From a virus (taxonomy: Duplodnaviria > Caudoviricetes), in the IMG/VR virus record IMGVR_UViG_3300020471_000006, positions 128,001-192,000 of that record: a stretch of 64,000 nt of DNA. One strand, 5' to 3'. The notes beneath the pieces are model-generated. The model made no database searches and had not been told where the DNA came from. It saw only the letters and a list, made by a program, of their open reading frames with translations. How positions within the stretch are numbered: position 1 is the stretch's first letter; every line of letters starts with the position of its first letter. Shown here piece by piece: positions 1 to 64,000 of this stretch. Position numbers and translations under genes: made by a program.

Positions 1-3000
1 ACCAAACCGAAATGGATTGGATTCGTCAGGAATCTTGTTACTGGTACTCTTGCAGAGAGAACTACTGTCACTGAGATTGGATCTGGTGTACTATTCAACT
101 TCTCTAGAGCAGACGAGGCATTTACCTTTACCTATGAAGGTTCTGGTAATCTATACAAAATTGGTGGTGGTGAAGAAAGTGTCACTACAGACTACGTTGG
201 TACTGGTACTCTCGCTCAACTTCAATCTAACGTTAAGGTCAACTTCGTACCTAACTGGAGAGGTTCTGGTGTTGTTGATGTCACAGGTGAAGTCTCCAAC
301 GTTAAGAGATCATTTGGTGAGCAACCATTTGGTGTCATTCCAGTCTTCACTGGAGATGCATATGCTGAGAGAGTTACTTGGGATTACAACGATAGTTCTA
401 TCTTACCATTTGGTTATGAAGACTTCGGTCCATTACCAGGAACTGCTACTGTCGAGGAGATCAATACAAATACGATCCTCTCAGGTACATCTACAGGATC
501 TGTTGTAAGAATCAATGTTGGTGTTGTTGCGGTAGTAGATCCAGACTACACAATCTCACTTGTATCTAACTTCACACCAGGTGCAACCTTTGATTATGGT
601 CTGGTTTCTGAAGGGTTCAATGGACCTATTGATTGGGGATATATTGCCCAGACAATCTGGAATTATCCTTTTGGTGGTTTCCAATATACCAGCAATACAC
701 ATACATCACAAACCAAAGGATTTGTTGCAGAGAAGACATTCGATGCATCGATCAAGATTCGTTCTGCAACGTGGGTACGTATTAACCCACAGTGGGAAGG
801 ATTTATTCCGATTGATGTTACTGGTGCTGCTACTTACAGTGTTACTAGACCATACACAGGTGAAGGTCGTGCATTCAGTATTGTATACGCTGAAGCTTCA
901 CGTGTATTTGATTACGTTGGTGAAGGTCAGATCTACAAGATTGGTGGTGCAGTTGAATCTGTATCCTTCAACCCAGATGAGAAACAGGCTCTATTCCCAA
1001 TCAGGGGTGTTGCTGACGTTAGATTCGCACCTAACTGGAATGCCTTTGGTACTCTATGGGCATCTTATGGAACAGCAGAACCTGTACTTAGATCCTTTGC
1101 TTATGAAGGCACAGGTGTTCTACCTACTCTTGTTGGTACAGAGAATAGAAGAACTTACTCTTACAATGATTCTTCTGAGAATCTATATCAGTACAGAGAT
1201 TATGCAAGTCTACCTGGTGTCGGTACTATCACCGAGATCACACCAAGTCAGAGTATCTCTGGTACATCACCAACTTCTATTATCAGAATTGGTCTCAATG
1301 GTGTTGTTGCAAACATACCTCTTGGTCAGACATACGAGATCGATCCTTGGCTCACCACTGGAGCAACAACAGTCCACGACTGTGGATTTATCACCGATCC
1401 TGGTGCAACGGTAAGAGAGGATTATGGATTCACATCCACAATCAGTTCTATCAGAACAAAAGTTTCCGAATACCCATTTGGAAAACTTGTCAGTTTTGTT
1501 TCTCTATCAGCACCTTCACAGACCAAGATCTTCATATCGGATCCGATTCCTTGGGAACATGCGATCAAGATTCGTTCCGATGCAGCAGTTCGTGTACCAC
1601 CTCAGTGGGTTACCAACGATCCAACACTTTGGACTTGGAGTGGTGCAGCAGAATGTACAGTATCTGTTCCTCCAACAACACCACCATTATTCAAGTTTGC
1701 TGGTGGTTACACAGATCTCAAGTTCATCACAGCAGAAGAAGGTTCTGCTCATATGGAACTATCTGGTACTTGTCAAGAGGCAGTTGTATCAGACAACTAC
1801 AGATTCGTTACTATCGACGTTTCTGGAAACGCAGCAGAGAACTTCAGTCTCCACTTCCATGGATCTGGAAATCTATATTCTATTGGTCGCAGTGCAGAAG
1901 CGATTACAATCGACATACCTGCATTCCAAGCAGATCTTACATTTGGTGGATTCGGAAGTCAGAGATTTACTGTTGCAGAACAGTTTACTGTCGATATCGA
2001 TCTTTCTGGTACTGCAATCGAAAGACAGACAGACGATTGGGTTGGTCAATCTCATACAGAGATATTCAACGTTTCTGTTGTACCACTTATTACGAAGCAT
2101 TGGACTGGCGAAGGTCGGATCTTCAACTTCAGTGGTGCAGTCGAAGCGGTTACATTCAACCCACTCGAACTTGGAGCACTATTCGACTTTACAGGTCGTC
2201 TCGACGAGAGTCGTGCAATTGCTATTGCTGGTCTGGTTCACACAGAAGTACGTGGAACAGCAAGTCCTGCAAAACTTACATTCGCAGAGCAACTATTTGG
2301 TCGTACAGAAGTATACGGTCAAGCAGATCTTCTCAGGACACACGCTTACACAGGCGATGGTCAGGTCTTCTCTGTTGGTGGTGCAGCAGAATCTATTACT
2401 CTCAAACTTCCAGAGTTTACAGCAGACGCAGTTCTCAAGGGTGCTGTCAAACAGAGCTTCACCTTTGGTGGTATTATTGGATCTGGTGTCTTCACAGTCT
2501 TTGGAGAGATTGCAGATCCACTACTTACATTCGCAGAACAACCACTCGGAGACATCTACGTCAGTGGTATTGCAGATGTTGTCAACGTCGATATTCACTT
2601 TGGTGTTGGTGGACTGTTCTCTATTGGTGCAGCAGACGAAGCAATCACAGTCAAGATACCTGCATTCACAGCAGATATCCAGTTTGGTACAGAGTTTGCA
2701 GATATTCGTGCCACATACAGAGAGATTGGTCAAGCAGAAATTCTCTTCAGTGGAGAAGTTTCAGAACCAATCCTCACATTTGCAGAGCAACCAAGAATCG
2801 AAGTCGATATATTTGGTGCTTCTACATCTTCCAGATCCCACGTATGGGTTGGCGAAGGTCGTATATTTGCTATCAGTGGTGCAGCAGAGAGTGTCACATT
2901 TGTCTTGCCAGAATTCCAGGCAGACATGGTGTTCAAAGGGTTTGGTTCATTCAAACAAACCTTCAGCGAAAGATTCACAATCGAATCCAAACTGTCTGGT

Positions 3001-4344
3001 GCAGCAAGTATCAAGTACATTCCAAACTGGATTGGTTCTGGTACTGCAACAGTCGATGTTACATCTACATTCTCTCGTACCAAAATCTTTATTGGAGAAG
3101 GACGCATCTTCAATATCAGTGGTGCATCCGAAAGTGTTACCTTCAATCCAGAAGAGAGACAGTTACTATTCTCTATTGGTGGCACAAGGGCAACAGAAAA
3201 TGTTGTATGGAGTCCAGACGAAGTACCAGTATTCGTCGATATTACTGGAAAGGCATTCGAGAGATTCACACCAAACAATATTGGTTCTGGTACTATCTAC
3301 GTCGATGTCGATACATCCGAACGTATTACAAAGGACTTTGTTGGAGAAGGACGTATCTTCAACATCAGTGGTGCTTCAGAGAGTTTCACTGTCAACCCAG
3401 ACGAGACTACTGCACTATTCTCTATTGGTGGTGTTTCAAGTCAGGTTGTTGTCAGAAGAGAGATTGTATTTGGTACACTCTTTGCATTCTCTGGTGCTTC
3501 AGAAAGTGTTGGAGTCGCACCACTTGCAGACGGTCTCTTTACATTCAAGGGTCGTGCAGAGGAAGCAACAACATACGCAGAAGTTGGATTCGGAGATCTA
3601 TTCAACTTTGTTAGCAGTATTGAGCGTCGCACATTTGACTGGACTTCTCAAATCGATCTTGGTGTTTCTGGTATTGCAGACGAGAAACATACAGAAGCAT
3701 ACTCAGGATTTGGAAATCTATACAACTTCTCTGGTGCAGCAGAGACAATTACATTCTCTCCAGAACTTTATGGAGTTGTACATGTATTTGGTGTTGCCGA
3801 TACTCCAAGAACAAGAGTTACAGTTGGAACTGGATCATTCTTCACATGGAACAATGCATCCGAATCCAGAACAATTGCAGTCGAGAATGTTGCAATCTTC
3901 GACTTCTTGGGTGTTGCAAGACAGGCAGTTGTCAGAAACATTGTTACAGATGTCACTGTCGAGGTCAGAGGATCAGGTGCAGAATCCTTTACAAGGAAAG
4001 GATATGTTGGAGAAGGTTCCGCACAATTCTCTGGAGAATCTACTTCCAGTATCACAAGGATCGAAGAGGGTACAGGAAGAATCGATGTCTTCGAAGAGGA
4101 CAATATTCCTCTTATCGTCAAGACATTTACTGGTTCAGGTCGCATACCTTCTGTCTCAAATGCAGGAGTCCTCCGTACCTTCAGTTACGATGGACATTGC
4201 CCAATTGAGATTGATATTACAACCAAGGTTATTGCACCTTATCAGAGATTTGTATCTGAAGGTGGAGTTATTCTACATGTTGGTGATGCTGAGACAAGAC
4301 GCATACAAGTTGCACCACCAAGATCTTATGGATGGATCATATAA
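1..4344 (+). CDS. Giant repetitive virion structural protein, C-terminal 1447 aa only (5' end lies outside the window)
   Basis: Frame 1 is open from base 1 (TKPKWIGFVRNLVTG...) to TAA at 4342-4344. The ORF track starts it only at the first Met (1753). Gly/Thr/Ser/Val/Phe-rich with recurring GEGRIFNISGAxESVTFNP repeats; upstream of fibre genes. Confidence 0.85.
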   Translation, partial: TKPKWIGFVRNLVTGTLAERTTVTEIGSGVLFNFSRADEAFTFTYEGSGNLYKIGGGEESVTTDYVGTGTLAQLQSNVKVNFVPNWRGSGVVDVTGEVSNVKRSFGEQPFGVIPVFTGDAYAERVTWDYNDSSILPFGYEDFGPLPGTATVEEINTNTILSGTSTGSVVRINVGVVAVVDPDYTISLVSNFTPGATFDYGLVSEGFNGPIDWGYIAQTIWNYPFGGFQYTSNTHTSQTKGFVAEKTFDASIKIRSATWVRINPQWEGFIPIDVTGAATYSVTRPYTGEGRAFSIVYAEASRVFDYVGEGQIYKIGGAVESVSFNPDEKQALFPIRGVADVRFAPNWNAFGTLWASYGTAEPVLRSFAYEGTGVLPTLVGTENRRTYSYNDSSENLYQYRDYASLPGVGTITEITPSQSISGTSPTSIIRIGLNGVVANIPLGQTYEIDPWLTTGATTVHDCGFITDPGATVREDYGFTSTISSIRTKVSEYPFGKLVSFVSLSAPSQTKIFISDPIPWEHAIKIRSDAAVRVPPQWVTNDPTLWTWSGAAECTVSVPPTTPPLFKFAGGYTDLKFITAEEGSAHMELSGTCQEAVVSDNYRFVTIDVSGNAAENFSLHFHGSGNLYSIGRSAEAITIDIPAFQADLTFGGFGSQRFTVAEQFTVDIDLSGTAIERQTDDWVGQSHTEIFNVSVVPLITKHWTGEGRIFNFSGAVEAVTFNPLELGALFDFTGRLDESRAIAIAGLVHTEVRGTASPAKLTFAEQLFGRTEVYGQADLLRTHAYTGDGQVFSVGGAAESITLKLPEFTADAVLKGAVKQSFTFGGIIGSGVFTVFGEIADPLLTFAEQPLGDIYVSGIADVVNVDIHFGVGGLFSIGAADEAITVKIPAFTADIQFGTEFADIRATYREIGQAEILFSGEVSEPILTFAEQPRIEVDIFGASTSSRSHVWVGEGRIFAISGAAESVTFVLPEFQADMVFKGFGSFKQTFSERFTIESKLSGAASIKYIPNWIGSGTATVDVTSTFSRTKIFIGEGRIFNISGASESVTFNPEERQLLFSIGGTRATENVVWSPDEVPVFVDITGKAFERFTPNNIGSGTIYVDVDTSERITKDFVGEGRIFNISGASESFTVNPDETTALFSIGGVSSQVVVRREIVFGTLFAFSGASESVGVAPLADGLFTFKGRAEEATTYAEVGFGDLFNFVSSIERRTFDWTSQIDLGVSGIADEKHTEAYSGFGNLYNFSGAAETITFSPELYGVVHVFGVADTPRTRVTVGTGSFFTWNNASESRTIAVENVAIFDFLGVARQAVVRNIVTDVTVEVRGSGAESFTRKGYVGEGSAQFSGESTSSITRIEEGTGRIDVFEEDNIPLIVKTFTGSGRIPSVSNAGVLRTFSYDGHCPIEIDITTKVIAPYQRFVSEGGVILHVGDAETRRIQVAPPRSYGWII
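856..4017 (+). repeat. Degenerate internal protein repeats of the giant structural protein (core xxGEGR/QIFxxSGAxESxTF)
   Basis: Copies: YTGEGRAF (~853), YVGEGQIYKIGGAVESVSFNP (~913), WTGEGRIFNFSGAVEAVTFNP (~2101), WVGEGRIFAISGAAESVTF (~2845), FIGEGRIFNISGASESVTFNP (~3088), FVGEGRIFNISGASESFTVNP (~3337), YVGEG (~4003). Confidence 0.8.
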
Positions 4345-4345
4345 G

Positions 4346-4363
4346 ATAAATATAACATAAATA
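4346..4363 (+). promoter_or_regulatory. Two tandem T4-type late promoter cores (ATAAATA)
   Basis: ATAAATA at 4346-4352 and 4357-4363, intergenic, ~25 nt before ATG 4387. Confidence 0.65.
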
Positions 4364-4386
4364 TACTTGGTATCGAATAATCACTG

Positions 4387-4848
4387 ATGACAACTCAGGT
4401 TCAATTCCGAAGAGGTACTACAGCTGAGCATGCTCTCTTCACTGGGGCGCAGGGTGAACTGACGATTGATACTGACAAGAACATGGCCGTCATTCATGAC
4501 GGAACCACTACTGGTGGATTTGACGTTTTTAGGGCTAGATGGGAATATATCAATTCAAATCAAACTCTTGGAACAAGCCTTCGTTATTTGGTGGACTCTT
4601 CAAATGGTCCAATATCGTTAACCCTTCCGCTTTACAATAATCAATTAGTTCCCAAATCTGGGGATGTAATAGAGTTTATTGACGTAAAGTTTAGTTGGGA
4701 TATAAATAATGTTACTCTGACGGACCCTATCGGACGACAATTCCAGAATACATTTGGAGTTATATCATCACCTCTGGTGTTTGATGTCAAAGGAGCAAGT
4801 GTCCAACTTATTTGGGAAGGAGTTTACTGGAGGGTAATAGTCCAATGA
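4387..4848 (+). CDS. Tail-fibre-associated protein (Mtd/hyaluronidase-type N-terminal motif plus gp34-like domain)
   Basis: QVQFRRGTTAEHALFTGAQGELTIDTD...VIHDG motif; C-terminal VDSSNGPISLTLP...GDVIEFID domain resembles long-tail-fibre proximal repeats. Confidence 0.65.
   Translation: MTTQVQFRRGTTAEHALFTGAQGELTIDTDKNMAVIHDGTTTGGFDVFRARWEYINSNQTLGTSLRYLVDSSNGPISLTLPLYNNQLVPKSGDVIEFIDVKFSWDINNVTLTDPIGRQFQNTFGVISSPLVFDVKGASVQLIWEGVYWRVIVQ
4701..4708 (+). promoter_or_regulatory. Possible internal late promoter TATAAATA
   Basis: Exact T4 late consensus inside the 4387 CDS, ~140 nt before the next gene. Confidence 0.4.
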
Positions 4849-5252
4849 CGATGTACATCAGCGATAGTTTTAGAGGCGGTGGCACTAGCTCAGGCGGTGG
4901 CGGCGGTACAGGCTTTGCTAGTAACAACTACGATCTTGGTAACGATTTTACTATCCACGCCTTAAGCAGAGATGCAGATGGCATGCTCAACTATACCAAA
5001 ATAAGAAGTATTGATGATGATGTAGTAACTTTCCATCGTAAAGATGGAACTCCATACCTAGATATTGCAACTGGTATGACTGATTATGTAGAAGAGACTA
5101 CAGAAGAAAAGTCATATACTAATCATCCACAAGATGAATATCAGCAGTATAGATTTGATAGTAGAAAAGTAACCTACTTTATAGATGATGACGGATATTT
5201 CAATGTTCGTTTTAATGAATCTTACGATTATACAACCGAGGGACCTAAGTAA
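4845..5252 (+). CDS. Hypothetical virion-cluster protein
   Basis: ATGA overlap with the upstream stop gives start 4845 (MTMYISDSFRGGG...), preferred over the track start 4812; phage-like codon usage. Confidence 0.75.
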   Translation: MTMYISDSFRGGGTSSGGGGGTGFASNNYDLGNDFTIHALSRDADGMLNYTKIRSIDDDVVTFHRKDGTPYLDIATGMTDYVEETTEEKSYTNHPQDEYQQYRFDSRKVTYFIDDDGYFNVRFNESYDYTTEGPK

Positions 5253-5263
5253 AGGAAAAACAA

Positions 5264-8200
5264 ATGGCAGATTTTAGACTTGGCAGACTAAAATTTAACT
5301 GGAGAGGTGACTGGGCGGCTGGAACCGCTTATGTCATTGATGACATTGTTAAATTTGGTGCTAACACTTACGTAGCTATCGCTAACCACACATCGGTTTC
5401 GAGTGCTGCACAATGGTATGCAACTGATGCAGGTAGTTGGCAACTTCATACAGAGGGTATCTACAATACAGGTGATTGGGCTGCAGCTACTTTCTATAAG
5501 TTAAACGATATCGCAAAATACGGTAACGTACTTTATAGAACTACTACACCACACTTATCTACTAGTACTTTTGACAGTGCTAAGTTTGCTGCCTACTTAG
5601 ACGGTCTTAAGTTCGAAGATACTTGGGATTCAGCAACTGAATATCAAAAAGGTGATATCGTAACATATGGTGGTTATTCATATGTTGCTTTAACAACTAG
5701 TATTGCTATTCAACCAAATAACGGTATTGGTAACCAGTGGGATATCCTAACAACTGGTTTCAAAGTTGTTGGTAACTGGGATTCTACTACAACATACAAA
5801 CCAGGCGACGTTGTACTCTTAGGTGGTAACTCATACGTTTCTAAGACAACAAACATTAATAAGTCTCCTGATACAAACACTTCTGATTGGGACTTCGTTG
5901 TTGGTGGATTTACATGGAAGGGAACTTGGGATGTAGGTACTGTCTACTATCCAGGTGATGCTGTTAACAGAAATAGTAACTCCTATATTTGTGTAGCTCA
6001 GTCAACAGGTAATGCACCTGAAACAGATACTCTTGGTACATATTGGAATTCACTTGCTGAAGGAGCGTCTGCCAACGTTCTAACAACATCTGGTGATATT
6101 CTTTATCAAGCTGGAGCTGGTCCTGCTAGATTAGCAATTGGAACTGAGAATAAAGTTCTTACTGTTGATGCTTCTGGTTATCCATCATGGAAAGAGAGTC
6201 ACGTTACACACAAAGTTTACTACGTTACTCCAGAAGGTAAAGATACCAATCCAGGTAACAGTATTACAACAGCATGGAGAACAGTTCGTCACGCTGTAGA
6301 TAATGTAACTGGTCCTGCAACAATTTACGTTAAAGCAGGTACATATAACGAAATCCTTCCAATGAGGGTTCCTGAAGGTGTAGGTATCGTTGGTGATAAC
6401 CTAAGAACCTCAAGGATTCAAGCAAGAGCTGGTGAACCTTCAAGTGTTGTTAAACTTTCACTTGCACAAGTACCTGATGCTCAGTATAGAGTTCTTGGTT
6501 CTACTATCACATCTGGTGATGGAGCAAAGACTGGTGAAGTTATTGATGTTAGAGGAGGAGGTGGAGAGATCTATGTCCAAACTGATGGATTTGAAAATAA
6601 CAAAACTGCTGACGCATACAACCTATTAACATCTAACACACAGTTCCTTGTTAAGGAAACTCTTGCACAAGCTGCTAACGGTGGTGTTGCTATTACTAGC
6701 CCTCCAGGAGGAGATGCTTCTGTATTCGAAAGTAAACTTGCTGGTTTGGTTCAGGATATCACTGCTAACTTAGGTTATGGTGGTAACGACCGTGTTTATG
6801 ACACAGTTGATGATTGGATTACTACTAACTATTGGAATGGTAACGAAGCAGAAGTTGTTTCTATCTTAGCATACTTGATTCCTCTTGCAAAAGATGTTAT
6901 CAATAACACAACAATTACTGTTATTGGTACTCATGGATTAGGTCAGGTTAAGAACGATACTATTACAGACATTAGTACTGTAAGTGGAAACGCAACTTGT
7001 GTTGTTCAGGATGCTGCTATTACAACATTAGTTGGAGTTGCAACAACTGGATTGGGTTCAGGACTTGGAAGTGTTACTAGAGATGCTAACCAAAACCTCT
7101 GGACAGTTTCAGACACATATGAAGCAGGTGCTACAGATATCGGTATTACTAGTGTAACACCTATCAACAACGAAAACTTAACTATGTGGATGCTAGGAAG
7201 CACCACTATGCTTAAGGACATGGTTATGGACGGAATGGTTGGATTCGTTCCTTCAAATTCTGATCCTAAAGATCTTAACACTGCTACAATCCAAGGTGTT
7301 TATGTACGTCTAGATCCTAACTCACCAATTAAGAGATCACCTTATGTCTCTAACTGTTCTTGCTTCGGTGCAACAGGTATTGGTGCTGTTATTGACGGTG
7401 ATGTTCACGCTAAGTGGGATAATACTGCAAACTTTACACCAACTGATGCTACATACAATCCTTCTACTGGAGATTTAGATCTTGAACTTGGTGCTGGTCA
7501 TGGATTGACTTCTGGATCAAGTATTACATTAGCACAAGCATCTATTACATTTACTTGTACTAAGAACGGTAATGCATCTAACCATGCATATCCTCGTGTT
7601 ACTGACCCTGCGTTTGGTAAGGAACTTGTAATTACAAGTCATAGTGATACAAACATTGTAGTTAATGTTGGTGTTGCTGCTCCTGCTGATCAGTATGGAC
7701 ATACATTTGTAAGTGCTGCTACTAACGCTGTTGTATTTGATAACAGATCAAACAAAACAATGGTGTTTGACTCTTGGACACAAATCCACGAAGATGGTGG
7801 AGTTGGTTTCTGGTGTACAAACAAGGCTGGTGCTGAGATTGTATCTTGCTTTACTTACTACTGTCACATCTCATACTCTTCTACTAGAGGTGGAAGAATC
7901 AGATCTCTTGCTGGTAACTCATCATGGGGAACATACGGTATTGTATCTTCTGGATTCGATACTAATGAAACAACTCTTGATGGTACTATCGATGGTCTAT
8001 CTCTTGAATATGATGAAGCAACAATCGTTGCTGGAGCACAGGATTCAATTTGGTTGAATGAAGAAAGAGTTGTTGGATTAACATCTGGTGCTGTTGGAGA
8101 AATTATCTCTGTACAGGCTGGTGTATCTAAGATACTCTTCAGACCATTTAAAGGAAACTTTGTACAAGGTGAAACTATAGATGGTCAAACTTCTGGAGTA

Positions 8201-9358
8201 CAAGGTTCTCTACTTAGCAACGCTGACTACTTGGGTGGACAAAACGGATTCGTTCTTGCCTTAACTGGTAGAACATCTGCTCCTGTTCCAGGTGGTTCAG
8301 TTGAATTTGTTACTGGTGCTGGTGGTGCTGGAGAAGAACCATTCACATTTGTTATCGCTAACTCATCATACACTGCTCCTACTGGAAGAGGTAACTTAAC
8401 TGTTACTAGAGGACTGCTAGGTAGTTCTGCTGCTATACATCAAGGTTTGGAATTAATTACCAGATACCAGTATGGTGGTGCTAGTAACTTGAGTTCTGCT
8501 GTTAACAATACAACAGAAACTACAATTTATGTTAACTCCATTTCAGGATTCTCAATTGGAGCATACTGTATTGTAGACGATGAAATGATGGCAATTACTT
8601 CATTCCCAACAGCAACATCTCTTGAAGTTACTCGTGGACAAGAAGGTACAAATGCTGCTACTCACACATCAGGTACTTCAGTACGTGCTATCGAAATTAA
8701 GTCTGTTGATCAAACAGATACTTTAAGAGATCTCACTGCTGCCAGTACTGTTATTCGCATTACTGATGCTTCTGGATTCAACAATAATGATTACATAAAA
8801 ATCAATAGTGAATTCATGCAGATTACAAATGCACAAACAGATACAACTGGTACTGCATTAGTTGTTCTTGCTGCTGAGAAACCCACAAGAACATTTGACG
8901 GACAAAACTACAAGATCAGATATGGTTATAGTCAAGTTCGTCTAACTGGTCATGACTTCCTAGACTTAGGTACAGGAAACAAACTTCAAACTAACTGGCC
9001 TGGAGATCCATTAGTGGATCCAGCACCAGGTAATGAAGTTACTGAGGACTTCCCAGGACGTGTATTCTTTGTATCAACAGACCAAGATGGTAACTTCACT
9101 GTTGGACGTTACTTCAAGGTCAACCAGGCAACTGGTTCAACTACATTGAACGCATCATCCTTTGACCTATCTGGTCTATCATCCTTGAGATTGGGTTCTA
9201 TTGGTGCTCAGTTGGGTGAAAGTATCACAGAATTCTCTTCTGATGTTACACTTTCTGCTAACTCAAACCAAAAAGTTCCTACACAACGTGCTGTTAAGAC
9301 ATACATTGACGACAACCGCACAACTAAAGGATACGTCTTCTGGGCAGGGTCAGTTTGA
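5264..9358 (+). CDS. Tail fibre/spike-like protein with N-terminal CBM5/12-like repeats and a pectin-lyase-like beta-helix
   Basis: 1364 aa with AAGGA SD. Five W-x5-Y-x2-(G/N/D)D-(I/V/A)(V/A) repeats; YYVTPEGKD...AWRTVRHAV...IYVKAGTYNE beta-helix entry motif. Confidence 0.75.
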   Translation: MADFRLGRLKFNWRGDWAAGTAYVIDDIVKFGANTYVAIANHTSVSSAAQWYATDAGSWQLHTEGIYNTGDWAAATFYKLNDIAKYGNVLYRTTTPHLSTSTFDSAKFAAYLDGLKFEDTWDSATEYQKGDIVTYGGYSYVALTTSIAIQPNNGIGNQWDILTTGFKVVGNWDSTTTYKPGDVVLLGGNSYVSKTTNINKSPDTNTSDWDFVVGGFTWKGTWDVGTVYYPGDAVNRNSNSYICVAQSTGNAPETDTLGTYWNSLAEGASANVLTTSGDILYQAGAGPARLAIGTENKVLTVDASGYPSWKESHVTHKVYYVTPEGKDTNPGNSITTAWRTVRHAVDNVTGPATIYVKAGTYNEILPMRVPEGVGIVGDNLRTSRIQARAGEPSSVVKLSLAQVPDAQYRVLGSTITSGDGAKTGEVIDVRGGGGEIYVQTDGFENNKTADAYNLLTSNTQFLVKETLAQAANGGVAITSPPGGDASVFESKLAGLVQDITANLGYGGNDRVYDTVDDWITTNYWNGNEAEVVSILAYLIPLAKDVINNTTITVIGTHGLGQVKNDTITDISTVSGNATCVVQDAAITTLVGVATTGLGSGLGSVTRDANQNLWTVSDTYEAGATDIGITSVTPINNENLTMWMLGSTTMLKDMVMDGMVGFVPSNSDPKDLNTATIQGVYVRLDPNSPIKRSPYVSNCSCFGATGIGAVIDGDVHAKWDNTANFTPTDATYNPSTGDLDLELGAGHGLTSGSSITLAQASITFTCTKNGNASNHAYPRVTDPAFGKELVITSHSDTNIVVNVGVAAPADQYGHTFVSAATNAVVFDNRSNKTMVFDSWTQIHEDGGVGFWCTNKAGAEIVSCFTYYCHISYSSTRGGRIRSLAGNSSWGTYGIVSSGFDTNETTLDGTIDGLSLEYDEATIVAGAQDSIWLNEERVVGLTSGAVGEIISVQAGVSKILFRPFKGNFVQGETIDGQTSGVQGSLLSNADYLGGQNGFVLALTGRTSAPVPGGSVEFVTGAGGAGEEPFTFVIANSSYTAPTGRGNLTVTRGLLGSSAAIHQGLELITRYQYGGASNLSSAVNNTTETTIYVNSISGFSIGAYCIVDDEMMAITSFPTATSLEVTRGQEGTNAATHTSGTSVRAIEIKSVDQTDTLRDLTAASTVIRITDASGFNNNDYIKINSEFMQITNAQTDTTGTALVVLAAEKPTRTFDGQNYKIRYGYSQVRLTGHDFLDLGTGNKLQTNWPGDPLVDPAPGNEVTEDFPGRVFFVSTDQDGNFTVGRYFKVNQATGSTTLNASSFDLSGLSSLRLGSIGAQLGESITEFSSDVTLSANSNQKVPTQRAVKTYIDDNRTTKGYVFWAGSV
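5300..6050 (+). repeat. Five CBM5/12-like (chitin-binding type 3-like) repeats
   Basis: WAAGTAYVIDDIVKFG, WAAATFYKLNDIAKYG, WDSATEYQKGDIVTYG, WDSTTTYKPGDVVLLG, WDVGTVYYPGDAVNRN. Confidence 0.7.
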
Positions 9359-9368
9359 TCCCCCACTT

Positions 9369-9376
9369 TATAAATA
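9369..9376 (+). promoter_or_regulatory. Late promoter TATAAATA
   Basis: Exact consensus, intergenic. Confidence 0.8.
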
Positions 9377-9414
9377 TCAAATAAACCACTATCGTCTACA
9401 CGGAGAATAGGTAA

Positions 9415-9738
9415 ATGGCATCTGGAATATTGGGGACTCAACAATCCCTAGCCGCAAATACATTAACAACAGTATATACAGTACCTGCGAGTACAGTAGC
9501 ATACTGTAACTTCAACATTGTCAACACTAATGCAACCCCAGTTGATGTAAGAGTAGCTATTGCAGCTGCTGATACACCATCTGCTGCTGAGTATGTTGAG
9601 TACAATGCTGAGATCGGAGGATACGGAGTTCTAGAAAGAACTGGATTCGCTATGCAAACAGGTAAGAAACTTGTTGCCTTCTCAGACACAACTGGCGTGA
9701 GTATCTCTGCCTATGGTGTTGAAGAATCAACTTCCTAA
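9415..9738 (+). CDS. Small virion structural protein (about 100-aa beta-rich domain)
   Basis: TVYTVP...N...VRVAI...Y...YG pattern also present twice in the 22914 protein. Confidence 0.75.
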   Translation: MASGILGTQQSLAANTLTTVYTVPASTVAYCNFNIVNTNATPVDVRVAIAAADTPSAAEYVEYNAEIGGYGVLERTGFAMQTGKKLVAFSDTTGVSISAYGVEESTS

Positions 9739-9740
9739 TT

Positions 9741-9748
9741 AATAAATA
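9741..9748 (+). promoter_or_regulatory. Late promoter variant AATAAATA
   Basis: Intergenic, followed by AAGGAG SD and ATG 9773. Confidence 0.65.
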
Positions 9749-9772
9749 GATTTACAAGGAGATTTTAGAACA

Positions 9773-10096
9773 ATGGGACGCAACCTCACACCTGCATCTG
9801 ACACAAGAGAAACCGTAGCAGTTACTTCAGCACATTCTATATTGGCTGGACAAATTTTGCTACTTGATACTACTAGTGCTGCATTCACAGTAACTTTACC
9901 TGCTAATGGTAAATTAGGAGACAGAATCAATTTAATTGATGCTGCTGGTAACTGTGATGTTAACAAAGTAACAGTATCCAGAAATGGACACAAGATCGCT
10001 AACTTGGCTGAAGATCTTGATTTCGATTTGAAGAACGCTTCACTTGAGCTCATTTATACAGGTTCAGCCTACGGATGGTCAATTCTATCCAACTAA
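9773..10096 (+). CDS. Small tail-fibre protein, single gp34-like domain
   Basis: LDTTSAAFTVTLPA...GDRINLIDAAG...NKVTVSRNG.KI...AEDL...L.LIYTG..YGW matches the long-tail-fibre proximal repeat pattern; paralogous to the C-terminal half of the 4387 protein. Confidence 0.7.
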   Translation: MGRNLTPASDTRETVAVTSAHSILAGQILLLDTTSAAFTVTLPANGKLGDRINLIDAAGNCDVNKVTVSRNGHKIANLAEDLDFDLKNASLELIYTGSAYGWSILSN

Positions 10097-10114
10097 TTCA
10101 ACTAAGGTAGTAAA

Positions 10115-11041
10115 ATGTCGAGTTTACGAGATCTATTAGATGTACCTGAAGCAGATGTAGTCCCTATACAAACGTATATGGGCGGTGGTCAGCATCAGAT
10201 ATATTATAGAGGAAATATGTGTTGGCAGTTTGAGAGTTCGTATAACTACGACTGGCAACGTATAAGATGGTGCGTCCCTAACAGCTGCATCTGTAGGGTT
10301 AAGTTTGAAATCTGGGGTGGCGGTGGAGGCGGCTCTGGTACATGTTGCTGCTCTATTGCTTGGCCTGGTCACTCTGGTCAGTACAGTGCTTGTACTGTTT
10401 GTGCTGCTGTACAAAGTGTCTCCCAGTTAGACGGTTGTTGTTATGATATATGTGTCGCCAATGGTACGTGTAGATACCCTTCTGGCGGTGGTTTTGATGG
10501 TTGCAAATCCTATATTAGTGGTCCAGGATTAAGCGACTTCTGTGCATGTGGTGGTTGTCATGGTCATCAGTGTTGTCACTGGATTGATTCCTACTTTGCT
10601 TGTAGAACCAGAATAACAGATACTGGTAAATCTTGTTCTAGAAGTCAAAGCGAACACTATACAATTAATAGTAGTGATTGCATGGATCAGTGTGAAAAGT
10701 ATGGTAAGTGGTATTGGAACGGTCTTACTCCTTATATTCATTATGATTGCAACCCTGGTTGTGGTAACTATTGCATGAAGAAAGACTACCATCCATATCC
10801 TGCTATGTACGGTGCTCGTTATGGAGTTGTTAATGGTTACAGAAAGCATACTATGGCAACTTGTGGTAGAACTGAAACACTATGGTTGACAGGTAACAAC
10901 GGTGGACTCTCAGGAGACTGCTGGAGAAACGGTCCTCCTGGTTCTGGTGGTGTATCTGCTCAGGTGTTTGGTGGTGGTTGCTGCTGTTCTTCTGAGGGTG
11001 CTCATGGACTCGTAAGAATCACTCTATACTGTAAAACATAA
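10115..11041 (+). CDS. Cys- and Gly-rich adhesin-like protein, paralog 1
   Basis: 308 aa, 32 Cys by manual count; FEIWGGGGGG..CCC and C-terminal G.VRI motifs of glycine-rich (gp38/ALK-GRD-like) domains. Confidence 0.8.
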   Translation: MSSLRDLLDVPEADVVPIQTYMGGGQHQIYYRGNMCWQFESSYNYDWQRIRWCVPNSCICRVKFEIWGGGGGGSGTCCCSIAWPGHSGQYSACTVCAAVQSVSQLDGCCYDICVANGTCRYPSGGGFDGCKSYISGPGLSDFCACGGCHGHQCCHWIDSYFACRTRITDTGKSCSRSQSEHYTINSSDCMDQCEKYGKWYWNGLTPYIHYDCNPGCGNYCMKKDYHPYPAMYGARYGVVNGYRKHTMATCGRTETLWLTGNNGGLSGDCWRNGPPGSGGVSAQVFGGGCCCSSEGAHGLVRITLYCKT

Positions 11042-11051
11042 GGAAAGGCAA

Positions 11052-11990
11052 ATGAATTTACGAGAACTATTAGGAAGAGAATTTGCTTCGACAATACAAG
11101 AAACAGTTGCAGCAAATACTGCACTAGAAAGGAACCACGAAGGTAGAGTATTCTTATTCCATCCTTATTGTAACGAAGGTAACTGTGAAAGTAGTTACAG
11201 AGGTTACTGTCTTCAGTATTGGTGTGTTCCTTGTGGTACTACTCAAGCAACTTTCGAGTTGTGGGGTGGAGGCGGTTCAGGCGGTGGTGCTTGCTGCTGT
11301 CAACAAGGTATGCCTGGTGGTGCTGGAGGATACGTAAGAAAGACTCTTGAGTATCCACAGATACAAGGTGGTTGGTGTTATTCACTCTGTGTTGCATCAC
11401 CTAACTGCTGCTCAAGATGCTGCTGTGGTATTAGAGGATGTAAAACATGGGTTAGTGGTTGTAACTTAAACAACCTCTGTGCTGATGGTGGACTTCCTGG
11501 TAAGACATGTTGCTGGGCTTTCTGGAACTCAACATATAGATGCCAAGATAAAGTTTCTTGGGGTGGATGTGGAGGATGGAGACTTCACGAAGATGGAGCA
11601 TGCTCCTACGGTGGAGATGAGATGATTAAGGGAAGACCTGGTGCTTTCATCACTCACTGTAATGATAATAACTGTTGGACAAAAGGATTGATGCCTTATC
11701 CTGCTGGTCTTATCAATCAAAAAGGTGGATGGTTAACACAAAACTATCAAGGTAATGCATGTATACATCAATACATGTATTGCTCAGGTACGACTCCTTG
11801 GGCGTACAACATTAACTGTAACGGTGGTCCAGGACTTCCTGGAACTGGTGCTCCTTCTGCTACTGCGTGTGGTGGTGGATGCTGTTACGGATGGCGTGGT
11901 GGCGGTGGATTCATTAGAATCACATACTGCTCATGCTGGTTACAGACAAGTTCACAGAACGAAGACTGTGCTTGGTACTACTTTAACTAA
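11052..11990 (+). CDS. Cys- and Gly-rich adhesin-like protein, paralog 2
   Basis: 312 aa, 34 Cys by manual count; FELWGGGGSGGGACCC...GGAGGY...GGGGFIRI. Confidence 0.8.
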   Translation: MNLRELLGREFASTIQETVAANTALERNHEGRVFLFHPYCNEGNCESSYRGYCLQYWCVPCGTTQATFELWGGGGSGGGACCCQQGMPGGAGGYVRKTLEYPQIQGGWCYSLCVASPNCCSRCCCGIRGCKTWVSGCNLNNLCADGGLPGKTCCWAFWNSTYRCQDKVSWGGCGGWRLHEDGACSYGGDEMIKGRPGAFITHCNDNNCWTKGLMPYPAGLINQKGGWLTQNYQGNACIHQYMYCSGTTPWAYNINCNGGPGLPGTGAPSATACGGGCCYGWRGGGGFIRITYCSCWLQTSSQNEDCAWYYFN

Positions 11991-12013
11991 ATAAGAGGAC
12001 AGAGGCACTATAG

Positions 12014-12919
12014 ATGGCTAATACAAATTTACGAGATCTATTAGGATTCGTTACATCAGATTCATTGGAGGGACTATCAGCACCCGATGCTACCACAAAA
12101 CTAGCAAGACTACCGTCTGCTGGTTATTGTGTACAGTATATTCACGGTGCTTGTGGTTCAACTTGTAGTGAACATTCCACCAATTACAACTACTATAGGT
12201 ATCCACTCTGGTGTATTCCTACTGGAGTCTGTGATGTTATCTTCGAAATCTGGGGTGCTGGAGGCGGTGGAGGATCATCCTGCTGCTGTTCTAGGGGCAT
12301 GCCTTCTGGTTCTGGTGCATATGCGTGGAAACGTATTACAGGTGCTGCGTCATCTCTTCAAGGATGTTCATATGATATTCATGTAGGTAGACCTGGTTGT
12401 GGTAGAACTGGATCACAGTGTGGTAATCAAGGTGGTACTAGTTACATCACTGGTTATGGTTTGAGTAACTTCTGTGCTAGAGGTGGACATGGAGGATGCT
12501 CATGCTGCTTCCTATGCTGCTGCACATGGAATGCTCAATCAATGGGTAGTTGCCCTTATGGTTGCTGTGCAACTTATCACGGTGCAGACGGTGGAGCATA
12601 CGGTGTTCCTGGTGCTGCTTACGTATTCTGTTACAATAACCATTGCTGGAACAAACAACACGTTCCTTATCCTGCTGGATTAGTTAATGGTAAAGGTGGT
12701 TGGATGACTGCTGTTACTTGTGAAAACAGTGGATGTGGACATTGCATGCTACATTGGGCATCTGCTCAGTTAGGATGGGGTGGATCATTCTCTGATCACA
12801 ACTATGTACCTGGTGTTGGTGGACCTTCTGGTTGGACTTGCAGTGGTGGTTGTTGTCGTGGAGAGAACGGTACTGCTGGTATGATCCGTATCAACTTCAA
12901 GTACGACGAAAACTTGTAA
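12014..12919 (+). CDS. Cys- and Gly-rich adhesin-like protein, paralog 3
   Basis: 301 aa, 29 Cys by manual count; FEIWGAGGGGGSSCCC...GSGAYAWK...YDIHVG.PG...GGTSY...ARGGHGG...G.AGMIRI. Confidence 0.8.
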   Translation: MANTNLRDLLGFVTSDSLEGLSAPDATTKLARLPSAGYCVQYIHGACGSTCSEHSTNYNYYRYPLWCIPTGVCDVIFEIWGAGGGGGSSCCCSRGMPSGSGAYAWKRITGAASSLQGCSYDIHVGRPGCGRTGSQCGNQGGTSYITGYGLSNFCARGGHGGCSCCFLCCCTWNAQSMGSCPYGCCATYHGADGGAYGVPGAAYVFCYNNHCWNKQHVPYPAGLVNGKGGWMTAVTCENSGCGHCMLHWASAQLGWGGSFSDHNYVPGVGGPSGWTCSGGCCRGENGTAGMIRINFKYDENL

Positions 12920-12923
12920 ATAA

Positions 12924-12931
12924 TATAAATA
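12924..12931 (+). promoter_or_regulatory. Late promoter TATAAATA
   Basis: Exact consensus, intergenic. Confidence 0.8.
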
Positions 12932-12955
12932 GGAAAGTATAGGTAATCAAAGGTT

Positions 12956-13810
12956 ATGGCTTTTACAAAAACATTCACATATAAAGTACCAGATGATTAT
13001 TTGGCACAAACTGATTCTTTAGGAAAGACTGCTGAATGGACATATGATGGTCCAAGATGGTTGTTCGTTTTCGTTGATAAGGAAACTAACAAATGGATTC
13101 CTTCACAGTCATGTATCGGATTGAATAGAGAGCCAACATCTGGTGACATCGAGCATGCAAATGTACGTGCTGGTATAGATGAAATCGCAGTCCAGATTGA
13201 CATGGCTTCTCCTACTGACGAAGAAGCAATCATTGGTTCTATCCTCTTCCCTAAAGATACTGGTAAAGCATCTGGTTATCCACAAAAGGATTACAAGATT
13301 TCTGGAGACGATACAGTATATTACTCACGTCCAGAACCAATCTCTCCTGACCATGCCTATGCAGCTGATGAGATCGAGTATGATCCAGCAGCAGGTGCTT
13401 GGAAGTCTCCTCTTCCTTGGTTCAAGCCTTGGATTTCAATGGAACAGCATAAAGCAGCAAGAGATACTCTAGTTGCAGATGCTCAAGCAAACCTAGACGC
13501 AGAAGCAACTGAGAATGGTGGTCAGGGTAACCTTACTGACCAGCAAAGAGCTGCTCTTACAGCATTTATTGGCGAATTAAACGGTATCTATACAAAGTTC
13601 CCTGCTGCTGATGGTTGGGGACCACACATGATTCCATTCCCTGATGATCCTCGTACTCCTTGGATTGATGGATATGACTATCGTGTTACAGACTACGAAG
13701 AGTTGATTGATGCTGCAACAGGATTAACTAAGTCTTCTGATGTTCCTGCTGCTGATGTTGTTGAAGATGTACAACAACAAACACTTAGAGACGGCACAAA
13801 AGCTGATTAA
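12956..13810 (+). CDS. Putative tail-fibre assembly chaperone-like protein
   Basis: C-terminal LTDQQRAALTAFIGEL...FP...IPFPDDP resembles the LT..Q....YR..LRDLP..FP...WP.P tail-assembly chaperone pattern; follows the adhesin-like genes. Confidence 0.5.
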   Translation: MAFTKTFTYKVPDDYLAQTDSLGKTAEWTYDGPRWLFVFVDKETNKWIPSQSCIGLNREPTSGDIEHANVRAGIDEIAVQIDMASPTDEEAIIGSILFPKDTGKASGYPQKDYKISGDDTVYYSRPEPISPDHAYAADEIEYDPAAGAWKSPLPWFKPWISMEQHKAARDTLVADAQANLDAEATENGGQGNLTDQQRAALTAFIGELNGIYTKFPAADGWGPHMIPFPDDPRTPWIDGYDYRVTDYEELIDAATGLTKSSDVPAADVVEDVQQQTLRDGTKAD

Positions 13811-13829
13811 AAAGTTCGAGATGGATCGG

Positions 13830-13857
13830 AAGGACGGAGTAAAATCCGTCCTTTTTT
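13830..13857 (+). terminator. Rho-independent terminator
   Basis: AAGGACGGA-GTAAAA-TCCGTCCTT perfect 9-bp stem followed by a T run. Confidence 0.9.
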
Positions 13858-13862
13858 ATGCG

Positions 13863-13870
13863 TATAAATA
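13863..13870 (+). promoter_or_regulatory. Late promoter TATAAATA heading the modification-enzyme block
   Basis: Exact consensus directly after the terminator. Confidence 0.8.
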
Positions 13871-13918
13871 GTAGCGAAGTTGAATAAATCCTTCTATATC
13901 ATTCTATATTAAAATATT

Positions 13919-15100
13919 ATGAGACCCAAATCGTTTTTTATTAACGGTGGAGCTGGACGTGTACTATGCTCTATCCCTGCATTTGAAAAATATGCGGAAG
14001 ACCATCCAGACGAAGACTTTGTAATAGTCTGCGAAGGTGGTACAGATTTCTATAAAGGTCATCCTATTCTACACAGGAAATGCTACGATCACTGGCATAA
14101 AGATCTTTTCGAAGACAAGATTAAACACACAGATATAGTTACACCAGAACCATATAGAATCTGGCATTACTATAATCAAAAATGCAATCTCTCTCAAGCA
14201 TTTGACATTGAGATTAATGGTTTAAAAGAACCAAGAGAACTTCCTGCACCAACAATCAAACTTTCCAGAGAAGAAGAAACAACTGGAATATTTGTTGTAG
14301 AAGAGGTTCGTCAAAGAACTAAGAAAAAGAAAACCGTAGTCTTCCAACCTTTTGGTAGAGGAGTTCAGACTGCTGGTAATATTATTATGGATACTTCTGG
14401 TAGAAGTTTCGAGTTTAATAATGTTGTTAGTATCATTAAGAAGTTGCAGAAAAAATATTCTGTTATTCTTCTATCAGAATTAACAATTGATTTTGAGAAA
14501 GAAGGGATGACTGATACTGTATCTCATCCTGTCAACAGACCATTGAGAGAACTTGCTGGTGCTATTAAAGCAGCAGATTTATTCATTGGATGTGATTCTG
14601 TTGGGCAACATATTGCTAAAGCATTTGGTAAACCAGCAGTTGTAGTTGTTGGGTCTACATTCAAAGAAAATATCAGTTACCCAGATGACAAGAAGTTTAG
14701 TGTTCTTGATATGGGTGAAGGTATGAGAGTATACGATCCTATTCGTATTACTATTGATGAGTATACTAACAGAGTCAATGATCGTATTATGGCGATGAAT
14801 GATAAGGTTGAAGCTGTTATCATGCAAGAGGTTGATAAACTGATGAAGAAGTATTATAAAGCTTCTGATAAAGTTATCAGACTTCCTGATGAGATGCAGC
14901 AGCAAGTAGATTATACTTTACAGATGGAAGAGGACATGAAGAAGCAAATGGCTTCTGGAAAACAACCAACTGTTCCAACAGGTATGATGAAACAATCCAA
15001 CAATCCAAATTTGATTCCAGCATTGATGGCAGATACTAAAGACATTAAACCACTAAGCAAAGTTCCTTCTGGATTTGCTGACTTAGCGAAAGGTAAATAA
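13919..15100 (+). CDS. GT9-like (heptosyltransferase-fold) glycosyltransferase
   Basis: LRELAGAIKAADLFIGCDSVGQHIAKAFGKPAVVVVGST matches the GT9 nucleotide-sugar-binding motif; N-terminal GGAGRVLCSIPA matches the GG.GD.l...P pattern. Confidence 0.7.
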   Translation: MRPKSFFINGGAGRVLCSIPAFEKYAEDHPDEDFVIVCEGGTDFYKGHPILHRKCYDHWHKDLFEDKIKHTDIVTPEPYRIWHYYNQKCNLSQAFDIEINGLKEPRELPAPTIKLSREEETTGIFVVEEVRQRTKKKKTVVFQPFGRGVQTAGNIIMDTSGRSFEFNNVVSIIKKLQKKYSVILLSELTIDFEKEGMTDTVSHPVNRPLRELAGAIKAADLFIGCDSVGQHIAKAFGKPAVVVVGSTFKENISYPDDKKFSVLDMGEGMRVYDPIRITIDEYTNRVNDRIMAMNDKVEAVIMQEVDKLMKKYYKASDKVIRLPDEMQQQVDYTLQMEEDMKKQMASGKQPTVPTGMMKQSNNPNLIPALMADTKDIKPLSKVPSGFADLAKGK

Positions 15101-15101
15101 T

Positions 15102-16802
15102 ATGATTATTTTATGTGTTGCACGTGGTCACAACGGTAGTACCACACTAATGGTAGACGGTGAGATAGTCTTCTATCTCGAAGAAGAGAGGCTTAGTAGA
15201 TTTAAGTATGATGGATCTCCTATGCTAGGTATACTTAAAGCATTTGAGTATGTTGATCATATTGATCATCTAGTTGTATGTCATACACATAGATCTGGTC
15301 CTAATTTAGATTGGACTGGTGAGCATATGTATGAGGGATTTGTAAGAAAGATTGCTAGAAAGAAATGGGAATTTGAAACAACTTATATTGATTTGAATCA
15401 CCATGAGATGCATGCTGCATGCGGTTTCTATAATTCTGGATTTGAATCTGCTGCATGTGTTATTGCAGATGGTGCTGGAAGTTTCTTAAATATGCAAGAA
15501 GTTCCAGATACTTTGTATGAATTTGAAACCATCTTCCATGCAGAGTATCCAGAAGAGTTTGAATCTGTATGGAAACATATCGGAACTAAAGCTGCTATTG
15601 GTTTCCATGAACCAGAACCTAATACATTCATTACTGAGTATCCTGGTCATACTAAAATGTATGAAGCAGTAACACAGTACTGTGGATTCCCTGCTATTGA
15701 AGCAGGTAAACTTATGGGTCTTGCACCATATGGTAAACCTAATGATGAACTACCATCATTCTTTAATGGAGAATGGGGTAATAGAGATTTGATTGTTCCA
15801 ACATATCCTAATGCTGCTACTATTAATGAAAGTAGATTCCAAATACTTAAAGATGATCGTAAACAGCATCAACAAGGTGAAGGTGAAAGAATAGATCATA
15901 CAGATGTACAGAAGGATATGGCATATAAGATTCAGGAAGAAACTTCTGAACGTATGTGTCAATTGATTGAGAAAGCAGTTGAGTTAACTGGTGAAAAGAA
16001 CATTGTAGTCTGTGGTGGTTATGGTCTCAACTGTGTAGCAAACTATAAGTACTGGGATCGTTTCCCTGATCTAAACATCTATTGTGAACCTATCTCACAT
16101 GATGGTGGTACATCTATCGGTGGAGCACTTTATAAGTTACATCAACTTACTGATAATGAAGAACCTAGAAAGCAAGCATCTGTTTATTATGGTCCTCAGT
16201 ATGATCCTACTACTTATGAAGATGCTATTGCTGGACGTGATGTAACAGATACTGATTATGATTCAGTTGCTGCACTCATTCGTGGAGGTAATATTGTTAC
16301 TATCTTCCAAGGAAGATCAGAAGGTGGTCCTCGTGCTTTAGGTAATAGATCTATTCTCTTTGATCCTACTGTTAAAGATGGTAAGGATATTGTTAATGGT
16401 GTTAAGCACAGAGAATGGTTCAGACCATTTGCATGTTCTATTAAGAAGGAACACGTTCATGAGTGGTTTGATTTGAAAGGAAGAGATGAAACACCACACA
16501 TGATGTATGCTGTAGAGTGTCTTGAAGGTGTTGAGGAGAAGATTCCGTCAGTAATTCATGTTGATGGAACTTGTCGTATACAAACTGTAACTGAGGAACA
16601 AAATGAACATTACTATAAACTCATTAATGCTTTCCATAAAATTACAGATGTACCTATACTCTTTAACACTAGTTTCAATCTTGGAGGCGAACCTCTTGTT
16701 GAAACTATCCATGATGCGTTAGAGACATTAGATAATAGTGAGATCGAGTACATGTATCTCCCAGAAATTCAAAAGCTAGTTAAGGTTCCTAACCGTGACT
16801 GA
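15102..16802 (+). CDS. O-carbamoyltransferase (NodU/CmcH/TobZ family), paralog 1
   Basis: EEERLSR.K, HHEMHAA, DGAG, GKLMGLAPYG, LNCVAN, GPRALGNRSIL, REWFRPFA, HVDGTCRIQTV, NTSFN motifs. Confidence 0.92.
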   Translation: MIILCVARGHNGSTTLMVDGEIVFYLEEERLSRFKYDGSPMLGILKAFEYVDHIDHLVVCHTHRSGPNLDWTGEHMYEGFVRKIARKKWEFETTYIDLNHHEMHAACGFYNSGFESAACVIADGAGSFLNMQEVPDTLYEFETIFHAEYPEEFESVWKHIGTKAAIGFHEPEPNTFITEYPGHTKMYEAVTQYCGFPAIEAGKLMGLAPYGKPNDELPSFFNGEWGNRDLIVPTYPNAATINESRFQILKDDRKQHQQGEGERIDHTDVQKDMAYKIQEETSERMCQLIEKAVELTGEKNIVVCGGYGLNCVANYKYWDRFPDLNIYCEPISHDGGTSIGGALYKLHQLTDNEEPRKQASVYYGPQYDPTTYEDAIAGRDVTDTDYDSVAALIRGGNIVTIFQGRSEGGPRALGNRSILFDPTVKDGKDIVNGVKHREWFRPFACSIKKEHVHEWFDLKGRDETPHMMYAVECLEGVEEKIPSVIHVDGTCRIQTVTEEQNEHYYKLINAFHKITDVPILFNTSFNLGGEPLVETIHDALETLDNSEIEYMYLPEIQKLVKVPNRD

Positions 16803-17436
16803 TCATTTTGAAGATATCTTAGTTATTGATGATGTAATCAGTCCAAGATATCAGGAGCATCTTAGACAATCCGTTATGGATTCTAAGTTCCCATGGTACT
16901 TCAATCGTGATATAACAGCACCTTTGTGGTATTGGGAACAGAATAAACTTAATGATTCTAAATTAGAAGTTGAGGATGCTCTATTTACTGGGTTTATGCA
17001 CATCCTTTGGGGGAGAGAGGGTAAGGAATCTGAGTCGTATGATATCTTCGTTCCTCTCTTGTACTCGATGGAAGAAAAGATCAATATGACTATCAAGGAT
17101 CTTGTTCAATTAAGATTGGGTCTCTTTACATTGAACAAGAACAAACACCCTCATCATGTTCCACATGTTGATTATCAGGGTGATGGGTTGAAGTACACAG
17201 CAATCTATTACCTGAATGATAGTGATGGAGATACACATTTCTTTAATGAATTTTTAGATCCTAGTATCAAAAGGTTCATTAATGGGTATGACCCCAGTCT
17301 CTTTACCGTTGCTAAAACTGTTAAACCTAAATCAGGTAGATTAGTTTTATTTGATGGTCGAAGATATCATGCCTCTCGCTATCCAGAGAGCACAACAGAA
17401 CGTATTGTATTGAATATAAATTTTAACCCTGTTTAA
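16795..17436 (+). CDS. 2OG-Fe(II) oxygenase
   Basis: PHVD...AIYYLNDSDGDT...PKSGRLVLFDGRRYHAS...RIVLNIN (HxD...H...R). Confidence 0.8.
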   Translation: MTDHFEDILVIDDVISPRYQEHLRQSVMDSKFPWYFNRDITAPLWYWEQNKLNDSKLEVEDALFTGFMHILWGREGKESESYDIFVPLLYSMEEKINMTIKDLVQLRLGLFTLNKNKHPHHVPHVDYQGDGLKYTAIYYLNDSDGDTHFFNEFLDPSIKRFINGYDPSLFTVAKTVKPKSGRLVLFDGRRYHASRYPESTTERIVLNINFNPV

Positions 17437-17438
17437 TT

Positions 17439-19148
17439 ATGTGGATACTTGGTGTTAATAGATCTCATGATGCTGCTATTTGTCTCATGAAAGACAATGA
17501 TGTAGTGCTGTCCATACAGGAAGAGAGATTAACACATGTCAAATATGACAGAGAAGTATTCAATGCTCTGGATAAAGTAGCTGAAATTACTAAAGAAATT
17601 GACTTATGTGCTTATACACATTTGTACAATACTAAATGTGATTTTGGACCTTACTTTAAATACATTAAACGTATAGGGATTAAAGTCAAGAGGTATGTAG
17701 AAGCAAAGGATTATCACCATTCTCTACATGCCTCTTGTGCGTACTATAATTCAGGATTTGATAAAGCAGGTATACTTGTAATAGATGGTGCTGGTGCTGA
17801 CCATGAGTGGGGTAAGGAGAATGAAAGTATATTCTATTTTGATCAAAATCCCAATGCAGTAACATGCCTAAGTCAAAAGATTATTGGGTATTCAAATCAA
17901 AAGGTTGAAGGAGCACCACCATTTGTACATCCTACAAAAAATATTGGTGCTGGATTTGTTTACTCTGGTATCACAGAATATCTGGGATGGGATAGTTTAG
18001 AGTGTGGTAAAACTATGGGTCTTTCATCATATGGAGAACCCAATGATAGAATAAAACAAATGATATCTGAGGATGGTGGAAATGAAAATATATTTACCTT
18101 AACAGATTTCAATGAACATAAGAATGTGAATACTGTTGTTCGTCCTTATGATTACATAGCATATTCTAAGGATGAAGATGATAAGTTCCAAAGACATGCA
18201 GATCTAGCATATAGATTACAAAAAGATTTTGAAGAGTATGTGTATCAAAGAATTATGGATACACATAGATTAAGTGGATGTAATGATATCATCTTTACTG
18301 GTGGATGTGCTTTGAATTGTGTTGGTAACTATAGAATACTACAAAGATTACCAGAACATATTAATCTATATGTTGAACCTATGTCTAGTGACTGTGGTAC
18401 TGCTATGGGAGCAGCATATATTACTTACGCAAGGGAATGCCCTAAGCAGTATAGACGTAAAAGAATAAGACCATTATCACATCTTTATTTTGGTCAACCT
18501 ATTAAGTATGATTATGAATTAAAAGATAATGAATTTAAGGTATGTGAGGTTACACCTCAGAGGGTTGCTGAACTTATTAGTGACGGTAATGTAGTTGCTA
18601 TCTGTCAAGGTAGATCTGAGAATGGTCCTCGTGCTTTAGGTAATCGTTCTATACTATATGATCCCCGTGCTGTAGACGGGAAAGATATTGTTAATAAAGT
18701 AAAGAAGAGAGAACATTGGAGACCGTTTGCTGGCACAGTACTTGCTGATCATGCACATGAATGGTTTGATATGGATAGGTTGCATGAATCACCACATATG
18801 ATGTATGCTGTAAATGTACTAAAATCAATGATAGAGAAGATACCATGTATCACTCATGTCGATGGTACATGTAGAATTCAAACTCTAACAAAAGATCAGA
18901 ATCCAAACTACTATAAATTAATAGAGGCATTCTATGAATTAACAGGTGTGCCGATATTATTCAACACATCTTTTAATTTGGCTGGTGATACTATAGTGGA
19001 AACTATAGATGATGCTTTACTTACTATGAGAGAAAGTGAAATCTGTTATCTTTACTTACCTGAGAAAGCAGAACTACTATTCATACCTGATGCATCAGAA
19101 CCATCTATCAAAAGATTATCATACAAAGATTGTAATTCACTACTATGA
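17439..19148 (+). CDS. O-carbamoyltransferase, paralog 2
   Basis: QEERL...K, HHSLHAS, DGAG, GKTMGLSSYG, GGCALNCVGN, GPRALGNRSIL, REHWRPFA, HVDGTCRIQT, NTSFN motifs. Confidence 0.92.
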   Translation: MWILGVNRSHDAAICLMKDNDVVLSIQEERLTHVKYDREVFNALDKVAEITKEIDLCAYTHLYNTKCDFGPYFKYIKRIGIKVKRYVEAKDYHHSLHASCAYYNSGFDKAGILVIDGAGADHEWGKENESIFYFDQNPNAVTCLSQKIIGYSNQKVEGAPPFVHPTKNIGAGFVYSGITEYLGWDSLECGKTMGLSSYGEPNDRIKQMISEDGGNENIFTLTDFNEHKNVNTVVRPYDYIAYSKDEDDKFQRHADLAYRLQKDFEEYVYQRIMDTHRLSGCNDIIFTGGCALNCVGNYRILQRLPEHINLYVEPMSSDCGTAMGAAYITYARECPKQYRRKRIRPLSHLYFGQPIKYDYELKDNEFKVCEVTPQRVAELISDGNVVAICQGRSENGPRALGNRSILYDPRAVDGKDIVNKVKKREHWRPFAGTVLADHAHEWFDMDRLHESPHMMYAVNVLKSMIEKIPCITHVDGTCRIQTLTKDQNPNYYKLIEAFYELTGVPILFNTSFNLAGDTIVETIDDALLTMRESEICYLYLPEKAELLFIPDASEPSIKRLSYKDCNSLL

Positions 19149-19783
19149 ACTTAACAGATTTAATATTCGAGAAAAAAGACTTCCTTCCTAAAGATGATTG
19201 TGAGTCATGGATTGATTGGTTTTGGTTGAACCAACAATATCATGATAAGGGGGATTCTGGAAATGAACAAAAACATAAGAAAGCTATACAAGTAGATCCT
19301 ATTGTTGGTGGAGATTTCTGGTGTCAAATTGCTATAGAAACTGATAGAGCTATCAATGCAATGTATGAATGGGGTGCAAAAGATAAACTTCTTTGGAGAG
19401 CACCTTTAGTTTCTTATGATCATTCTATGAGATGCTACCCAAAAAAAGATGGGTGGTTTAAAGATCATATTGATCTATCTCCAACAGATCCATTACTATT
19501 GTCAAGAGTATATGCTATGATAATATATCTTGATGATGTTGAAGAAGGTGGTGAAACAGAGTTTTCATTTTTAGATTATAAAGTTAAACCAGAACAAGGA
19601 AAACTTTTAATGTTCCCTTGTAATCAGATGTATCCATATAGAGAAAACAAACCAATGAGTGGTCCAAAGCATATTGTCACTGCTTTCTTTTGTTCTGATC
19701 TACCTGCTCCACATTATGTAAATAGTCAGCATCCTAATCAACAACATCATAACTTATATTCAAAACACATGGGAATCAAATGA
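19145..19783 (+). CDS. Prolyl-4-hydroxylase-like 2OG-Fe(II) oxygenase; distal His appears replaced by Tyr
   Basis: FKDHID...MIIYLDDVEEGGETEF...KPEQGKLLMFP..MYPY. Confidence 0.75.
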   Translation: MNLTDLIFEKKDFLPKDDCESWIDWFWLNQQYHDKGDSGNEQKHKKAIQVDPIVGGDFWCQIAIETDRAINAMYEWGAKDKLLWRAPLVSYDHSMRCYPKKDGWFKDHIDLSPTDPLLLSRVYAMIIYLDDVEEGGETEFSFLDYKVKPEQGKLLMFPCNQMYPYRENKPMSGPKHIVTAFFCSDLPAPHYVNSQHPNQQHHNLYSKHMGIK

Positions 19784-20175
19784 TTATTTGGGTTAATGGT
19801 TGCTTTGATGTTCTCCATAGAGGACATTTCGAATTGCTAAATTATGCTAGGTCTTTAGGATCTATGCTTATAGTGGGTATCGATACTGACCGAAAGGTCA
19901 GAGCAGACAAAGGACCAGATAGACCCATCTATCCATTAGAGGATAGGAAGTATCAATTAAGTTCTTTGAAAGCAGTGGACGTAATCCATACGTTTGATTC
20001 AAGACAAGAGCTTGAAGAATTGATAAAAATCATAAACCCTGATATACTAGTGGTAGGTTCTGATTGGAAAAACGGAGACGTAGTAGGACGTGAGTATGCA
20101 AAGAGAGTTGAGTTCTTCGATAGGATCGGAGAATATTCCACAACAAAAACAATACAAGGTCATCGTTATAGGTGA
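19780..20175 (+). CDS. hldE: HldE/RfaE-type nucleotidylyltransferase domain (stand-alone)
   Basis: NGCFDVLHRGH (HxGH), VGIDTD..VR..KG..RP, PDILVVGSDW, YSTT motifs. Confidence 0.8.
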   Translation: MIIWVNGCFDVLHRGHFELLNYARSLGSMLIVGIDTDRKVRADKGPDRPIYPLEDRKYQLSSLKAVDVIHTFDSRQELEELIKIINPDILVVGSDWKNGDVVGREYAKRVEFFDRIGEYSTTKTIQGHRYR

Positions 20176-20929
20176 GACTTGTATAGACAAATACGTTTAT
20201 GGCAGGTGTACAAGGTTAAGTCCTGAAGCACCTGTACCAGTAATGGAATACATTCGTACTGAAACAGCAGACGGAATGGCAAGTAATGTAAGACAAAACC
20301 TCTTGTCATTTGGTGTGGATGTATATTTGATGACCAATGAATTAAAACCAGTCAAGACTAGATTTGTAGATGAAAGATCTAATCAACAACTGATGAGATT
20401 GGATGAGAATGATGAGGTTGCTGACTATGGATGGGAGTTACCAACTGGTGATACTTATCCTACTGGTACACCACATACAGAACCTATTGGTGAACCATTT
20501 GATGCCATGATCATATCTGATTATGACAAAGGATTTTTATCAGAAGAAAAGATCTTTGAATTGGTAGAAGCATTCAATGGTCCTGTATTCATAGACAGTA
20601 AGAAAAGTAAACTACCTAAGAAAGGATGCTTCATCAAGATCAATGATTTAGAAAACTCTAAGTTAAAAGGTATATACAGAAATAAGATTGTTACTAAAGG
20701 TTCTGCTGGTGCTGAGTATAAAGGAAAGATATATCCAGGTGAAGCAGTTCCTTGTTTTGATGTAGCAGGTGCAGGAGATACATTCCTTTGTGCTTTGGTT
20801 TACTTTTACTTAGAGTATGGTAAAATAGAAAAAGCAATTCCTTATGCTAATAAGGCTGCTGCTATAGCAGTTCAAAATCATGGTACATACGTTCTTTCTG
20901 GAGATGATATAGATGATATACGTAGTTGA
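20090..20929 (+). CDS. hldE: HldE/RfaE-type PfkB kinase domain (stand-alone); start position uncertain
   Basis: VIGE.CID.Y.YG...RLSPEAPVPV, ISDYDKG, DVAGAGDTF, AN.AAAIAV motifs. Confidence 0.8.
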   Translation: MSMQRELSSSIGSENIPQQKQYKVIVIGETCIDKYVYGRCTRLSPEAPVPVMEYIRTETADGMASNVRQNLLSFGVDVYLMTNELKPVKTRFVDERSNQQLMRLDENDEVADYGWELPTGDTYPTGTPHTEPIGEPFDAMIISDYDKGFLSEEKIFELVEAFNGPVFIDSKKSKLPKKGCFIKINDLENSKLKGIYRNKIVTKGSAGAEYKGKIYPGEAVPCFDVAGAGDTFLCALVYFYLEYGKIEKAIPYANKAAAIAVQNHGTYVLSGDDIDDIRS

Positions 20930-21233
20930 TATAGATGGTACTATAAGTAATTGTCCTACAGGACAATACGAAAAATCCGAACCAATGATGGATCGGATAG
21001 AGAAGTTAAATAAAATATACGACGAAGGTAACAGTATTATTTTTTATACTGCCAGAGGTATGGGTAGATTTGAAGGTGATGGGATTAAAGCACATGAAGC
21101 ATTCTATGATCTAACCTTCAATCAACTCAAGTCATGGGGGTGTAAGTTTGATGAGTTACACATGGGTAAATTTCATGCACATTATTTCATAGATGATAAA
21201 GGAGTGAATTCAGATGATTTCTTCAATACTTGA
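20913..21233 (+). CDS. Small HAD-superfamily phosphatase
   Basis: VDIDGTI (DxDGT), FYTARG, K...YFIDDK motifs. Confidence 0.75.
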   Translation: MIYVVDIDGTISNCPTGQYEKSEPMMDRIEKLNKIYDEGNSIIFYTARGMGRFEGDGIKAHEAFYDLTFNQLKSWGCKFDELHMGKFHAHYFIDDKGVNSDDFFNT

Positions 21234-21762
21234 ACCCGAAGATCTTCTTGATCCGTTTACTGTTGATTGGATCAATAAAGAACTTTATGAATATCCTGTA
21301 TCATATGGACACAGAGCTTGTGATGATGGAGATGATTTTTTCGGAAGAATATTCTTTTGGGGTGAATGGCGTGAACAGTTCCATCAGAAGAACCTACCAG
21401 CCAGTGTAGATTACTTAACTAATTTTGTAGCCACATGGTTACCATCTGCAACTAATAAAGAATTTGTAGATCTAAGAAGAATTGTATTGAATGCTGCATG
21501 TCCTAATCAACGTGGAGGTGTGCATTGGGATTCTAATGACCCATCAGTCTGGACTGTGCTATACTATATTACTGATAGTTCTGGTGATACCAACATATAC
21601 GATGGAGATTTTGAAGAAGGTGTTGAGGCAAGAAACCTTGTCCACACATGTAAATACAAGCAAGGAAAGTTTGTTGCTTTTCCTTCTACCTATATTCATA
21701 ATGCGGAGGCCCCAGAATCAGGATGGAGAATGAGTTTAGCGTGGGGTATTCAACTCCGATGA
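21214..21762 (+). CDS. 2OG-Fe(II) oxygenase
   Basis: VHWD...VLYY....GDT...GKFVAFPSTYIHNA...WRMSLA. Confidence 0.75.
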   Translation: MISSILEPEDLLDPFTVDWINKELYEYPVSYGHRACDDGDDFFGRIFFWGEWREQFHQKNLPASVDYLTNFVATWLPSATNKEFVDLRRIVLNAACPNQRGGVHWDSNDPSVWTVLYYITDSSGDTNIYDGDFEEGVEARNLVHTCKYKQGKFVAFPSTYIHNAEAPESGWRMSLAWGIQLR

Positions 21763-22100
21763 AGATTGTACAGAAAGGTTGGGGATATGAGAAGTGGATC
21801 TGCAATTCTGAAAAGTATTGTGGGAAGCTTCTATTCTTTAATGCAGGTAAGAAGTGTTCATACCATTATCACAAGATTAAAGATGAAACATTCTATGTTC
21901 AGAGTGGTGAACTAAAGATGACCTATGGTTATAGAGATGATTTTATTGATGCAGACACAATCATATTAAAACCAGGAGATAAGTTTTACATACCTCCTGG
22001 TCTTAGACATATGATGGAAGGCATCACAGACGTAGAACTATTCGAATTTTCTACAGAGCATTTTGAGGAGGACTCGTACCGTGTTCTAAGGGGTGATTAA
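21759..22100 (+). CDS. Cupin-fold putative sugar-phosphate isomerase
   Basis: ATGA-coupled start. KGWGYE.W, SYHYHKIKDETFYVQSG and PPGLRH cupin metal motif (H-x-H...E...H). Confidence 0.7.
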   Translation: MKIVQKGWGYEKWICNSEKYCGKLLFFNAGKKCSYHYHKIKDETFYVQSGELKMTYGYRDDFIDADTIILKPGDKFYIPPGLRHMMEGITDVELFEFSTEHFEEDSYRVLRGD

Positions 22101-22875
22101 TATAGTCCTCTACATTTGTAAATTCATACTTATTAGCCCAGAACATATCTGCACAGGTATAGAATTGATATTTTCCTTGTAAGTGTACAGGGAAATCTAT
22201 CTCTTCTATCTGTGCATTATATTTGTCTGCAATTATTTCAGCAATATCTCTGAAGGAATGTGGGTGTCCTGTACCAAGATCATATACTCCTGATTCCAAT
22301 TGGTTGTTCAGAACTAAGTCAACAACATCACCAACGTATATAAAGTCTCTAACCATCTTCTCAGAGTTCTTAAAGATTTTAATTTTACCTGTCATCTTTG
22401 CTTCCTCAGTAAATTTACTGATAGGACTGCGTTGGTTTCCTTTATGCTCTTCACCTTCTCCATATACATTGAAGAATCTGAATCCTTGAATATTTTCAAA
22501 TAGATCTATATTGTCTTGTACCCAGTAGTCTACTTGAACTTTTGATATAGCATAGTAATTCAAAGGATTGATATTACCTGCTGAGTTTCCATAGACAGAT
22601 GCAGACGAGGCATACTTAACTGGTATACCTAGTTCTATTGCTTTCTTAAATAGTCTTATTGAAAACTCAGTATTGTAAATTGTGATCTTTCCAATATCAG
22701 TTTCTGTTGTACTTGATATTGCTCCCATGTGAATGATTTCATCGATATCATCCCAGACAGGTAGGTTGTCTAGTAACTGAAAAGCGTTTCCCATTTCAAA
22801 CCCGATGAATTTTCCATCAAGTTGATCGGCAAACTTCTTTCCGATGAACCCATTGCATCCTGTAAGAATTTTCAT
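22051..22875 (-). CDS. hldD: ADP-L-glycero-D-manno-heptose 6-epimerase-like extended SDR
   Basis: TGCNGFIG, YASSASVYG, YAISK, FRFFNVYGEGEEHKG, RDFIYVGDV; the NVYG..E.HKG motif is HldD-typical. Confidence 0.8.
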   Translation of the reverse strand: MKILTGCNGFIGKKFADQLDGKFIGFEMGNAFQLLDNLPVWDDIDEIIHMGAISSTTETDIGKITIYNTEFSIRLFKKAIELGIPVKYASSASVYGNSAGNINPLNYYAISKVQVDYWVQDNIDLFENIQGFRFFNVYGEGEEHKGNQRSPISKFTEEAKMTGKIKIFKNSEKMVRDFIYVGDVVDLVLNNQLESGVYDLGTGHPHSFRDIAEIIADKYNAQIEEIDFPVHLQGKYQFYTCADMFWANKYEFTNVEDYINHPLEHGTSPPQNAL

Positions 22876-22882
22876 ATAAATA
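22875..22882 (+). promoter_or_regulatory. Late promoter TATAAATA overlapping the hldD start codon on the opposite strand
   Basis: CAT-ATAAATA at 22873-22882. Confidence 0.75.
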
Positions 22883-22913
22883 ACTAACGATTGTAATATA
22901 AACCCCCAAAGTT

Positions 22914-24044
22914 ATGGCTACTTATGGTGCTCTAGCAGCTATAGTCCCACCAGTCAAGACTAGGACAGTTCTTCATGAGGCTCCAGCAGCAAAGCTGGTA
23001 GAGGCAAAAATTTCAATATCTCACCAAAGTCCATACCCAGTAAGAGTAAGGATCGGAGTTTCAAGTGGTGCGTTGTTGGCTTTCGCTCCATCGAACTACA
23101 TCCTATATGACATGGAGATTCAGTCTGGAGAGACTTATGAAACTCAAACTATGTACTATGCCAATGGGCAAAGTCTGATTGTATATAGTGATTACGAAAC
23201 TACCTCTTTCTTGGTACATGGAGAAGTTGTTGATAACCCAGTTGGTTCTGGATTCTTAAATTCTGCTCTTGTAACTACTGCTAGAACTAATACTAGTATC
23301 TACACAGTACCTACTGGTGAAGACGTAGAACTTTCGATCTTCGTTTCTAACCAGAGTCACACTCCTTCTAGATTCAGAATAGGAATCTTAGAGGATGGAC
23401 AAACAGAATTACAGACTTCAAACTACTTAAATTATAACACGAAACTATTTCCTAGAACATTCTATCAGAGAACTGACATTAAAGCAACAGGAGATCAACA
23501 GATTATTGTGTGGGCTGAGGATGCCAACATAATGAGTTTTGCTGTATATGGTAAGTTTAAGTATAACATTATTGCAACTGACTTCAGTGTTAATGGGAAC
23601 TTTACTGTTGTTGGAGACTCTGATTTACAACAAAATGTTGGTGTTGGTGGAACTCTTGACGTTACAGGAGCTGCAACTTTTCTTGATGCTGTCACTGTAG
23701 ACGGTGAACTAGGAGCCAAAAGTGGTATCAAAGGTGGTGCTGATTTAACTACTCCTACCTTTAGTGTTTCTGCTGCTGGTGCTATTGCTGGTGCTAGTGC
23801 TTCTGTTACATCTGCTCTTGCTTGTGGTACTACCTTCGGGGTTGGTGGTACTAAGTTCACAGTAGATGCAGATGGTAACACAGTTGTAGATGGAACCTTA
23901 GATGTACACAGTGGTGTTACTGCTGATCTAAGTCTTCTAAATAATAAAATAACGAATCTAGGTAGAGCTACTGCGCCAGGGGATGCAATGTCCAAGACTG
24001 CTGTAGACTCCCAAGTAACTGCATTAGCAATTGCACTTTCATAA
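22914..24044 (+). CDS. Virion structural/fibre protein
   Basis: Two copies of the 9415-type domain, a Gly/Thr/Val-rich stalk and the C-terminal fibre motif NKITNL..AT.PGDA.SK..VD. Confidence 0.7.
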   Translation: MATYGALAAIVPPVKTRTVLHEAPAAKLVEAKISISHQSPYPVRVRIGVSSGALLAFAPSNYILYDMEIQSGETYETQTMYYANGQSLIVYSDYETTSFLVHGEVVDNPVGSGFLNSALVTTARTNTSIYTVPTGEDVELSIFVSNQSHTPSRFRIGILEDGQTELQTSNYLNYNTKLFPRTFYQRTDIKATGDQQIIVWAEDANIMSFAVYGKFKYNIIATDFSVNGNFTVVGDSDLQQNVGVGGTLDVTGAATFLDAVTVDGELGAKSGIKGGADLTTPTFSVSAAGAIAGASASVTSALACGTTFGVGGTKFTVDADGNTVVDGTLDVHSGVTADLSLLNNKITNLGRATAPGDAMSKTAVDSQVTALAIALS

Positions 24045-24067
24045 AAAAGATCGAGGGAAATTAAAAA

Positions 24068-27000
24068 ATGGCTAAAAGGCAAATAAGAGACTACGTTTTC
24101 TCACCTGGTCTTTCTGGTGCTGGAACATTGAAGGTTTTGGATAAAGTCAGTCCTGACCAGATTCTGCTGATCACAAACGTTACAGCAAACGTTGTACTTT
24201 ATAACTTTGCTGATAACTCTCAACAGATAGCAGCAGCGTTCACGGAAACATCTGATGGATCTGATCCAGACTTCCCTTTCGCTAGTACGTTATCAAACGG
24301 TGTAACTACCATTACATTCCTGTTTGATACTTCAACATATTCTAATACTGATAACTTAATCATCTTTATTGAAGGTGATGAAGTTAAGATGAGACCATAC
24401 GACTTCGGTACAGACGCTATTGAACGTATGCGTTTTGCTGAGCCTCTTAGTATGCTTGATGCTGACTTTGAGTATGGTATTCAGCCAACTAAATGGCAGA
24501 CAATTGACCTAGTACGTGGATATCCATCTTCCTTCGAGTTTCCAGGTGCTGATGTTGCTGTTAGTTCAATTACAACCGATGCTTCTACAAACAGTGGTGG
24601 TATAGGTCCATCTCTTATTACAGTAGATACTGAATTGGAACATGGATTCTCTGTTGGTGATCCTGTTACACTTAAGGGTGTTAATGATGGTGTAGAGGGA
24701 TTCGCTAAGGCAGAAGGTTCATTCATTATTAGTGATGTTCCAAGTACATCTCAGTTTACTTTCTATGCAAAGGGTAAGGTAGGTCTATCACCTGCTACTA
24801 GTCTATTATCTGGATTTGTTCAGTTAAGGAAAGCAGGTTTCTATACTGGTGCTTCATTAGGAAGCCCTACTCTAGCAGTAGAATCTAATGGTGCTTCTGG
24901 TCAAATATCAACTAGAGGTAATACTGCTGCTGGTGAAAATAGAATTGGTATCAATGCTCCAGGATCACCTCCTCCAATTGGTGCTCCTCTTTCTGCAGCT
25001 GGATTACAAGCTGGTACACAGATAACTGGTTATGTGGGTTCTGATACCGCTATTAATATTACAACATCATTCACAGCACCTGTTTCTACAATCGTTCTTA
25101 ACGATACAACAGGAATTGATATTGGTGCTGCTCTAGATAACGGTTCTGGAACTACAATTTTTGTTACAAACATCGAAACAAATACTATATCTCTATCTGC
25201 ACCATATACAGCAGACAGAACTGGTAACAGTTTCATCTCTACACCAACATCACCAACTACACTTAACTTTGGTAATGGTACTGGAGCATCATTTGATATA
25301 CAAAGAACTTCTGGTGCATACACTGGTGTTGATATTAAACAGACAGTAATGTATGATAATGTTCCAGTAGATACGTATAGTGGACAAGGAACCAATGCTA
25401 CCTTTAACGTTGAAAGGGATGGTACTGCTGGTTCAGCATCTTATGCGAATGTGTTTGTATCTAACAGTGGTAGTACATACTCTGCTACAGAAACAATTGT
25501 TATCTTAGGTACTAACTTAGGTGGTGCTACACCAACTAACGACTTGACTATTACAATTGATTCTGTTGATGTTAACGGTCAAATTCAAAGTATTACTCCT
25601 AGTGGTACAGCAGCAGAAGGAACTCCTTACGCTGGAACTGGATATGCTGTTGGGGAACAAATTGTTATCTATGGTAATGTTCTTGGTGGACAGTCACCAG
25701 CTCATGACTTAAACATCTTCATTAAAACAGTTGGTGCTGCTGGTGAAATTCTTACCTTTACTCCTATTGGTCAAGGTATCTTCTCTACTCAGGAATATAA
25801 TAACGTAACTGGTGCTGCTGGATCTGGTGTTGGTATCAACTCATCATTCAGAGTTACTAGAACAGGTTCTGGTAGTAAGATAGCACAGATTGATGATGTC
25901 GAAGTTGGTGGAATAATAGAATTTGAAGATTTCTTCTCAATTCAAATAACTGATACTGCAACAAGTACAGTTGAAACATTTACTTATGATGCTGCTACTA
26001 ATGATGGTATAACAGAAGTAAGGAACGGACTTATTAATGCTATCAATGATCTTTCTACTGGTTCTGCTTTCGTAAGAGCAAGTGCTGGATCTCCTTCTCA
26101 GACTGGTCTTGCAAAAGTACAATTGACTGCTATAGTTGCTGGTCAAGCATACTCTGTAGTTGCAACTACTACTGAAGGTGGAGGTGGTACTGCTGATGAT
26201 CAAACCATTTCTCATGCAAACTTTATTCCCAATGAGAATACAACAACCACACCAACATATAGTGCTGTTATAATCAACCCTGGTTCTAGTTACCAACCTA
26301 ATGATACTGTTATCATTGATGGTGGAGTCTTAGGTGGTGAAACTGCTACTAATGACTTAACTGTTACTGTAACCAGTGTTGGTGCATCTGGTGAGATCAC
26401 TGCATTCAGTATTGGTGGTACAGCAGCAGACGGTAATGCAACATTCGAGTCACTTACTGCAAACAATATAGCATTTAATGCAACATTCCTACCTAAAATT
26501 TCTGGTGGTAACTATGCTCCTGAAATTGCTAATGGTGGTAGTGGATATCAAATTGGTTATCAATTCTTAATCGGTGGTCAAGAACTTGGTGGTGATCCAA
26601 CCATTAACGATATGACTATCACTGTCACAGACATTGATTATCTAACTGGAGAGATTACTGCTATCACTGCATCTGGTACTCCAGTATCAGGAGAGAGTAT
26701 TGCATTCTATCCATCTGTTTCTTTATCTGCTACAACTAGTGGTATTATTAATAATGGTACTAATATAACTTACTCTGCTATTGCAAGAATAAGTGCAACA
26801 TTCGCTAACAATCATGGATTGGTTCCAGGAAATACAATCCTTGCTGCTATTGATTCTACTGGTAATAACCATGATCTTGCTTCAGGACCATTCTTTATTG
26901 AAGAAGTTCCTAACTTAAACAAGTTTGTTTATACTACAAGAACTACTGGTACTATTGATACTAATACTGCTCTTACTGGTGAACTCTATACTAGACCAGA

Positions 27001-29128
27001 TTGTTTCTATACACACAGACCATTTGACGGTGGTGTGCAACTAGGAACAGGTTCACCATCACACGGTGCTCAGGCGATTCGTCAATCTAAGAAATATATC
27101 AGATACCAGTCAGGTAAAGGTATTCAGTATACTACTGGTGCTTTGTTCGCTCCTTCATATGACTTAAGATCAGTTAGTGCTGATGGTACTACTCTTGGTA
27201 GTGTTATAACTGTAGTTACTGATGACGTTGATCATGGTCTACAGGTTGGTGCTGAGATTGCTCTTAATGGTATAACAACTGCTGGATATAATGGTCATTA
27301 TATTGTTGCAAGTATCGTTAATGAAATTACATTGACTGTCTTAGCTACAGGAACACTTGCTGATACTAATGCTGAGTTTGGTCAACAACCAAGTATATCT
27401 CTGTATAAGTGGAAAGGTTCTACTGTAAGATCTGGTGCGTTCGATGATCAGAATGGTATCTTCTTCCAGTATGATGGAACAAACTTATCTGTTGGTCTAA
27501 GATCTTCTACATTCCAGATTGCTGGTACTGTAAGTGCTCAACCAGATAACAACCTTATATCAGGAACTAATACTAAGTTCACTGAACAGTTAACTACTGG
27601 TGATAGATTAGTTATTCGTGGAATGAGTCATGTTGTTACTTCTATTATAGACGATACAAATATGACAGTTAACCCTGACTACAGGGGTGCGGTTGGTGCA
27701 GTTAATACAAAGGCTGCATTGACTAAGGATATTATTATTCCACAAGCACAATGGAACATTGACAAATGTGATGGTACTGGTAAGTCAGGATACGAACTTC
27801 AGATCAATACCATGCAGATGATTGGATTCCAGTATACATGGTATGGTGCTGGATTTATTGACTGGATGTTCAGAGGTCCATCAGGTAACTTTGTGTTCGC
27901 ACACAGACTTAAGAACAACAACAGGAACAGAGAAGCATTCATGCGTTCAGGTAACTTACCTGTTAGGTATGAGGTTCTAAACGAAGGACCAAGAACTAAA
28001 TTGACAACCTCTGTTACTGATAGTTTTACTGATTATCTTCCAGTTGAAGATGTAACTCTATTCCCAGAAACAGGTGTTGTATATGTTGGTAACGAATTGA
28101 TTCGTTATTCTTCTAGGAATACAACACTTAACAGATTGGTTGGTCTTACAAGAACAGCAAACTTGAACAACTATACTGCTGGAGCAAACAGAACATACAC
28201 TGCTGGTGTAGCAGATTCTTATACTAAGAACGAGGGTGTTATCCTACTCACCACTACTGCAACACCACAGATTAACCACTGGGGTTCTGCATATCTAACA
28301 GATGGTGGCTTCGATGAAGATAGAGGATACCTCTTCAACTATCAGGAATCTGAGATTGAGATCTCAGTCACACCGTATACGGTCTTCCTAATCCGTCTAT
28401 CACCTAGTGTGTCTAACGCACTGACTGGTGACTTGGGTGAGAGAGAACTAATCAACAGAGCACAGTTGCTACTGAAGAGTGTAGAAATCACTACACAGGG
28501 TGGTAGTTCTTCTCAGGGAGTTATCGTTGAAGGAATTCTAAACCCGATTAACTATCCATCAAACCCTGTTGACATTACTTGGGGTGGTTTGAATACATCT
28601 GGTGAAGGTGGACAACCATCATTTGCTCAGATTGCATCTGGATCTAGTGCTAACTGGAGTGCTGGTGGTGCTAACATTACTGCTGTTAACCGAAATAGTA
28701 GGAACTACTGGGGTAGGTGGGTTCTTTTCAACAAGACTGACGTTCAGGGAGTTCAGGTAGGTATGCAGGCGACTGGTGGACAACTACCTGGTGGTTCTAG
28801 TGTATCAAGAATACAGAATGCTAATAGTACTCAAGTATGGATAATCTTCTCTCAGAGCACAATTCCAGGAAATGCAGGTAGTACAACATATACATTCATT
28901 GTTCCTCCATATGCTCAGCCAGGCGAACGAATCTTCTCCTTCGTGGCATCACCAGGACAAAGGGATGGTATTGACTTGACCGAACTTAAAGAGTTAACTA
29001 ATACTCCTATTGGTGGTCGAGGTACATTCCCTAATGGTCCTGACGTTCTAGCAATCAACGTTTATTGTACATCAGGTAACGCATTCAACAGCACGATCAA
29101 CCTCAGATGGGGTGAAGCACAAGCATAG
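24068..29128 (+). CDS. Large virion structural protein (1686 aa), immediately upstream of gp13
   Basis: Gly/Thr/Ser-rich with internal G.GY repeats; located in the structural operon. Confidence 0.75.
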   Translation: MAKRQIRDYVFSPGLSGAGTLKVLDKVSPDQILLITNVTANVVLYNFADNSQQIAAAFTETSDGSDPDFPFASTLSNGVTTITFLFDTSTYSNTDNLIIFIEGDEVKMRPYDFGTDAIERMRFAEPLSMLDADFEYGIQPTKWQTIDLVRGYPSSFEFPGADVAVSSITTDASTNSGGIGPSLITVDTELEHGFSVGDPVTLKGVNDGVEGFAKAEGSFIISDVPSTSQFTFYAKGKVGLSPATSLLSGFVQLRKAGFYTGASLGSPTLAVESNGASGQISTRGNTAAGENRIGINAPGSPPPIGAPLSAAGLQAGTQITGYVGSDTAINITTSFTAPVSTIVLNDTTGIDIGAALDNGSGTTIFVTNIETNTISLSAPYTADRTGNSFISTPTSPTTLNFGNGTGASFDIQRTSGAYTGVDIKQTVMYDNVPVDTYSGQGTNATFNVERDGTAGSASYANVFVSNSGSTYSATETIVILGTNLGGATPTNDLTITIDSVDVNGQIQSITPSGTAAEGTPYAGTGYAVGEQIVIYGNVLGGQSPAHDLNIFIKTVGAAGEILTFTPIGQGIFSTQEYNNVTGAAGSGVGINSSFRVTRTGSGSKIAQIDDVEVGGIIEFEDFFSIQITDTATSTVETFTYDAATNDGITEVRNGLINAINDLSTGSAFVRASAGSPSQTGLAKVQLTAIVAGQAYSVVATTTEGGGGTADDQTISHANFIPNENTTTTPTYSAVIINPGSSYQPNDTVIIDGGVLGGETATNDLTVTVTSVGASGEITAFSIGGTAADGNATFESLTANNIAFNATFLPKISGGNYAPEIANGGSGYQIGYQFLIGGQELGGDPTINDMTITVTDIDYLTGEITAITASGTPVSGESIAFYPSVSLSATTSGIINNGTNITYSAIARISATFANNHGLVPGNTILAAIDSTGNNHDLASGPFFIEEVPNLNKFVYTTRTTGTIDTNTALTGELYTRPDCFYTHRPFDGGVQLGTGSPSHGAQAIRQSKKYIRYQSGKGIQYTTGALFAPSYDLRSVSADGTTLGSVITVVTDDVDHGLQVGAEIALNGITTAGYNGHYIVASIVNEITLTVLATGTLADTNAEFGQQPSISLYKWKGSTVRSGAFDDQNGIFFQYDGTNLSVGLRSSTFQIAGTVSAQPDNNLISGTNTKFTEQLTTGDRLVIRGMSHVVTSIIDDTNMTVNPDYRGAVGAVNTKAALTKDIIIPQAQWNIDKCDGTGKSGYELQINTMQMIGFQYTWYGAGFIDWMFRGPSGNFVFAHRLKNNNRNREAFMRSGNLPVRYEVLNEGPRTKLTTSVTDSFTDYLPVEDVTLFPETGVVYVGNELIRYSSRNTTLNRLVGLTRTANLNNYTAGANRTYTAGVADSYTKNEGVILLTTTATPQINHWGSAYLTDGGFDEDRGYLFNYQESEIEISVTPYTVFLIRLSPSVSNALTGDLGERELINRAQLLLKSVEITTQGGSSSQGVIVEGILNPINYPSNPVDITWGGLNTSGEGGQPSFAQIASGSSANWSAGGANITAVNRNSRNYWGRWVLFNKTDVQGVQVGMQATGGQLPGGSSVSRIQNANSTQVWIIFSQSTIPGNAGSTTYTFIVPPYAQPGERIFSFVASPGQRDGIDLTELKELTNTPIGGRGTFPNGPDVLAINVYCTSGNAFNSTINLRWGEAQA
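25463..26680 (+). repeat. Four ~50-aa G(S/T)xY...LGG..P..DL.I......GEI repeats
   Basis: SGSTYSATE...LGGATPTNDLTI; GTGYAVGE...LGGQSPAHDLNI; PGSSYQPND...LGGETATNDLTV; GGSGYQIGY...LGGDPTINDMTI. Confidence 0.8.
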
Positions 29129-29136
29129 GAGGTCAT

Positions 29137-29946
29137 ATGGCACAACCAGCTAGTAGAACACAATTAGCAGATTACTGCAAAAGACAATTAGGTGCTCCTG
29201 TACTTGAAATCAATGTTGATGATGATCAAGTAAGTGATGCTATCGATGACGCTCTCCAATATTACAGGGAGCGTCATTATGATGGTATGGAGTTGATGTA
29301 CCTAAAACATAAGATCACCGCAGCAGACAAAGCTAGATTTGATCTTAAATCTGAGACTATCATGACAGATGCTGATAGTACTAAGTGGGAACGATCAGAT
29401 AATTATATCAATATCCCTGAGCATGTAATGGGGATATCTAAAGTATTTGGATTAGCAAGTAATGCTATCCGTAACAACCTATTTGGTATCGAGTATCAGA
29501 TCTTCTTGAATGACCTGTATGCTTTTGGTTCTCTTGATATGCTTAACTACTTTATGGTTAAGCAGTGGTTAGAAACTATTGACATGGTTTTAAACAATGG
29601 AGCATTTGTTGAGTATAGGTTTAACCAGAGACAAGATAGATTGTATCTTGACATTGATGAATCAATGCTGACAGAAGAATTGTATCTTGTCATACAATGC
29701 TATAGAGCATTAGAACCAGATACTTTCACACAAGTTTATAATGATCCTTTCGTAAAACAATATTCTACTGCTAAGATAAAGAGGCAGTGGGGTCAGAATC
29801 TAATCAAGTTTCAAGGTGTTAACCTACCAGGTGGTGTTCAACTTAATGGTAGAGAATTGTTCAATGATGCTAACGATGAAATTGCAAGACTAATGGAAAT
29901 GTCTTCAAGCACCTATGAACTACCACCTATGGACATGATAGGATGA
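29137..29946 (+). CDS. gp13: Neck protein gp13
   Basis: YCKRQLGAPVLEINV.DDQ..D.IDDALQYY.ERHYDG; KRQWGQNLIKF.GV.LPGGV.LNG. Confidence 0.93.
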   Translation: MAQPASRTQLADYCKRQLGAPVLEINVDDDQVSDAIDDALQYYRERHYDGMELMYLKHKITAADKARFDLKSETIMTDADSTKWERSDNYINIPEHVMGISKVFGLASNAIRNNLFGIEYQIFLNDLYAFGSLDMLNYFMVKQWLETIDMVLNNGAFVEYRFNQRQDRLYLDIDESMLTEELYLVIQCYRALEPDTFTQVYNDPFVKQYSTAKIKRQWGQNLIKFQGVNLPGGVQLNGRELFNDANDEIARLMEMSSSTYELPPMDMIG

Positions 29947-30824
29947 AGAGTATATATTTTCCTCAGCATGGTGGTGTTGGTAGTGAGCAGTCACTTATAC
30001 AATCACTTGTTGATGAACAAATAAAACTATTTGGAACTGACTGCTATTATCTTCCACGTAAGATGATCAAGGACACAACCCTTGATGATGTTTTGTATTC
30101 TGAGTTCAAGACTCAGTATATGATTGAGATGTTCCTCATTAATGTAGAGGGATTTGGATCACCATCAGAATTCATTAGTAAGTTTGGTCTCACAATCACA
30201 GACGAGATTAGTTTTGTTGTATCAAAGAATAGATGGAGTCAGGTATTCCAAGAGTTTGCAGATATTACAACTGTAGATGGTAGACCTAATGAAGGAGATT
30301 TGATCTACTATCCATTAACAAAAGCATTATATGAAATTAAGTATGTAGAAAGAGAAGCTCCTTTCTATCAGTTAGGTCAGACATACCTATATCAGATGAC
30401 TGCTGAAATCTATCAGATCGGTGATGATAAGTTTGATACTGGTATTCCAGATGTAGATGTAGTAGAAGAAATATATTCTACTTCTATCTCTATACAAATG
30501 GATACTGGTGGCACAGGAGAATACTCATTAAGTGAAACTGTAACTGGTTCTACATCTGGTGTTACAGGTGAGGTGGCATACTGGGATCGTTCAACCGATA
30601 TACTAACCATCATAAATAGAACAGGAAACTTCCTAACTGGTGAGACTCTTACTGGAGGTACTAGTACCACAGCAAGAGAAATCACTACCATTGACAATTT
30701 GACAATGGGTGATAGGGCAGCAGCAGATAATAGAGAAATCGAAGATGCTGCTGATGATTTAATTGATTGGGGTGAGGTAAACCCATTCGGAGAATTTGGT
30801 AATTTTACAACAGGTGACTTTTAA
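29943..30824 (+). CDS. gp14: Neck protein gp14
   Basis: EQIKLFG.D.YYLPR, RPNEGDLIY.P, EIKYVE.E.PFYQLG, NPFGE. Confidence 0.92.
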   Translation: MKSIYFPQHGGVGSEQSLIQSLVDEQIKLFGTDCYYLPRKMIKDTTLDDVLYSEFKTQYMIEMFLINVEGFGSPSEFISKFGLTITDEISFVVSKNRWSQVFQEFADITTVDGRPNEGDLIYYPLTKALYEIKYVEREAPFYQLGQTYLYQMTAEIYQIGDDKFDTGIPDVDVVEEIYSTSISIQMDTGGTGEYSLSETVTGSTSGVTGEVAYWDRSTDILTIINRTGNFLTGETLTGGTSTTAREITTIDNLTMGDRAAADNREIEDAADDLIDWGEVNPFGEFGNFTTGDF

Positions 30825-31639
30825 TGTTAGGACCACATTTTTATAATGAAGCAATACGGAAAACGGTTATTGGTTTCGGTACGCTTTTTAATAACATAGA
30901 AATCAGAAAGAAGGATAATGCTGGAACTGTCATAGAGTCAGAGAAAGTTCCTTTAGCATACGGTCCTAAAAATAAATTCCTTTACAGGTTAGAACAAAGT
31001 CCAGACGTAACAAAGAAGGTCGCAATTAAACTTCCACGTTTGTATTTTGAATTAACTAATGTAACATATGATAGTACTAGAAAGACTAGTGCAATCAAAA
31101 AGATTAAAGCTGCTATACCTGCTGCTGGTAGTGCAGATAATGCAAAGCAGATACAAACACAATTTGTTCCAGTACCTTATGATATGTCATTTGAACTTGG
31201 TATCATTGCCAAGTCATCTGATGATGCTTTACAAATATTAGAACAGATTCTCCCTTACTTCCAACCATCATTTAACATAAGTCTTAAGTTCATTCCTGAT
31301 ATGAATGAAACAAGAGACGTTGCATGTATTTTGAATGGTGTTGATTATGCAGATGATTGGGATGACAGCTTCCTAGAGAGAAGGAGTATAGTTTGGACTC
31401 TACAGTTTACTGTTAAGTCTTACATCTACGGTCCTTACAGCAAGGCAGATGTCATTCGTAAGGCACGTGTCATTGAAACTGTTGGTGACAAGAACGTCAG
31501 TAAGAGGAATGTTGAGAGATCTTACTCACCTAAGGCTCTAGAAGATAAGAATGCAGATGGAGTTATTGATACAGCAGATGATAATCTGGTAGTTTCCACA
31601 GACGACTTTGGATTCAATGAAGGATTTGAAATACTATGA
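30824..31639 (+). CDS. gp15: Tail sheath stabilizer/terminator gp15
   Basis: FYNEAIRKTVIGFGTLFNNI, VPLAYGPK.KF, PVPY...FEL, EQILPYFQP. Confidence 0.93.
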   Translation: MLGPHFYNEAIRKTVIGFGTLFNNIEIRKKDNAGTVIESEKVPLAYGPKNKFLYRLEQSPDVTKKVAIKLPRLYFELTNVTYDSTRKTSAIKKIKAAIPAAGSADNAKQIQTQFVPVPYDMSFELGIIAKSSDDALQILEQILPYFQPSFNISLKFIPDMNETRDVACILNGVDYADDWDDSFLERRSIVWTLQFTVKSYIYGPYSKADVIRKARVIETVGDKNVSKRNVERSYSPKALEDKNADGVIDTADDNLVVSTDDFGFNEGFEIL

Positions 31640-32049
31640 GTAAGTTAGATAAAAATATGGAGGAGATGTTAGACATTGATGTCTCTACTACACCCGAAGG
31701 AGGTTGCACTACTAGAAAGGCAAACCTTAAAGATGTCACAGAAGATAGAGAGAAAGACTATGAGTATACTAGAGGTGAACTCTACAGTCTTATTTCTAAG
31801 GGTCAGGAGGCAGTACAAGGTGCTTTAGAGGTTGCACAGGAGTCAGGGCATCCAAGAGCATTTGAAGTTGCTACAAACGCTATGAAGCAGGTAGCAGACA
31901 TGACTGATAAACTTATGGATCTACAGAAGAAAGTTCATGACTTAGATACAGAGAAGAAAGGTCCGAAGACTGTTACAAACAATGCTATGTTTGTAGGTAG
32001 TACAGCAGAATTACAGAAAATGCTAAAACAAATGGGGAAATCAAAATAG
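31636..32049 (+). CDS. gp16: Terminase small subunit gp16
   Basis: DYEYTRG.LY.LI.KGQEA, HPRAFEV, TNNAMFVGSTAELQK. Confidence 0.92.
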   Translation: MSKLDKNMEEMLDIDVSTTPEGGCTTRKANLKDVTEDREKDYEYTRGELYSLISKGQEAVQGALEVAQESGHPRAFEVATNAMKQVADMTDKLMDLQKKVHDLDTEKKGPKTVTNNAMFVGSTAELQKMLKQMGKSK

Positions 32050-32062
32050 TATTTGTGCTCTA

Positions 32063-32090
32063 TTGAACATTTTTTAAATTATGATATAAT
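32063..32090 (+). promoter_or_regulatory. Sigma70-like promoter
   Basis: TTGAAC-16 nt-TATAAT, 5 nt before ATG 32096. Confidence 0.55.
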
Positions 32091-32095
32091 TAAAT

Positions 32096-32278
32096 ATGGA
32101 TGACTTGAAAAACATGAGACTTAACGAAGCAGATATACATCGTCTTACTACCGCATGTAAACTGTATCAGGAACAAACTGGTTCAGAATATATGTGGGAT
32201 GAGTATCAACATTTGATTGATAAACTTGGTACGATGCGTGAACAGGGATGCTGTTCGTTTTCAAAAAGTATCACATGA
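32096..32278 (+). CDS. Small hypothetical protein
   Basis: 60 aa; ATGA-coupled to the next gene. Confidence 0.7.
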   Translation: MDDLKNMRLNEADIHRLTTACKLYQEQTGSEYMWDEYQHLIDKLGTMREQGCCSFSKSIT

Positions 32279-32592
32279 CTGAAGATAAAATTAAATCTAT
32301 ATGTTATACGAAGGAAGAAGTTGATGAAATGATTGCTGCTGCTGTTGCAGAAGCACGTGCTATCGATGAAGAATCCATGCGTAAACATAATCGTGACGCT
32401 ACTATTATTTCAATGATTCTAGGTTTCACTTGTCTAGCATTATTTGTAGATGGATTACTTCGCATACTTGGTATCATTCCACCATTCGCAGGTCTTGACG
32501 TTAATATCTTGGATGATATTGCAGAGAAGACTAAGGTTATTGTAGAAAATGATCTAGTTAAAAATGGTATAAGTAAAATACAACGATGGTAA
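32275..32592 (+). CDS. Hypothetical membrane protein
   Basis: ATGA-coupled start; hydrophobic segment IISMILGFTCLALFVDGLLRILGII. Confidence 0.75.
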   Translation: MTEDKIKSICYTKEEVDEMIAAAVAEARAIDEESMRKHNRDATIISMILGFTCLALFVDGLLRILGIIPPFAGLDVNILDDIAEKTKVIVENDLVKNGISKIQRW

Positions 32593-32597
32593 ATTAA

Positions 32598-32897
32598 ATG
32601 CTTTCAACACAATATCGATTACGCTTAGAAGCGATATGTAAAGATATCGCTTCTGGCACAGAGGTTGGTTTAGAAGATATGATCTGGGCTGATAAACTAG
32701 CAAAGGCAAACACATCTGCTAGAGGTATGTTGAGTAAGGCAAGAAGGTTATCTGTAGATCCAACAGATTCTTTTCTGAATGAGTTGAACATAGGAGACCC
32801 CGATTCAACTCATCACAAAAGGGGTTTTGGTTCTCCAGATGAAATTGTGGAATGGTTCCATCAAGAAAAATCTGATGACTGGAGACAAAGAGATTGA
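32598..32897 (+). CDS. Hypothetical protein
   Basis: 99 aa, operon-consistent spacing. Confidence 0.75.
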   Translation: MLSTQYRLRLEAICKDIASGTEVGLEDMIWADKLAKANTSARGMLSKARRLSVDPTDSFLNELNIGDPDSTHHKRGFGSPDEIVEWFHQEKSDDWRQRD

Positions 32898-33055
32898 ATG
32901 ATGTAGTTTGGTCTATAAATATAATGATAGCAATACTGTTAGTCGCAGTAGGCATTTTAATATATTGGATTTTTAAATACGATGACTGGAATGACACCAC
33001 CGTCGAGGAAGAGTTGTTACAACTTCCGAGTGACGAAGATAAACAAAGTCCTTGA
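32894..33055 (+). CDS. Small single-pass membrane protein (not in ORF track)
   Basis: TTGA-coupled start; MNDVVWSINIMIAILLVAVGILIYWIFKYDDW... 53 aa; overlaps the nuclease gene. Confidence 0.55.
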   Translation: MNDVVWSINIMIAILLVAVGILIYWIFKYDDWNDTTVEEELLQLPSDEDKQSP

Positions 33056-33443
33056 TGGTGATACTATTGATGTAACCATTGATCTTGGATTTGATCTGTA
33101 TAAAAAAGAACGTGTTAGAATAGCTGGTGTAGATACACCTGAGAAGAGAACTCGTGATAAGGAGGAGAAAGCACTTGGAATCGACGCAACCAACTGGCTC
33201 AAAGAGAAACTCACAAATACTATTAACGGTAATGATGAGCTTACTATTAGGACTGAACTTGTTGGTGGGGTCGGTAAATACGGTCGTCTTCTTGGGTGGC
33301 TTTATATCGGGGATTCAAATATGTCCCTTAATGAGAAAATGATTCAAGAAGGGTATGCTTGGGCATATGATGGTGGTACTAAACAAAAGAATTTTGAAGA
33401 CTTACGTGTAATCCGTAGACAACTTGGTACATTGAATGGCTAG
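32982..33443 (+). CDS. Staphylococcal-nuclease (SNase)-like endonuclease
   Basis: KVLDGDTIDV, RVRIAGVDTPE, KYGRLLG, MIQEGYA motifs. Confidence 0.85.
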   Translation: MTGMTPPSRKSCYNFRVTKINKVLDGDTIDVTIDLGFDLYKKERVRIAGVDTPEKRTRDKEEKALGIDATNWLKEKLTNTINGNDELTIRTELVGGVGKYGRLLGWLYIGDSNMSLNEKMIQEGYAWAYDGGTKQKNFEDLRVIRRQLGTLNG

Positions 33444-35091
33444 TAAGACTGAGATATATCTTGGTAACCCCAACCTGAAGAAGGCTGGCACTGAGATACA
33501 ATTTACTAAAGAGCAAGTAGAAGAGTGGATTAAATGCAAACAAGATCCACTCTATTTTGCTATGAAGTATATGCAGATTATCAACTTGGATGAAGGTCTA
33601 GTACCTTTTGAGATGTATGATTTTCAGCAGAAGATCTTAATGGATTTCCATGAAAATAGATTTAACATTGCTAAACTTCCTAGACAGACTGGTAAGAGCA
33701 CCACTGTGGTGGCGTATCTTTTACATTATTGTATCTTCAATGATAGCGTTAATATTGGGATACTCGCTAACAAGGCTAGTACTGCTAGAGAACTCTTAGG
33801 TAGACTACAACTAGCATATGAAAACTTACCCAAGTGGATTCAGCATGGAATACTTGTGTGGAATAAAGGTAGTGTGGAGTTAGAGAATGGATCTAAAATA
33901 TTGGCTGCGTCTACTTCTGCTAGTGCTGTTAGGGGTATGTCTTTCAATATCCTATTCTTGGATGAGTTTGCTTTTGTACCCAACCATGTTGCAGAACAGT
34001 TTTTTGCTTCTGTGTATCCTACTATTACTTCTGGTAAGTCAACGAAAGTCATAATCATCTCTACCCCTAATGGTATGAACCACTTCTATAAGATGTGGGA
34101 GGATGCTAGGAATGGTAAGAATGGATATGTTACAAATGAAGTACATTGGTCTCAAGTTCCAGGCAGAGATGCTAAATGGAAAGAGGAGACTATGAAGAAC
34201 ACGTCCAAGAGACAGTTCGCTCAAGAATTTGAATGCGACTTTCTTGGATCTGCTGATACTCTTATATCGCCAGCTAAATTACAGGCGATACCATTCACCG
34301 AACCTATAGTTAGTAATGCTGGACTTGATATTTACGAAAGATCACAAGAAGGTCATGAATATATTATTACTGTCGATGTTGCCAGAGGAATTGGTGGCGA
34401 CTATTCTGCTTTCATCGTGTTTGACATCACCACTCTGCCGTATAAGGTTGTTGCAAAATTCAGAGATAATGAGATTAAGCCTGTCATGTTTCCGTCGAGA
34501 ATATTTCAGGTAGCAAAGAATTATAATTTTCCATATATCTTAGTAGAGGTCAATGACATTGGTGATAGTATAGGAGCAATGTTAAACTTTGACCTTGAGT
34601 ATCCTAATGTACTCATGTGTGCTATGAGAGGTAGAGCTGGTCAGATAGTAGGTCAGGGATTCTCTGGTACTAAGACTCAACTTGGTGTCAAGATGAGTAT
34701 CACAGTTAAGAAGCAGGGATGTGCAAACCTCAAAGCAATTCTAGAAGAAGACAAATTAACATTCCAAGATTTTCATATACTACAAGAGCTTACGACTTTC
34801 ATTCAGAAGAAGCAAGCATGGGAAGCAGATGAAGGATACCATGATGACTTGGTGATGTGTCTGGTTCTATTCTCTTGGTTAGTCATGCAAGACTACTTCA
34901 AAGAAATGACAGATCAAGATGTCAGACGAAGGATATATGAAGAGCAGAGGAATCAGATTGAACAGGACATGGCTCCATTTGGATTTATTGATGATGGATT
35001 AGGTGACGATACCTTTATAGATGGTGATGGTGAAATGTGGGCTTATGGTGATACGGAAGAATCTGTAACTTATATGCTTCCTGATTTGTGA
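33436..35091 (+). CDS. gp17: Terminase large subunit gp17
   Basis: PRQTGKST Walker A, ILFLDEFAF Walker B, ISTPNG, TVDVARG, HDDLVM. Confidence 0.97.
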   Translation: MASKTEIYLGNPNLKKAGTEIQFTKEQVEEWIKCKQDPLYFAMKYMQIINLDEGLVPFEMYDFQQKILMDFHENRFNIAKLPRQTGKSTTVVAYLLHYCIFNDSVNIGILANKASTARELLGRLQLAYENLPKWIQHGILVWNKGSVELENGSKILAASTSASAVRGMSFNILFLDEFAFVPNHVAEQFFASVYPTITSGKSTKVIIISTPNGMNHFYKMWEDARNGKNGYVTNEVHWSQVPGRDAKWKEETMKNTSKRQFAQEFECDFLGSADTLISPAKLQAIPFTEPIVSNAGLDIYERSQEGHEYIITVDVARGIGGDYSAFIVFDITTLPYKVVAKFRDNEIKPVMFPSRIFQVAKNYNFPYILVEVNDIGDSIGAMLNFDLEYPNVLMCAMRGRAGQIVGQGFSGTKTQLGVKMSITVKKQGCANLKAILEEDKLTFQDFHILQELTTFIQKKQAWEADEGYHDDLVMCLVLFSWLVMQDYFKEMTDQDVRRRIYEEQRNQIEQDMAPFGFIDDGLGDDTFIDGDGEMWAYGDTEESVTYMLPDL

Positions 35092-35318
35092 TGGATCTTG
35101 ATGAACAGTTCGGTTTAGAACACCTACTATTCAGAGAAAGAACATGTCGAGTCTGTGGTAGAGACAAAGACTTGATAGCAGATTTCTATTTGATAAGAAA
35201 AAATAAGAGAGGCAACCCATCTGGATATTCGTATGAATGTAAGTTGTGTACTGTAGAGAGGGTGGTGAGGAACAGAAAGAAAAAACGCACTGTAGAGGAG
35301 AACTATCCAGACTGGTAG
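35088..35318 (+). CDS. Small zinc-finger-like protein
   Basis: CRVC...CKLC pairs, basic tail; ATGA-coupled to gp17. Confidence 0.7.
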   Translation: MMDLDEQFGLEHLLFRERTCRVCGRDKDLIADFYLIRKNKRGNPSGYSYECKLCTVERVVRNRKKKRTVEENYPDW

Positions 35319-35359
35319 AGTGTTCATGCATTGTTTCCCCACTCAAAATACTCCTAGAG

Positions 35360-35366
35360 ATAAATA
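35360..35366 (+). promoter_or_regulatory. Late promoter core ATAAATA
   Basis: Intergenic, before gp18. Confidence 0.7.
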
Positions 35367-35404
35367 ATTTCAGGTAATTTGAATCATCTATAGGGGTTAA
35401 AAAC

Positions 35405-37804
35405 ATGGCAAGTCAAATCTCGCCTGGTGTAGTTCTTAGAGAAAGAGATCTATCCAACGCAGTTGTTGTTGGCACATCAAGCCAAACAGCAGCATTTGCT
35501 TCAACTTTCCAGAAAGGTCCAATTGGTGAGGTTGTTTCAATCTCTGACCAAAAGGATTTACTTAGTGTATTCGGTAAACCAACTGATGCTAACGCAGAAG
35601 ACTGGTTTGTTGCATCTGAGTTTCTGGGATATGGTGGACAACTAGCAGTTGTTCGTGCAGAAACAGGAGCATCTAATGCTGTTGATACAGGTCCAACAGT
35701 TCTAGTTAAGAACATTGCTGATTGGGAAGGAGGAACAGGCTCGTCTAAAAAGTTTGTAGCACGTTCTGCTGGTACTCTAGGTAACTCACTTAAGGTAGTC
35801 GTTGTTGATAGTGGTGCTGATCAGTATCTAACATTCGCAGCAACACCAGCTGGTATCGGTGTCGATGACACAGTTACATTTACTGGTGGTGCAACAGCAA
35901 AAGTTCTTTCATGGGTTCCTGCAACCAAGACTGCTGCTGTGGTTCTAACAACCCCCTCTACTAAGATTACAACTTCTGACACATTAGACATTCCTGATAC
36001 AGGTGTTGCTGCAACAACTACAACACTAGTTGGTGGTACTGGATATACTGCTGGTACAGCAGTTGCTACAACTAACGGATCTGGATCTGGACTAACAGTT
36101 GATGTAGCAGTTGGAGCTGGTGTTCCAAGTGCAATCACACTTACATCTGGTGGTTCTGCTTATGCAACTGGTGCTAACATTGCTACTACAGGTGGCGGTG
36201 GTACAGGATTGACAGTTGACGTTGTTGTCGCTGGTGGTGTTGTTCAGACTGTAGCAATCAATACTGCTGGTACTGGATACACAGTTGGTGCAACAGTAAC
36301 AATCGTTGGTGGTGGTTCAAACGCAACATTTACAGTCGATGCAGCAACAGGTGCTGTAACTGCTGTTACAATCAACGCTGGTGGTACTGGATATCTTGTA
36401 GGAGATACAGTCACAGTTGCTGGTGGTGGTGCTGATGCAACATTCGACATCGCTTCTGTAACTGATACACAGATTGCAATCTCTGAGGTTAGTGACTGGT
36501 ATACCAACACAGAAATTGCTGGTACTGGACTTAAGTTGAGTGCAATCGGTCCTCGTCCTGGTACATCTGCATTCGCTGCTGATAGAAGTGTTTCTGGAGA
36601 CGAAGTGCATGTAGCAGTGATCGACACAACTGGTGATGTATCTGGTGCTTCTAGCACAATCGTTGAACGTCTTACATATCTTTCAAAACTCTCTGATGCA
36701 AAATCAACAGAGGGTGCAAATGTGTACTACAAGGCAATCATCAATGCTGAATCAAACTATGTCTATCATGGTGCTGCTTTAGCAACAACAGTATCTGGTG
36801 CTGTTTGGAACGCTGGTTCTGGTAGTGTATCTGGAGCACTTGCTATTGGTGGTGCTATCGAAACAACACTAACTGCTGGTGTTGATGACTATTCATATAC
36901 TGCTGGAGAAATTGCATCAGCATATGATGAGTTTGCTGATGATGAGAATACTGATGTTAACTTCATCCTCATGGGTGGATCACTAGGTACTGAATCAGAT
37001 ACAAAGACAAAGGCAGCTAAGGTACTTGCTATTGCAGCAGGTCGTAGGGACGCAATTGCATTTGTATCACCTTACAGAGGAAACCAAATCGGTACATCTG
37101 GTGCTTTGACTTCTAGACAACAGAAGGATAACACTCTTGGATTCTTCAGTGGACTAACCTCCACATCATATGGAGTATTCGATAGTGGATACAAGTACAT
37201 CTATGACCGCTTTAACGATGTATATCGTTACATCCCAACTAACGGAGACATTGCTGGTTTATGTGTTGCTACATCAACTGCAACAGATGACTGGTTCTCT
37301 CCTGCTGGTTTGACCAGAGGTGGAATTCGTAATGCTGTTAAACTAGCATACAACCCATCTAAGACAGATAGAGATGAACTTTATCAGAATAGAATCAACC
37401 CAGTTGTTTCTGTTGCTGGAAGTGGTATTACATTATTCGGTGACAAGACTGCTCTTGCTTCACCATCTGCATTTGACAGAATCAATGTTCGTAGATTATT
37501 CCTCAACATTGAGTCTAGAGTAGAGACCCTTGCCAAAGGTGTTCTATTCGAACTTAACGATGATCTTACACGTTCAAACTTCAGTGCTGCTGTTAACTCT
37601 TACTTGAATGAAGTTCAAGCAAGACAAGGTTTAACTGATTTCTTAGTTGTTTGTGATACATCCAATAACACACCTGATGTTATTGATCGCAATGAGTTTG
37701 TTGCAGAATTATTCCTGAAGCCAACTCGTTCAATCAACTACGTAACAGTTACATTTACTGCAACACGTACTGGTGTTTCGTTCGCTGAAGTAGTCGGACG
37801 CTAA
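35405..37804 (+). CDS. gp18: Tail sheath protein gp18 with Gly/Thr-rich insertion
   Basis: SPGVVLRERDLS, WFSPAG..RG, RDELYQNRINPV, FDRINVRRLFL, KPTRSINYV. Confidence 0.97.
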   Translation: MASQISPGVVLRERDLSNAVVVGTSSQTAAFASTFQKGPIGEVVSISDQKDLLSVFGKPTDANAEDWFVASEFLGYGGQLAVVRAETGASNAVDTGPTVLVKNIADWEGGTGSSKKFVARSAGTLGNSLKVVVVDSGADQYLTFAATPAGIGVDDTVTFTGGATAKVLSWVPATKTAAVVLTTPSTKITTSDTLDIPDTGVAATTTTLVGGTGYTAGTAVATTNGSGSGLTVDVAVGAGVPSAITLTSGGSAYATGANIATTGGGGTGLTVDVVVAGGVVQTVAINTAGTGYTVGATVTIVGGGSNATFTVDAATGAVTAVTINAGGTGYLVGDTVTVAGGGADATFDIASVTDTQIAISEVSDWYTNTEIAGTGLKLSAIGPRPGTSAFAADRSVSGDEVHVAVIDTTGDVSGASSTIVERLTYLSKLSDAKSTEGANVYYKAIINAESNYVYHGAALATTVSGAVWNAGSGSVSGALAIGGAIETTLTAGVDDYSYTAGEIASAYDEFADDENTDVNFILMGGSLGTESDTKTKAAKVLAIAAGRRDAIAFVSPYRGNQIGTSGALTSRQQKDNTLGFFSGLTSTSYGVFDSGYKYIYDRFNDVYRYIPTNGDIAGLCVATSTATDDWFSPAGLTRGGIRNAVKLAYNPSKTDRDELYQNRINPVVSVAGSGITLFGDKTALASPSAFDRINVRRLFLNIESRVETLAKGVLFELNDDLTRSNFSAAVNSYLNEVQARQGLTDFLVVCDTSNNTPDVIDRNEFVAELFLKPTRSINYVTVTFTATRTGVSFAEVVGR
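36032..36460 (+). repeat. Four ~36-aa GG(T/S)xY repeats inserted in gp18
   Basis: GGTGYTAG...LTVDV; GGSAYATG...LTVDV; AGTGYTVG...ATFTV; GGTGYLVG...ATFDI. Confidence 0.8.
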
Positions 37805-37841
37805 TTCGTTACACTAAATATAAACACAGAGGACAAGACTA

Positions 37842-38426
37842 ATGGCAAATATATCGAGTAACGTCTCAGAATTCCTGGCTAAGGTTGCTCAAGGTGTCAA
37901 ACCTAATATGTTTGAGGTGGAGATTGCATTTCCACTTCTAGGTTTACAAGTTGACAATAAACTTGTTAACATGATGTGTAAATCAGCAGCTCTACCTGCA
38001 TCTAGTCTAGGAACAATCGAAGTTCCTTTTAGAGGTAGGTCAGTTAAGATTGCTGGAGACCGCACATTTGATAACTGGACTGCAACCTTCATCAACGATA
38101 AGGACATGAAGACTCGTGGTTACTTTGAGACTTGGTTGAACAAGATGAACTCTCATGAGGGTAATACTGCTGAGGCATTCAACCCTGCTGAAGGAGGTCA
38201 ACGCTACACTGCTGATCTATTTGTTACACAAATAGAAAAAGACGCAAGCGAAAAGGGATCAAACTTAAGGAAGTACAAACTATGGTATGCATTTCCTGCT
38301 AGTGTTTCTCAGATCGACCTTGCTTATGACAGCAATGATCAGATTGAAGAGTTCACAGTTGAATTCCAATATTCATACTGGACAGTTGAAGAAGGTGATG
38401 CCAAGAATAGCGACATCATCAAATAA
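37842..38426 (+). CDS. gp19: Tail tube protein gp19
   Basis: IEVPFRGR.VKIAGDRTFD.WT.T.IND, IEEFTVEFQY.YW. Confidence 0.96.
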   Translation: MANISSNVSEFLAKVAQGVKPNMFEVEIAFPLLGLQVDNKLVNMMCKSAALPASSLGTIEVPFRGRSVKIAGDRTFDNWTATFINDKDMKTRGYFETWLNKMNSHEGNTAEAFNPAEGGQRYTADLFVTQIEKDASEKGSNLRKYKLWYAFPASVSQIDLAYDSNDQIEEFTVEFQYSYWTVEEGDAKNSDIIK

Positions 38427-38443
38427 TAGACTTTTTTCTATCG

Positions 38444-38451
38444 TATAAATA
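38444..38451 (+). promoter_or_regulatory. Late promoter TATAAATA
   Basis: Exact consensus before gp20. Confidence 0.8.
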
Positions 38452-38478
38452 CTTGCGGTAGTAAAAAACTTTAATATT

Positions 38479-40200
38479 ATGAGTCAGTTATTTGGCTTTC
38501 AAATTAATAGGAAGAAGGAACTGAAGGGTCAATCTCCAGTTCCTCCTTCTGCTGACGAGCCCGTTGCAGTAGCTGCAGGGGGCTATTTTGGTACTTATGT
38601 CGATATGGACAACAGTGCCAGAGATGAGTTTGAACTCATTCGTCGTTATAGAGACATGGCTCTCCACCCAGAGGTGGATAGTGCTGTCGATGAAATTGTG
38701 AATGAATTTGTAGTCAATGATACAAATGATAGTTGTGTAGAGATCAACTTAGATAACCTTGAAGTTGGAAAGGGTGTCAAGAATAAGATCCGTGATGAGT
38801 TTGATCATATAAAACAACTACTCAATTTTGAGAAGAGAGCACATGAGCTTATTCGAAATTGGTATGTAGATGGTAAACTAATTTACCACAAAGTAATAGA
38901 CCTTGCTAATCCAAAGAAGGGTATCTTAGAACTGAGATATATTGATCCCCTTAAGATCAAGAAGGTCAGACAAAAATTATCAAGCAACAATAGAACACTA
39001 ACTCCAGAGGAGAAACAATCCGCTAAAGCATATGAGTGGGGTGAGTTTGTAGACTATTGGTTATACAATCCTAGAGGATACCTCAGAGGTGGTGCTCTTG
39101 GTCCTGTTGGTGATATGTCCAACAATCAAGGTATCAAGATTGCTGTTGACTCAATCACCTTTGTTAATTCTGGACTACAGGATTTAAACAAAAGACTTAT
39201 TCTAAGTTTCTTACATAAAGCAATCAAATCCTTAAACCAATTGAGGATGATTGAGGATGCTCTTGTAATCTATAGATTATCACGTGCTCCAGAACGTAGA
39301 ATATTTTACATCGATGTAGGTAACCTTCCAAAAGTAAAAGCGGAACAATACCTTCGTGATGTAATGGCACGTTACCGTAACAAACTAGTCTACGATGCAA
39401 AGACTGGTGAGATACGTGACGACAAAAAGCATATGAGTATGCTAGAAGATTTTTGGTTACCTCGTAGAGAGGGTGGTCGTGGAACTGAGATCACCACCTT
39501 ACCTGGTGGACAGAATCTAGGAGAACTCAAGGATGTTGAGTACTTTAGGAAGAAACTTTATAATAGCCTCAATCTTCCTCCTTCCAGGCTCACAGATGAC
39601 AACAAGGGATTCAACTTGGGTAAAACCACTGAAGTCCTTAGAGACGAGCTTAAGTTCACCAAGTTCATTGGACGTTTACGTAAAAGATTTGGAGAACTAT
39701 TCCTCGATATACTCAAGACTCAACTTATTCTCAAGGGAGTAATTACTCCTGAAGATTGGGATGATATGCAGGAGCATATTCAGTGGGACTGGCTCTTTGA
39801 TAATCATTTCAATGAGTTGAAAGAACTTGAGATGGTTACTCAGAGAATGGCAATGGTTGCACAGATGGATCCATTTGTAGGTAAGTATTTCTCTGTCGAA
39901 CATATCCGTAGAAACATTCTACAACAGAACGAAACAGAATATAAGGAACTTGATAAGCAGATGAATGCAGAGATCGAATCTGGTCTTGCTATGGATCCTA
40001 TTGATGTCACTACATTGGATACAATGGATCGTCAAAACATTGCTTACCAACCAGAGATTGATGCTGCTGCACAGGACAATCAAGCAGTGTTAGATCAGGC
40101 AAGAGCTGATGATGATCACAAGAAAGAACTACAGAAAATCAAGGCCCAGCCTAAACCAGTTGCTGCCTCCGCATCTAAACCTAAGAAAACAACTAAATAA
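38479..40200 (+). CDS. gp20: Portal protein gp20
   Basis: IYRLSRAPERRIFYIDVGNLPK.KAEQYL, MLEDFWLPRREGGRGTEITTLPGGQNLG. Confidence 0.97.
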   Translation: MSQLFGFQINRKKELKGQSPVPPSADEPVAVAAGGYFGTYVDMDNSARDEFELIRRYRDMALHPEVDSAVDEIVNEFVVNDTNDSCVEINLDNLEVGKGVKNKIRDEFDHIKQLLNFEKRAHELIRNWYVDGKLIYHKVIDLANPKKGILELRYIDPLKIKKVRQKLSSNNRTLTPEEKQSAKAYEWGEFVDYWLYNPRGYLRGGALGPVGDMSNNQGIKIAVDSITFVNSGLQDLNKRLILSFLHKAIKSLNQLRMIEDALVIYRLSRAPERRIFYIDVGNLPKVKAEQYLRDVMARYRNKLVYDAKTGEIRDDKKHMSMLEDFWLPRREGGRGTEITTLPGGQNLGELKDVEYFRKKLYNSLNLPPSRLTDDNKGFNLGKTTEVLRDELKFTKFIGRLRKRFGELFLDILKTQLILKGVITPEDWDDMQEHIQWDWLFDNHFNELKELEMVTQRMAMVAQMDPFVGKYFSVEHIRRNILQQNETEYKELDKQMNAEIESGLAMDPIDVTTLDTMDRQNIAYQPEIDAAAQDNQAVLDQARADDDHKKELQKIKAQPKPVAASASKPKKTTK

Positions 40201-40221
40201 TAAACACACTATGTAATTATT

Positions 40222-40452
40222 ATGGCAGATCCAGTAACAGATCCAGTGGAACAACCACCCGAAGCGGTGCTTGATACTGCTGATTTGATATCGAATAATA
40301 AAAGGGCTGAAGCGATTGACGCTATACAAGATTTATTGTATGCACGTGCAGCAGATGCTATGGGGTCTTATAAGAAGACTGTAGCAAATACATTTTTCGA
40401 TGAACCAAAGGTAGAGGAACCATCTAATGAAACTGATAACGGAACAAATTGA
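40222..40452 (+). CDS. Small prohead-core-region protein
   Basis: Located between gp20 and gp21, with a TAAATA upstream. Confidence 0.7.
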   Translation: MADPVTDPVEQPPEAVLDTADLISNNKRAEAIDAIQDLLYARAADAMGSYKKTVANTFFDEPKVEEPSNETDNGTN

Positions 40453-41071
40453 AAACGTTAATGTAATTAGCGAAGGTAAAGGTGATTCTAAAAAGTTGTA
40501 TATTGAGGGAGTATTCCTTCAGTCTGAACTAAAGAATCGCAATGGACGTATGTATCCATTCTCAGTTCTTGAGAAAGAGGTAAACAGATACAATGAAGAG
40601 TACATTAAAACATCACGTGCTCTTGGCGAGTTGGGTCATCCTGATGGTCCTACTGTTAACCTTGACCGTGTTTCCCACCGAATCACATCGCTTTCTGCTG
40701 AAGGTAATAACTTCATCGGAAAAGCACAAATCCTAGACACCCCAATGGGTAAGATTGCTAAGTCACTCCTAGAAGATGGAGTTAAGCTTGGTGTTTCATC
40801 TAGAGGTATGGGATCAATTGATAAGCAAGAAGATGTTAATGTCGTCATGGATGACTTCATGCTTGCTACAGCAGCAGACATAGTTGCTGATCCCTCCGCA
40901 CCCGATGCTTTCGTGAATGGAATCATGGAAGGTAAAGAGTGGGCTTGGGATAATGGCATACTTAAGGAGACGAAGGTTGCTAAATATAAGAGTTACATAG
41001 ACGATGCTACTCGTCAGAACCTAGAGGAAAGAACACTTGAAGTGTTTAATAACTTCCTACAAGGCTTGTAA
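40427..41071 (+). CDS. gp21: Prohead protease gp21
   Basis: NRNGRMYP, ALGELGHP, LGVSSRGMGS, DIVADPSAPDAFV. Confidence 0.96.
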   Translation: MKLITEQIENVNVISEGKGDSKKLYIEGVFLQSELKNRNGRMYPFSVLEKEVNRYNEEYIKTSRALGELGHPDGPTVNLDRVSHRITSLSAEGNNFIGKAQILDTPMGKIAKSLLEDGVKLGVSSRGMGSIDKQEDVNVVMDDFMLATAADIVADPSAPDAFVNGIMEGKEWAWDNGILKETKVAKYKSYIDDATRQNLEERTLEVFNNFLQGL

Positions 41072-41073
41072 TT

Positions 41074-41081
41074 AATAAATA
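41074..41081 (+). promoter_or_regulatory. Late promoter variant AATAAATA
   Basis: Intergenic, before gp22. Confidence 0.7.
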
Positions 41082-41114
41082 AACTATAGATAATTCAAAT
41101 TTACGGGAAGACTA

Positions 41115-42278
41115 ATGTCAGACATGTTAAACGAAAAGTTTGAGGAATTCGCATCTGAGCAGAAGGATGTTCTCAAAGAATATCAAGATCCTATGCCAAC
41201 AGTTACTGCAACTGTTATACCTGGTACAGGTAGCGATCCAACTCAGGTTTCGGGTGATCCCCAACAGAAAGGTACAGGTAAAGATGAACCATCTGGTTCT
41301 TCACCAACAGTACCACCATCAGTTGCTAATGGTCAATCAGTAAATGACTTGGGAGGATCATCTACACCACCACTTCATGCTAAGAAGGAAAAGGGTGAAG
41401 AAAATCCTGGTGCTAAGGCAGCAGCTCCTATCTCTCAAGATAGTAGTGCATCATCTCCATCTGGTAAGGGTGGTGACGAAGCTGGTGCTAACAGTCTTGG
41501 TGCTGAAATTACACACGGAACTTCTAAAGGTCCAGATGTACAGTACCCAATCAAACCATCGTTTGAAGAAGTTGAATTATCTGACGACGTAAAAGCCCTC
41601 CTAGAGGGAACAGAACTCTCTGAAGAGTTTGCTGAGAAAGCCAAGACAATTTTTGAGGCTGCTGTGAAAGCAAAACTCAAGGAAGAGTACGACAAGCTTG
41701 TAGAACACTTTACCAAAGAGCATGAAGAAAAGCTCGCTGCTGCTAAGGCAGAACTCAATGAAGAGGTTAATGGTACAGTTAACTACGCCGTGAATCAATG
41801 GTTAGAAGAGAACCAACTCGCCGTTGATCGTGGAATCAGAAATGAGATTACAGAAGACTTTATTTCAGGTCTGAAGAATCTCTTTGAAGAGCACTACATC
41901 TCTATCCCCGATGACAAAGTGGATGCGGTAGAGAGTATGGCTACATCTATTCGTGAGATGGAAGAAAGACTTGACGAACAGGTCAAGGCTAATGTGAAAC
42001 TTCAGAATCGTCTTAACGAGTCTGCAAAAACTGTAATTCTGAAACAAGTTTCAGAAGGATTGGCAGATACTCAGAAGGACAAACTATCAGCTCTCGCTGA
42101 GGGTGTTGAGTTTAAGTCTGAGGAGGAATACTCCAAGAAACTCAATACTATTAAAGAGTCATATTTCCCTAAAGAAAAGGCTCAAGTCAGCGAAGTATCT
42201 GACGAAACACCAGTAGAAGCAGAAGATGTTACACCAGCAATGGGTAGCTATCTAGACGCTTTGAATCGCTGGAATTGA
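41115..42278 (+). CDS. gp22: Prohead core scaffold gp22
   Basis: LSEEFAEKAKTIFEAAV, EDFISGLKNLF.EHYI.IP, acidic coiled-coil composition. Confidence 0.93.
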   Translation: MSDMLNEKFEEFASEQKDVLKEYQDPMPTVTATVIPGTGSDPTQVSGDPQQKGTGKDEPSGSSPTVPPSVANGQSVNDLGGSSTPPLHAKKEKGEENPGAKAAAPISQDSSASSPSGKGGDEAGANSLGAEITHGTSKGPDVQYPIKPSFEEVELSDDVKALLEGTELSEEFAEKAKTIFEAAVKAKLKEEYDKLVEHFTKEHEEKLAAAKAELNEEVNGTVNYAVNQWLEENQLAVDRGIRNEITEDFISGLKNLFEEHYISIPDDKVDAVESMATSIREMEERLDEQVKANVKLQNRLNESAKTVILKQVSEGLADTQKDKLSALAEGVEFKSEEEYSKKLNTIKESYFPKEKAQVSEVSDETPVEAEDVTPAMGSYLDALNRWN

Positions 42279-42314
42279 TTTTAATAATATAAAACACTTT
42301 TATAGAGTAAACAA

Positions 42315-43697
42315 ATGTTTAACGCTAAAGCTCTAACAGAAAAGTGGTCACCTGTTCTGGGTCATGAAGGGTCTACTCCCATCAAAGACAACTATAGAAA
42401 GGCTGTAACTGCTGTACTGTTAGAAAACCAAGAGAAATTCCTACGTGAAGAGCGTGGAATGCTAAACGAGGTAGCAGTTAACGCTGCTGGTGCTATCGGA
42501 ACAAACGCACTTTCTGGTAGTGGACTCGACACTAAGACAGGTGGATTAGCTGGTTTCGACCCAGTTCTAATCAGCTTGATTCGTCGTGCTATGCCTAACC
42601 TAGTTGCATACGATATCTGCGGTGTACAACCAATGAGTGGTCCTACTGGACTTATCTTCGCAATGAAGGCACACTACGAAACACGTACTGGCCCCGAAGC
42701 ATTATTCAACGAGCCAGATTCAAACTTCTCTGCTGGATCAGATAACACTAAGGGTGCATACAACCCTGCTAATGATGCAACAGATGGTTCGAACCCTGCT
42801 CTACTTAATGACGCATCACCTGGAACTTATGAGCGTGGTGTTAAGCCAATGGCTCGTAACGTTGCTGAAGAATTGGGAGAAACAACTCAGTTCCGTGAGA
42901 TGGCATTCAGCATTGAGAAGACTGCTGTGACTGCACAGTCCAGAGCCCTCAAGGCAGAGTACACTCTAGAACTAGCCCAAGACTTGAAAGCTATTCACGG
43001 TCTAGATGCAGAGCAAGAACTTGCTAACATTCTTTCTAGTGAGATCCTTGCTGAAATCAACCGTGAGGTTGTACGTACTGTATACACAATCGCTAAGCCT
43101 GGTGCTGCTAACAACGTAGCAAACGCTGGACGCTTTGACCTTGACGTAGACAGTAATGGAAGATGGTCAGTTGAGAAATTCAAAGGACTTATGTTCCAAG
43201 TCGAAAGAGATGCCAACGCAATCGCACAGGAAACTCGTCGTGGGAAGGGTAACTTCATCGTCACATCTGCTGACGTTGCTAGTGCTCTTGCTATGTCTGG
43301 TACTCTAGACTACTCTTCAGGTCTTACTGGTGCTGGTGGTCCTTCCATCGGTGAAGTCGATGACACTGGAAACCTACTTGTAGGTACAATGAACGGACGT
43401 ATTAAGGTATACGTTGATCCTTATTCTGCAAACATTGCTGACAAGCATTACTACGTTGTAGGATACAAAGGAACTTCTCCTTATGACGCTGGTCTGTTCT
43501 ACTGCCCTTATGTTCCTCTCCAAATGGTAAGAAGCATAGGTCCAGACACCTTCCAGCCCAAGATTGGATTTAAGACACGTTATGGCATGGTTGCAAACCC
43601 ATTTGTAACACAGGCTAACGGTACACCTGATGCAGAAACACTTACTGCTAACAGGAACCAGTACTACAGACGTGTTCAGGTTGAGAACCTAATGTAA
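42315..43697 (+). CDS. gp23: Major capsid protein gp23
   Basis: ISLIRRAMPNL.AYDICGVQPM.GPTGLIFA, SRALKAEYTLELAQDLKAIHGLDAE, FQPKIGFKTRYG. Confidence 0.98.
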   Translation: MFNAKALTEKWSPVLGHEGSTPIKDNYRKAVTAVLLENQEKFLREERGMLNEVAVNAAGAIGTNALSGSGLDTKTGGLAGFDPVLISLIRRAMPNLVAYDICGVQPMSGPTGLIFAMKAHYETRTGPEALFNEPDSNFSAGSDNTKGAYNPANDATDGSNPALLNDASPGTYERGVKPMARNVAEELGETTQFREMAFSIEKTAVTAQSRALKAEYTLELAQDLKAIHGLDAEQELANILSSEILAEINREVVRTVYTIAKPGAANNVANAGRFDLDVDSNGRWSVEKFKGLMFQVERDANAIAQETRRGKGNFIVTSADVASALAMSGTLDYSSGLTGAGGPSIGEVDDTGNLLVGTMNGRIKVYVDPYSANIADKHYYVVGYKGTSPYDAGLFYCPYVPLQMVRSIGPDTFQPKIGFKTRYGMVANPFVTQANGTPDAETLTANRNQYYRRVQVENLM

Positions 43698-43721
43698 ATT
43701 TTGGTCACGAGATCATCACTG

Positions 43722-43748
43722 AGGGGAGCCTAAGGGTTCCCCTTTTTT
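43722..43748 (+). terminator. Rho-independent terminator after gp23
   Basis: AGGGGAGCC-TAAG-GGTTCCCCT plus T run. Confidence 0.88.
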
Positions 43749-43786
43749 ATTAAATATAGTATAATATGAATAGATGAGCCCACCTA

Positions 43787-43951
43787 ATGAATGGTAGACT
43801 TAGCAAAGTTGACATGACATCTAGACTTTTGAAAATCAAAAGCGGTATTGCCACTAAACAATGGCATCGTGAATGGAATGATAAAGAAAGATGGGCAGCA
43901 CAACAAGCACTAAACGACGCACTGGACATTCTCGATGAGTACCACTACTGA
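43787..43951 (+). CDS. Small hypothetical protein (not in ORF track)
   Basis: MNGRLSKVDMTSRLLKIK...DEYHY, 54 aa; TATAAT at 43760-43765 upstream. Confidence 0.65.
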   Translation: MNGRLSKVDMTSRLLKIKSGIATKQWHREWNDKERWAAQQALNDALDILDEYHY

Positions 43952-44189
43952 ACCACTAATTTTTAATCCGAATGGATTTAATCCTGCTGATGCAGAAAAG
44001 ATTCCTCTAACAGATGAAATCTTAGAATTGAGAACCTTTCTCATGACAACCTTAGTTGATGTTGATGTACCTGTAGCAGCAAACCTTTATAGGTTCTGTG
44101 ATTGGTGGATCTTAACTCAAGATCACGGCATAGCAAGTGATCCAAATGCAGAAACAAATATCAAAAAAGCATATGCGACTTTTAAGTAG
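43935..44189 (+). CDS. Hypothetical protein
   Basis: 84 aa with short overlaps to both neighbours. Confidence 0.65.
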   Translation: MSTTTEPLIFNPNGFNPADAEKIPLTDEILELRTFLMTTLVDVDVPVAANLYRFCDWWILTQDHGIASDPNAETNIKKAYATFK

Positions 44190-44385
44190 TTACTACAGTG
44201 TCGATGAAGTACGACACGCAAAAGTCTTTGCGATAGAAGACTTTGATCAGAGACCATATCAGTATAGGGTTTACACTACAGATCCTAAAAATAATAATGC
44301 CTTTGCTGGACAAATTCCATTCAAAGATTTTATACATACAAATGAAGCAGAGGATTTTGCTGAGGACTGGGTGCAAAGGTATTAA
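44173..44385 (+). CDS. Hypothetical protein
   Basis: MRLLSSYYS...FAEDWVQRY; start moved from track position 44137. Confidence 0.65.
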   Translation: MRLLSSYYSVDEVRHAKVFAIEDFDQRPYQYRVYTTDPKNNNAFAGQIPFKDFIHTNEAEDFAEDWVQRY

Positions 44386-44553
44386 ATGAATCCATTTTAT
44401 AAAGTGTTGATGGGAATTGGTATACCAGGAACAGTTGCTTCCGTGGTAATCATAGTTAATGCTTTAAAACGGAAAGTTAATCCTGAGATATCTGATGAAG
44501 AGTACCAAGTACAATGGGGTAATGGAGCACCCGATCAGTATAAGGATAAATAG
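44386..44553 (+). CDS. Small membrane-anchored hypothetical protein (not in ORF track)
   Basis: TAA-ATG abutting; 55 aa with hydrophobic LMGIGIPGTVASVVIIVNAL. Confidence 0.55.
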   Translation: MNPFYKVLMGIGIPGTVASVVIIVNALKRKVNPEISDEEYQVQWGNGAPDQYKDK

Positions 44554-44574
44554 TTAATAGCTTGGGAAGTTGAT

Positions 44575-45087
44575 GTGGCTGCTGAATGGTATAAAGAACA
44601 ACCTACAAATAGAAATTTTCTATCCCCAGTAGGGTTTCAGTTTGATCTGGAACTCTTTTCGGGGGTAGATTTTTTCTGTCAGTCAGTAAATCTTCCTGAC
44701 ATTAGTATGCCTGTTGCTGAGATTCCTAATAAATTTCGTTCCATACCTTTACCTGGTAGTGGTGGCGTACAGTTTGGTGATCTAAACGTACAATTTTTAA
44801 TCGATGAAGATCTTAAGAACTACATGTCAATACAAAATTGGATTAGGGACTTCGGACTCACAGAAGGTCATGCATCTGGGTTGGATAAAACTTCAAGAGG
44901 AAGAATCCAAGTTCTTACCTCTAATTTTAATGGGAATTTCTACGTCAACTTTGAGGAGCTATTCCCTATAGCATTAACAGGTGTTAACTTTGATGCTACC
45001 CCTTCAGACATTGATTATGTAACTGCAACAGCAGTTTTTAAATACACAAGATATAACGTACAGACAGAGACTGGAACTAATTTATGA
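44575..45087 (+). CDS. gp3: Tail completion protein gp3
   Basis: NFLSP.GF, FFCQ.VNLP, FLIDEDL.NY, F..LFPI.L, F.YT.Y; GTG start; ATAAATA at 44546-44552. Confidence 0.88.
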   Translation: MAAEWYKEQPTNRNFLSPVGFQFDLELFSGVDFFCQSVNLPDISMPVAEIPNKFRSIPLPGSGGVQFGDLNVQFLIDEDLKNYMSIQNWIRDFGLTEGHASGLDKTSRGRIQVLTSNFNGNFYVNFEELFPIALTGVNFDATPSDIDYVTATAVFKYTRYNVQTETGTNL

Positions 45088-45557
45088 ATTTTGAATCCCT
45101 TCGTAATAAATTTGACAAACTAAGAGAAGAGTGGACAGAAGATAGTCATGTAGACTTTCAGTTCAAGAATAAACAATACAGTGCTGACCTAGCACAGGTC
45201 GCACTTGACATTCCCTTCTGCCATAATAAATATTTAAACCACTATACTGATATTTCTCAGATTAAAACCTCACTTGAATTTGAATTTCGTAAACTAGTTA
45301 GAGACAAGCGTGAGTACTATGGAGGCGAGTCTGACGCAAAGGTCTATGCCGAAAAACCATTTGGCGGTAGGATCTCAACTCAAGATAAGATGAAAGTCTA
45401 TGTAGAGTCTGATGATGAAGTCATCAATCTAGAAGCGAAAATTAAATACCTAGATCAAATGCTTTATTGGTTGGATCAGGTAATGAAACAAATATCAAAT
45501 AGAGGCTTCCAAGTTAAGAGTGCTATCGAGTGGGAGAAATTTGTTAATGGACAATGA
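45084..45557 (+). CDS. uvsY: Recombination mediator UvsY
   Basis: HNKYLNHY, R.F..K.AIEW.KF..G; canonical position. Confidence 0.85.
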   Translation: MNFESLRNKFDKLREEWTEDSHVDFQFKNKQYSADLAQVALDIPFCHNKYLNHYTDISQIKTSLEFEFRKLVRDKREYYGGESDAKVYAEKPFGGRISTQDKMKVYVESDDEVINLEAKIKYLDQMLYWLDQVMKQISNRGFQVKSAIEWEKFVNGQ

Positions 45558-47020
45558 TGTCACATCTCTCAGTAAAAAAGAAGAATGAAGTCTACGTTAC
45601 TATTGAATCTCCTGAACAACACATACACCATGAGTTAGCAGATTACTTTACATTCGAAGTACCTGAAGCAAAGTATTTAAAAAAGAATCCCAGATATAGA
45701 CATTGGGATGGAACCATAAGGTTGTACTCACCTGCTACTGGTGATCTGTATGCTGGATTGTATACTCATTTAAAAGGATTTGCTTTTGATCGTAATTATG
45801 ATCTGGCAATAAAAAAGGATGACTGGTATGGTCATCCTAATGAGATAAATGATTTTGTTTCTCCTCGTGGTATCAAAGTCTTTATGGATAAGATCACTCA
45901 TGTGAAACCTAGAGACTATCAATACGCAGCAGTTTATTCTGCTATTAAAAATAATAGAAAGTTACTTCTTTCTCCTACTGGGTCGGGGAAGTCTCTTATG
46001 ATCTACGCCATAGTCAGATACTATGCTGCCACCGCAAAGAAGGTACTTATAATCGTCCCAACTACATCCCTTGTTGAGCAGATGGTTGCCGACTTCATCG
46101 ACTATGGTTGGGATGCGGATACTCATATTCACAAAATATATGGTGGAAAGGATAAAGTAACTGATAAGAATGTCATTATATCTACTTGGCAATCAATCTA
46201 TAAATTTCCTAAGAGATACTTTGATGATATAGATTGTGTGATCGGTGACGAAGCACATCTATTTAAGAGTAAATCTTTGACTGGCATCATGACCAAGTTG
46301 CATAATGCTAAGTATAGATTTGGATTTACTGGTACACTCAACGGAACCAAGACCCATAAGTGGGTGCTAGAAGGTCTCTTTGGAGAGTGTGACCGAGTAA
46401 CCAAGACAGATGATCTTATCAAACGTGGTTATCTCAGTAAGTTTAGGATCAAAATACTACTTTGTAAACATGCTCCGCAACATTTTGAAACATATCAGGA
46501 TGAGATGGAGTATCTGGTTAGTCACAAAGGTAGGAATAACTTGATCAAAAATCTAGTTAAAGACCTAGATGGTAACACTCTTGTGCTGTTCAATTATATA
46601 GAGAAGCATGGGGAACCTTTATACGATCTCATAAATAGTAATGTTAAAGAAAATCGAAAGGTATTCTTTGTACATGGTGGCACGGAGGTTGAAGACCGTG
46701 AAGAGGTTCGTCAGATAACAGAACAAGAAAACAATGCAGTTATTGTTGCGTCCTATGGGACTTTTTCTACTGGTATTAATATTAAGCGGTTGCACAACAT
46801 CATATTTGCCTCGCCGTCCAAATCCAGGATTAGGAATCTCCAATCCATCGGCAGGGTACTAAGAAGAGGTGAAGGAAAAACTGTTGCAACACTATATGAT
46901 ATAGCAGATGATATAGGTAGTATGAATTATACATTAAAACATCTGAATGAAAGAGTAAACATCTACAATGAAGAGAATTTCAAATATGAAGTGATCAAAG
47001 TAAACTTAACAGCAAACTAA
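45554..47020 (+). CDS. uvsW: SF2 helicase UvsW
   Basis: PRDYQ, SPTGSGKS, IGDEAH, FTGTL, GTFSTGINI, LQSIGRVLR. Confidence 0.95.
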   Translation: MMSHLSVKKKNEVYVTIESPEQHIHHELADYFTFEVPEAKYLKKNPRYRHWDGTIRLYSPATGDLYAGLYTHLKGFAFDRNYDLAIKKDDWYGHPNEINDFVSPRGIKVFMDKITHVKPRDYQYAAVYSAIKNNRKLLLSPTGSGKSLMIYAIVRYYAATAKKVLIIVPTTSLVEQMVADFIDYGWDADTHIHKIYGGKDKVTDKNVIISTWQSIYKFPKRYFDDIDCVIGDEAHLFKSKSLTGIMTKLHNAKYRFGFTGTLNGTKTHKWVLEGLFGECDRVTKTDDLIKRGYLSKFRIKILLCKHAPQHFETYQDEMEYLVSHKGRNNLIKNLVKDLDGNTLVLFNYIEKHGEPLYDLINSNVKENRKVFFVHGGTEVEDREEVRQITEQENNAVIVASYGTFSTGINIKRLHNIIFASPSKSRIRNLQSIGRVLRRGEGKTVATLYDIADDIGSMNYTLKHLNERVNIYNEENFKYEVIKVNLTAN

Positions 47021-47416
47021 ATGGAAGAAGAATTTTACGCTACTATAAAATTGGTCAACGGAGAAGAGATCGTCGCTAAGGTATCCTTTATGCCAGATGA
47101 CGATAGTCTTGTATTGGAAAATCCTCTAGAGGTTGTTCCTGTCCAACAGCAGCGTAGTCAAGATGTTCAAATTAATGGGTTTACTTTAGTAGAATGGATT
47201 CGTTCAACGTTTGATCAAATGTTTGTACTCCCACGTCGGCACGTGCTCACTATGACAGAGACAGACAAAAAAATAGAGGTCTTCTATTTGAAGACACTCA
47301 AGAAAATGCATATAGGTCTCGACAATAATAAGTTTACTAGAAGTATGGGTCGTTTAGGATCTGTGAGTGAGACCAAAAGGTATCTAGAGAAAATTTATAA
47401 GCTACAATCCCCTTGA
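47021..47416 (+). CDS. Conserved hypothetical protein (possible Sm-like fold)
   Basis: IKLVNGEEIVAKV...LENPL...EWI pattern. Confidence 0.7.
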   Translation: MEEEFYATIKLVNGEEIVAKVSFMPDDDSLVLENPLEVVPVQQQRSQDVQINGFTLVEWIRSTFDQMFVLPRRHVLTMTETDKKIEVFYLKTLKKMHIGLDNNKFTRSMGRLGSVSETKRYLEKIYKLQSP

Positions 47417-47431
47417 ACCCTTGACAGAGTT

Positions 47432-47460
47432 AGTCTATATGTTTTTTGTCACCTTGTCAA
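47432..47460 (-). promoter_or_regulatory. Putative antisense sigma70-like promoter
   Basis: Minus strand TTGACA (47460-47455), 17 nt, TAGACT (47437-47432), pointing into the 3' end of the uvsW operon. Confidence 0.5.
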
Positions 47461-47468
47461 GCCCCCTA

Positions 47469-47497
47469 TTGACATTCCCTTGAAACACTGGTATACT
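47469..47497 (+). promoter_or_regulatory. Sigma70-like promoter of gp55
   Basis: TTGACA-17 nt-TATACT. Confidence 0.85.
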
Positions 47498-47520
47498 TGA
47501 TAGGAGTAGCAAGCAATTAA

Positions 47521-48027
47521 GTGGCAAATGCAACAATGGTTAAAAAGAAAACTGAGTACTACGTAAACAATAAGGAATTTCTAGAGGCTATTACGGTATA
47601 CCGTAACTCTGTTATAGCAGCAAAGGAATCGGGTGACACCCGACCTCGTGTGCCGAACTATATCGGTGACTGCTTCCTTAAGATAGCTACACATTTATCA
47701 TACAAACCAAACTTTGTCAACTACATGTTCCGAGAGGACATGATTTGTGATGGGATAGAAAATTGCTTACAGTACATAGACAACTTTGATCCAGAAAAAT
47801 CCAAGAACCCTTTTGCTTACTTCACTCAGATCATATACTACGCATTCTTGAGACGGATTCAAAAGGAGAAAAAGCAACTAGAGATCAAGAATAAAATTTT
47901 AGAACGGTCAGGATATGATGAAGTTATGCACACTGACACGTTTGAAGGTACAATGACTGGGATGAATCCATCTCAATCTGACATGGGCAGCATCAAAGAG
48001 AACATCGAAACTAAAATGAACAGATAA
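47521..48027 (+). CDS. gp55: Late-transcription sigma factor gp55
   Basis: YVNNKEF, IA..LSY.PNFVNY..REDMI.DGIENCLQY..NFDP.KS.NPFAYFTQI.Y.AFLRRI.KEK; GTG start. Confidence 0.96.
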   Translation: MANATMVKKKTEYYVNNKEFLEAITVYRNSVIAAKESGDTRPRVPNYIGDCFLKIATHLSYKPNFVNYMFREDMICDGIENCLQYIDNFDPEKSKNPFAYFTQIIYYAFLRRIQKEKKQLEIKNKILERSGYDEVMHTDTFEGTMTGMNPSQSDMGSIKENIETKMNR

Positions 48028-48602
48028 TGAAACCATACCAAAACGCTATTCCTCATGAGGATATCAAGTTTAGAGAAACTCTAAAGCAACTACTCCATGA
48101 CAATGCTTATAGACATGGAAAGTTTACTTTATCATCTGGACAAGAGTCAGAACATTATGTAAACTGTAAACCTGTCACTTTGTCATGTGAGGGTAATGCT
48201 CTGTTGTCTAAACTTATGATTAAGTATGTTGATAAGAAAGCAGTAGCAGTAGGCGGCTTGACTCTTGGTGCAGATCCATTAGTATGTGGAGTAGCACAAA
48301 GATCATACTATATTGCATCTCATACTGATTTGGATGCACTTATAATTCGTAAGAATCCTAAAGGGTATGGTACAAAGGAGGTCATTGAAGGACCGAAACC
48401 TAAAGAAGGATCAATAGTAACAGTATTAGAAGATGTAACCACAACAGGTTCTAGTGCAATGACAGCAGTCAGAGTGTTACGTGGTGCAGGTTACGTTGTT
48501 AATCGTGTTGTTGCTATTGTTGATAGGATGGAAAACCATCAGACATGGATAGATAATGATATTGAATTCTTTTCACTATTCTTACTTAATGATATAACAT
48601 GA
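48027..48602 (+). CDS. pyrE: Orotate phosphoribosyltransferase
   Basis: F.LSSG.ES..YV, GGLTLGA, RK..K.YGT...IEG, VLEDVTTTGSS PRPP-binding loop. Confidence 0.9.
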   Translation: MKPYQNAIPHEDIKFRETLKQLLHDNAYRHGKFTLSSGQESEHYVNCKPVTLSCEGNALLSKLMIKYVDKKAVAVGGLTLGADPLVCGVAQRSYYIASHTDLDALIIRKNPKGYGTKEVIEGPKPKEGSIVTVLEDVTTTGSSAMTAVRVLRGAGYVVNRVVAIVDRMENHQTWIDNDIEFFSLFLLNDIT

Positions 48603-49012
48603 CAGAACCATATGATTTTAATACTGGCATTCATAATAATGTACAGATTACCATTGACTTGAATGAATTAGTAGCTGCAAGAGGAGAGGTTCTATTTAAG
48701 GATGATGATGTATCAATGTCTCATAATCAGATTGGTTACATAGCAGAGAGATTGAGAACTGAATTAACTTGGGATGCACTCTACTCAATGGTTGATGCTT
48801 CTATTCTTCAGTTCTATGATTGTCATGAGCATCCAGAAATCTGGACAGACAAACATTACGGTGAGATTCAACCTGAACCTGGACGTGAAGCAGAACTAAC
48901 TAAAAGGGAAGCAGAAGCAAAGAAAAGAAAACAGTATTTTGAAAAGAATTTTGATATGGTTGAACTGTCTTGTTCAGCATGGACAATAGAAGTACCTGTA
49001 CGAAAAAAATGA
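48599..49012 (+). CDS. Hypothetical protein
   Basis: 137 aa, ATGA-coupled on both sides. Confidence 0.75.
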   Translation: MTEPYDFNTGIHNNVQITIDLNELVAARGEVLFKDDDVSMSHNQIGYIAERLRTELTWDALYSMVDASILQFYDCHEHPEIWTDKHYGEIQPEPGREAELTKREAEAKKRKQYFEKNFDMVELSCSAWTIEVPVRKK

Positions 49013-49185
49013 ATCCAGATGATAATCCGTATTGGGGGGAGCCGACTCCCACTGATTTGTGGGATGATATGAAAAAGTTAGATAAACTCTATGCTGAACT
49101 TGAATGGGATCATAGAGATTACTTAGAGATTGCTATAGAAGGTAATCATATTACAATTAGAAACAAATCAAGAGAGGGCAGATGA
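49009..49185 (+). CDS. Small hypothetical protein
   Basis: MNPDDNPYWGEPTPTDLW...; ATGA-coupled start. Confidence 0.7.
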   Translation: MNPDDNPYWGEPTPTDLWDDMKKLDKLYAELEWDHRDYLEIAIEGNHITIRNKSREGR

Positions 49186-49289
49186 TTCTAGAAATACAGC
49201 TTGCTATAGTTAAACGAATGCGAGAGTTATATCCTCAGACTAGAGCAGCATATTATATTAATACGAGACGTTGTGATATTATCTTATGA
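49182..49289 (+). CDS. Very small hypothetical protein (not in ORF track)
   Basis: 35 aa that fills the gap exactly, with ATGA overlaps at both ends. Confidence 0.5.
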   Translation: MILEIQLAIVKRMRELYPQTRAAYYINTRRCDIIL

Positions 49290-50326
49290 AGATAGCAGTT
49301 ATAACAGACCAGCATCTAGATGGTCGCAAGGGATCACAAGTGTTTTGGAATTACTTTAACAAATTTTATGATGAAATATTTTTCCCAACACTTGAGAAGC
49401 ACGGTATCAATACCATCCTTGATCTGGGTGACACATTTGATAATCGAAAGTCTATGGATTATAGTACTTTTGCAAGGATTAAAACTGACTATTTCGACAG
49501 ACTTGAAAAGTATGATGTACACATGATTCTAGGGAACCATTGTACCTATTATAAAAATACCAATAGGATCAATTCCCCAGAACTATTATTGCAAGAGTAT
49601 AATAATATAACTATCTACTCTGAACCAACCAAACTTACATTAGGTGGTAAGGAGTTTCTTTTATTGCCATGGATTAATTCAGGCAATCGTGCTGAAGCAG
49701 TTGAAGCGATACAGAAATCAGATGCCCCTATCTGTGCTGGTCATTTAGAGATAGACGGCTTCGAAGTAATGAGAGGTCACAGATTCAACGGTGGTTTCAA
49801 ATCTACAGACTTTAAAAAGTTTGATCGTGTATGGTCAGGACACTTCCATCATAAGTCTAAGCATGGTAACATCCAATACTTAGGTAACCCATACCAGATG
49901 TTCTGGAATGATTATGCAGACACTAGAGGGTTCCACATATATGATACGGATTCAGACAGACTAACATACATCAAGAATCCTTTTGATATCTTTACTAAGA
50001 TATACTACAATGATGTTGAGCATGATTATAGTGATTATGCCACCAGCAATCACAAGGATACTTTTGTTAAGGTTGTGGTAGAGGAGAAGCATAAGATAAA
50101 CGATTTTGAAAATTTGATTGACGGATTGTATCACAACGGTGCTCATGATGTAAAAATTATTGAGAAGCTGGTTGACACAACCATAGATGATGATGTAGAA
50201 TTGAATGTGAAAGATACGCTAACCCTTTTAGGTGAGTACATAGACGAGGTAGATCTACAAGTCGATAAATCCGACCTGAAGAGCCTAATGCAATCCCTAT
50301 ACATAGAAGCGTGTGAAGTCTCATAA
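49286..50326 (+). CDS. gp47: Recombination endonuclease subunit gp47 (Mre11/SbcD-like)
   Basis: ITDQH, LGDTFD.RK, LGNH, SGHFHH, YLGNPYQ..WND. Confidence 0.95.
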   Translation: MKIAVITDQHLDGRKGSQVFWNYFNKFYDEIFFPTLEKHGINTILDLGDTFDNRKSMDYSTFARIKTDYFDRLEKYDVHMILGNHCTYYKNTNRINSPELLLQEYNNITIYSEPTKLTLGGKEFLLLPWINSGNRAEAVEAIQKSDAPICAGHLEIDGFEVMRGHRFNGGFKSTDFKKFDRVWSGHFHHKSKHGNIQYLGNPYQMFWNDYADTRGFHIYDTDSDRLTYIKNPFDIFTKIYYNDVEHDYSDYATSNHKDTFVKVVVEEKHKINDFENLIDGLYHNGAHDVKIIEKLVDTTIDDDVELNVKDTLTLLGEYIDEVDLQVDKSDLKSLMQSLYIEACEVS

Positions 50327-50331
50327 ATTCT

Positions 50332-50637
50332 ATGTTCGTCATCACGATAAAAGATCACCCACAGGGTGTATACTCTGTGTTAGATGCTGATGACGACCGC
50401 ATCATTCCAATCTTTGTGAATAAAAATGATGCTACTAGGTATGTTAATCTAATTGAAATTACTGGCGACAATCCTCCTCTAGAGGTTGTTGATGTCGTCT
50501 TAGAACAGATGATGCAAGCTTGTTCTATGTCTGGTCAACGGTTTAGTATTATTACAGAAGACGACTTTATAGTTCCACCCGATAGTTATGATTCACTTTC
50601 GCAAGATACGCTGGAAGAACCTCCTGAGCACAGGTAA
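50332..50637 (+). CDS. Hypothetical protein between gp47 and gp46
   Basis: 101 aa, normal composition. Confidence 0.65.
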   Translation: MFVITIKDHPQGVYSVLDADDDRIIPIFVNKNDATRYVNLIEITGDNPPLEVVDVVLEQMMQACSMSGQRFSIITEDDFIVPPDSYDSLSQDTLEEPPEHR

Positions 50638-52333
50638 TACATTCAGCGAGATTGATCTGTCTGCGACTAGAAATACTTTGATTGTTGGAGCTAATGGTTC
50701 TGGTAAATCAACTATATTAGATGCTCTTACATTCTCTCTGTTTGGAAAACCATTCAGAAAGATTAGTAAGAGTATGTTAGTTAATAGTGTCAATGAGAAG
50801 GACACTATAGTAGAGATAGAGTTTACTATTGGTAAGAAGAACTATCATATCATTCGTGGTATCAAACCTAACAAGTTTGAGATTCATTGTAATGGTAAGA
50901 TGCTGGATCAGAATGCTAAGGCAGTAGATCAACAGAAGAATTTAGAACAGAATATCTTGAAGATGAACTTCAAGTCATTCACACAGATTGTGGTGTTAGG
51001 ATCTAGTACCTTTGTTCCTTTCATGCGTTTACCTAGCGTACAACGTAGAGAGATCATTGAAGATATACTAGACATTCAAGTGTTCTCTATTATGAATACT
51101 AGATTGAAGGATAGAGTAAAGGATAATAGTAATGAACTAAAGGATTTAGATTATCAGTTGCATCTTCTTACAGAAAAGATCGAACTACAGAAAAAATATA
51201 TGTTCGAATTAGAAAAGAAGAACCAAGAAGAGATTGATAGAAAGAGAGCAAGGATCACAGAAGCAGAGCAGGAAGAATTAGAAACCAATGGATCTATTCA
51301 ACGTCTAGTAGATAACGTGCAAGATTTGCAGCAAGAGATGGAAGAATATGCAAAGTCTGTTGACAAGCTAGAGAAACTTAATACAATTTTAATAAAATTA
51401 AATCAGAAATTGAATACACTTAAGAAGGAGCATGAGTTCTTTGAGAAGAATCATGTGTGTCCTACTTGTACTCAGGTTTTAACTGAAGAGTTTAGAGGTG
51501 AAAAGTTAGAGAATGGTCAGGCTAAACTAGATGAAATGTATGGTGGGTATGAAGAATTAACTACAACTATTGATGCAGAAAAGAAAAGACATGATAAGTT
51601 TGTTGAGTTATCCACTAAGGTGACAGAAGCAAACGCAGAGATTGCAACATCAAATTATCGTTTGGTAACTATACGCAAGACCATTAAAGAAATTCATGAT
51701 GAGGTTATGGAATTGGAAGGTTCCAATCCAGATAAGAAAGCAGAGTTTGTTAAGTTAGAGAAGTTAGTAACAGAGAAGAAAGAGATACAGCAGACAACTA
51801 TTGATTCTAAGAAGGATCGTGATGTTCTATCTGCTGCCATTGCTTTGTTGAAGGACAGTGGTATTAAGACTAGGATCATCAAGACTTATCTTCCTACGAT
51901 GAACAAGTTAATCAATGAGTATCTTCAAAGGATGGATTTTTATGTTAATTTTACCCTTGATGAGAACTTTGATGAGACAATCAAGTCTAGATATAGAGAT
52001 GTCTTTACGTATGAGTCATTCTCAGAGGGTGAGAAAGCACGTATTGATATCAGCCTATTGCTAACTTGGCGATCTGTTGCTAAGCTTAAGAATAGTGTAG
52101 ATACAAACCTTTTAATTTTAGATGAAATCTTTGACAGCTCGCTTGACCAATCTGGTGCTTCTGATCTTGGTTGGATCTTACGTAATTTCGACGATAGTAC
52201 TAATGTTTTCGTAATTAGTCATAAAGATCTATTGAATGATAAGTTTGATAGAACTATCAATGTGACCAAAGAAAAGAATTATTCGACAGTACAGGAGACA
52301 GTTCACGAAGTGTCACATGCACTGGTTGGCTAG
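50588..52333 (+). CDS. gp46: Recombination ATPase gp46 (Rad50/SbcC-like)
   Basis: GANGSGKST, CPTC zinc hook, FSEGEKARID signature, LILDEIFDSSLD. Confidence 0.96.
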   Translation: MIHFRKIRWKNLLSTGNTFSEIDLSATRNTLIVGANGSGKSTILDALTFSLFGKPFRKISKSMLVNSVNEKDTIVEIEFTIGKKNYHIIRGIKPNKFEIHCNGKMLDQNAKAVDQQKNLEQNILKMNFKSFTQIVVLGSSTFVPFMRLPSVQRREIIEDILDIQVFSIMNTRLKDRVKDNSNELKDLDYQLHLLTEKIELQKKYMFELEKKNQEEIDRKRARITEAEQEELETNGSIQRLVDNVQDLQQEMEEYAKSVDKLEKLNTILIKLNQKLNTLKKEHEFFEKNHVCPTCTQVLTEEFRGEKLENGQAKLDEMYGGYEELTTTIDAEKKRHDKFVELSTKVTEANAEIATSNYRLVTIRKTIKEIHDEVMELEGSNPDKKAEFVKLEKLVTEKKEIQQTTIDSKKDRDVLSAAIALLKDSGIKTRIIKTYLPTMNKLINEYLQRMDFYVNFTLDENFDETIKSRYRDVFTYESFSEGEKARIDISLLLTWRSVAKLKNSVDTNLLILDEIFDSSLDQSGASDLGWILRNFDDSTNVFVISHKDLLNDKFDRTINVTKEKNYSTVQETVHEVSHALVG

Positions 52334-52353
52334 TATAATTTTTTGTGTATACT
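52297..52353 (+). promoter_or_regulatory. Promoter with upstream quasi-palindromic box, copy 1
   Basis: GACAGTT-CACG-AAGTGTC-ACA, then TATACT at 52348-52353. Confidence 0.65.
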
Positions 52354-52375
52354 AGGTATATCAAACAAAAGACCA

Positions 52376-54622
52376 ATGACATACGAGCATCACTCACACC
52401 AAAGACAGGAGATCAAAGGCAACCTTGCAAGACTCCTAGCAACAGAGAACCTTATAGTAGAGCATAGGAAAGATATTCCTACTGCATCATTTGATACTGA
52501 CCGTAGAGTTCTTCAGTTACCACAATGGGATAAAGCAAGTGGTGTTGTGTATGACATGCTTGTAGGTCATGAAGTAGGACATGCTTTGTACACTCCTAAT
52601 ATGGATTACACAGATCATGTTGAATGTCCAAAGGATTATGTGAATGTCATTGAAGATGTTCGCATTGAGAAATTAATGAAGCGTCAGTATCCTGGTCTTA
52701 AGAAGAGTTTTGCTGGCGGATACAAAGAATTAAATGATCAAGATTTCTTTCAGATTGAAGGTGAAGATATTTCACAACTTCTATTGATTGATCGTATCAA
52801 CCTACACTTCAAGGTTGGTGCTGCTGCTATGATACCTTTTAATCCTGATGAGTATGGTTTTGTTAAACGTGCAGAACTAACTGAAACATTCGAAGAAGTA
52901 TGTTCTCTAGCAGGTGAAATCTATGAGTATGCTAAAGAAGATCAAAAGCAGAAAGCAGAAGCACAAGCAAAATTAGATGAAGAAGGTCTAGAGTTAGAAG
53001 ATGATTTAGAAGATGGTCAAGATGCTGGTCAATCAGATTCAACACCACAAAATTCAAAAGAAGGTGAATCAGATGATGGTGAAGAGGATGATCAAGAGTT
53101 TGAGACTAGTAGTTCTAATGGTGGACAAGGTGGTAGTGGTTCTACAACACCTGGTAATTCAGGTGGCGAAGAAGGTGCAGAGCATTCTCATACACAGAAT
53201 GCATTTGATAGTGCTTCTACTCAACTCTCTAGTAATAATGGTTATAACATTAAGTACTATGAGATTCCAGAAAAGGTAAATCTAGATAAGTTTATTGTTG
53301 ACTGGAAAGAAGTACATGAGTGGATTGATTCTAGATTTGCTGAAACACCAGAACCAAGATCTTCTATAGGTGCTGATGGTGAAGTATACTGGAAGCAGAT
53401 AGGATTAGCAGATGCTGATTCTGAGTATAAGTCTCATAGAAAAGAAGCACAGAAAGAAGTTAACTATCTTGTTAAAGAATTTGAGTGCCGTAAATCTGCT
53501 GATGCATATGCTCGTGCTACTACTGCCAAGACTGGTATACTTGATTGCACTAAACTTCACACATACAAGTACAATGAAGACCTATTCAAGAAAGTAACTG
53601 TTGTTCCTGATGGTAAGAATCATGGATTGATCTTCTTACTAGACTGGTCTGGTTCAATGTCTGAACAGTTACATGCAACATACAAACAGGTTCTTAACCT
53701 TACTGCATTCTGTAAGAAAGTTCAGATTCCATTTGAAGTTTATGCTTTCACAAATGAGTGGAGAGTTGTTAACTACATTAAGGATAACCAAACTGATCGT
53801 GGACACTATTATTACTATAGAGAACCAGAAAACTTAGTTACTGGTCAGTTCCATCTTGAAGAAGGTAACTTCCATATGATGAATATTCTTTCATCACGTA
53901 GTAACTCACGTGAGTATGAGAGACAGTGCAAGAACATTTGGAGAATAACATATGCTTACGATAATCATCGTACTGGCAGTTATCAAATTCCAGAGGGTAT
54001 GAATCTATCTGGTACTCCATTGAATGAAGCAATTGTTATGCTCAACTATATCATTCCTGAGTTCAAAGCAAAGAATGATTTACAGAAAGTAAATGCTGTT
54101 ATTCTTACTGATGGTGAAGCATGCTGCTCTGCTTATGGTAGACTATCAGACAATGAAAGAACTGGTGAGGAAAGAACCTATGCGAGTAAAATAGGTTATG
54201 GTAATGCATTGCGTGATCGTAAGACAGGCATCATATACAGACCACTAACCAATTCATACACTCAAGTAACTAACCAGTTACTACAACAAGTTCAAGATAG
54301 AAATGCTGGTGTTAATGTTCTAGGATTTAGAATCATGAGTGGCAACAGACTTCAAGAGTTTGTTTGTAGGTACTCTAAACTTGGATCAAACTATAGTGAG
54401 ATTCAAGCACAGTGGAGAAAGAACAAGTCTTGCATCATCCCAAACCCACTTGGATACACTGCTCTCTATGCTATACAGCAAACCGCACTTGACAACACCA
54501 CTGACTTTGATATAGAATCTGGATCAAAGAAAGCAGACATTTCCAGAGCATTCAAAAAAATGTTAAAGTCTAAGTCAACTAACAAGAAGTTGTTGAATTC
54601 TTTTATAGGGTACGTTGCTTGA
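52376..54622 (+). CDS. HEXXH peptidase-like plus VWA (CobT-like) protein
   Basis: GHEVGH, acidic Gly/Ser linker, DWSGSM MIDAS, LSGTPLNEA, ILTDGE; start moved from 52343. Confidence 0.8.
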   Translation: MTYEHHSHQRQEIKGNLARLLATENLIVEHRKDIPTASFDTDRRVLQLPQWDKASGVVYDMLVGHEVGHALYTPNMDYTDHVECPKDYVNVIEDVRIEKLMKRQYPGLKKSFAGGYKELNDQDFFQIEGEDISQLLLIDRINLHFKVGAAAMIPFNPDEYGFVKRAELTETFEEVCSLAGEIYEYAKEDQKQKAEAQAKLDEEGLELEDDLEDGQDAGQSDSTPQNSKEGESDDGEEDDQEFETSSSNGGQGGSGSTTPGNSGGEEGAEHSHTQNAFDSASTQLSSNNGYNIKYYEIPEKVNLDKFIVDWKEVHEWIDSRFAETPEPRSSIGADGEVYWKQIGLADADSEYKSHRKEAQKEVNYLVKEFECRKSADAYARATTAKTGILDCTKLHTYKYNEDLFKKVTVVPDGKNHGLIFLLDWSGSMSEQLHATYKQVLNLTAFCKKVQIPFEVYAFTNEWRVVNYIKDNQTDRGHYYYYREPENLVTGQFHLEEGNFHMMNILSSRSNSREYERQCKNIWRITYAYDNHRTGSYQIPEGMNLSGTPLNEAIVMLNYIIPEFKAKNDLQKVNAVILTDGEACCSAYGRLSDNERTGEERTYASKIGYGNALRDRKTGIIYRPLTNSYTQVTNQLLQQVQDRNAGVNVLGFRIMSGNRLQEFVCRYSKLGSNYSEIQAQWRKNKSCIIPNPLGYTALYAIQQTALDNTTDFDIESGSKKADISRAFKKMLKSKSTNKKLLNSFIGYVA

Positions 54623-54647
54623 CAATTACCCTTTTCGGTATTATACT
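54619..54647 (+). promoter_or_regulatory. Sigma70-like promoter
   Basis: TTGACA-17 nt-TATACT. Confidence 0.85.
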
Positions 54648-54677
54648 GAATCAAAGTAAGCCAAATCTAACAAATCT

Positions 54678-55226
54678 ATGAGAAAACTCAAACAAATCTG
54701 TCCAGAATACAATCAATACGCAAATTTCCACAACGATAAGATCTTCACCATGGCGTTAAAACGTCAGATCCAGGAAAACCCAAATGGAACTCAGTTGAAG
54801 TTCTTGAAGAAAGCTGCGAAGGCATATTTTAGGGATAATCCTAAGTACAAGAAGGTGTACGATGAGATGACAGAAAAGGATTGGGGTGATGTTGCAAAAC
54901 GTTTGAGTTCCATATTCCAAAAAACCAAGAACGTTAACCCTGCTTTATACAAATTCAGACAGTATGCTCCAAAATTATTTGGACAGAGTAAGCAGGTCTC
55001 TCAGGTAAGTGTAAACTTTGGTGATAAGTTTGAACTATATGAGGATACTCCTCTTCCAGTAGAGGATACTGAAATTCCTGATCAACAGGAACTTGATTTT
55101 GAGGTGGTTAAGGAAAAACTTCCTAAGAATTTAGATGCCACCTTCTTTTTGGATAGGTACTTTGACAAATCTTCTAGTGTGAGAATGACACTACCAGATA
55201 GCACAATGATCCAGTTCAATAAGTGA
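54678..55226 (+). CDS. Hypothetical basic/acidic protein with its own promoter
   Basis: 182 aa; Lys-rich N-terminal part, acidic linker. Confidence 0.75.
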   Translation: MRKLKQICPEYNQYANFHNDKIFTMALKRQIQENPNGTQLKFLKKAAKAYFRDNPKYKKVYDEMTEKDWGDVAKRLSSIFQKTKNVNPALYKFRQYAPKLFGQSKQVSQVSVNFGDKFELYEDTPLPVEDTEIPDQQELDFEVVKEKLPKNLDATFFLDRYFDKSSSVRMTLPDSTMIQFNK

Positions 55227-55265
55227 CACACACCCCCTTCACAGGGGGTTTTTTCTTGCTATACT
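55210..55265 (+). promoter_or_regulatory. Promoter with upstream quasi-palindromic box, copy 2
   Basis: TCCAGTT-CAAT-AAGTGAC-ACA, TTCACA at 55238-55243, TATACT at 55260-55265. Confidence 0.65.
55232..55254 (+). terminator. Rho-independent terminator overlapping the cobS promoter
   Basis: ACCCCCT-TCAC-AGGGGGT plus T run. Confidence 0.8.
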
Positions 55266-55290
55266 AAGTACATAACAAACAAAAAGCAAA

Positions 55291-56373
55291 ATGCCAGCAC
55301 CAAATCCTCTTACAACTACACAGTTAGTTGGTTACTTATCAGAAAAATATGGTACACAGATCAATGCAGATCATGTACGTGAAGCAGCATCACATTTTGG
55401 GATTGGGTATGCTACAACGACCAAACGTTTACGTCAGTTCTATGTACAACGTGGTACATGGAATATCGAGAAGGTTAAGAAGCAACTTGAAAGGCAAATC
55501 ACTTCTCCTTCTGTAATACCAGAAATTCAGCAGAACCTAAAACCAGTTAAGGATCCAAACTTTGTTCCTTTTGGAAACTTCTCAGATGTTAAGAAAATTA
55601 TAGCATCTAAACTATTCTATCCTACCTTCATCACTGGACTCTCAGGAAATGGTAAGACACTTAGTGTAGAGCAAGCATGTGCTCAACTAAATAGGGAACT
55701 CATTCGTGTAAACATCACTATTGAAACAGACGAAGATGATCTCATCGGTGGATTCAGACTTGTTAATGGTGAAACTGCATGGCATAATGGTCCTGTGGTA
55801 GAAGCACTAGAGAGAGGTGCAGTTCTTCTTCTTGATGAAGTTGACCTTGCATCAAATAAGATTTTATGCTTACAATCTATCCTAGAAGGCAAGGGTGTAT
55901 TCCTTAAAAAGATTGGTAAGTATGTTGAAAGGAAACCAGGCTTTAATGTTATTGCAACAGCAAACACAAAGGGTAAGGGATCTGAAGATGGTAGATTCAT
56001 TGGTACTAATGTATTGAACGAAGCATTCCTTGAGAGATTTGCTTTGACATTCGAGCAAGAGTATCCTTCAGTTAAGACTGAGCAGAGAATCCTTGAGAAA
56101 GTATCTGGTAACTTAGGTGTGCTTGACGAAGAGTTCTGTGAGAACCTTGCTAACTGGTCTGACATCATTCGTAGAACATTCAAGGATGGTGGTATCGATG
56201 AAGTTATCTCAACTCGTAGACTCGTACACATCATTCGTGCCTTTGCTATCTGGCAAGATCGTTTAAAAGCAATCAAGTTATGTGTAAACAGATTTGATGA
56301 TGAGACTAAGCAGTCATTCTTAGATTTGTATGATAAGATTGACGTTAACGTAGGAGAAGAATCCGATGATTAA
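55291..56373 (+). CDS. cobS: CobS-like MoxR AAA+ ATPase
   Basis: GLSGNGKT, EDDLIGG, LLLDEVD, ATANTKG, NEAFLERF, ISTRRL. Confidence 0.92.
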   Translation: MPAPNPLTTTQLVGYLSEKYGTQINADHVREAASHFGIGYATTTKRLRQFYVQRGTWNIEKVKKQLERQITSPSVIPEIQQNLKPVKDPNFVPFGNFSDVKKIIASKLFYPTFITGLSGNGKTLSVEQACAQLNRELIRVNITIETDEDDLIGGFRLVNGETAWHNGPVVEALERGAVLLLDEVDLASNKILCLQSILEGKGVFLKKIGKYVERKPGFNVIATANTKGKGSEDGRFIGTNVLNEAFLERFALTFEQEYPSVKTEQRILEKVSGNLGVLDEEFCENLANWSDIIRRTFKDGGIDEVISTRRLVHIIRAFAIWQDRLKAIKLCVNRFDDETKQSFLDLYDKIDVNVGEESDD

Positions 56374-56533
56374 ATCAGGCGATTGTAGATTCGTAGGCAG
56401 TGTCATCTCCCTTAAGGGAGGTGCTTCTGCTAGGGTGCTCAGTGTACGTGAAGATAAAATTTCAATATTAAATCTTGACGGTTCGCAAAAAGAGTGCTAT
56501 TATGAAGAGATCAAATATGTATGGACACCTTGA
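56366..56533 (+). CDS. Small hypothetical protein (not in ORF track)
   Basis: MIKSGDCRFVGSVISL...YVWTP, 55 aa; AGGAG SD. Confidence 0.55.
   Translation: MIKSGDCRFVGSVISLKGGASARVLSVREDKISILNLDGSQKECYYEEIKYVWTP
56475..56503 (+). promoter_or_regulatory. Sigma70-like promoter
   Basis: TTGACG-17 nt-TATTAT, before the 56521 gene and gp45. Confidence 0.6.
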
Positions 56534-56838
56534 AGTATAACGAAGACCAACTCATCAAAGAGATTCATGACTACATTAGTCAAACCTACAGAGGACACTA
56601 CTCTGCTGGTAATGTACAAACACTTGACCTCATTGATTCTGTAGGAGATGCAGAGGCATTCTGTAGAAGCAATGTTCTGAAGTATGCTTCACGTTATGAC
56701 CGTAAAGGATCAGCACGTAAAGATATTATTAAAATTATTCACTATGGAATTCTCCTTCTACACTTCAATGACAAACGAGCAGCAGCAGACGCTGCATCCA
56801 CTAGTTCCACCGCCTTCACCGTTGACTATGACAAATAA
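56521..56838 (+). CDS. DUF3310/T7 gp1.7-like putative nucleotide kinase
   Basis: TY.GHY, FCRSNVLKYASRY.RKG...KDI.K.IHY. Confidence 0.7.
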   Translation: MDTLKYNEDQLIKEIHDYISQTYRGHYSAGNVQTLDLIDSVGDAEAFCRSNVLKYASRYDRKGSARKDIIKIIHYGILLLHFNDKRAAADAASTSSTAFTVDYDK

Positions 56839-57502
56839 AGTAAACCTAACTGGTGACACAGTAAACATTCTAAGGAACTACTGTCACATTAATTCATCTA
56901 TCGTTTTTAGAAAAGGAAATGTTATCAGAACGATCAGTAACGCAGAGAACATCCTCGCTAAGTACACCAGCGATGAAAGCTTTCCGACTGACTTCGCTAT
57001 ATATGATCTTCCACAGTTTCTTTCTGGTCTCGCTCTGTTTGATAATCCTGAACTGGACTTCTCCTCTGAGAATTATGTTCGGATTAACAGCGGCCGTCAG
57101 TCTGTTAAGTACTATTATAGTGACCCTGAGATTACGCTCAAGTCTGCACCAGAGAAGAATGTAAAGTTTCCTGGTGGTGACATTACATTTGAATTGAATG
57201 CTGAGGATCTCAAAAAGTTGTATAAAGCAGCAGCAGTATATCACTTGCCAGATCTAAACATCACTACAACTGGTGGGAAGATTGAACTTGTTCTTCATGA
57301 CAATGATAATGATACCAGCAACACATTTAAAATTGGTGTGCAAGGTACTTATACAAATCAAGATCTAGATCTTGATATTAAGATGGAGAATGTTAGGGTG
57401 ATGGAGAGAGATTATAACGTTAAGGTATCATCTCAGTTGATTTCTGAATGGACTTCTTCTGACGACAAATTAACTTATTACATTGCGTTGGAGCCCAAGT
57501 AG
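56828..57502 (+). CDS. gp45: Sliding clamp gp45
   Basis: ILRNYCHINSSI.F..G, FAIYDL..FL, YYIALE; start moved from 56684. Confidence 0.92.
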   Translation: MTNKVNLTGDTVNILRNYCHINSSIVFRKGNVIRTISNAENILAKYTSDESFPTDFAIYDLPQFLSGLALFDNPELDFSSENYVRINSGRQSVKYYYSDPEITLKSAPEKNVKFPGGDITFELNAEDLKKLYKAAAVYHLPDLNITTTGGKIELVLHDNDNDTSNTFKIGVQGTYTNQDLDLDIKMENVRVMERDYNVKVSSQLISEWTSSDDKLTYYIALEPK

Positions 57503-58446
57503 TGTCGAATGATTTTTTATGGGTCGAGAAATATCGACCAAAGGTGATTGATGATTGTATACTCCCAGAGACTATCAAGAATGTATTCAAGGGATTCGTC
57601 TCTCAAGGCGAATTACCTAATCTCCTACTTACTGGATCTGCTGGTGTTGGTAAGACTACCATCGCCAAAGCATTATGTGATGAGATAGGTGCATCCTACA
57701 TCATGATCAATGGATCTGATGAGGGTAGATTTCTTGATACTGTTAGGACTAGAATCAGAACGTTTGCTTCAACTGTCTCACTGACCTCTGGAGCGTCCCA
57801 CAAGGTCGTTATTATAGATGAAGCAGACAACACAACCAACGATGTTCAACTGTCTCTCAGAAGTGCTGTGGAGGAGTTTCACAATAACTGTAGGTTTATA
57901 TTTACTTGTAATTTTATCAACAAGATTATTGAACCTTTACACTCACGGTGTACAGTGGTTGATTTTCGTGTAAAGAATGGACAGTCTGTAGCATTACAGG
58001 GTCAGTTCTTTGAACGTCTTAGAGTTATATTAAAAAAAGAGAATGCTAAATTTGAAGATAAAGTTCTGGCTAAACTTATTAAGCGGTATTATCCTGATTG
58101 GCGTAGGCTTATCAATGAGTGTCAACGCTATTCTGCTAATGGAGCCATTGATGCAGCTATTCTCGTGGATGTTGCTGACGTTAATCTTGATCATCTTCTT
58201 TCGGCATTGAAGCAGAAAGATTTCAAGACTGTTAAGAATTGGGTCGTTCAACATATGGATAATGATCCTAGCATGGTAATGCGTAAGATTTATGACAATC
58301 TTTATGGTGTACTAAAACCCAATTCAATACCAGAAGCTGTGTTAGTTATCGCAAAGTACATGAGAGATATCTCAAATGTACCAGACCAAGAGATTAATAT
58401 GTTAGCATGTCTGACTGAAATAATGATGACTTGCGAATTCAAATAA
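57502..58446 (+). CDS. gp44: Clamp loader large subunit gp44
   Basis: LWVEKYRP, GSAGVGKTT, IIDEAD, LHSRC. Confidence 0.96.
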   Translation: MSNDFLWVEKYRPKVIDDCILPETIKNVFKGFVSQGELPNLLLTGSAGVGKTTIAKALCDEIGASYIMINGSDEGRFLDTVRTRIRTFASTVSLTSGASHKVVIIDEADNTTNDVQLSLRSAVEEFHNNCRFIFTCNFINKIIEPLHSRCTVVDFRVKNGQSVALQGQFFERLRVILKKENAKFEDKVLAKLIKRYYPDWRRLINECQRYSANGAIDAAILVDVADVNLDHLLSALKQKDFKTVKNWVVQHMDNDPSMVMRKIYDNLYGVLKPNSIPEAVLVIAKYMRDISNVPDQEINMLACLTEIMMTCEFK

Positions 58447-58513
58447 AGTGTGCTAAATTACTTTAGCAAGTGGAGTTTCCCAATGACTGAATTAAAGAGA
58501 CCAAATCCTTACA

Positions 58514-59347
58514 ATGCCCAGAACACTAAAATCACTGAAGACACCACTGCGTTATCCAGGAGGGAAGAGCAGAGCGATAGTAAAGTTGCTGCAATACCTC
58601 CCAGACCTTACCCAGGTAAAAGAGTTTCGTGAACCCTTTTTAGGTGGTGGGTCAGTAGCATTAGAAATTACAAAAAGGTATCCTCACATTGAGATATGGG
58701 TCAATGATCTATATGAACCTCTAGCAAATTTCTGGCAAATATTACAACATGATGGTGAAAAATTACAAGATGAACTTAAACAAATTAAGAAAGAATATCA
58801 TACTCCCGATCTGGCAAGGGACATCTTTACCAGATCTAAAGAGTATTTGTCCACGGAAGAAACTGATCCCTTCCGTCGTGCTGTCAGTTTTTATATTGTC
58901 AATAAGTGCAGTTTTAGTGGTCTCACAGAATCTTCGTCGTTCTCAAAACAAGCAAGTGAGTCCAACTTCTCCATCAATGGAATTGAAAGACTCATGGAAT
59001 ACTCCGAGCTTATTGAAGGATGGAAAATTACCAATGACACCTACGAATCCCTTCTAACAGATAAGAAGGATGTATTCGTTTATCTTGATCCACCCTATGA
59101 TATTAAGATTCCTATCTATGGGAAGAGGGGTGCTATGCACAAGTACTTTGATCATGATAAGTTTGCTTACGATTGTGACAATCATACTGCTCCTATGTTA
59201 ATATCATATAACAGTAGTCAGGTAGTAAGAGACAGATTCAAAGATTGGAATGCTGCTGAGTTCGATCACACTTACAGCATGCGTACTGTTGGTGACTATA
59301 TGAGGGAACAGCAAGACCGTAAGGAACTGGTTCTTTTGAACTACTGA
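58514..59347 (+). CDS. dam: D12-class DNA N6-adenine methyltransferase
   Basis: LRYPGGKS, EPFLGGGS, VNDL, YLDPPY. Confidence 0.92.
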   Translation: MPRTLKSLKTPLRYPGGKSRAIVKLLQYLPDLTQVKEFREPFLGGGSVALEITKRYPHIEIWVNDLYEPLANFWQILQHDGEKLQDELKQIKKEYHTPDLARDIFTRSKEYLSTEETDPFRRAVSFYIVNKCSFSGLTESSSFSKQASESNFSINGIERLMEYSELIEGWKITNDTYESLLTDKKDVFVYLDPPYDIKIPIYGKRGAMHKYFDHDKFAYDCDNHTAPMLISYNSSQVVRDRFKDWNAAEFDHTYSMRTVGDYMREQQDRKELVLLNY

Positions 59348-59402
59348 ACCAGTTGAAGAACTGTCACATTTTATTGTCACAACACACACCCTTTGCTATA
59401 AT
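59348..59402 (+). promoter_or_regulatory. Promoter with upstream quasi-palindromic box, copy 3
   Basis: ACCAGTT-GAAG-AACTGTC-ACA; TTGTCA (59374-59379), 17 nt, TATAAT (59397-59402). Confidence 0.75.
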
Positions 59403-59428
59403 ACATACAGATAACAAAGGTACTAACT

Positions 59429-59572
59429 ATGAGATGCGAAGTGAAACTCTATGTTGCTGGCAGAGTCTATAGTGAGTTTGTCGAAGCACGTGATTATCAG
59501 GAGGCACGTCAGGTTGCAGAAGTACGCAACCCACATGCTAAAGTAATGTCTGTGAATGCTGTATTCAAATGA
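59429..59572 (+). CDS. Small hypothetical protein (not in ORF track)
   Basis: MRCEVKLYVAGRV...NAVFK, 47 aa; AAGG SD. Confidence 0.65.
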   Translation: MRCEVKLYVAGRVYSEFVEARDYQEARQVAEVRNPHAKVMSVNAVFK

Positions 59573-59673
59573 GCAAAACTAATCTACAAGAAAAGATTTC
59601 AATAGCAAAAAAGCGAATCGATGAGTTACTTTTGTTGATCGCACACTGGAAAAAACAAGACGAGGCAAAATGA
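59569..59673 (+). CDS. Very small hypothetical protein (not in ORF track)
   Basis: 34 aa with ATGA overlaps at both ends. Confidence 0.55.
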   Translation: MSKTNLQEKISIAKKRIDELLLLIAHWKKQDEAK

Positions 59674-59849
59674 TTTTAGTTTTTATAATCGTAGGATTAT
59701 TGTTCTTTATTATGGGGTATGGATTGTACCTTACAATAGGACCAGGTAAAAAAGATCTAAGAGATCCTATTGACGAGCATGCTAAGATGCATGAGTTAGG
59801 TATTGCACACTCACATAAAGAAGGAACATACAGAGCCCTTAATAAATGA
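59670..59849 (+). CDS. psbN: PsbN-like protein (not in ORF track)
   Basis: One TM helix, then GYGLYLTIGPGKKDLRDPIDEH, matching PsbN GY.lY..fG.p...LRDPfeEH; His-rich tail. Confidence 0.7.
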   Translation: MILVFIIVGLLFFIMGYGLYLTIGPGKKDLRDPIDEHAKMHELGIAHSHKEGTYRALNK

Positions 59850-60244
59850 AATATCAGTTAAAGGATTATCTCTACACCATCAATCAAACAAAAAAGAATT
59901 TGATGGATGAAGACAGTGATGCTATAAAAAATTACACACCCTATGTGGTTAATCGGTGTCTGTCTTCATTTACAGATGCCATTCTTTATGCCAATGAAAT
60001 GAATAAGTCTACACACCTTCCTAAGAAGATGCAGTACGACTTTTATATAAATAGTCTCAAGCCTAGAAAGCGTTTTTCGCCATGGGCACGTAAAGATTCT
60101 ATTGATTATCTTGACGTAGTTAAAGAGTATTATGGTTATAATGATGATAAAGCTCTTCAAGCACTCAGGATTCTCACCAAGGATCAGATTGAACATATAA
60201 CATATTCATTGAGAAAGGGTGGAAACAATGAGCGTCGAAACTGA
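59846..60244 (+). CDS. gp62: Clamp loader small subunit gp62
   Basis: Y.PYVVNRCLS, NEMN, QYDF.INSL.PRKRFSPW, VKEYYGY...KA..AL.IL. Confidence 0.92.
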   Translation: MKYQLKDYLYTINQTKKNLMDEDSDAIKNYTPYVVNRCLSSFTDAILYANEMNKSTHLPKKMQYDFYINSLKPRKRFSPWARKDSIDYLDVVKEYYGYNDDKALQALRILTKDQIEHITYSLRKGGNNERRN

Positions 60245-60650
60245 GATCCAGTGGAAACAATCAGACATGATTGAAGTCATGCTGAGTGAACCAGATGATT
60301 TTCTGAAAGTGAGAGAGACTTTAACTCGGATAGGAGTAGCATCTCGTAAAGAAAAAAAGATTTATCAATCTTGCCATATCCTACACAAGCAAGGTAAGTA
60401 TTACATAGTTCATTTTAAGGAACTGTTTGCTTTGGATGGTAAGAAAACTAACTTATCAACAAATGATGTGCAACGTCGTAATAGAATTGTGCAGTTACTA
60501 TCTGATTGGGGGTTGATTAAAATTTCTGATAGTAATGCTGTGCTTGACCTAGCACCTCTTAATCAAATAAAAGTGTTGTCATTCAAAGAAAAGGGTGACT
60601 GGACATTAGAAAGCAAGTATAATATTGGCAGAAAGAAAACTGAATCTTGA
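60228..60650 (+). CDS. regA: Translational repressor RegA
   Basis: PDDFLKVRETLTRIGVAS, LYQSCHILHKQG.YYIVHFKELF.LDG pattern. Confidence 0.95.
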   Translation: MSVETEIQWKQSDMIEVMLSEPDDFLKVRETLTRIGVASRKEKKIYQSCHILHKQGKYYIVHFKELFALDGKKTNLSTNDVQRRNRIVQLLSDWGLIKISDSNAVLDLAPLNQIKVLSFKEKGDWTLESKYNIGRKKTES

Positions 60651-61366
60651 CTGATGAAATAAATGCTCTTGTTATAAAAGAGCAACGTGGTAAATTACAT
60701 AGATGGAAAACTTGGGAACCTAAGACACCATTTGCACCCACCGTAGATGCACATTTGTGGGTAGATTCTTATGGTCCTTTATTAGCAAAGGAGCTTCAAG
60801 TATTAATAAAGGAAACACGTATAGGTAATGTATCAGAAGGTTCGTTTTTAGTAGGACAAGACTTTAAGAAGTGGTGGACAAAGTATAATATTTTTAGTTG
60901 GACTGAGTGGACAGTGTTGTCTATGCTCAGAGAAAGAATTTATATAAGTTATGTAGATTACTGTAAGACACTTGAAATAGAACCATTACAGAGAAAGGAT
61001 TTGTGGGTTAGAGGATGGTTTGTAAGACTTGAACAAGGTGATCATATAGGAATGCATTCACACTCTCTACACGAGAATACATTTCTTAGTGGAAACATGA
61101 GTCTTAGTACGAATGATACTACCACAGATTATTGGATCCCATTGTTTAGTTTGTATCATGGTTATTTCAGAGTAAAGAATGATCCAGGTAATATATGTTT
61201 GTTTCCTTCGTGGTTACAACATAGGGTTGATCGTCTTAAGGATAGACAGGTACGGTATACCCTAGCATTTGATTTGTTTACTAAAGAATCATTTAATTAT
61301 ATCGAAAAAACCGAAACAAAAGGTGAGGATCTTGCTAAAATAATCCTGTTGTCAACTAAGTTGTAG
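60647..61366 (+). CDS. Putative 2OG-Fe(II) oxygenase-like protein
   Basis: HSH...LSG, LFPSWLQHRV, RYTLAFD; TTG start. Confidence 0.65.
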   Translation: MTDEINALVIKEQRGKLHRWKTWEPKTPFAPTVDAHLWVDSYGPLLAKELQVLIKETRIGNVSEGSFLVGQDFKKWWTKYNIFSWTEWTVLSMLRERIYISYVDYCKTLEIEPLQRKDLWVRGWFVRLEQGDHIGMHSHSLHENTFLSGNMSLSTNDTTTDYWIPLFSLYHGYFRVKNDPGNICLFPSWLQHRVDRLKDRQVRYTLAFDLFTKESFNYIEKTETKGEDLAKIILLSTKL

Positions 61367-61371
61367 TGTGG

Positions 61372-61424
61372 TTAAATAGTAGTGTCGCCGAAAGGGACAC
61401 AATTACACTCGCTTAGAAAAGGAG
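61372..61424 (+). promoter_or_regulatory. hsp20 leader: TAAATA core, GNRA hairpin and SD
   Basis: TTAAATA 61372-61378; GTGTC-G-CC-GAAA-GG-GACAC 61382-61400; AAGGAG 61419-61424. Confidence 0.55.
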
Positions 61425-61431
61425 AACTATC

Positions 61432-61860
61432 ATGGGTAACCTAACAAGGTATCATGCTGCGGATTTGCCACAGCTACTAGACAGAATAAACAAGAACTCT
61501 ATCGGAATGGAAGATTTTTTCGATGGATTTTTTAATGCAACAACAGATAACTATCCACCATATAATCTGGTATCTGTGAACAACATTGAATCCAAACTAG
61601 AGATCGCTCTTGCTGGTTTCAAGAAAGAAGAGGTTGCAGTTTACACAGAGTATGGTAAACTACATGTAGAAGGCAAGAAAGAAAACACAGACACAGAGAC
61701 AGAATACCATCACAGAGGACTAGCACAGAGATCTTTCAAGAGGTCATGGTCTATTTCAGATGATGTAGAAATCAGGTCTGTTGAGTTTCAAGATGGTCTT
61801 CTTTCTGTTAGACTAGGCAAAATCATTCCAGAGCATCATGCGAGGAAAGATTGGCTTTGA
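61432..61860 (+). CDS. hsp20: Small heat-shock protein
   Basis: YPPYN, EIALAGF, HRGLAQRSF.RSW, DGLL.V.L alpha-crystallin motifs. Confidence 0.93.
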   Translation: MGNLTRYHAADLPQLLDRINKNSIGMEDFFDGFFNATTDNYPPYNLVSVNNIESKLEIALAGFKKEEVAVYTEYGKLHVEGKKENTDTETEYHHRGLAQRSFKRSWSISDDVEIRSVEFQDGLLSVRLGKIIPEHHARKDWL

Positions 61861-61861
61861 C

Positions 61862-61890
61862 TTGACAGGTTGTTAAATATACTGTATACT
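61862..61890 (+). promoter_or_regulatory. Sigma70-like promoter
   Basis: TTGACA-17 nt-TATACT. Confidence 0.85.
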
Positions 61891-61914
61891 ATTAAAATCG
61901 TAGAAAAATAAATT

Positions 61915-62400
61915 ATGACGGATTCAGCTGCGACAGCAACACCACCTGTCCAGGATGGTGGACAACCTGCTGCACCACCAACAATACAACATAATATTCG
62001 TATCGTGACACTAGCATCAGGAGAGAATGTTATCTGCAACTTCACTCAGGTTCGTGAGGAAGATAAGTTTGTAGCATATCAAATGTTATATCCTTTGATC
62101 ACTACCCTTACAGTGGATGGCGAAGAAGGTTCACCTGATGCTACTTATCGTGTGGATTATAGAAGGTGGAATGTTTTCACACCTTATGAAGACTTCCGAA
62201 TTAACCCACAACATGTGGTGACTGCCATGCCTCCAAATGTGGAGATCATGACAAATTATGTACAGAAGTTAAAGGATGCTGGAGTTGATCTAGGATTCCT
62301 ACCTAATAATGGAGAGGACATTTTAAATGCAGGAGGAACAACAGGAGAATCGAGTGCAGCTGCTGCTACTGCGGGACCAGTGGGTAGTAGCCCGAGTTGA
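61915..62400 (+). CDS. Hypothetical protein
   Basis: 161 aa; IVTLASGENVIC motif. Confidence 0.75.
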   Translation: MTDSAATATPPVQDGGQPAAPPTIQHNIRIVTLASGENVICNFTQVREEDKFVAYQMLYPLITTLTVDGEEGSPDATYRVDYRRWNVFTPYEDFRINPQHVVTAMPPNVEIMTNYVQKLKDAGVDLGFLPNNGEDILNAGGTTGESSAAAATAGPVGSSPS

Positions 62401-62593
62401 AGAACTGGGTGGTGTAGAGTTTGGTGACCCAGACTGTGTACTATACAACCCTAAAGAAGTGAAAGAAGATGGTGAATTAATACCTTGGCCTCCTCACTCT
62501 GAGGATGCTGAGGTTGTCATTAGGTCATCTGATATATTAGTATTGGTTAGTCCAAGTAAGAAAGTTCTTGCTCGTTACATTGAATCTGAATGA
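62327..62593 (+). CDS. Hypothetical protein
   Basis: 88 aa; ATGA-coupled to gp43. Confidence 0.65.
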   Translation: MQEEQQENRVQLLLLRDQWVVARVEELGGVEFGDPDCVLYNPKEVKEDGELIPWPPHSEDAEVVIRSSDILVLVSPSKKVLARYIESE

Positions 62594-64000
62594 AATTCTA
62601 CACTAATGTTGAACAAGCTGGCAATCGCTTGCTAGTGCGTGGTTATGAATCTGGTGTTGCATTCTCATACAGGGTGGCTTATAACCCCACCCTGTATGTT
62701 CCTACAAAAAATTATTCAGAGTGGAGAACACTTGAAGGTGATTGTGTAGAACCACTTCCGTTGGGTTCCATTAAGGAAGCACGTGAGTTTGTTAAAGAAT
62801 ATAAAGATGTACCAGACTTTGATATCTATGGTAATACTAGGTATCTCTATCAGTACATTCTAAATGAGCATCCAGAGGATCAAATAAAATTTGACACGTC
62901 AAAGATACGTGTCTTTAACATAGATATTGAGACAGGTGCTGAGAATGGGTTTCCCGATATCGAATCAGCAGATCAAGAAATATTAGCGATCAGTATTAAG
63001 GACTCTTACACTGGTCGCATTGTTGTCTTTGGGGCAAGACCATTTGACAACAAGCATGATGATGTAGATTACATGCATTTCAGAACAGAAGAGTCCATGT
63101 TGACTGCATTCTTACAGTACTGGAATGAAAATTTTCCTGATGTTATTACGGGCTGGAACGTACAGCTTTTTGATATTCCCTATATCGCTCGCCGTATTGA
63201 TAGGATACTCGGTGAGAGGGCTGCTAAGAGTCTTAGCCCTTGGAAACTTATATCTCGTAGGGAAATCTATATCAGGGGAAGGAAGCAAATCGCTTACGAC
63301 CTACCAGGAATTGCTTGTCTGGATTATCTCCAACTATACAGGAAATTCACTTATACAAACCAAGAAAGCTTTAGGTTGGATCACATCTGTATGGTTGAAC
63401 TTGGAGCGAGAAAGTTAGATCACTCTGAATTTGAAACCTTTAAAGATTTCTATGAGAATGATTGGCAGAAGTTTATTGATTACAACATCCATGACGTTAG
63501 GTTGGTAGATCAACTTGATGACAAGATGAAACTATTAGACCTTGCGTTTACTATGGCATATGATGCTAAGGTAAACTATGAGGATGTATTCTCACAGGTG
63601 AGGATGTGGGATAATTACATCTATTGTGAGTTAAATAAAAGAAAGATTGCTATCCCTCCTAAGAAGGAAGCAACTAAAGATATACAATACGCAGGAGCAT
63701 ATGTCAAAGAACCGAAACCAGGAGGCTATGACTGGATTGTTAATTTTGACCTCAATAGCCTCTATCCTCATCTTATTATGCAATACAATATCTCACCAGA
63801 GACCCTCTGGGAGACTAGACACAGTAGTGCCAGTGTTGAAGGGATCCTAAACAAAGAGATTGAGGTCAACCCTGAGTTTGCTACATGTGCTAATGGAGCA
63901 CAGTACAGAAAGGATGTACAAGGGTTCCTACCATTGATGATGCAGAAGATGTATGACTCTAGAGTCATATTCAAGAAGAAAATGATTGAGGCGAAGAAGC
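62590..64000 (+). CDS. gp43: Family B DNA polymerase gp43, 5' part (runs off the window; absent from ORF track)
   Basis: MKFYTNV, DIET (ExoI), GWNVQLFDIPY (ExoII), YNIHDV (ExoIII), FDLNSLYPH (Pol motif A). Confidence 0.96.
   Translation, partial: MKFYTNVEQAGNRLLVRGYESGVAFSYRVAYNPTLYVPTKNYSEWRTLEGDCVEPLPLGSIKEAREFVKEYKDVPDFDIYGNTRYLYQYILNEHPEDQIKFDTSKIRVFNIDIETGAENGFPDIESADQEILAISIKDSYTGRIVVFGARPFDNKHDDVDYMHFRTEESMLTAFLQYWNENFPDVITGWNVQLFDIPYIARRIDRILGERAAKSLSPWKLISRREIYIRGRKQIAYDLPGIACLDYLQLYRKFTYTNQESFRLDHICMVELGARKLDHSEFETFKDFYENDWQKFIDYNIHDVRLVDQLDDKMKLLDLAFTMAYDAKVNYEDVFSQVRMWDNYIYCELNKRKIAIPPKKEATKDIQYAGAYVKEPKPGGYDWIVNFDLNSLYPHLIMQYNISPETLWETRHSSASVEGILNKEIEVNPEFATCANGAQYRKDVQGFLPLMMQKMYDSRVIFKKKMIEAKK

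Follow-up and report, generated by a model that had tools for sequence, protein, structure and literature searches.

Overlapping and frameshifted products are familiar from phages, with lambda G/GT and T7 10A/10B as examples. Stop triplets lying outside the reading frame are as a rule taken to be neutral or under weak upward selection and, according to the ambush hypothesis, reportedly put forward by Seligmann and Pollock in 2004, such 'hidden' stops are enriched so as to end erroneous translation early. The ambush hypothesis has been refined (PMC5909447). In the PE_PGRS genes of Mycobacterium, out-of-frame stop depletion has been proposed to represent frameshift tolerance, with GC content the dominant predictor (PMC13328622). 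In ambigrammatic narnaviruses, the reverse strand of the RdRp gene is spanned by an ORF free of stops (DeRisi et al. 2019, PMC6884476; Dudas et al. 2021, PMC8155312; Retallack et al. 2021, PMC8316113); polymorphism tests indicate that this alternative frame encodes no conserved protein, and its openness appears to be selected (PMC6884476, PMC8155312, PMC8316113). A literature search found no prior description of purging of off-frame stops on the sense strand, in agreement with the first-pass annotation of the gene described here, which knew of no account of the pattern; ambigrammatic narnaviruses are the conceptual precedent.

In this gene of a marine cyanophage, selection on off-frame stops is strong, continuing and downward. 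The window (64,000 nt, positions 128,001 to 192,000 of IMG/VR record IMGVR_UViG_3300020471_000006) is part of a 202-kb genome, of which this giant gene is the longest. Its start codon, which carries a GGAGGG ribosome-binding site, lies 1109 nt upstream of window position 1, leaving 1..4344 (+) within the window (Table 1). A terminator-like hairpin is situated 5' of the gene, which suggests that its transcripts are scarce. Residues 522-1447 match the profile of PHROG 11522 (function unknown; E 1.7e-209) and, together with gene order, this identifies the product as a giant tail-module protein of the type found in S-CAM1-like cyanomyoviruses. The gene is located in the tail/fibre module, where the order of genes is conserved (241 aa, ~465 aa, giant gene, 152-aa Mtd_N tail protein, ~125 aa, tail fibre). 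Homologs are present in S-CAM1 and S-CAM3, and at least 213 related proteins were found in metagenomes. AlphaFold gave no usable model of the giant protein (pLDDT 26-31).

Table 1. Coordinates of the giant gene, its off-frame features and the adjoining 3' region (window positions, except where the genome is named).
Feature	Position	Strand	Description
Giant gene	genome 126891-132344 = window -1109..4344	+	1817 aa, frame 1; ORF call
Block A, +2 (= -1) frame	1179..3611	+	811 codons, 0 stops in +2 (~64 expected)
Interruption of +2 frame	3612..3638	+	three stops (3612, 3621, 3636) within 27 nt
Block B, +2 frame	3639..4205	+	189 codons, stop-free
Terminal zone, +2 frame	4206..4292	+	ordinary stop density: 4206, 4212, 4257, 4284, 4290
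Open +1 frame	1415..4360	+	976 stop-free codons; 982 when the stop and five codons beyond the main stop are included
Last +1 stop and candidate start	1412..1426	+	TAA 1412-1414, GAGAGG 1415-1420, ATG 1424-1426
Intergenic region	4345..4386	+	T4-type late-promoter-like ATAAATA boxes
Downstream tail protein	4387..4848	+	153 aa; PHROG 9648; Mtd_N PF18454 in relatives

Near the region, stop triplets on the sense strand are confined to 1176, 1412, 3612, 3621, 3636 and 4206. The first-pass annotation, working from the letters of the sequence, had described 1415-3611 (2197 nt) and 3639-4205 as lacking stop triplets, with only TAA 1412 in 1179-1414, and every one of these positions was confirmed. The off-frame ORFs of 755 aa (1347-3614) and 978 aa (1424-4360) exist as reported, the +1 frame does close 16 nt beyond the main stop (inside the intergenic region), and nine stop triplets are indeed present in 5281-5400 of the neighbouring fibre gene. 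The longest stop-free run, at ~2200 nt, compares with 161 nt for the next longest elsewhere in the genome. While the stop-poor stretch at 1179-4205 stands as described, depletion does not start there, since in 1-1176 the +1 frame already has 3 stops versus 11 expected (35 versus 38 in the +2 frame).

The significance of these counts was assessed with 2000 synonymous-codon shuffles of 1177-3611, in which protein and codon usage were kept. In the +1 frame a single stop was observed versus 19.1 ± 2.6 expected (shuffle minimum 10), and in the +2 frame none versus 63.7 ± 5.1 (shuffle minimum 46). These shuffles, and a GC content of only 42-46%, exclude chance and composition as the cause. Depletion amounts to 0-1 stops where ~83 are expected, in one part of one gene of ordinary GC content. 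Genome-wide, the median ratio of observed to expected off-frame stops is 1.01 (65 ORFs of at least 250 aa), and the only outliers are the giant gene and its own off-frame ORFs; another long late gene, encoding a 1364-aa fibre, shows no comparable depletion.

The avoidance is limited to the stop set, as first proposed. In the +2 frame TGA, TAG and TAA are all absent (33, 16 and 15 expected, respectively), while TGG, TGC, TGT, TAC and TAT reach or exceed their expected numbers. Stops on the antisense strand are ordinary, at 22/90/22 by phase versus 22/82/22 expected (134 in 2436 nt). It is synonymous codon context that keeps the frames open: codons ending in T stand ahead of GA-, AA- or AG-starting codons in none of 179 cases, versus 47% elsewhere, and throughout the distal region NNT never precedes such codons, nor do NTA or NTG ever precede R- or A-starting codons. 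The pairing of GGT GAA in some repeats with GGC/GGA GAA in others is as originally quoted.

A cause other than translation might be a strand-specific nuclease or binding factor for UAA, UAG and UGA (or the DNA triplets), in addition to the composition and chance dealt with above. In favour of such a cause, the avoidance affects one strand and is complete for three triplets, and TAA or TGA occurs in a T4-type late promoter (TATAAATA) and in sigma-70 hexamers. However, the avoided set is exactly the stop set, with TGG, TAC and TAT enriched, and a frame-blind reader would not tolerate triplets in one off-frame while purging them from the other, as is seen at 1-1176, 3612-3638 and 4206-4341 (the last with five stops in +2 and none in +1). 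The same frame-specific tolerance is seen in blocks of L018, L022 and S-CAM3, and the boundaries of the +1 and +2 frames differ in every genome examined. These different boundaries disfavour, and largely refute, a frame-blind nuclease directed at stop triplets, which was among the options first suggested, and non-translational causes as a group are barely credible.

Set beside the described systems, the gene shares with the ambush hypothesis an off-frame stop density set by synonymous codon context and frameshifted ribosomes as the presumed agent. The sign is opposite, as the hypothesis predicts enrichment whereas the gene is near-totally depleted (1 versus 19 and 0 versus 64 expected) against a ratio of ~1.0 in other ORFs of at least 250 aa. 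PE_PGRS genes are likewise repeat-rich surface-protein genes whose few off-frame stops are read as tolerance to frame loss, but in the cyanophage gene GC content is 42-46%, depletion goes beyond that in codon-preserving shuffles, and purifying selection has been directly demonstrated. The closest analogue is the ambigrammatic narnaviruses, in which, as here, a long frame is kept stop-free by synonymous choice without coding constraint. The narnavirus open frame is a single additional frame carried by the complementary strand of a 3-kb RNA virus of eukaryotes, while in the cyanophage, a dsDNA phage of 202 kb, it is both sense off-frames that are cleared of stops, over part of a single gene. In contrast to the narnavirus frame, these off-frames are accessible only to ribosomes that lose frame or start internally on the same mRNA, and the reverse-complement location that marks a narnavirus ambigram is not found.

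The pattern was followed through S-CAM1, S-CAM3, 14 close relatives from IMG/VR, two distant ones and six further family members. Each of the 30 homologous genes examined, including those with protein identity as low as 26-30%, is depleted of off-frame stops, while the genes next to it in S-CAM1 and S-CAM3 are normal in this respect. In 11 of 11 divergent family members the +1 frame is depleted across the C-terminal 900 codons (0-6 stops versus 12-30 expected). The +2 frame is variably eroded, with block sizes that differ greatly among family members. At least one stop of the interruption at 3612-3638 is present in every close relative, and the 11 divergent homologs have +2 interruptions at roughly similar places, ranging from 1 to ~15 stops or wider zones of normal density. 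A stop-bearing terminal zone also occupies the last 45-80 codons of homologs.

Among 12 close relatives there are 242 synonymous variants in block A, of which ~38 would be expected to create a stop; two were seen, both in L013 (codons 829 and 859) and at most 100 codons from the 5' edge. One further stop-creating variant lies just past the +2 interruption. It is clear that stop avoidance is purifying selection still acting in close relatives. The constraint exists, is specific to the stop set, to the gene and to the frame, and is conserved to 26-30% identity. The first-pass annotation had argued for translation-level selection through codon context and named codon shuffles, a genome-wide count and divergent homologs as ways to check it; the shuffles and the conservation in divergent homologs, together with the purifying selection in close relatives, bear this out.

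Synonymous divergence inside relative to outside the block is ~0.86, close to the 0.84 expected from stop avoidance alone, a value obtained by barring the 15.6% of synonymous mutations that make stops. As divergence falls only as far as stop avoidance predicts, the off-frames are open but not protein-coding in the usual sense. Distant homologs share a codon at conserved residues only modestly more often than expected. The predicted off-frame products show no detectable amino-acid constraint and appear junk-like, their composition (W, C and Y each 8-9% and R 14.5% in +2) resembling that of stop-purged junk, and their translations have no Pfam or PHROG match.

The off-frames could nevertheless be expressed on purpose, as overlapping ORFs or programmed +1/-1 trans-frame fusions, with alternative C-termini of up to ~980 and ~810 residues and a sequence-tolerant function. 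ORF-like blocks with defined ends recur family-wide, the +1 frame always reaches just beyond the main stop, and both off-frame ORFs stand out by codon-permutation tests of ORF length, an accepted flag for overlapping genes (PMC6188560). The last +1 stop, TAA 1412-1414, which arises from GTA AGA and is kept in 12 of 12 relatives, is followed by the SD-like GAGAGG, three nucleotides and an ATG in the +1 frame, an arrangement resembling the gene's own ribosome-binding site. The gene shares with phage overlapping and frameshift genes these statistically overlong alternative ORFs, in a structural gene and conserved among relatives, but differs in having two such frames over 2.2 kb and no conserved start, slippery site or amino-acid constraint. 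Four of 12 relatives have lost ATG 1424 (TAT to TAC), and the variable block sizes and junk-like composition also count against a purposeful product. The +1 frame has many internal start codons, whereas the +2 frame is almost without ATG, GTG or TTG in all homologs examined and thus could be entered only by frameshift. Where the window gene, S-CAM1, S-CAM3 and L018 are free of stops, no zero-frame X_XXY_YYZ heptamer occurs; the stop-free region also lacks homopolymers of 5 or more, and an Rfam search found nothing. Purposeful expression therefore appears unlikely, and the earlier proposal of alternative C-termini made by programmed frameshifting is disfavoured on the same grounds.

The off-frames might also be held open for evolvability, so that indels or out-of-register repeat recombination yield full-length products and a host-range gene can try out radically new sequence. 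The giant gene sits among tail and fibre genes, evolves fast (pN/pS 0.26-0.65) and carries 82-aa repeats with patches resembling gene conversion between them, and the idea has a published precedent in the PE_PGRS genes (PMC13328622). Against this, no frameshifting indels were found among 12 aligned close relatives (one in-frame codon indel only) and no indels in DNA or RNA metagenome contigs. DNA-level alignment showed +1/-1 gap pairs only, within 1-5 codons and alike inside and outside the stop-free region; they are probably alignment artefacts. No main-frame sequence, whether of this genome or of 11 divergent homologs, is matched by an off-frame translation, and the hypermutable tracts of a phase-variable contingency gene are absent. 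Second-order selection would, moreover, need to hold ~80 sites perfectly. Tolerance of indels or repeat shuffling, also raised in the first-pass annotation, finds no footing here, and evolvability is distinctly unlikely.

The reading that we prefer, at a little under an even chance, is frame-aware selection at the level of translation, by which frame-lost ribosomes avoid terminating in the distal region. Of the ideas first offered, that slipped ribosomes are kept translating belongs to the class of explanation that survives best. Synonymous choice in the distal ~1000 codons is constrained so that neither off-frame holds a stop, the agent presumably being the ribosome and release factors that meet off-frame stops after frame loss, which would come from spontaneous +1/-1 slippage or, where the +1 frame is concerned, from internal out-of-frame initiation. 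Terminating within the distal repeat region would then be costlier than continued elongation, the reverse of ambush logic. The benefit that we favour, a speculative one, is that released truncated chains keeping the N-terminal attachment part might be assembly-competent, dominant-negative fibre subunits, whereas frame-shifted chains gaining hundreds of R/C/W/Y-rich or L/Q/S-rich junk residues might be excluded or degraded.

The longer the open frame cut by a new stop, the higher the cost would be, which fits both the position of exceptions and stop clusters at block edges and the way blocks seem eroded from nucleation points in lower-GC lineages. As slippery heptamers and homopolymers are lacking and T-runs are avoided, slippage would be basal and the benefit per site small, requiring very large phage populations. 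Several points weigh against this preferred reading. It is not evident that a truncated chain poisons more than a junk-extended one, -1-shifted ribosomes leaving block A are still stopped short of the end by the +2 interruption, and the reversed sign is confined to one gene family.

A broader form of the idea, to which we assign somewhat less than an even chance, is an 'anti-ambush' coding layer, evolved by this group of cyanophages, in which both sense off-frames of one giant fibre-like virion gene are kept translatable for up to 1000 codons and stray ribosomes are either used (multi-frame, sequence-tolerant products) or made harmless (junk-tail quarantine). If true, viral ambigrams would gain their first counterpart that is open in three frames on the sense strand, as well as their first in a DNA virus. 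Stop purging here looks like a new kind of translation-level constraint. S-CAM1 and S-CAM3, isolates on Synechococcus WH7803-type hosts, offer a clean and genetically tractable system for following the fate of frame-lost ribosomes and for asking whether termination products of multimeric virion proteins act as poisons. The system also bears on whether openness without coding, argued so far mainly for narnavirus ambigrams, is a wider principle. Annotation is affected too, since two giant overlapping genes would be called here in error by ORF-length tests.

Alternatively, out-of-frame ribosomes may stay on the long mRNA and so protect the 3' half of the molecule against RNase E-type decay or slow-termination collisions, a hypothesis set out for narnaviruses (PMC8155312). 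Such cover is independent of off-frame sequence and its predicted gain rises with open length, as observed; the start-rich +1 frame is open family-wide, the start-poor +2 frame is variably eroded, and the gene is the genome's longest, with transcripts that may be scarce. However, the mRNA is already covered by main-frame ribosomes, the +2 frame is perfectly purged over 811 codons despite being reached by rare slipped ribosomes only, and other long late genes, such as that for the 1364-aa fibre, show nothing similar, making ribosome cover very unlikely. Nor is polarity at stake, since the ATAAATA boxes at 4345..4386, which are kept 3' of the giant gene in S-CAM1, S-CAM3, L017, L018, L004 and L013, give the downstream gene its own promoter. 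Off-frame stop density in that gene, encoding the 153-aa tail protein, is ordinary.

The giant gene lies on a 202,519 bp contig, of which the window is bases 128001-192000. This contig belongs to a T4-like marine cyanophage that is uncultured, and its best holder at DNA level is a marine metagenome. The gene starts with an ATG preceded by a GGAGGG ribosome-binding site. Its product belongs to PHROG 11522 (function not known). Genomic context suggests that it is a virion gene. Gene order is conserved, running 241 aa, ~465 aa, the giant gene, a 152-aa Mtd_N tail protein, ~125 aa and a tail fibre. The distal half of the giant protein is filled by repeats of ~41/82 aa (G-x-G-x-L-F...S-G-A-x-E-S...F-x-P). 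The main-frame protein had no informative match in Pfam, a PDB sequence search or the protein atlas, and AlphaFold2 gave pLDDT values of 31 and 26 for two segments (alignments of 46 and 50 sequences); these models were too poor to use. An intertwined multimeric fibre could be expected to give such low confidence, yet this proves nothing.

All TAA, TAG and TGA triplets on the + strand of the window were listed, and every stop coordinate in the first-pass annotation agreed with this list. The resulting layout of the two unused sense frames, +1 and +2 (equivalent to -1), is given in the table. No stop-free run in the genome exceeds the one of 2200 nt found here; outside the giant gene the longest is 161 nt.

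Positions of the giant gene and of open and stop-containing stretches in its unused frames (window coordinates unless marked)
Feature	Position	Strand	Remarks
Giant gene	genome 126891-132344 = window -1109 to 4344	+	frame 1, 1817 aa
+2 frame, open (block A)	1179-3611	+	zero stops
+2 frame, stop cluster	3612, 3621, 3636	+	three stops within 27 nt
+2 frame after cluster	stop-free up to 4206	+	then ordinary stop density to gene end
+1 frame, stops in window part of gene	506, 533, 536, 1412	+	only these four
+1 frame, open	1415-4360	+	ends 16 nt past real stop

Synonymous codons in 1177-3611 were permuted 2000 times with protein and codon usage unchanged. The claim that off-frame stops are fewer here than codon choice would give held against every shuffle, with 1 stop in +1 (expected 19.1 ± 2.6, shuffle minimum 10) and 0 in +2 (expected 63.7 ± 5.1, minimum 46). 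The +2 deficit comprised TGA (0 observed, 33 expected), TAG (0, 16) and TAA (0, 15) and was limited to these three triplets, TGG, TGC, TGT, TAC, TAT, CGA, CAA and CAG all being at or above expectation in that frame. Avoidance operates via codon context, since a T-ending codon stood before a GA-, AA- or AG-starting codon in 0 of 179 cases (47% for other codons; 39% before such codons in the N-terminal part of the gene). The number of stops on the antisense strand equalled that expected, and GC content was 42-46%. As a genome-wide control, the 65 ORFs that reach 250 aa or more gave a median observed/expected ratio of off-frame stops of 1.01, with the giant gene and its own off-frame ORFs as the only outliers. 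Chance or composition is thus ruled out by the synonymous shuffles, trinucleotide tables and genome-wide control. Protein composition is also rejected as the cause, since the N-terminal half is similar in composition and carries homologous repeats, but is not depleted. These repeats sit in the same frame with ordinary +2 stop density, so protein domain type is not responsible.

Met is almost absent from the giant protein (2 of the 1447 residues encoded by window 1-4341); of all amino-acid pairs, only Met followed by an A-starting codon makes a +1 stop unavoidable. The few +1 stops in the N-terminal half are grouped at gene codons 277-293 and 539-549 (window 506-538), as they are in Synechococcus phage S-CAM1 (codons 311-322, 558-559 and 804). 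These clusters are spaced ~250 codons apart, within a conserved motif (…SGTSTGSVV.I…) of each ~250-aa repeated module, and were evidently inherited through module duplication. A separate codon-context rule, distinct from stop avoidance, applies genome-wide: T-runs were strongly avoided at codon boundaries in all genes tested (giant gene; window 5264-9355). In the stop-free region T/TT across a boundary occurred 2 times (24 expected), in the fibre gene 10 times (37 expected), and runs of at least four T once (16.5 expected). T/TT avoidance was therefore rejected as a trait peculiar to the stop-free region.

The first-pass annotation had pointed to homologs as a test of selection, and in S-CAM1, S-CAM3 and distant IMG/VR members (26-30% identity) the depletion persists despite divergence. 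The homologs in the Synechococcus phages S-CAM1 and S-CAM3 (~30% protein identity) show it in their C-terminal halves, while their neighbour genes have observed/expected ratios of ~1. It was present in all other homologous genes examined: those of 14 IMG/VR relatives at 85-99% identity, of two distant relatives at 26-27%, and of six more members of the family, which comprises at least 213 proteins from metagenomes. All 11 divergent members had a depleted +1 frame over their last 900 codons, with 0-6 stops against 12-30 expected. The +2 frame varied more, from 3/62, 8/71, 8/60 and 10/61 observed/expected in the cleanest of these to 50/75 and 69/91 in weakly depleted ones, and higher GC tended to accompany cleaner +2 frames.

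Selection against off-frame stops is ongoing. Twelve close relatives carry 242 synonymous variants in block A, where 15.6% of possible synonymous single-base changes create an off-frame stop, but only 2 stop-creating variants were seen against ~38 expected, which indicates that selection is acting now. Both are in one relative's giant gene (L013), no more than 100 codons from the 5' edge, and one more (relatives L011 and L012) lies just past the interruption at 3612-3638. Exceptions among close relatives thus sit at block edges, fitting a per-stop cost that rises with the length of open frame cut.

Boundaries of +1 and +2 depletion differ in every genome compared. Window 1-1176 is depleted in +1 and not in +2, while 3612-3638, 4206-4341 and the interruptions in S-CAM3 and family members L018 and L022 have normal or dense +2 stops and zero in +1. 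Family-wide, the +1 frame stays open as far as the gene end and closes in the intergenic late-promoter region. The +2 frame consists of blocks, interrupted by anything from one stop (S-CAM1) or a small cluster (3 stops in 9 codons in the window gene, 6-8 in ~47 codons for both S-CAM3 and L018) to broad stretches where stops are at normal density (members L020, L021 and L024). These interruptions are not strictly at homologous columns, and +2 stops return in the last 45-80 codons of all members. A frame-blind nuclease or binding factor is incompatible with such frame-specific boundaries; a ribosome can produce them.

The evidence says that the off-frames are not genes in the ordinary sense. Main-frame synonymous changes are all non-synonymous in +1 and nearly all so in +2. 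Synonymous divergence is ~0.195 for the N-terminal half and ~0.167 within the stop-free region; a ban on 15.6% of synonymous mutations is by itself enough to predict this ratio of 0.86. Between homologs, off-frame BLAST scores exceeded a saturated-codon null, and codon identity at conserved residues of distant homologs rose modestly; off-frame protein conservation was rejected because this modest excess is accounted for by context-dependent stop avoidance. The translations look like stop-purged junk (+2: R 14.5%, C 8.7%, W 8.1%, Y 8.3%; +1: L 18%, S 14%, Q 12%) and had no match in Pfam or PHROGs. A +1 ATG at 1424 behind a plausible SD is absent from 4 of 12 relatives. ATG, GTG and TTG are almost absent from the +2 blocks of every homolog, since they would need main-frame Cys or Trp codons, and +2 could therefore be entered only through a frame shift. 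Purposeful multi-frame expression, whose products would have a function tolerating any sequence, is unlikely. Selection is frame-aware and stop-directed, with no coding constraint on the off-frames.

Synonymous divergence among close relatives drops to 0.02-0.04 (mean 0.11) at window 3076-3400 (gene codons ~1396-1500), where their differences are confined to short patches in which substitutions cluster and which resemble the neighbouring 82-aa repeat. This suggests gene conversion between repeats, and an embedded element at codons 1400-1500 was rejected, near-identical repeats and conversion-like patches being the better explanation of the dip.

The stop-free region contains no X_XXY_YYZ heptamers and no homopolymers of five or more. 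The genome encodes no quadruplet-reading tRNA; its single tRNA is an ordinary tRNA-Thr(TGT) found by ARAGORN outside the window (G000:C1:52551-52943), overlapped by a dubious permuted tmRNA call. Rfam and promoter/terminator scans gave nothing relevant. Tolerance of indels has been proposed for PE_PGRS genes (PMC13328622), where off-frame stop scarcity is GC-driven; it is a quite improbable explanation here. No frameshifting indels were found among 12 aligned relatives, DNA-level alignment gave only tiny +1/-1 gap pairs, equally inside and outside the stop-free region, and there were no indels in metagenome and RNA-library contigs placed on the giant gene. The RNA-library contigs span most of the gene, although the reading frame is not visible from them. 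Compared with the main-frame sequences of the gene, the genome and 11 homologs, off-frame translations gave no match, so the region is not built of repeats read in several frames. Frame-switched paralogs were rejected, and nothing pointed to frame switching during evolution. Short contigs from two metagenome runs at window 2001-2046 and 3116-3177 join parts of the repeat region, skipping 322, 95 and 213 nt, with letters replaced; they probably derive from other members of the family or from mis-joined repeats, their sides of 22-36 nt being too short to trust.

The literature yielded no description of a phage gene in which stops are purged from two sense-strand frames. The concepts closest to it are narnavirus ambigrams, the ambush hypothesis, ORF-length detection of overlapping genes and the PE_PGRS case. 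The trait belongs with stop-purged alternative frames without coding constraint, and overlapping-gene detection by ORF length would give a false positive on it. Ambigrammatic narnaviruses are RNA viruses that keep the reverse strand open, whereas here the open frames are on the sense strand of a phage; the idea put forward for those ambigrams, that ribosomes cover the mRNA (PMC8155312), is very unlikely to give the cause. The depletion is also opposite in sign to the ambush hypothesis, in which off-frame stops are enriched to end erroneous translation early. We favour error handling of this reversed sign and infer its cause, tentatively and at somewhat less than even chances, to be translation-level selection that keeps frame-lost ribosomes from terminating inside the distal region. 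For a ribosome off frame in the distal part of a very long gene, chain release would be worse than continuing, plausibly because a truncated chain with the N-terminal attachment region could occupy a particle site as a dominant-negative subunit, while exclusion or degradation would await a chain extended by hundreds of junk residues. This idea requires assembly to be driven from the N-terminus. A further stop alongside one already present would carry almost no cost, and clusters would therefore nucleate and spread while mid-block stops would be purged. Large phage populations could let small per-site benefits maintain ~80 sites.

A terminator-like hairpin (GGGGATTCAG-TA-CTGGATCCCC then TTTTTATTTT; window ~-1155 to -1120, genome ~126845-126880) lies ~20 nt 5' of the SD and ATG of the giant gene, and one has to go 2.6 kb upstream, to window -2635 and -2618, to find the closest late promoters with an exact TATAAATA. 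The giant gene may be expressed by terminator read-through only, which would mean a low copy number. Late-promoter-like ATAAATA boxes immediately 3' of its stop (window 4345-4386) are conserved in S-CAM1, S-CAM3 and relatives L017 and L018, so the tail protein gene that follows is served by a promoter of its own. This gene (window 4387-4848) encodes a 153-aa 'tail protein' of PHROG 9648, whose versions in relatives carry Mtd_N (PF18454), the domain that forms the N-terminus of the tropism determinant of Bordetella phage.

Follow-up and report, generated by a model that had tools for sequence, protein, structure and literature searches.

Several described systems bear on the locus analysed here. 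Orthologs of its genes are known in the literature as cyanophage 'LPS genes', the function of which was left open as 'functional or stuffer DNA' (Sullivan et al. 2010, PMC3037559). TibC and Aah heptosylate bacterial adhesins (PMC4358343), and phage-encoded glycosylation of the virion is reported for mycobacteriophages (Freeman et al. 2023, as cited). Cyanobacterial LPS is reviewed as lacking heptose and Kdo (PMC4390846), in agreement with what the initial annotation of this DNA had said of marine Synechococcus strains.

We have analysed a window of 64,000 nt (positions 128,001-192,000 of IMGVR_UViG_3300020471_000006; Duplodnaviria; Caudoviricetes), with attention to the region 13,863-22,875; all coordinates are window positions (Table 1). 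The virus is a marine T4-like cyanophage. Its genome was scored as 100% complete, and genome-wide absences given below rest on that score. From position 13863 there are ten tightly packed genes on the + strand plus one convergent gene, comprising a GT9-fold glycosyltransferase (GT), two O-carbamoyltransferases (CT1 and CT2), three 2OG-Fe(II) oxygenases, a split HldE, a HAD phosphatase, a cupin and an HldD-like epimerase. The block has fibre genes on both flanks. Upstream is a fibre-tip cassette of three phrog_4205 paralogs (TRI) and a chaperone-like gene, and downstream are the phrog_11338 gene and that for a 1686-aa virion protein. The anatomy proposed in the initial annotation (late motif, fibre context, ADP-heptose supply, GT9 fold and carbamoyltransferases) was confirmed by sequence, profiles and a structural model. 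The block had also been called translationally coupled. The tight packing is evident (successive junctions of +1, -8, +2, -4, -4, about -80, -17, -20 and -40 nt) and suggests such coupling, but the epimerase gene, which runs the other way, falls outside the late operon.

Table 1. Features of the block and its flanks, in window coordinates.
Feature	Position	Strand	Evidence and remarks
Three tandem fibre-tip paralogs (TRI)	10115-11041, 11052-11990, 12014-12919	+	phrog_4205; weak PF21722
Tail-fibre-assembly-chaperone-like gene (P9740)	12956-13810	+	phrog_9740; always directly upstream of GT
Terminator-like hairpin	13832-13857	+	GGACGGA...TCCGTCC then T6, read from the sequence; closes the fibre-tip unit
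T4-type late-promoter motif TATAAATA	13863-13870	+	56 nt upstream of GT ATG at 13919
GT-B/GT9-fold glycosyltransferase (GT)	13919-15100	+	phrog_8954 E 5e-170; PF01075 20.5 bits; [D/N]GGxGR signature
O-carbamoyltransferase 1 (CT1; NodU/CmcH/TobZ family)	15102-16802	+	PF16861 E about 1e-59 to 3e-59; PF02543
2OG-Fe(II) oxygenase 1 (P4H-like)	16795-17436	+	PF13640 32 bits, above cut-off; HxD...H; lineage-specific accessory
O-carbamoyltransferase 2 (CT2)	17439-19148	+	PF16861 E about 1e-59; accessory
2OG-Fe(II) oxygenase 2 (P4H-like)	19145-19783	+	PF13640 37.6 bits, above cut-off; accessory
Adenylyltransferase (rfaE_dom_II; half of split HldE)	19780-20175	+	TIGR02199 E 3e-33, below equivalog cut-off
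Heptose 7-phosphate kinase (HldE domain I type, rfaE_dom_I)	20096-20929	+	TIGR02198 E 3e-37; PF00294
Small HAD phosphatase	20913-21233	+	TIGR01689 capsule-biosynthesis phosphatase E 2e-11
2OG-Fe(II) oxygenase-like 3, weak	21214-21762	+	PF13640 20.6 bits, below cut-off; HxD...H; accessory
Cupin	21723-22100	+	Cupin_2 E 6e-10
ADP-L-glycero-D-manno-heptose 6-epimerase-like SDR	22051-22875	-	Best solved relatives 1eq2, 2x6t
Second TATAAATA; fibre gene	22875-22882; 22914-24044	+	phrog_11338 'tail fiber protein' E 4e-95; bounds the block downstream

The late-promoter motif occurs 21 times on the + strand of the genome and once on the - strand. Nineteen of the + copies are intergenic, although about 88% of the genome is ORF sequence; most copies lie 28-70 nt upstream of a start codon. 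Strand bias, placement and spacing therefore indicate that it acts as a real late-promoter signal. A hairpin is found at the equivalent place in S-CAM1 and P-SSM2, as are equivalents of the late motif (CATAAATA and TATAAATC respectively). P-SSM2 has two near-consensus sigma-70-type promoters ahead of its GT, so expression may not be only late; in the present phage there is only the late promoter ahead of the block. No late motif was found in the sequence upstream of the epimerase gene.

The GT scores below the PF01075 cut-off of 22 bits and below the NCBIfam cut-offs, and the PDB gives no match to it at the sequence level. The best Foldseek matches of its predicted structure are all GT9 enzymes (3tov, TibC, WaaF and WaaC); the C-terminal 70 residues are variable and were modelled with low confidence. 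On alignment with WaaC by hhalign the donor motif is retained as D226-S227-x3-H231, and R14 is located where WaaC has the catalytic D13. The donor-binding D-S-x3-H motif is conserved in close and distant homologs alike, and R14 is kept in 80/80 close and 72/76 distant homologs. The donor is likely to be ADP-heptose. Since arginine replaces the catalytic aspartate of both WaaC and TibC (D110), canonical O-heptosylation chemistry is not assured. The analogy with Aah/TibC made in the initial annotation survives as a functional likeness, but membership of that family was rejected; the GT has neither the N-terminal beta-barrel nor the four-Cys iron finger, and it has the arginine besides. Distant GT-family members, at 26-27% identity, are found among tail and fibre genes of unrelated phages. 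That of Vibrio phage D505 adjoins a giant tail protein, another (L108) adjoins collar-fibre and Mtd_N-type fibre genes, and a third (L104) follows a tape-measure-like gene.

The kinase ORF opens at a GTG at 20090, the ATG at 20096 being the likely start. The HAD protein is a candidate replacement for GmhB; its relatives in GenBank carry the wrong label 'phosphoheptose isomerase'. No SIS/GmhA gene was found in the complete genome. The cupin weakly matches isomerase cupins for mannose-6-phosphate, lyxose and ribose, and may be a sugar-phosphate isomerase that substitutes for the missing GmhA. Its GenBank relatives are labelled 'cysteine dioxygenase'. Both best solved relatives of the epimerase-like SDR are HldD, the E. 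coli enzyme (E 2e-34). Its gene converges on the operon, overlapping that of the cupin by 50 nt, and wherever a fibre-module locus possesses this gene it lies on the opposite strand.

The two carbamoyltransferases, as initially annotated, both match PF16861 strongly, and are 38% identical to each other. The solved relatives of CT1 are 7xb6, TobZ, NovN and GdmN. CT1 adjoins the GT in nearly every related locus and is its invariant partner, while CT2 is limited to a subset of loci. Three oxygenases had been claimed; two pass the PF13640 cut-off, and the third is a weak match that has the HxD...H motif and is detected in only 3 related loci. The best solved relatives (weak) of the second are bacterial and viral prolyl 4-hydroxylases. 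Close relatives, S-CAM1 among them, have neither the oxygenases nor CT2.

The TRI proteins are Gly-rich, with about 10% Cys. For the protein encoded at 11052-11990 the predicted structure (mean pLDDT 60) has its best fold matches in the cyanophage Pam3 fiber, the Bxb1 tail tip and the glycine-rich domain of ALK. In a language-model search the chaperone-like protein has PF16778 Phage_tail_APC (0.90) among its neighbours, no more than a lead, and its gene is duplicated along with the TRI genes in many loci.

We find that the conserved unit comprises the Cys/Gly-rich TRI, the chaperone-like gene, the GT and a CT, and is thus smaller than the whole block, a result that is new here. About 80 viral contigs carry the unit, as do all GT-positive isolates. 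The order TF, small fibre genes, TRI(n), chaperone-like gene, GT and CT is maintained across 91 related loci, and those with an inverted GT-CT pair are no exception. Only 1 nt separates the GT gene from CT1, and the pair stays together throughout the cyanophage clade. In S-SSM7 and P-SSM2, too, family HMMs detect TRI and the chaperone-like gene as neighbours of the GT. A tblastn search with an S-SSM7 TRI matched 21 of 50,697 phage records, all of them GT-positive phages or from the same single-cell samples; TRI was not found in the GT-negative phages S-SM2, P-RSM4 and S-SSM4. The proposed co-occurrence with the Cys-rich triad is thus borne out for the GT-CT pair and the TRI family, although the linkage may partly reflect one block inherited within a Kyanoviridae clade. 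The heptose genes, CT2 and the oxygenases are lineage-specific additions, again a new result. Many GT-CT loci have no heptose genes within 10 kb, and heptose genes also occur in phages that lack this GT, in a separate 'LPS island' near the hli genes. The block is therefore not the single obligate system that was first envisaged. Carbamoyltransferases are moreover encoded in the virion modules of phages with neither GT nor heptose genes, so the carbamoylated or hydroxylated heptose of the initial annotation becomes only one option. Its overall reading is therefore partly supported.

The best explanation, to which we give about even chances, is a late-expressed cassette for tailoring a component of the tail fibre. 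It draws support from the late motif, the linkage of GT and CT with TRI, the tail and fibre setting of distant GT members and the fold matches of TRI; the arginine substitution, the GT-CT loci without nearby heptose genes and the lack of a late motif before the epimerase gene count against it. The Cys/Gly-rich fibre-tip proteins encoded just upstream are the most likely candidate acceptors. The kinase, small HAD phosphatase, adenylyltransferase and HldD-like epimerase would generate ADP-L-glycero-D-manno-heptose, an assignment by homology that is fairly secure. The starting material would be sedoheptulose 7-phosphate of the host, with the cupin possibly replacing GmhA. The host LPS is reviewed as having no heptose (PMC4390846), so the phage plausibly must supply the donor itself. 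The GT would then transfer heptose to the acceptor, as suggested by its fold and donor motif. CT1 might carbamoylate the sugar, on the model of the 7-O-carbamoyl-heptose of the Pseudomonas LPS core, or the acceptor itself. CT2 and the P4H-like oxygenases could provide extra, lineage-specific tailoring, possibly by hydroxylation and subsequent carbamoylation. The fibre-tip proteins would be modified in the cytoplasm during late assembly, much as TibC/Aah heptosylate adhesins before export.

Alternatively a carbamoyl-heptose could be added late to a surface glycoconjugate of the host, masking the receptor and keeping progeny or competing phages from adsorbing to infected cells or debris. The genes would then travel with those for receptor-binding proteins because both track the same receptor; there is a parallel in P22-like phages, where O-antigen-modifying genes adjoin tailspike genes. 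The nearest folds to the GT include the LPS heptosyltransferases WaaC and WaaF, and the sigma-70-type promoters of P-SSM2 are also consistent with masking. The literature name 'LPS genes' (PMC3037559) points the same way, as does the non-structural island near hli in S-SM2, P-TIM68, Sf-CH8 and S-T4, where heptose genes accompany several ordinary glycosyltransferases. Nevertheless we consider masking unlikely. Cyanobacterial LPS is reported without Kdo and heptose (PMC4390846), so that the canonical GT9 acceptor is missing, and the phage studied here has the late promoter only. The GT family with the [D/N]GGxGR signature was seen only on phage-like DNA and in no cellular genome of an isolate, in a search that reached only close relatives, and its distant members are in tail modules of lytic-type phages with no other envelope genes nearby.

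The carbamoyltransferases and oxygenases might instead act directly on virion proteins, at Ser, Thr or Hyp hydroxyls or at Cys thiols, with heptosylation a separate, parallel process. S-carbamoylation of a protein has an established example in HypF, a related enzyme that modifies HypE, and the Cys content of the TRI proteins and the P4H-like character of the oxygenases, a protein-hydroxylase class, would suit such a role. A carbamoyltransferase of this type is found in 142 phage records, compared with about 24 cyanophage records with the GT. In S-SSM4 it is encoded between the major head protein and gp3, and in P-RSM4 it has fibre-associated genes and those for four 2OG oxygenases as neighbours; tblastn with the GT and the heptose kinase matched nothing in either phage. 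However, the closest solved relatives TobZ, NovN and GdmN use hydroxyls of small molecules or sugars, the GT and CT1 genes remain paired, and there are no collagen-like Gly-X-Y runs among the proteins of the window. Direct modification appears distinctly unlikely.

It is improbable that the genes have no dedicated function, being horizontally acquired sugar genes accreted in a recombination-prone fibre island, or that they make a soluble metabolite. The stuffer idea was raised by Sullivan et al. (PMC3037559), the accessory gene content differs among relatives, and the block is poorer in GC (0.34-0.37) than the fibre cassette upstream of it (0.43). Against this, no reading frame is broken and the genes are tightly packed, conservation of catalytic and donor motifs extends over 620 clusters at 50% identity, GT-CT adjacency survives inversions, and marine RNA libraries from two studies contain contigs about 95% identical to the block, where DNA carry-over is possible.

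TET/JBP-type 2OG oxygenases start pathways of DNA hypermodification in phages. That an oxygenase here generates 5-hydroxymethylpyrimidine in DNA for glycosylation and/or carbamoylation is barely credible, even though a phage 5hmC carbamoyltransferase of the same Pfam family yields 5-carbamoyloxymethylcytosine (PMC8670742), because the complete genome has no TET/JBP domain and no thymidylate-synthase or dCMP-hydroxymethylase homolog; moreover the oxygenases match the P4H-type PF13640, late promoter and fibre context are ill-suited to replication-linked genes, and in the MetaGPA study modified contigs accounted for only 17 of the 62 carbamoyltransferase genes.

Returning to the tailoring of the fibre, the block can be compared with known systems. 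It has in common with WaaC/WaaF (CAZy GT9) and HldE/GmhB/HldD the GT-B/GT9 fold, the D-[ST]-x3-H donor motif and the enzymes of the donor pathway. It differs in scoring below family cut-offs and in the conserved arginine at the position of the catalytic aspartate, and its setting differs too: the host offers no Kdo-lipid A acceptor, GmhA is missing, HldE is split and the genes lie in a tail-fibre context. The LPS core of Pseudomonas aeruginosa carries 7-O-carbamoyl-heptose, which is a chemical precedent for combining heptose with carbamoyl. Virion glycosylation in mycobacteriophages is not known to involve a sugar-nucleotide pathway or carbamoylation. Phage GTs encoded within or beside structural genes there modify the phage's own virion proteins, as is proposed for the present block, but they belong to other GT families, use other sugars and have other targets, namely capsid and tail tube.

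TibC/Aah acting on TibA/AIDA-I (PMC4358343) provides a cytoplasmic, ADP-heptose-dependent modification of adhesins in which the adhesin gene adjoins that of the enzyme, and TibC is among the best structural matches to the phage GT. In the latter, however, neither the beta-hairpin thumb nor the iron finger is detectable, and the candidate substrate is a Cys/Gly-rich fibre tip rather than a beta-helix with 19-residue repeats. The closest counterpart is the cyanomyovirus 'LPS gene' set T4-GC 302-308 (PMC3037559), whose orthologs share the gene order and the location between fibre genes and gp13 (P-SSM2 PSSM2_307-313, S-SSM7 SSSM7_120-133 and S-CAM1 SXBG_00216-00222). In that set the GT is annotated as hypothetical, 'phosphoheptose isomerase' is the label of the HAD and 'cysteine dioxygenase' that of the cupin. 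Identity to the present phage is 50-70% for the GT and 50-77% for CT1, and to this set the phage adds CT2 and the three oxygenases.

At the head of the block, a hairpin with a T-run is followed by the late-promoter motif TATAAATA, which is a real signal in the source genome. This genome, a 202.5-kb IMG/VR virus record that CheckV rates as 100% complete and of which the window makes up bases 128001-192000, is by gene content and synteny that of a T4-like cyanomyovirus, and the nearest isolates are the Synechococcus phages S-CAM1 and S-CAM3. The motif is present in 21 copies on the plus strand and one on the minus strand; of those 21, 19 fall between genes, despite ORFs covering ~88% of the sequence, and most copies lie 28-70 nt ahead of a start codon. 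Ten plus-strand genes follow it with junctions of +2 to -40 nt (~-80 at the kinase), and an eleventh gene on the minus strand converges on them, overlapping the last by 50 nt. Both flanks of the block are fibre genes. The two carbamoyltransferases (CT1 and CT2) are of the NodU/TobZ type and 38% identical to each other; both score above the cut-off for Carbam_trans_N and Carbam_trans_C, and their solved relatives are TobZ, NovN and GdmN (E 1e-43 to 1e-54). There are two clear P4H-like 2OG-Fe(II) oxygenases and a weak one, all three having the HxD motif and two also the aligned distal His. Motif, gene packing, gene identities and fibre-gene flanks confirm the anatomy described in the initial annotation, i.e. 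one block, probably coupled, that starts at a late-promoter motif and lies between fibre genes.

Features of the block, its surroundings and related loci. Positions are those of the window unless another record is named.
Feature	Position	Strand	Remark
153-aa tail protein	4387-4848
107-aa proteins (two)	9415-9738; 9773-10096
Cys/Gly-rich fibre-tip paralogs (three)	10115-12919
Paralog used in complex prediction	11052-11990
Chaperone-like gene	12956-13810
Hairpin + T-run	13832-13857	+	after upstream gene end at 13810
Late-promoter motif TATAAATA	13863-13870	+	56 nt before ATG 13919
GT9-like transferase (GT)	13919-15100	+
CT1	15102-16802	+
CT2	17439-19148	+
Small HAD	20913-21233	+	orthologs L002, L003, L004
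Cupin	21723-22100	+	orthologs L002, L003, L004
Epimerase 3' end/cupin overlap	22051-22100		50 nt
Epimerase start codon/late promoter of next fibre gene	22875-22913
376-aa fibre gene	22914-24044
P-SSM2 (L004) promoters	~13875-13990		upstream of PSSM2_307
S-SSM4 (L009, NC_020875.1) carbamoyltransferase	6512-8053
P-RSM4 (L008, NC_015283.1) oxygenase-carbamoyltransferase-fibre region	2877-12824

Co-occurrence of the block with a Cys-rich triad had been proposed as a check. ORFs were called in 91 related loci and searched with the window proteins, and the order found to be constant was a long fibre gene, two small fibre-related genes, a run of 2-4 Cys/Gly-rich paralogs interleaved with 1-2 chaperone-like genes, GT and CT1. 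The GT-CT1 pair is inverted in about a dozen loci with its junction unchanged. Between CT1 and the adenylyltransferase CT2 and the oxygenases are variable, and the heptose genes follow GT-CT1 only in the clade nearest the source virus. The block of S-SSM7 also holds a halogenase, denV and a methyltransferase. The Cys/Gly-rich family evolves fast, so that single-sequence searches underestimate it and family HMMs are needed; with these, both it and the chaperone-like family were found beside GT in S-SSM7 and P-SSM2 as well. A tblastn search with one S-SSM7 member matched 21 of 50,697 phage records, all of them GT-positive phages or from the same single-cell samples, while a distant member (from contig L095) gave no match by tblastn. 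No member was found in the GT-negative phages S-SM2, P-RSM4 and S-SSM4. Co-occurrence thus holds for the GT-CT1 pair and does not hold for the whole block.

Since the cyanophage cases could share one ancestry, distant members of the GT family were examined. In Vibrio phage D505 a gene for a 1756-aa tail protein comes immediately after the GT-family gene; in contig L108 the GT-family gene is preceded by a collar-type fibre gene, and an Mtd_N-type fibre gene lies ~3 kb downstream of it; and in contig L104 it is within a run that includes a tape-measure-like gene. None of the three has a carbamoyltransferase or heptose genes near the GT-family gene. The link between the GT family and tail genes is therefore wider than the cyanophage cassette.

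The transferase falls under the cut-offs of the relevant families (20.5 bits against 22 for PF01075; 27.9 against 170 for TIGR02201), and a profile of 20 GT homologs matched no PDB sequence at E <= 1; only fold comparison worked. The AlphaFold model has a mean pLDDT of 73, exceeding 85 across most of residues 1-140. Foldseek ranks 1-24 are 3tov (a Veillonella GT9), TibC, WaaF and then WaaC, with E 1e-10 to 1e-7 and TM ~0.5; the modelled fold is GT-B, most similar to GT9 structures. Alignment of GT with E. coli WaaC by hhalign has a low probability (12%) with a clear local motif match: the donor motif D261-T262-x3-H266 of WaaC pairs with D226-S227-x3-H231, residues that never or hardly vary among the 80 close and 76 distant members of the family. 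The catalytic-base segment GDVLHTLPAL of WaaC pairs with GRVLCSIPAF, whereby D13 is replaced by R14. This arginine is shared by all 80 unique close homologs, among them those of P-SSM2, S-SSM7 and a Vibrio phage, and by 72 of the 76 distant sequences (i.e. the window GT and 75 cluster representatives at 26-43% identity). The adjacent HldE/HldD-type genes make ADP-heptose the candidate donor.

Membership of GT in the TibC/Aah (BAHT) family was considered and rejected, as the N-terminal beta-barrel, the iron finger and the catalytic Asp are all missing. In TibC residues 1-97 form the barrel, C339, C342, C358 and C370 make the four-Cys iron finger, and D110 is superimposed on the WaaC base (PMC4358343). 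The GT model by contrast has a Rossmann-like N-lobe from residue 4, and GT has no Cys beyond residue 225 and hence no iron finger. Given the published superposition, Arg14 occupies the position of Asp110 via the WaaC alignment.

At 50% identity the GT family forms 620 clusters, and 3899 of its proteins are in the 90% collection. It was seen solely on viral contigs or on MAG contigs bearing phage fibre genes. A pattern-based scan, which reaches close relatives only, gave 11 cellular loci, all on MAG contigs and none in an isolate genome. These contigs look like mis-binned phage DNA, because the well-scoring ones carry phage fibre genes. We note that contigs with the fibre cassette are filed in MAGs of Methanobacteriota (L010, L013, L015), Chitinophagales (L011, L014) and Neomarinimicrobiota (L012, L016), and are probably mis-binned phage DNA; the last two, of 335 and 153 kb, may be jumbo-phage genomes.

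The candidate acceptors are the fibre-tip proteins, which contain ~10% Cys and ~18% Gly. Their orthologs are SXBG_00224-00226 in S-CAM1, SSSM7_114-116 in S-SSM7 and PSSM2_304/306 in P-SSM2. A model of modest quality (pLDDT 60) matches the fibre of cyanophage Pam3, Bxb1 tail-tip proteins and the glycine-rich domain of ALK. The gene between these paralogs and GT resembles a tail-fibre-assembly chaperone by language-model features only. Prediction of a complex between GT residues 1-330 and one paralog gave a score of 0.09, a value that speaks neither for nor against an interaction. When HMMs of the two 107-aa proteins were run on S-CAM1, S-SSM7 and P-SSM2, their matches extended to orthologs of the 153-aa tail protein and of both the 376-aa and the long fibre gene, so the small genes and the fibres have modules in common. 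A collagen-like substrate for a prolyl hydroxylase was looked for as Gly-X-Y runs of at least six, and the window has none. Elsewhere in the genome such runs occur at positions 79423-79875 only, as Gly-rich stretches and not as clear collagen repeats.

Late expression is well supported as a prediction for the source phage, and less well supported as one for all relatives. No strong sigma-70-type site was found ahead of the window GT. In S-CAM1 a hairpin and then CATAAATA precede GT, in P-SSM2 TATAAATC is accompanied by two near-consensus sigma-70-type promoters, and S-SSM7 has no intergenic space before GT. The P-SSM2 promoters (TTGACT, 17 nt, TATAAT) overlap a terminator-like hairpin in one case and a TATAAAT late-like motif in the other. 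Metatranscriptome contigs from two studies cover the block, at depths that cannot rank genes and with DNA carry-over possible; in one study the ends of 9.3-kb fibre-cassette contigs, at 13796 and 13983, fall close to the terminator, which is a weak hint at most.

ADP-heptose would be supplied by the following genes. The best families of the kinase and the adenylyltransferase are TIGR02198 (E 3e-37) and TIGR02199 (E 3e-33), both below the equivalog cut-off; these correspond to domains I and II of HldE, here separate genes in reversed order. The best solved relatives of the SDR epimerase are four structures of HldD, the ADP-L-glycero-D-manno-heptose 6-epimerase (E 2e-34 to 2e-17). PF13580, for the SIS-fold isomerase GmhA, has no match across the 100%-complete genome, and the sole candidate substitute is a cupin that weakly resembles sugar isomerases. 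The 106-aa HAD phosphatase matches TIGR01689 (capsule-biosynthesis phosphatase, E 2e-11) and no GmhB model. GenBank/RefSeq names the small HAD 'phosphoheptose isomerase' and the cupin 'cysteine dioxygenase', contrary to the family matches. The epimerase gene, whose 3' end overlaps the cupin gene and whose start codon directly adjoins the next fibre gene's late promoter, has no late motif found upstream; it is inverted in every fibre-module locus having one.

The heptose kinase, adenylyltransferase, HAD, cupin and epimerase genes have a second context, all on one strand with the epimerase co-directional, in a non-structural island near hli genes (S-SM2 L006, P-TIM68 L101, Sf-CH8 L102 and S-T4 L103). 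Its neighbours are several GT-A-type glycosyltransferases, a transketolase-like gene, an alcohol dehydrogenase, an aldolase and a methyltransferase; the GT of the block is absent from all four phages, and the product of this sugar island may be another glycan. Of five large GT-CT contigs without nearby heptose genes, three have none elsewhere either, these contigs being only 35-60% complete.

Carbamoyltransferases occur in 142 records, against ~24 cyanophage records for GT. The core late structural operon of S-SSM4 has a NodU-type gene between those for gp23, the major head protein, and gp3, a hint that carbamoylation by itself has a virion-linked role. The same arrangement is seen in Synechococcus phage ACG-2014d records, and neither has a match to GT or the heptose kinase. 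The P-RSM4 carbamoyltransferase has four 2OG-Fe(II) oxygenase genes to one side of it and, to the other, five hypothetical genes adjoining a tail fibre gene; this association with oxygenases and fibres recurs without heptose genes.

The block most likely serves to tailor tail-fibre tips, late in infection, with heptose and carbamoyl groups, a reading that has moderate confidence. The original interpretation as virion decoration is sustained in part: the association of GT-CT1 with fibre tips supports it, while several points count against a single heptose glycan. More tentatively, the GT9-like family seen on phage-like DNA only ([D/N]GGxGR, with Arg for the catalytic Asp) would be a widespread tail-fibre modifier of ocean phages, which in cyanomyoviruses would act with a carbamoyltransferase to place carbamoyl-heptose on the Cys-rich receptor-binding fibre tips. 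The linkage might be an uncommon one (e.g. to a thiolate, carboxylate or phosphate), which would account for the missing general base. Variable enzymes, i.e. CT2 and the oxygenases, and in relatives the halogenase and methyltransferase, would add diversity to the surface glycan as part of an arms race around recognition of the host.

The main rival, modification of the host envelope or masking of the receptor, is less likely but plausible. Cyanobacterial LPS has neither Kdo nor heptose according to a review (PMC4390846), which removes the canonical acceptor but leaves other host surface glycans. Alternatively, the carbamoyl and hydroxyl groups may be placed directly on virion proteins, given the separate heptose-gene island that lacks GT, the far wider spread of carbamoyltransferases and the S-SSM4 and P-RSM4 loci. 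DNA hypermodification is unlikely: a 5hmC carbamoyltransferase is known from MetaGPA, but it depends on a co-occurring dCMP hydroxymethylase (PMC8670742), whereas the complete source genome has neither PF00303 (thymidylate-synthase/dCMP-hydroxymethylase homolog) nor a TET/JBP domain. 'Stuffer DNA' fits poorly with motifs conserved over hundreds of clusters and a GT-CT1 adjacency that survives inversions.

Fibre-tip decoration is directly testable on the cultured phages S-CAM1, S-SSM7 and P-SSM2. We know of no virion glycosylation system previously described in cyanophages; if the tips are decorated, this would be the first, in viruses among the most abundant in the ocean. A virus would then be importing an entire sugar-nucleotide pathway that its host reportedly lacks, and host-range determination would gain a chemical layer of heptose, carbamoyl and hydroxyl groups. 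Enzymologists, too, should find the Arg-for-Asp transferase family of interest. Carbamoylation of heptose has a precedent in the LPS core of Pseudomonas. The genes themselves, T4-GC 302-308, have for ~20 years been catalogued as 'LPS genes' of cyanophages, of unknown function and use (PMC3037559). Phage-encoded virion glycosylation is established in mycobacteriophages, for which Freeman et al. 2023 is cited, and adhesin heptosylation is established for TibC/Aah (PMC4358343). By comparison with these systems, what would be new here is the combination of heptose with carbamoyl, the fibre-tip target and the Arg-bearing transferase family.
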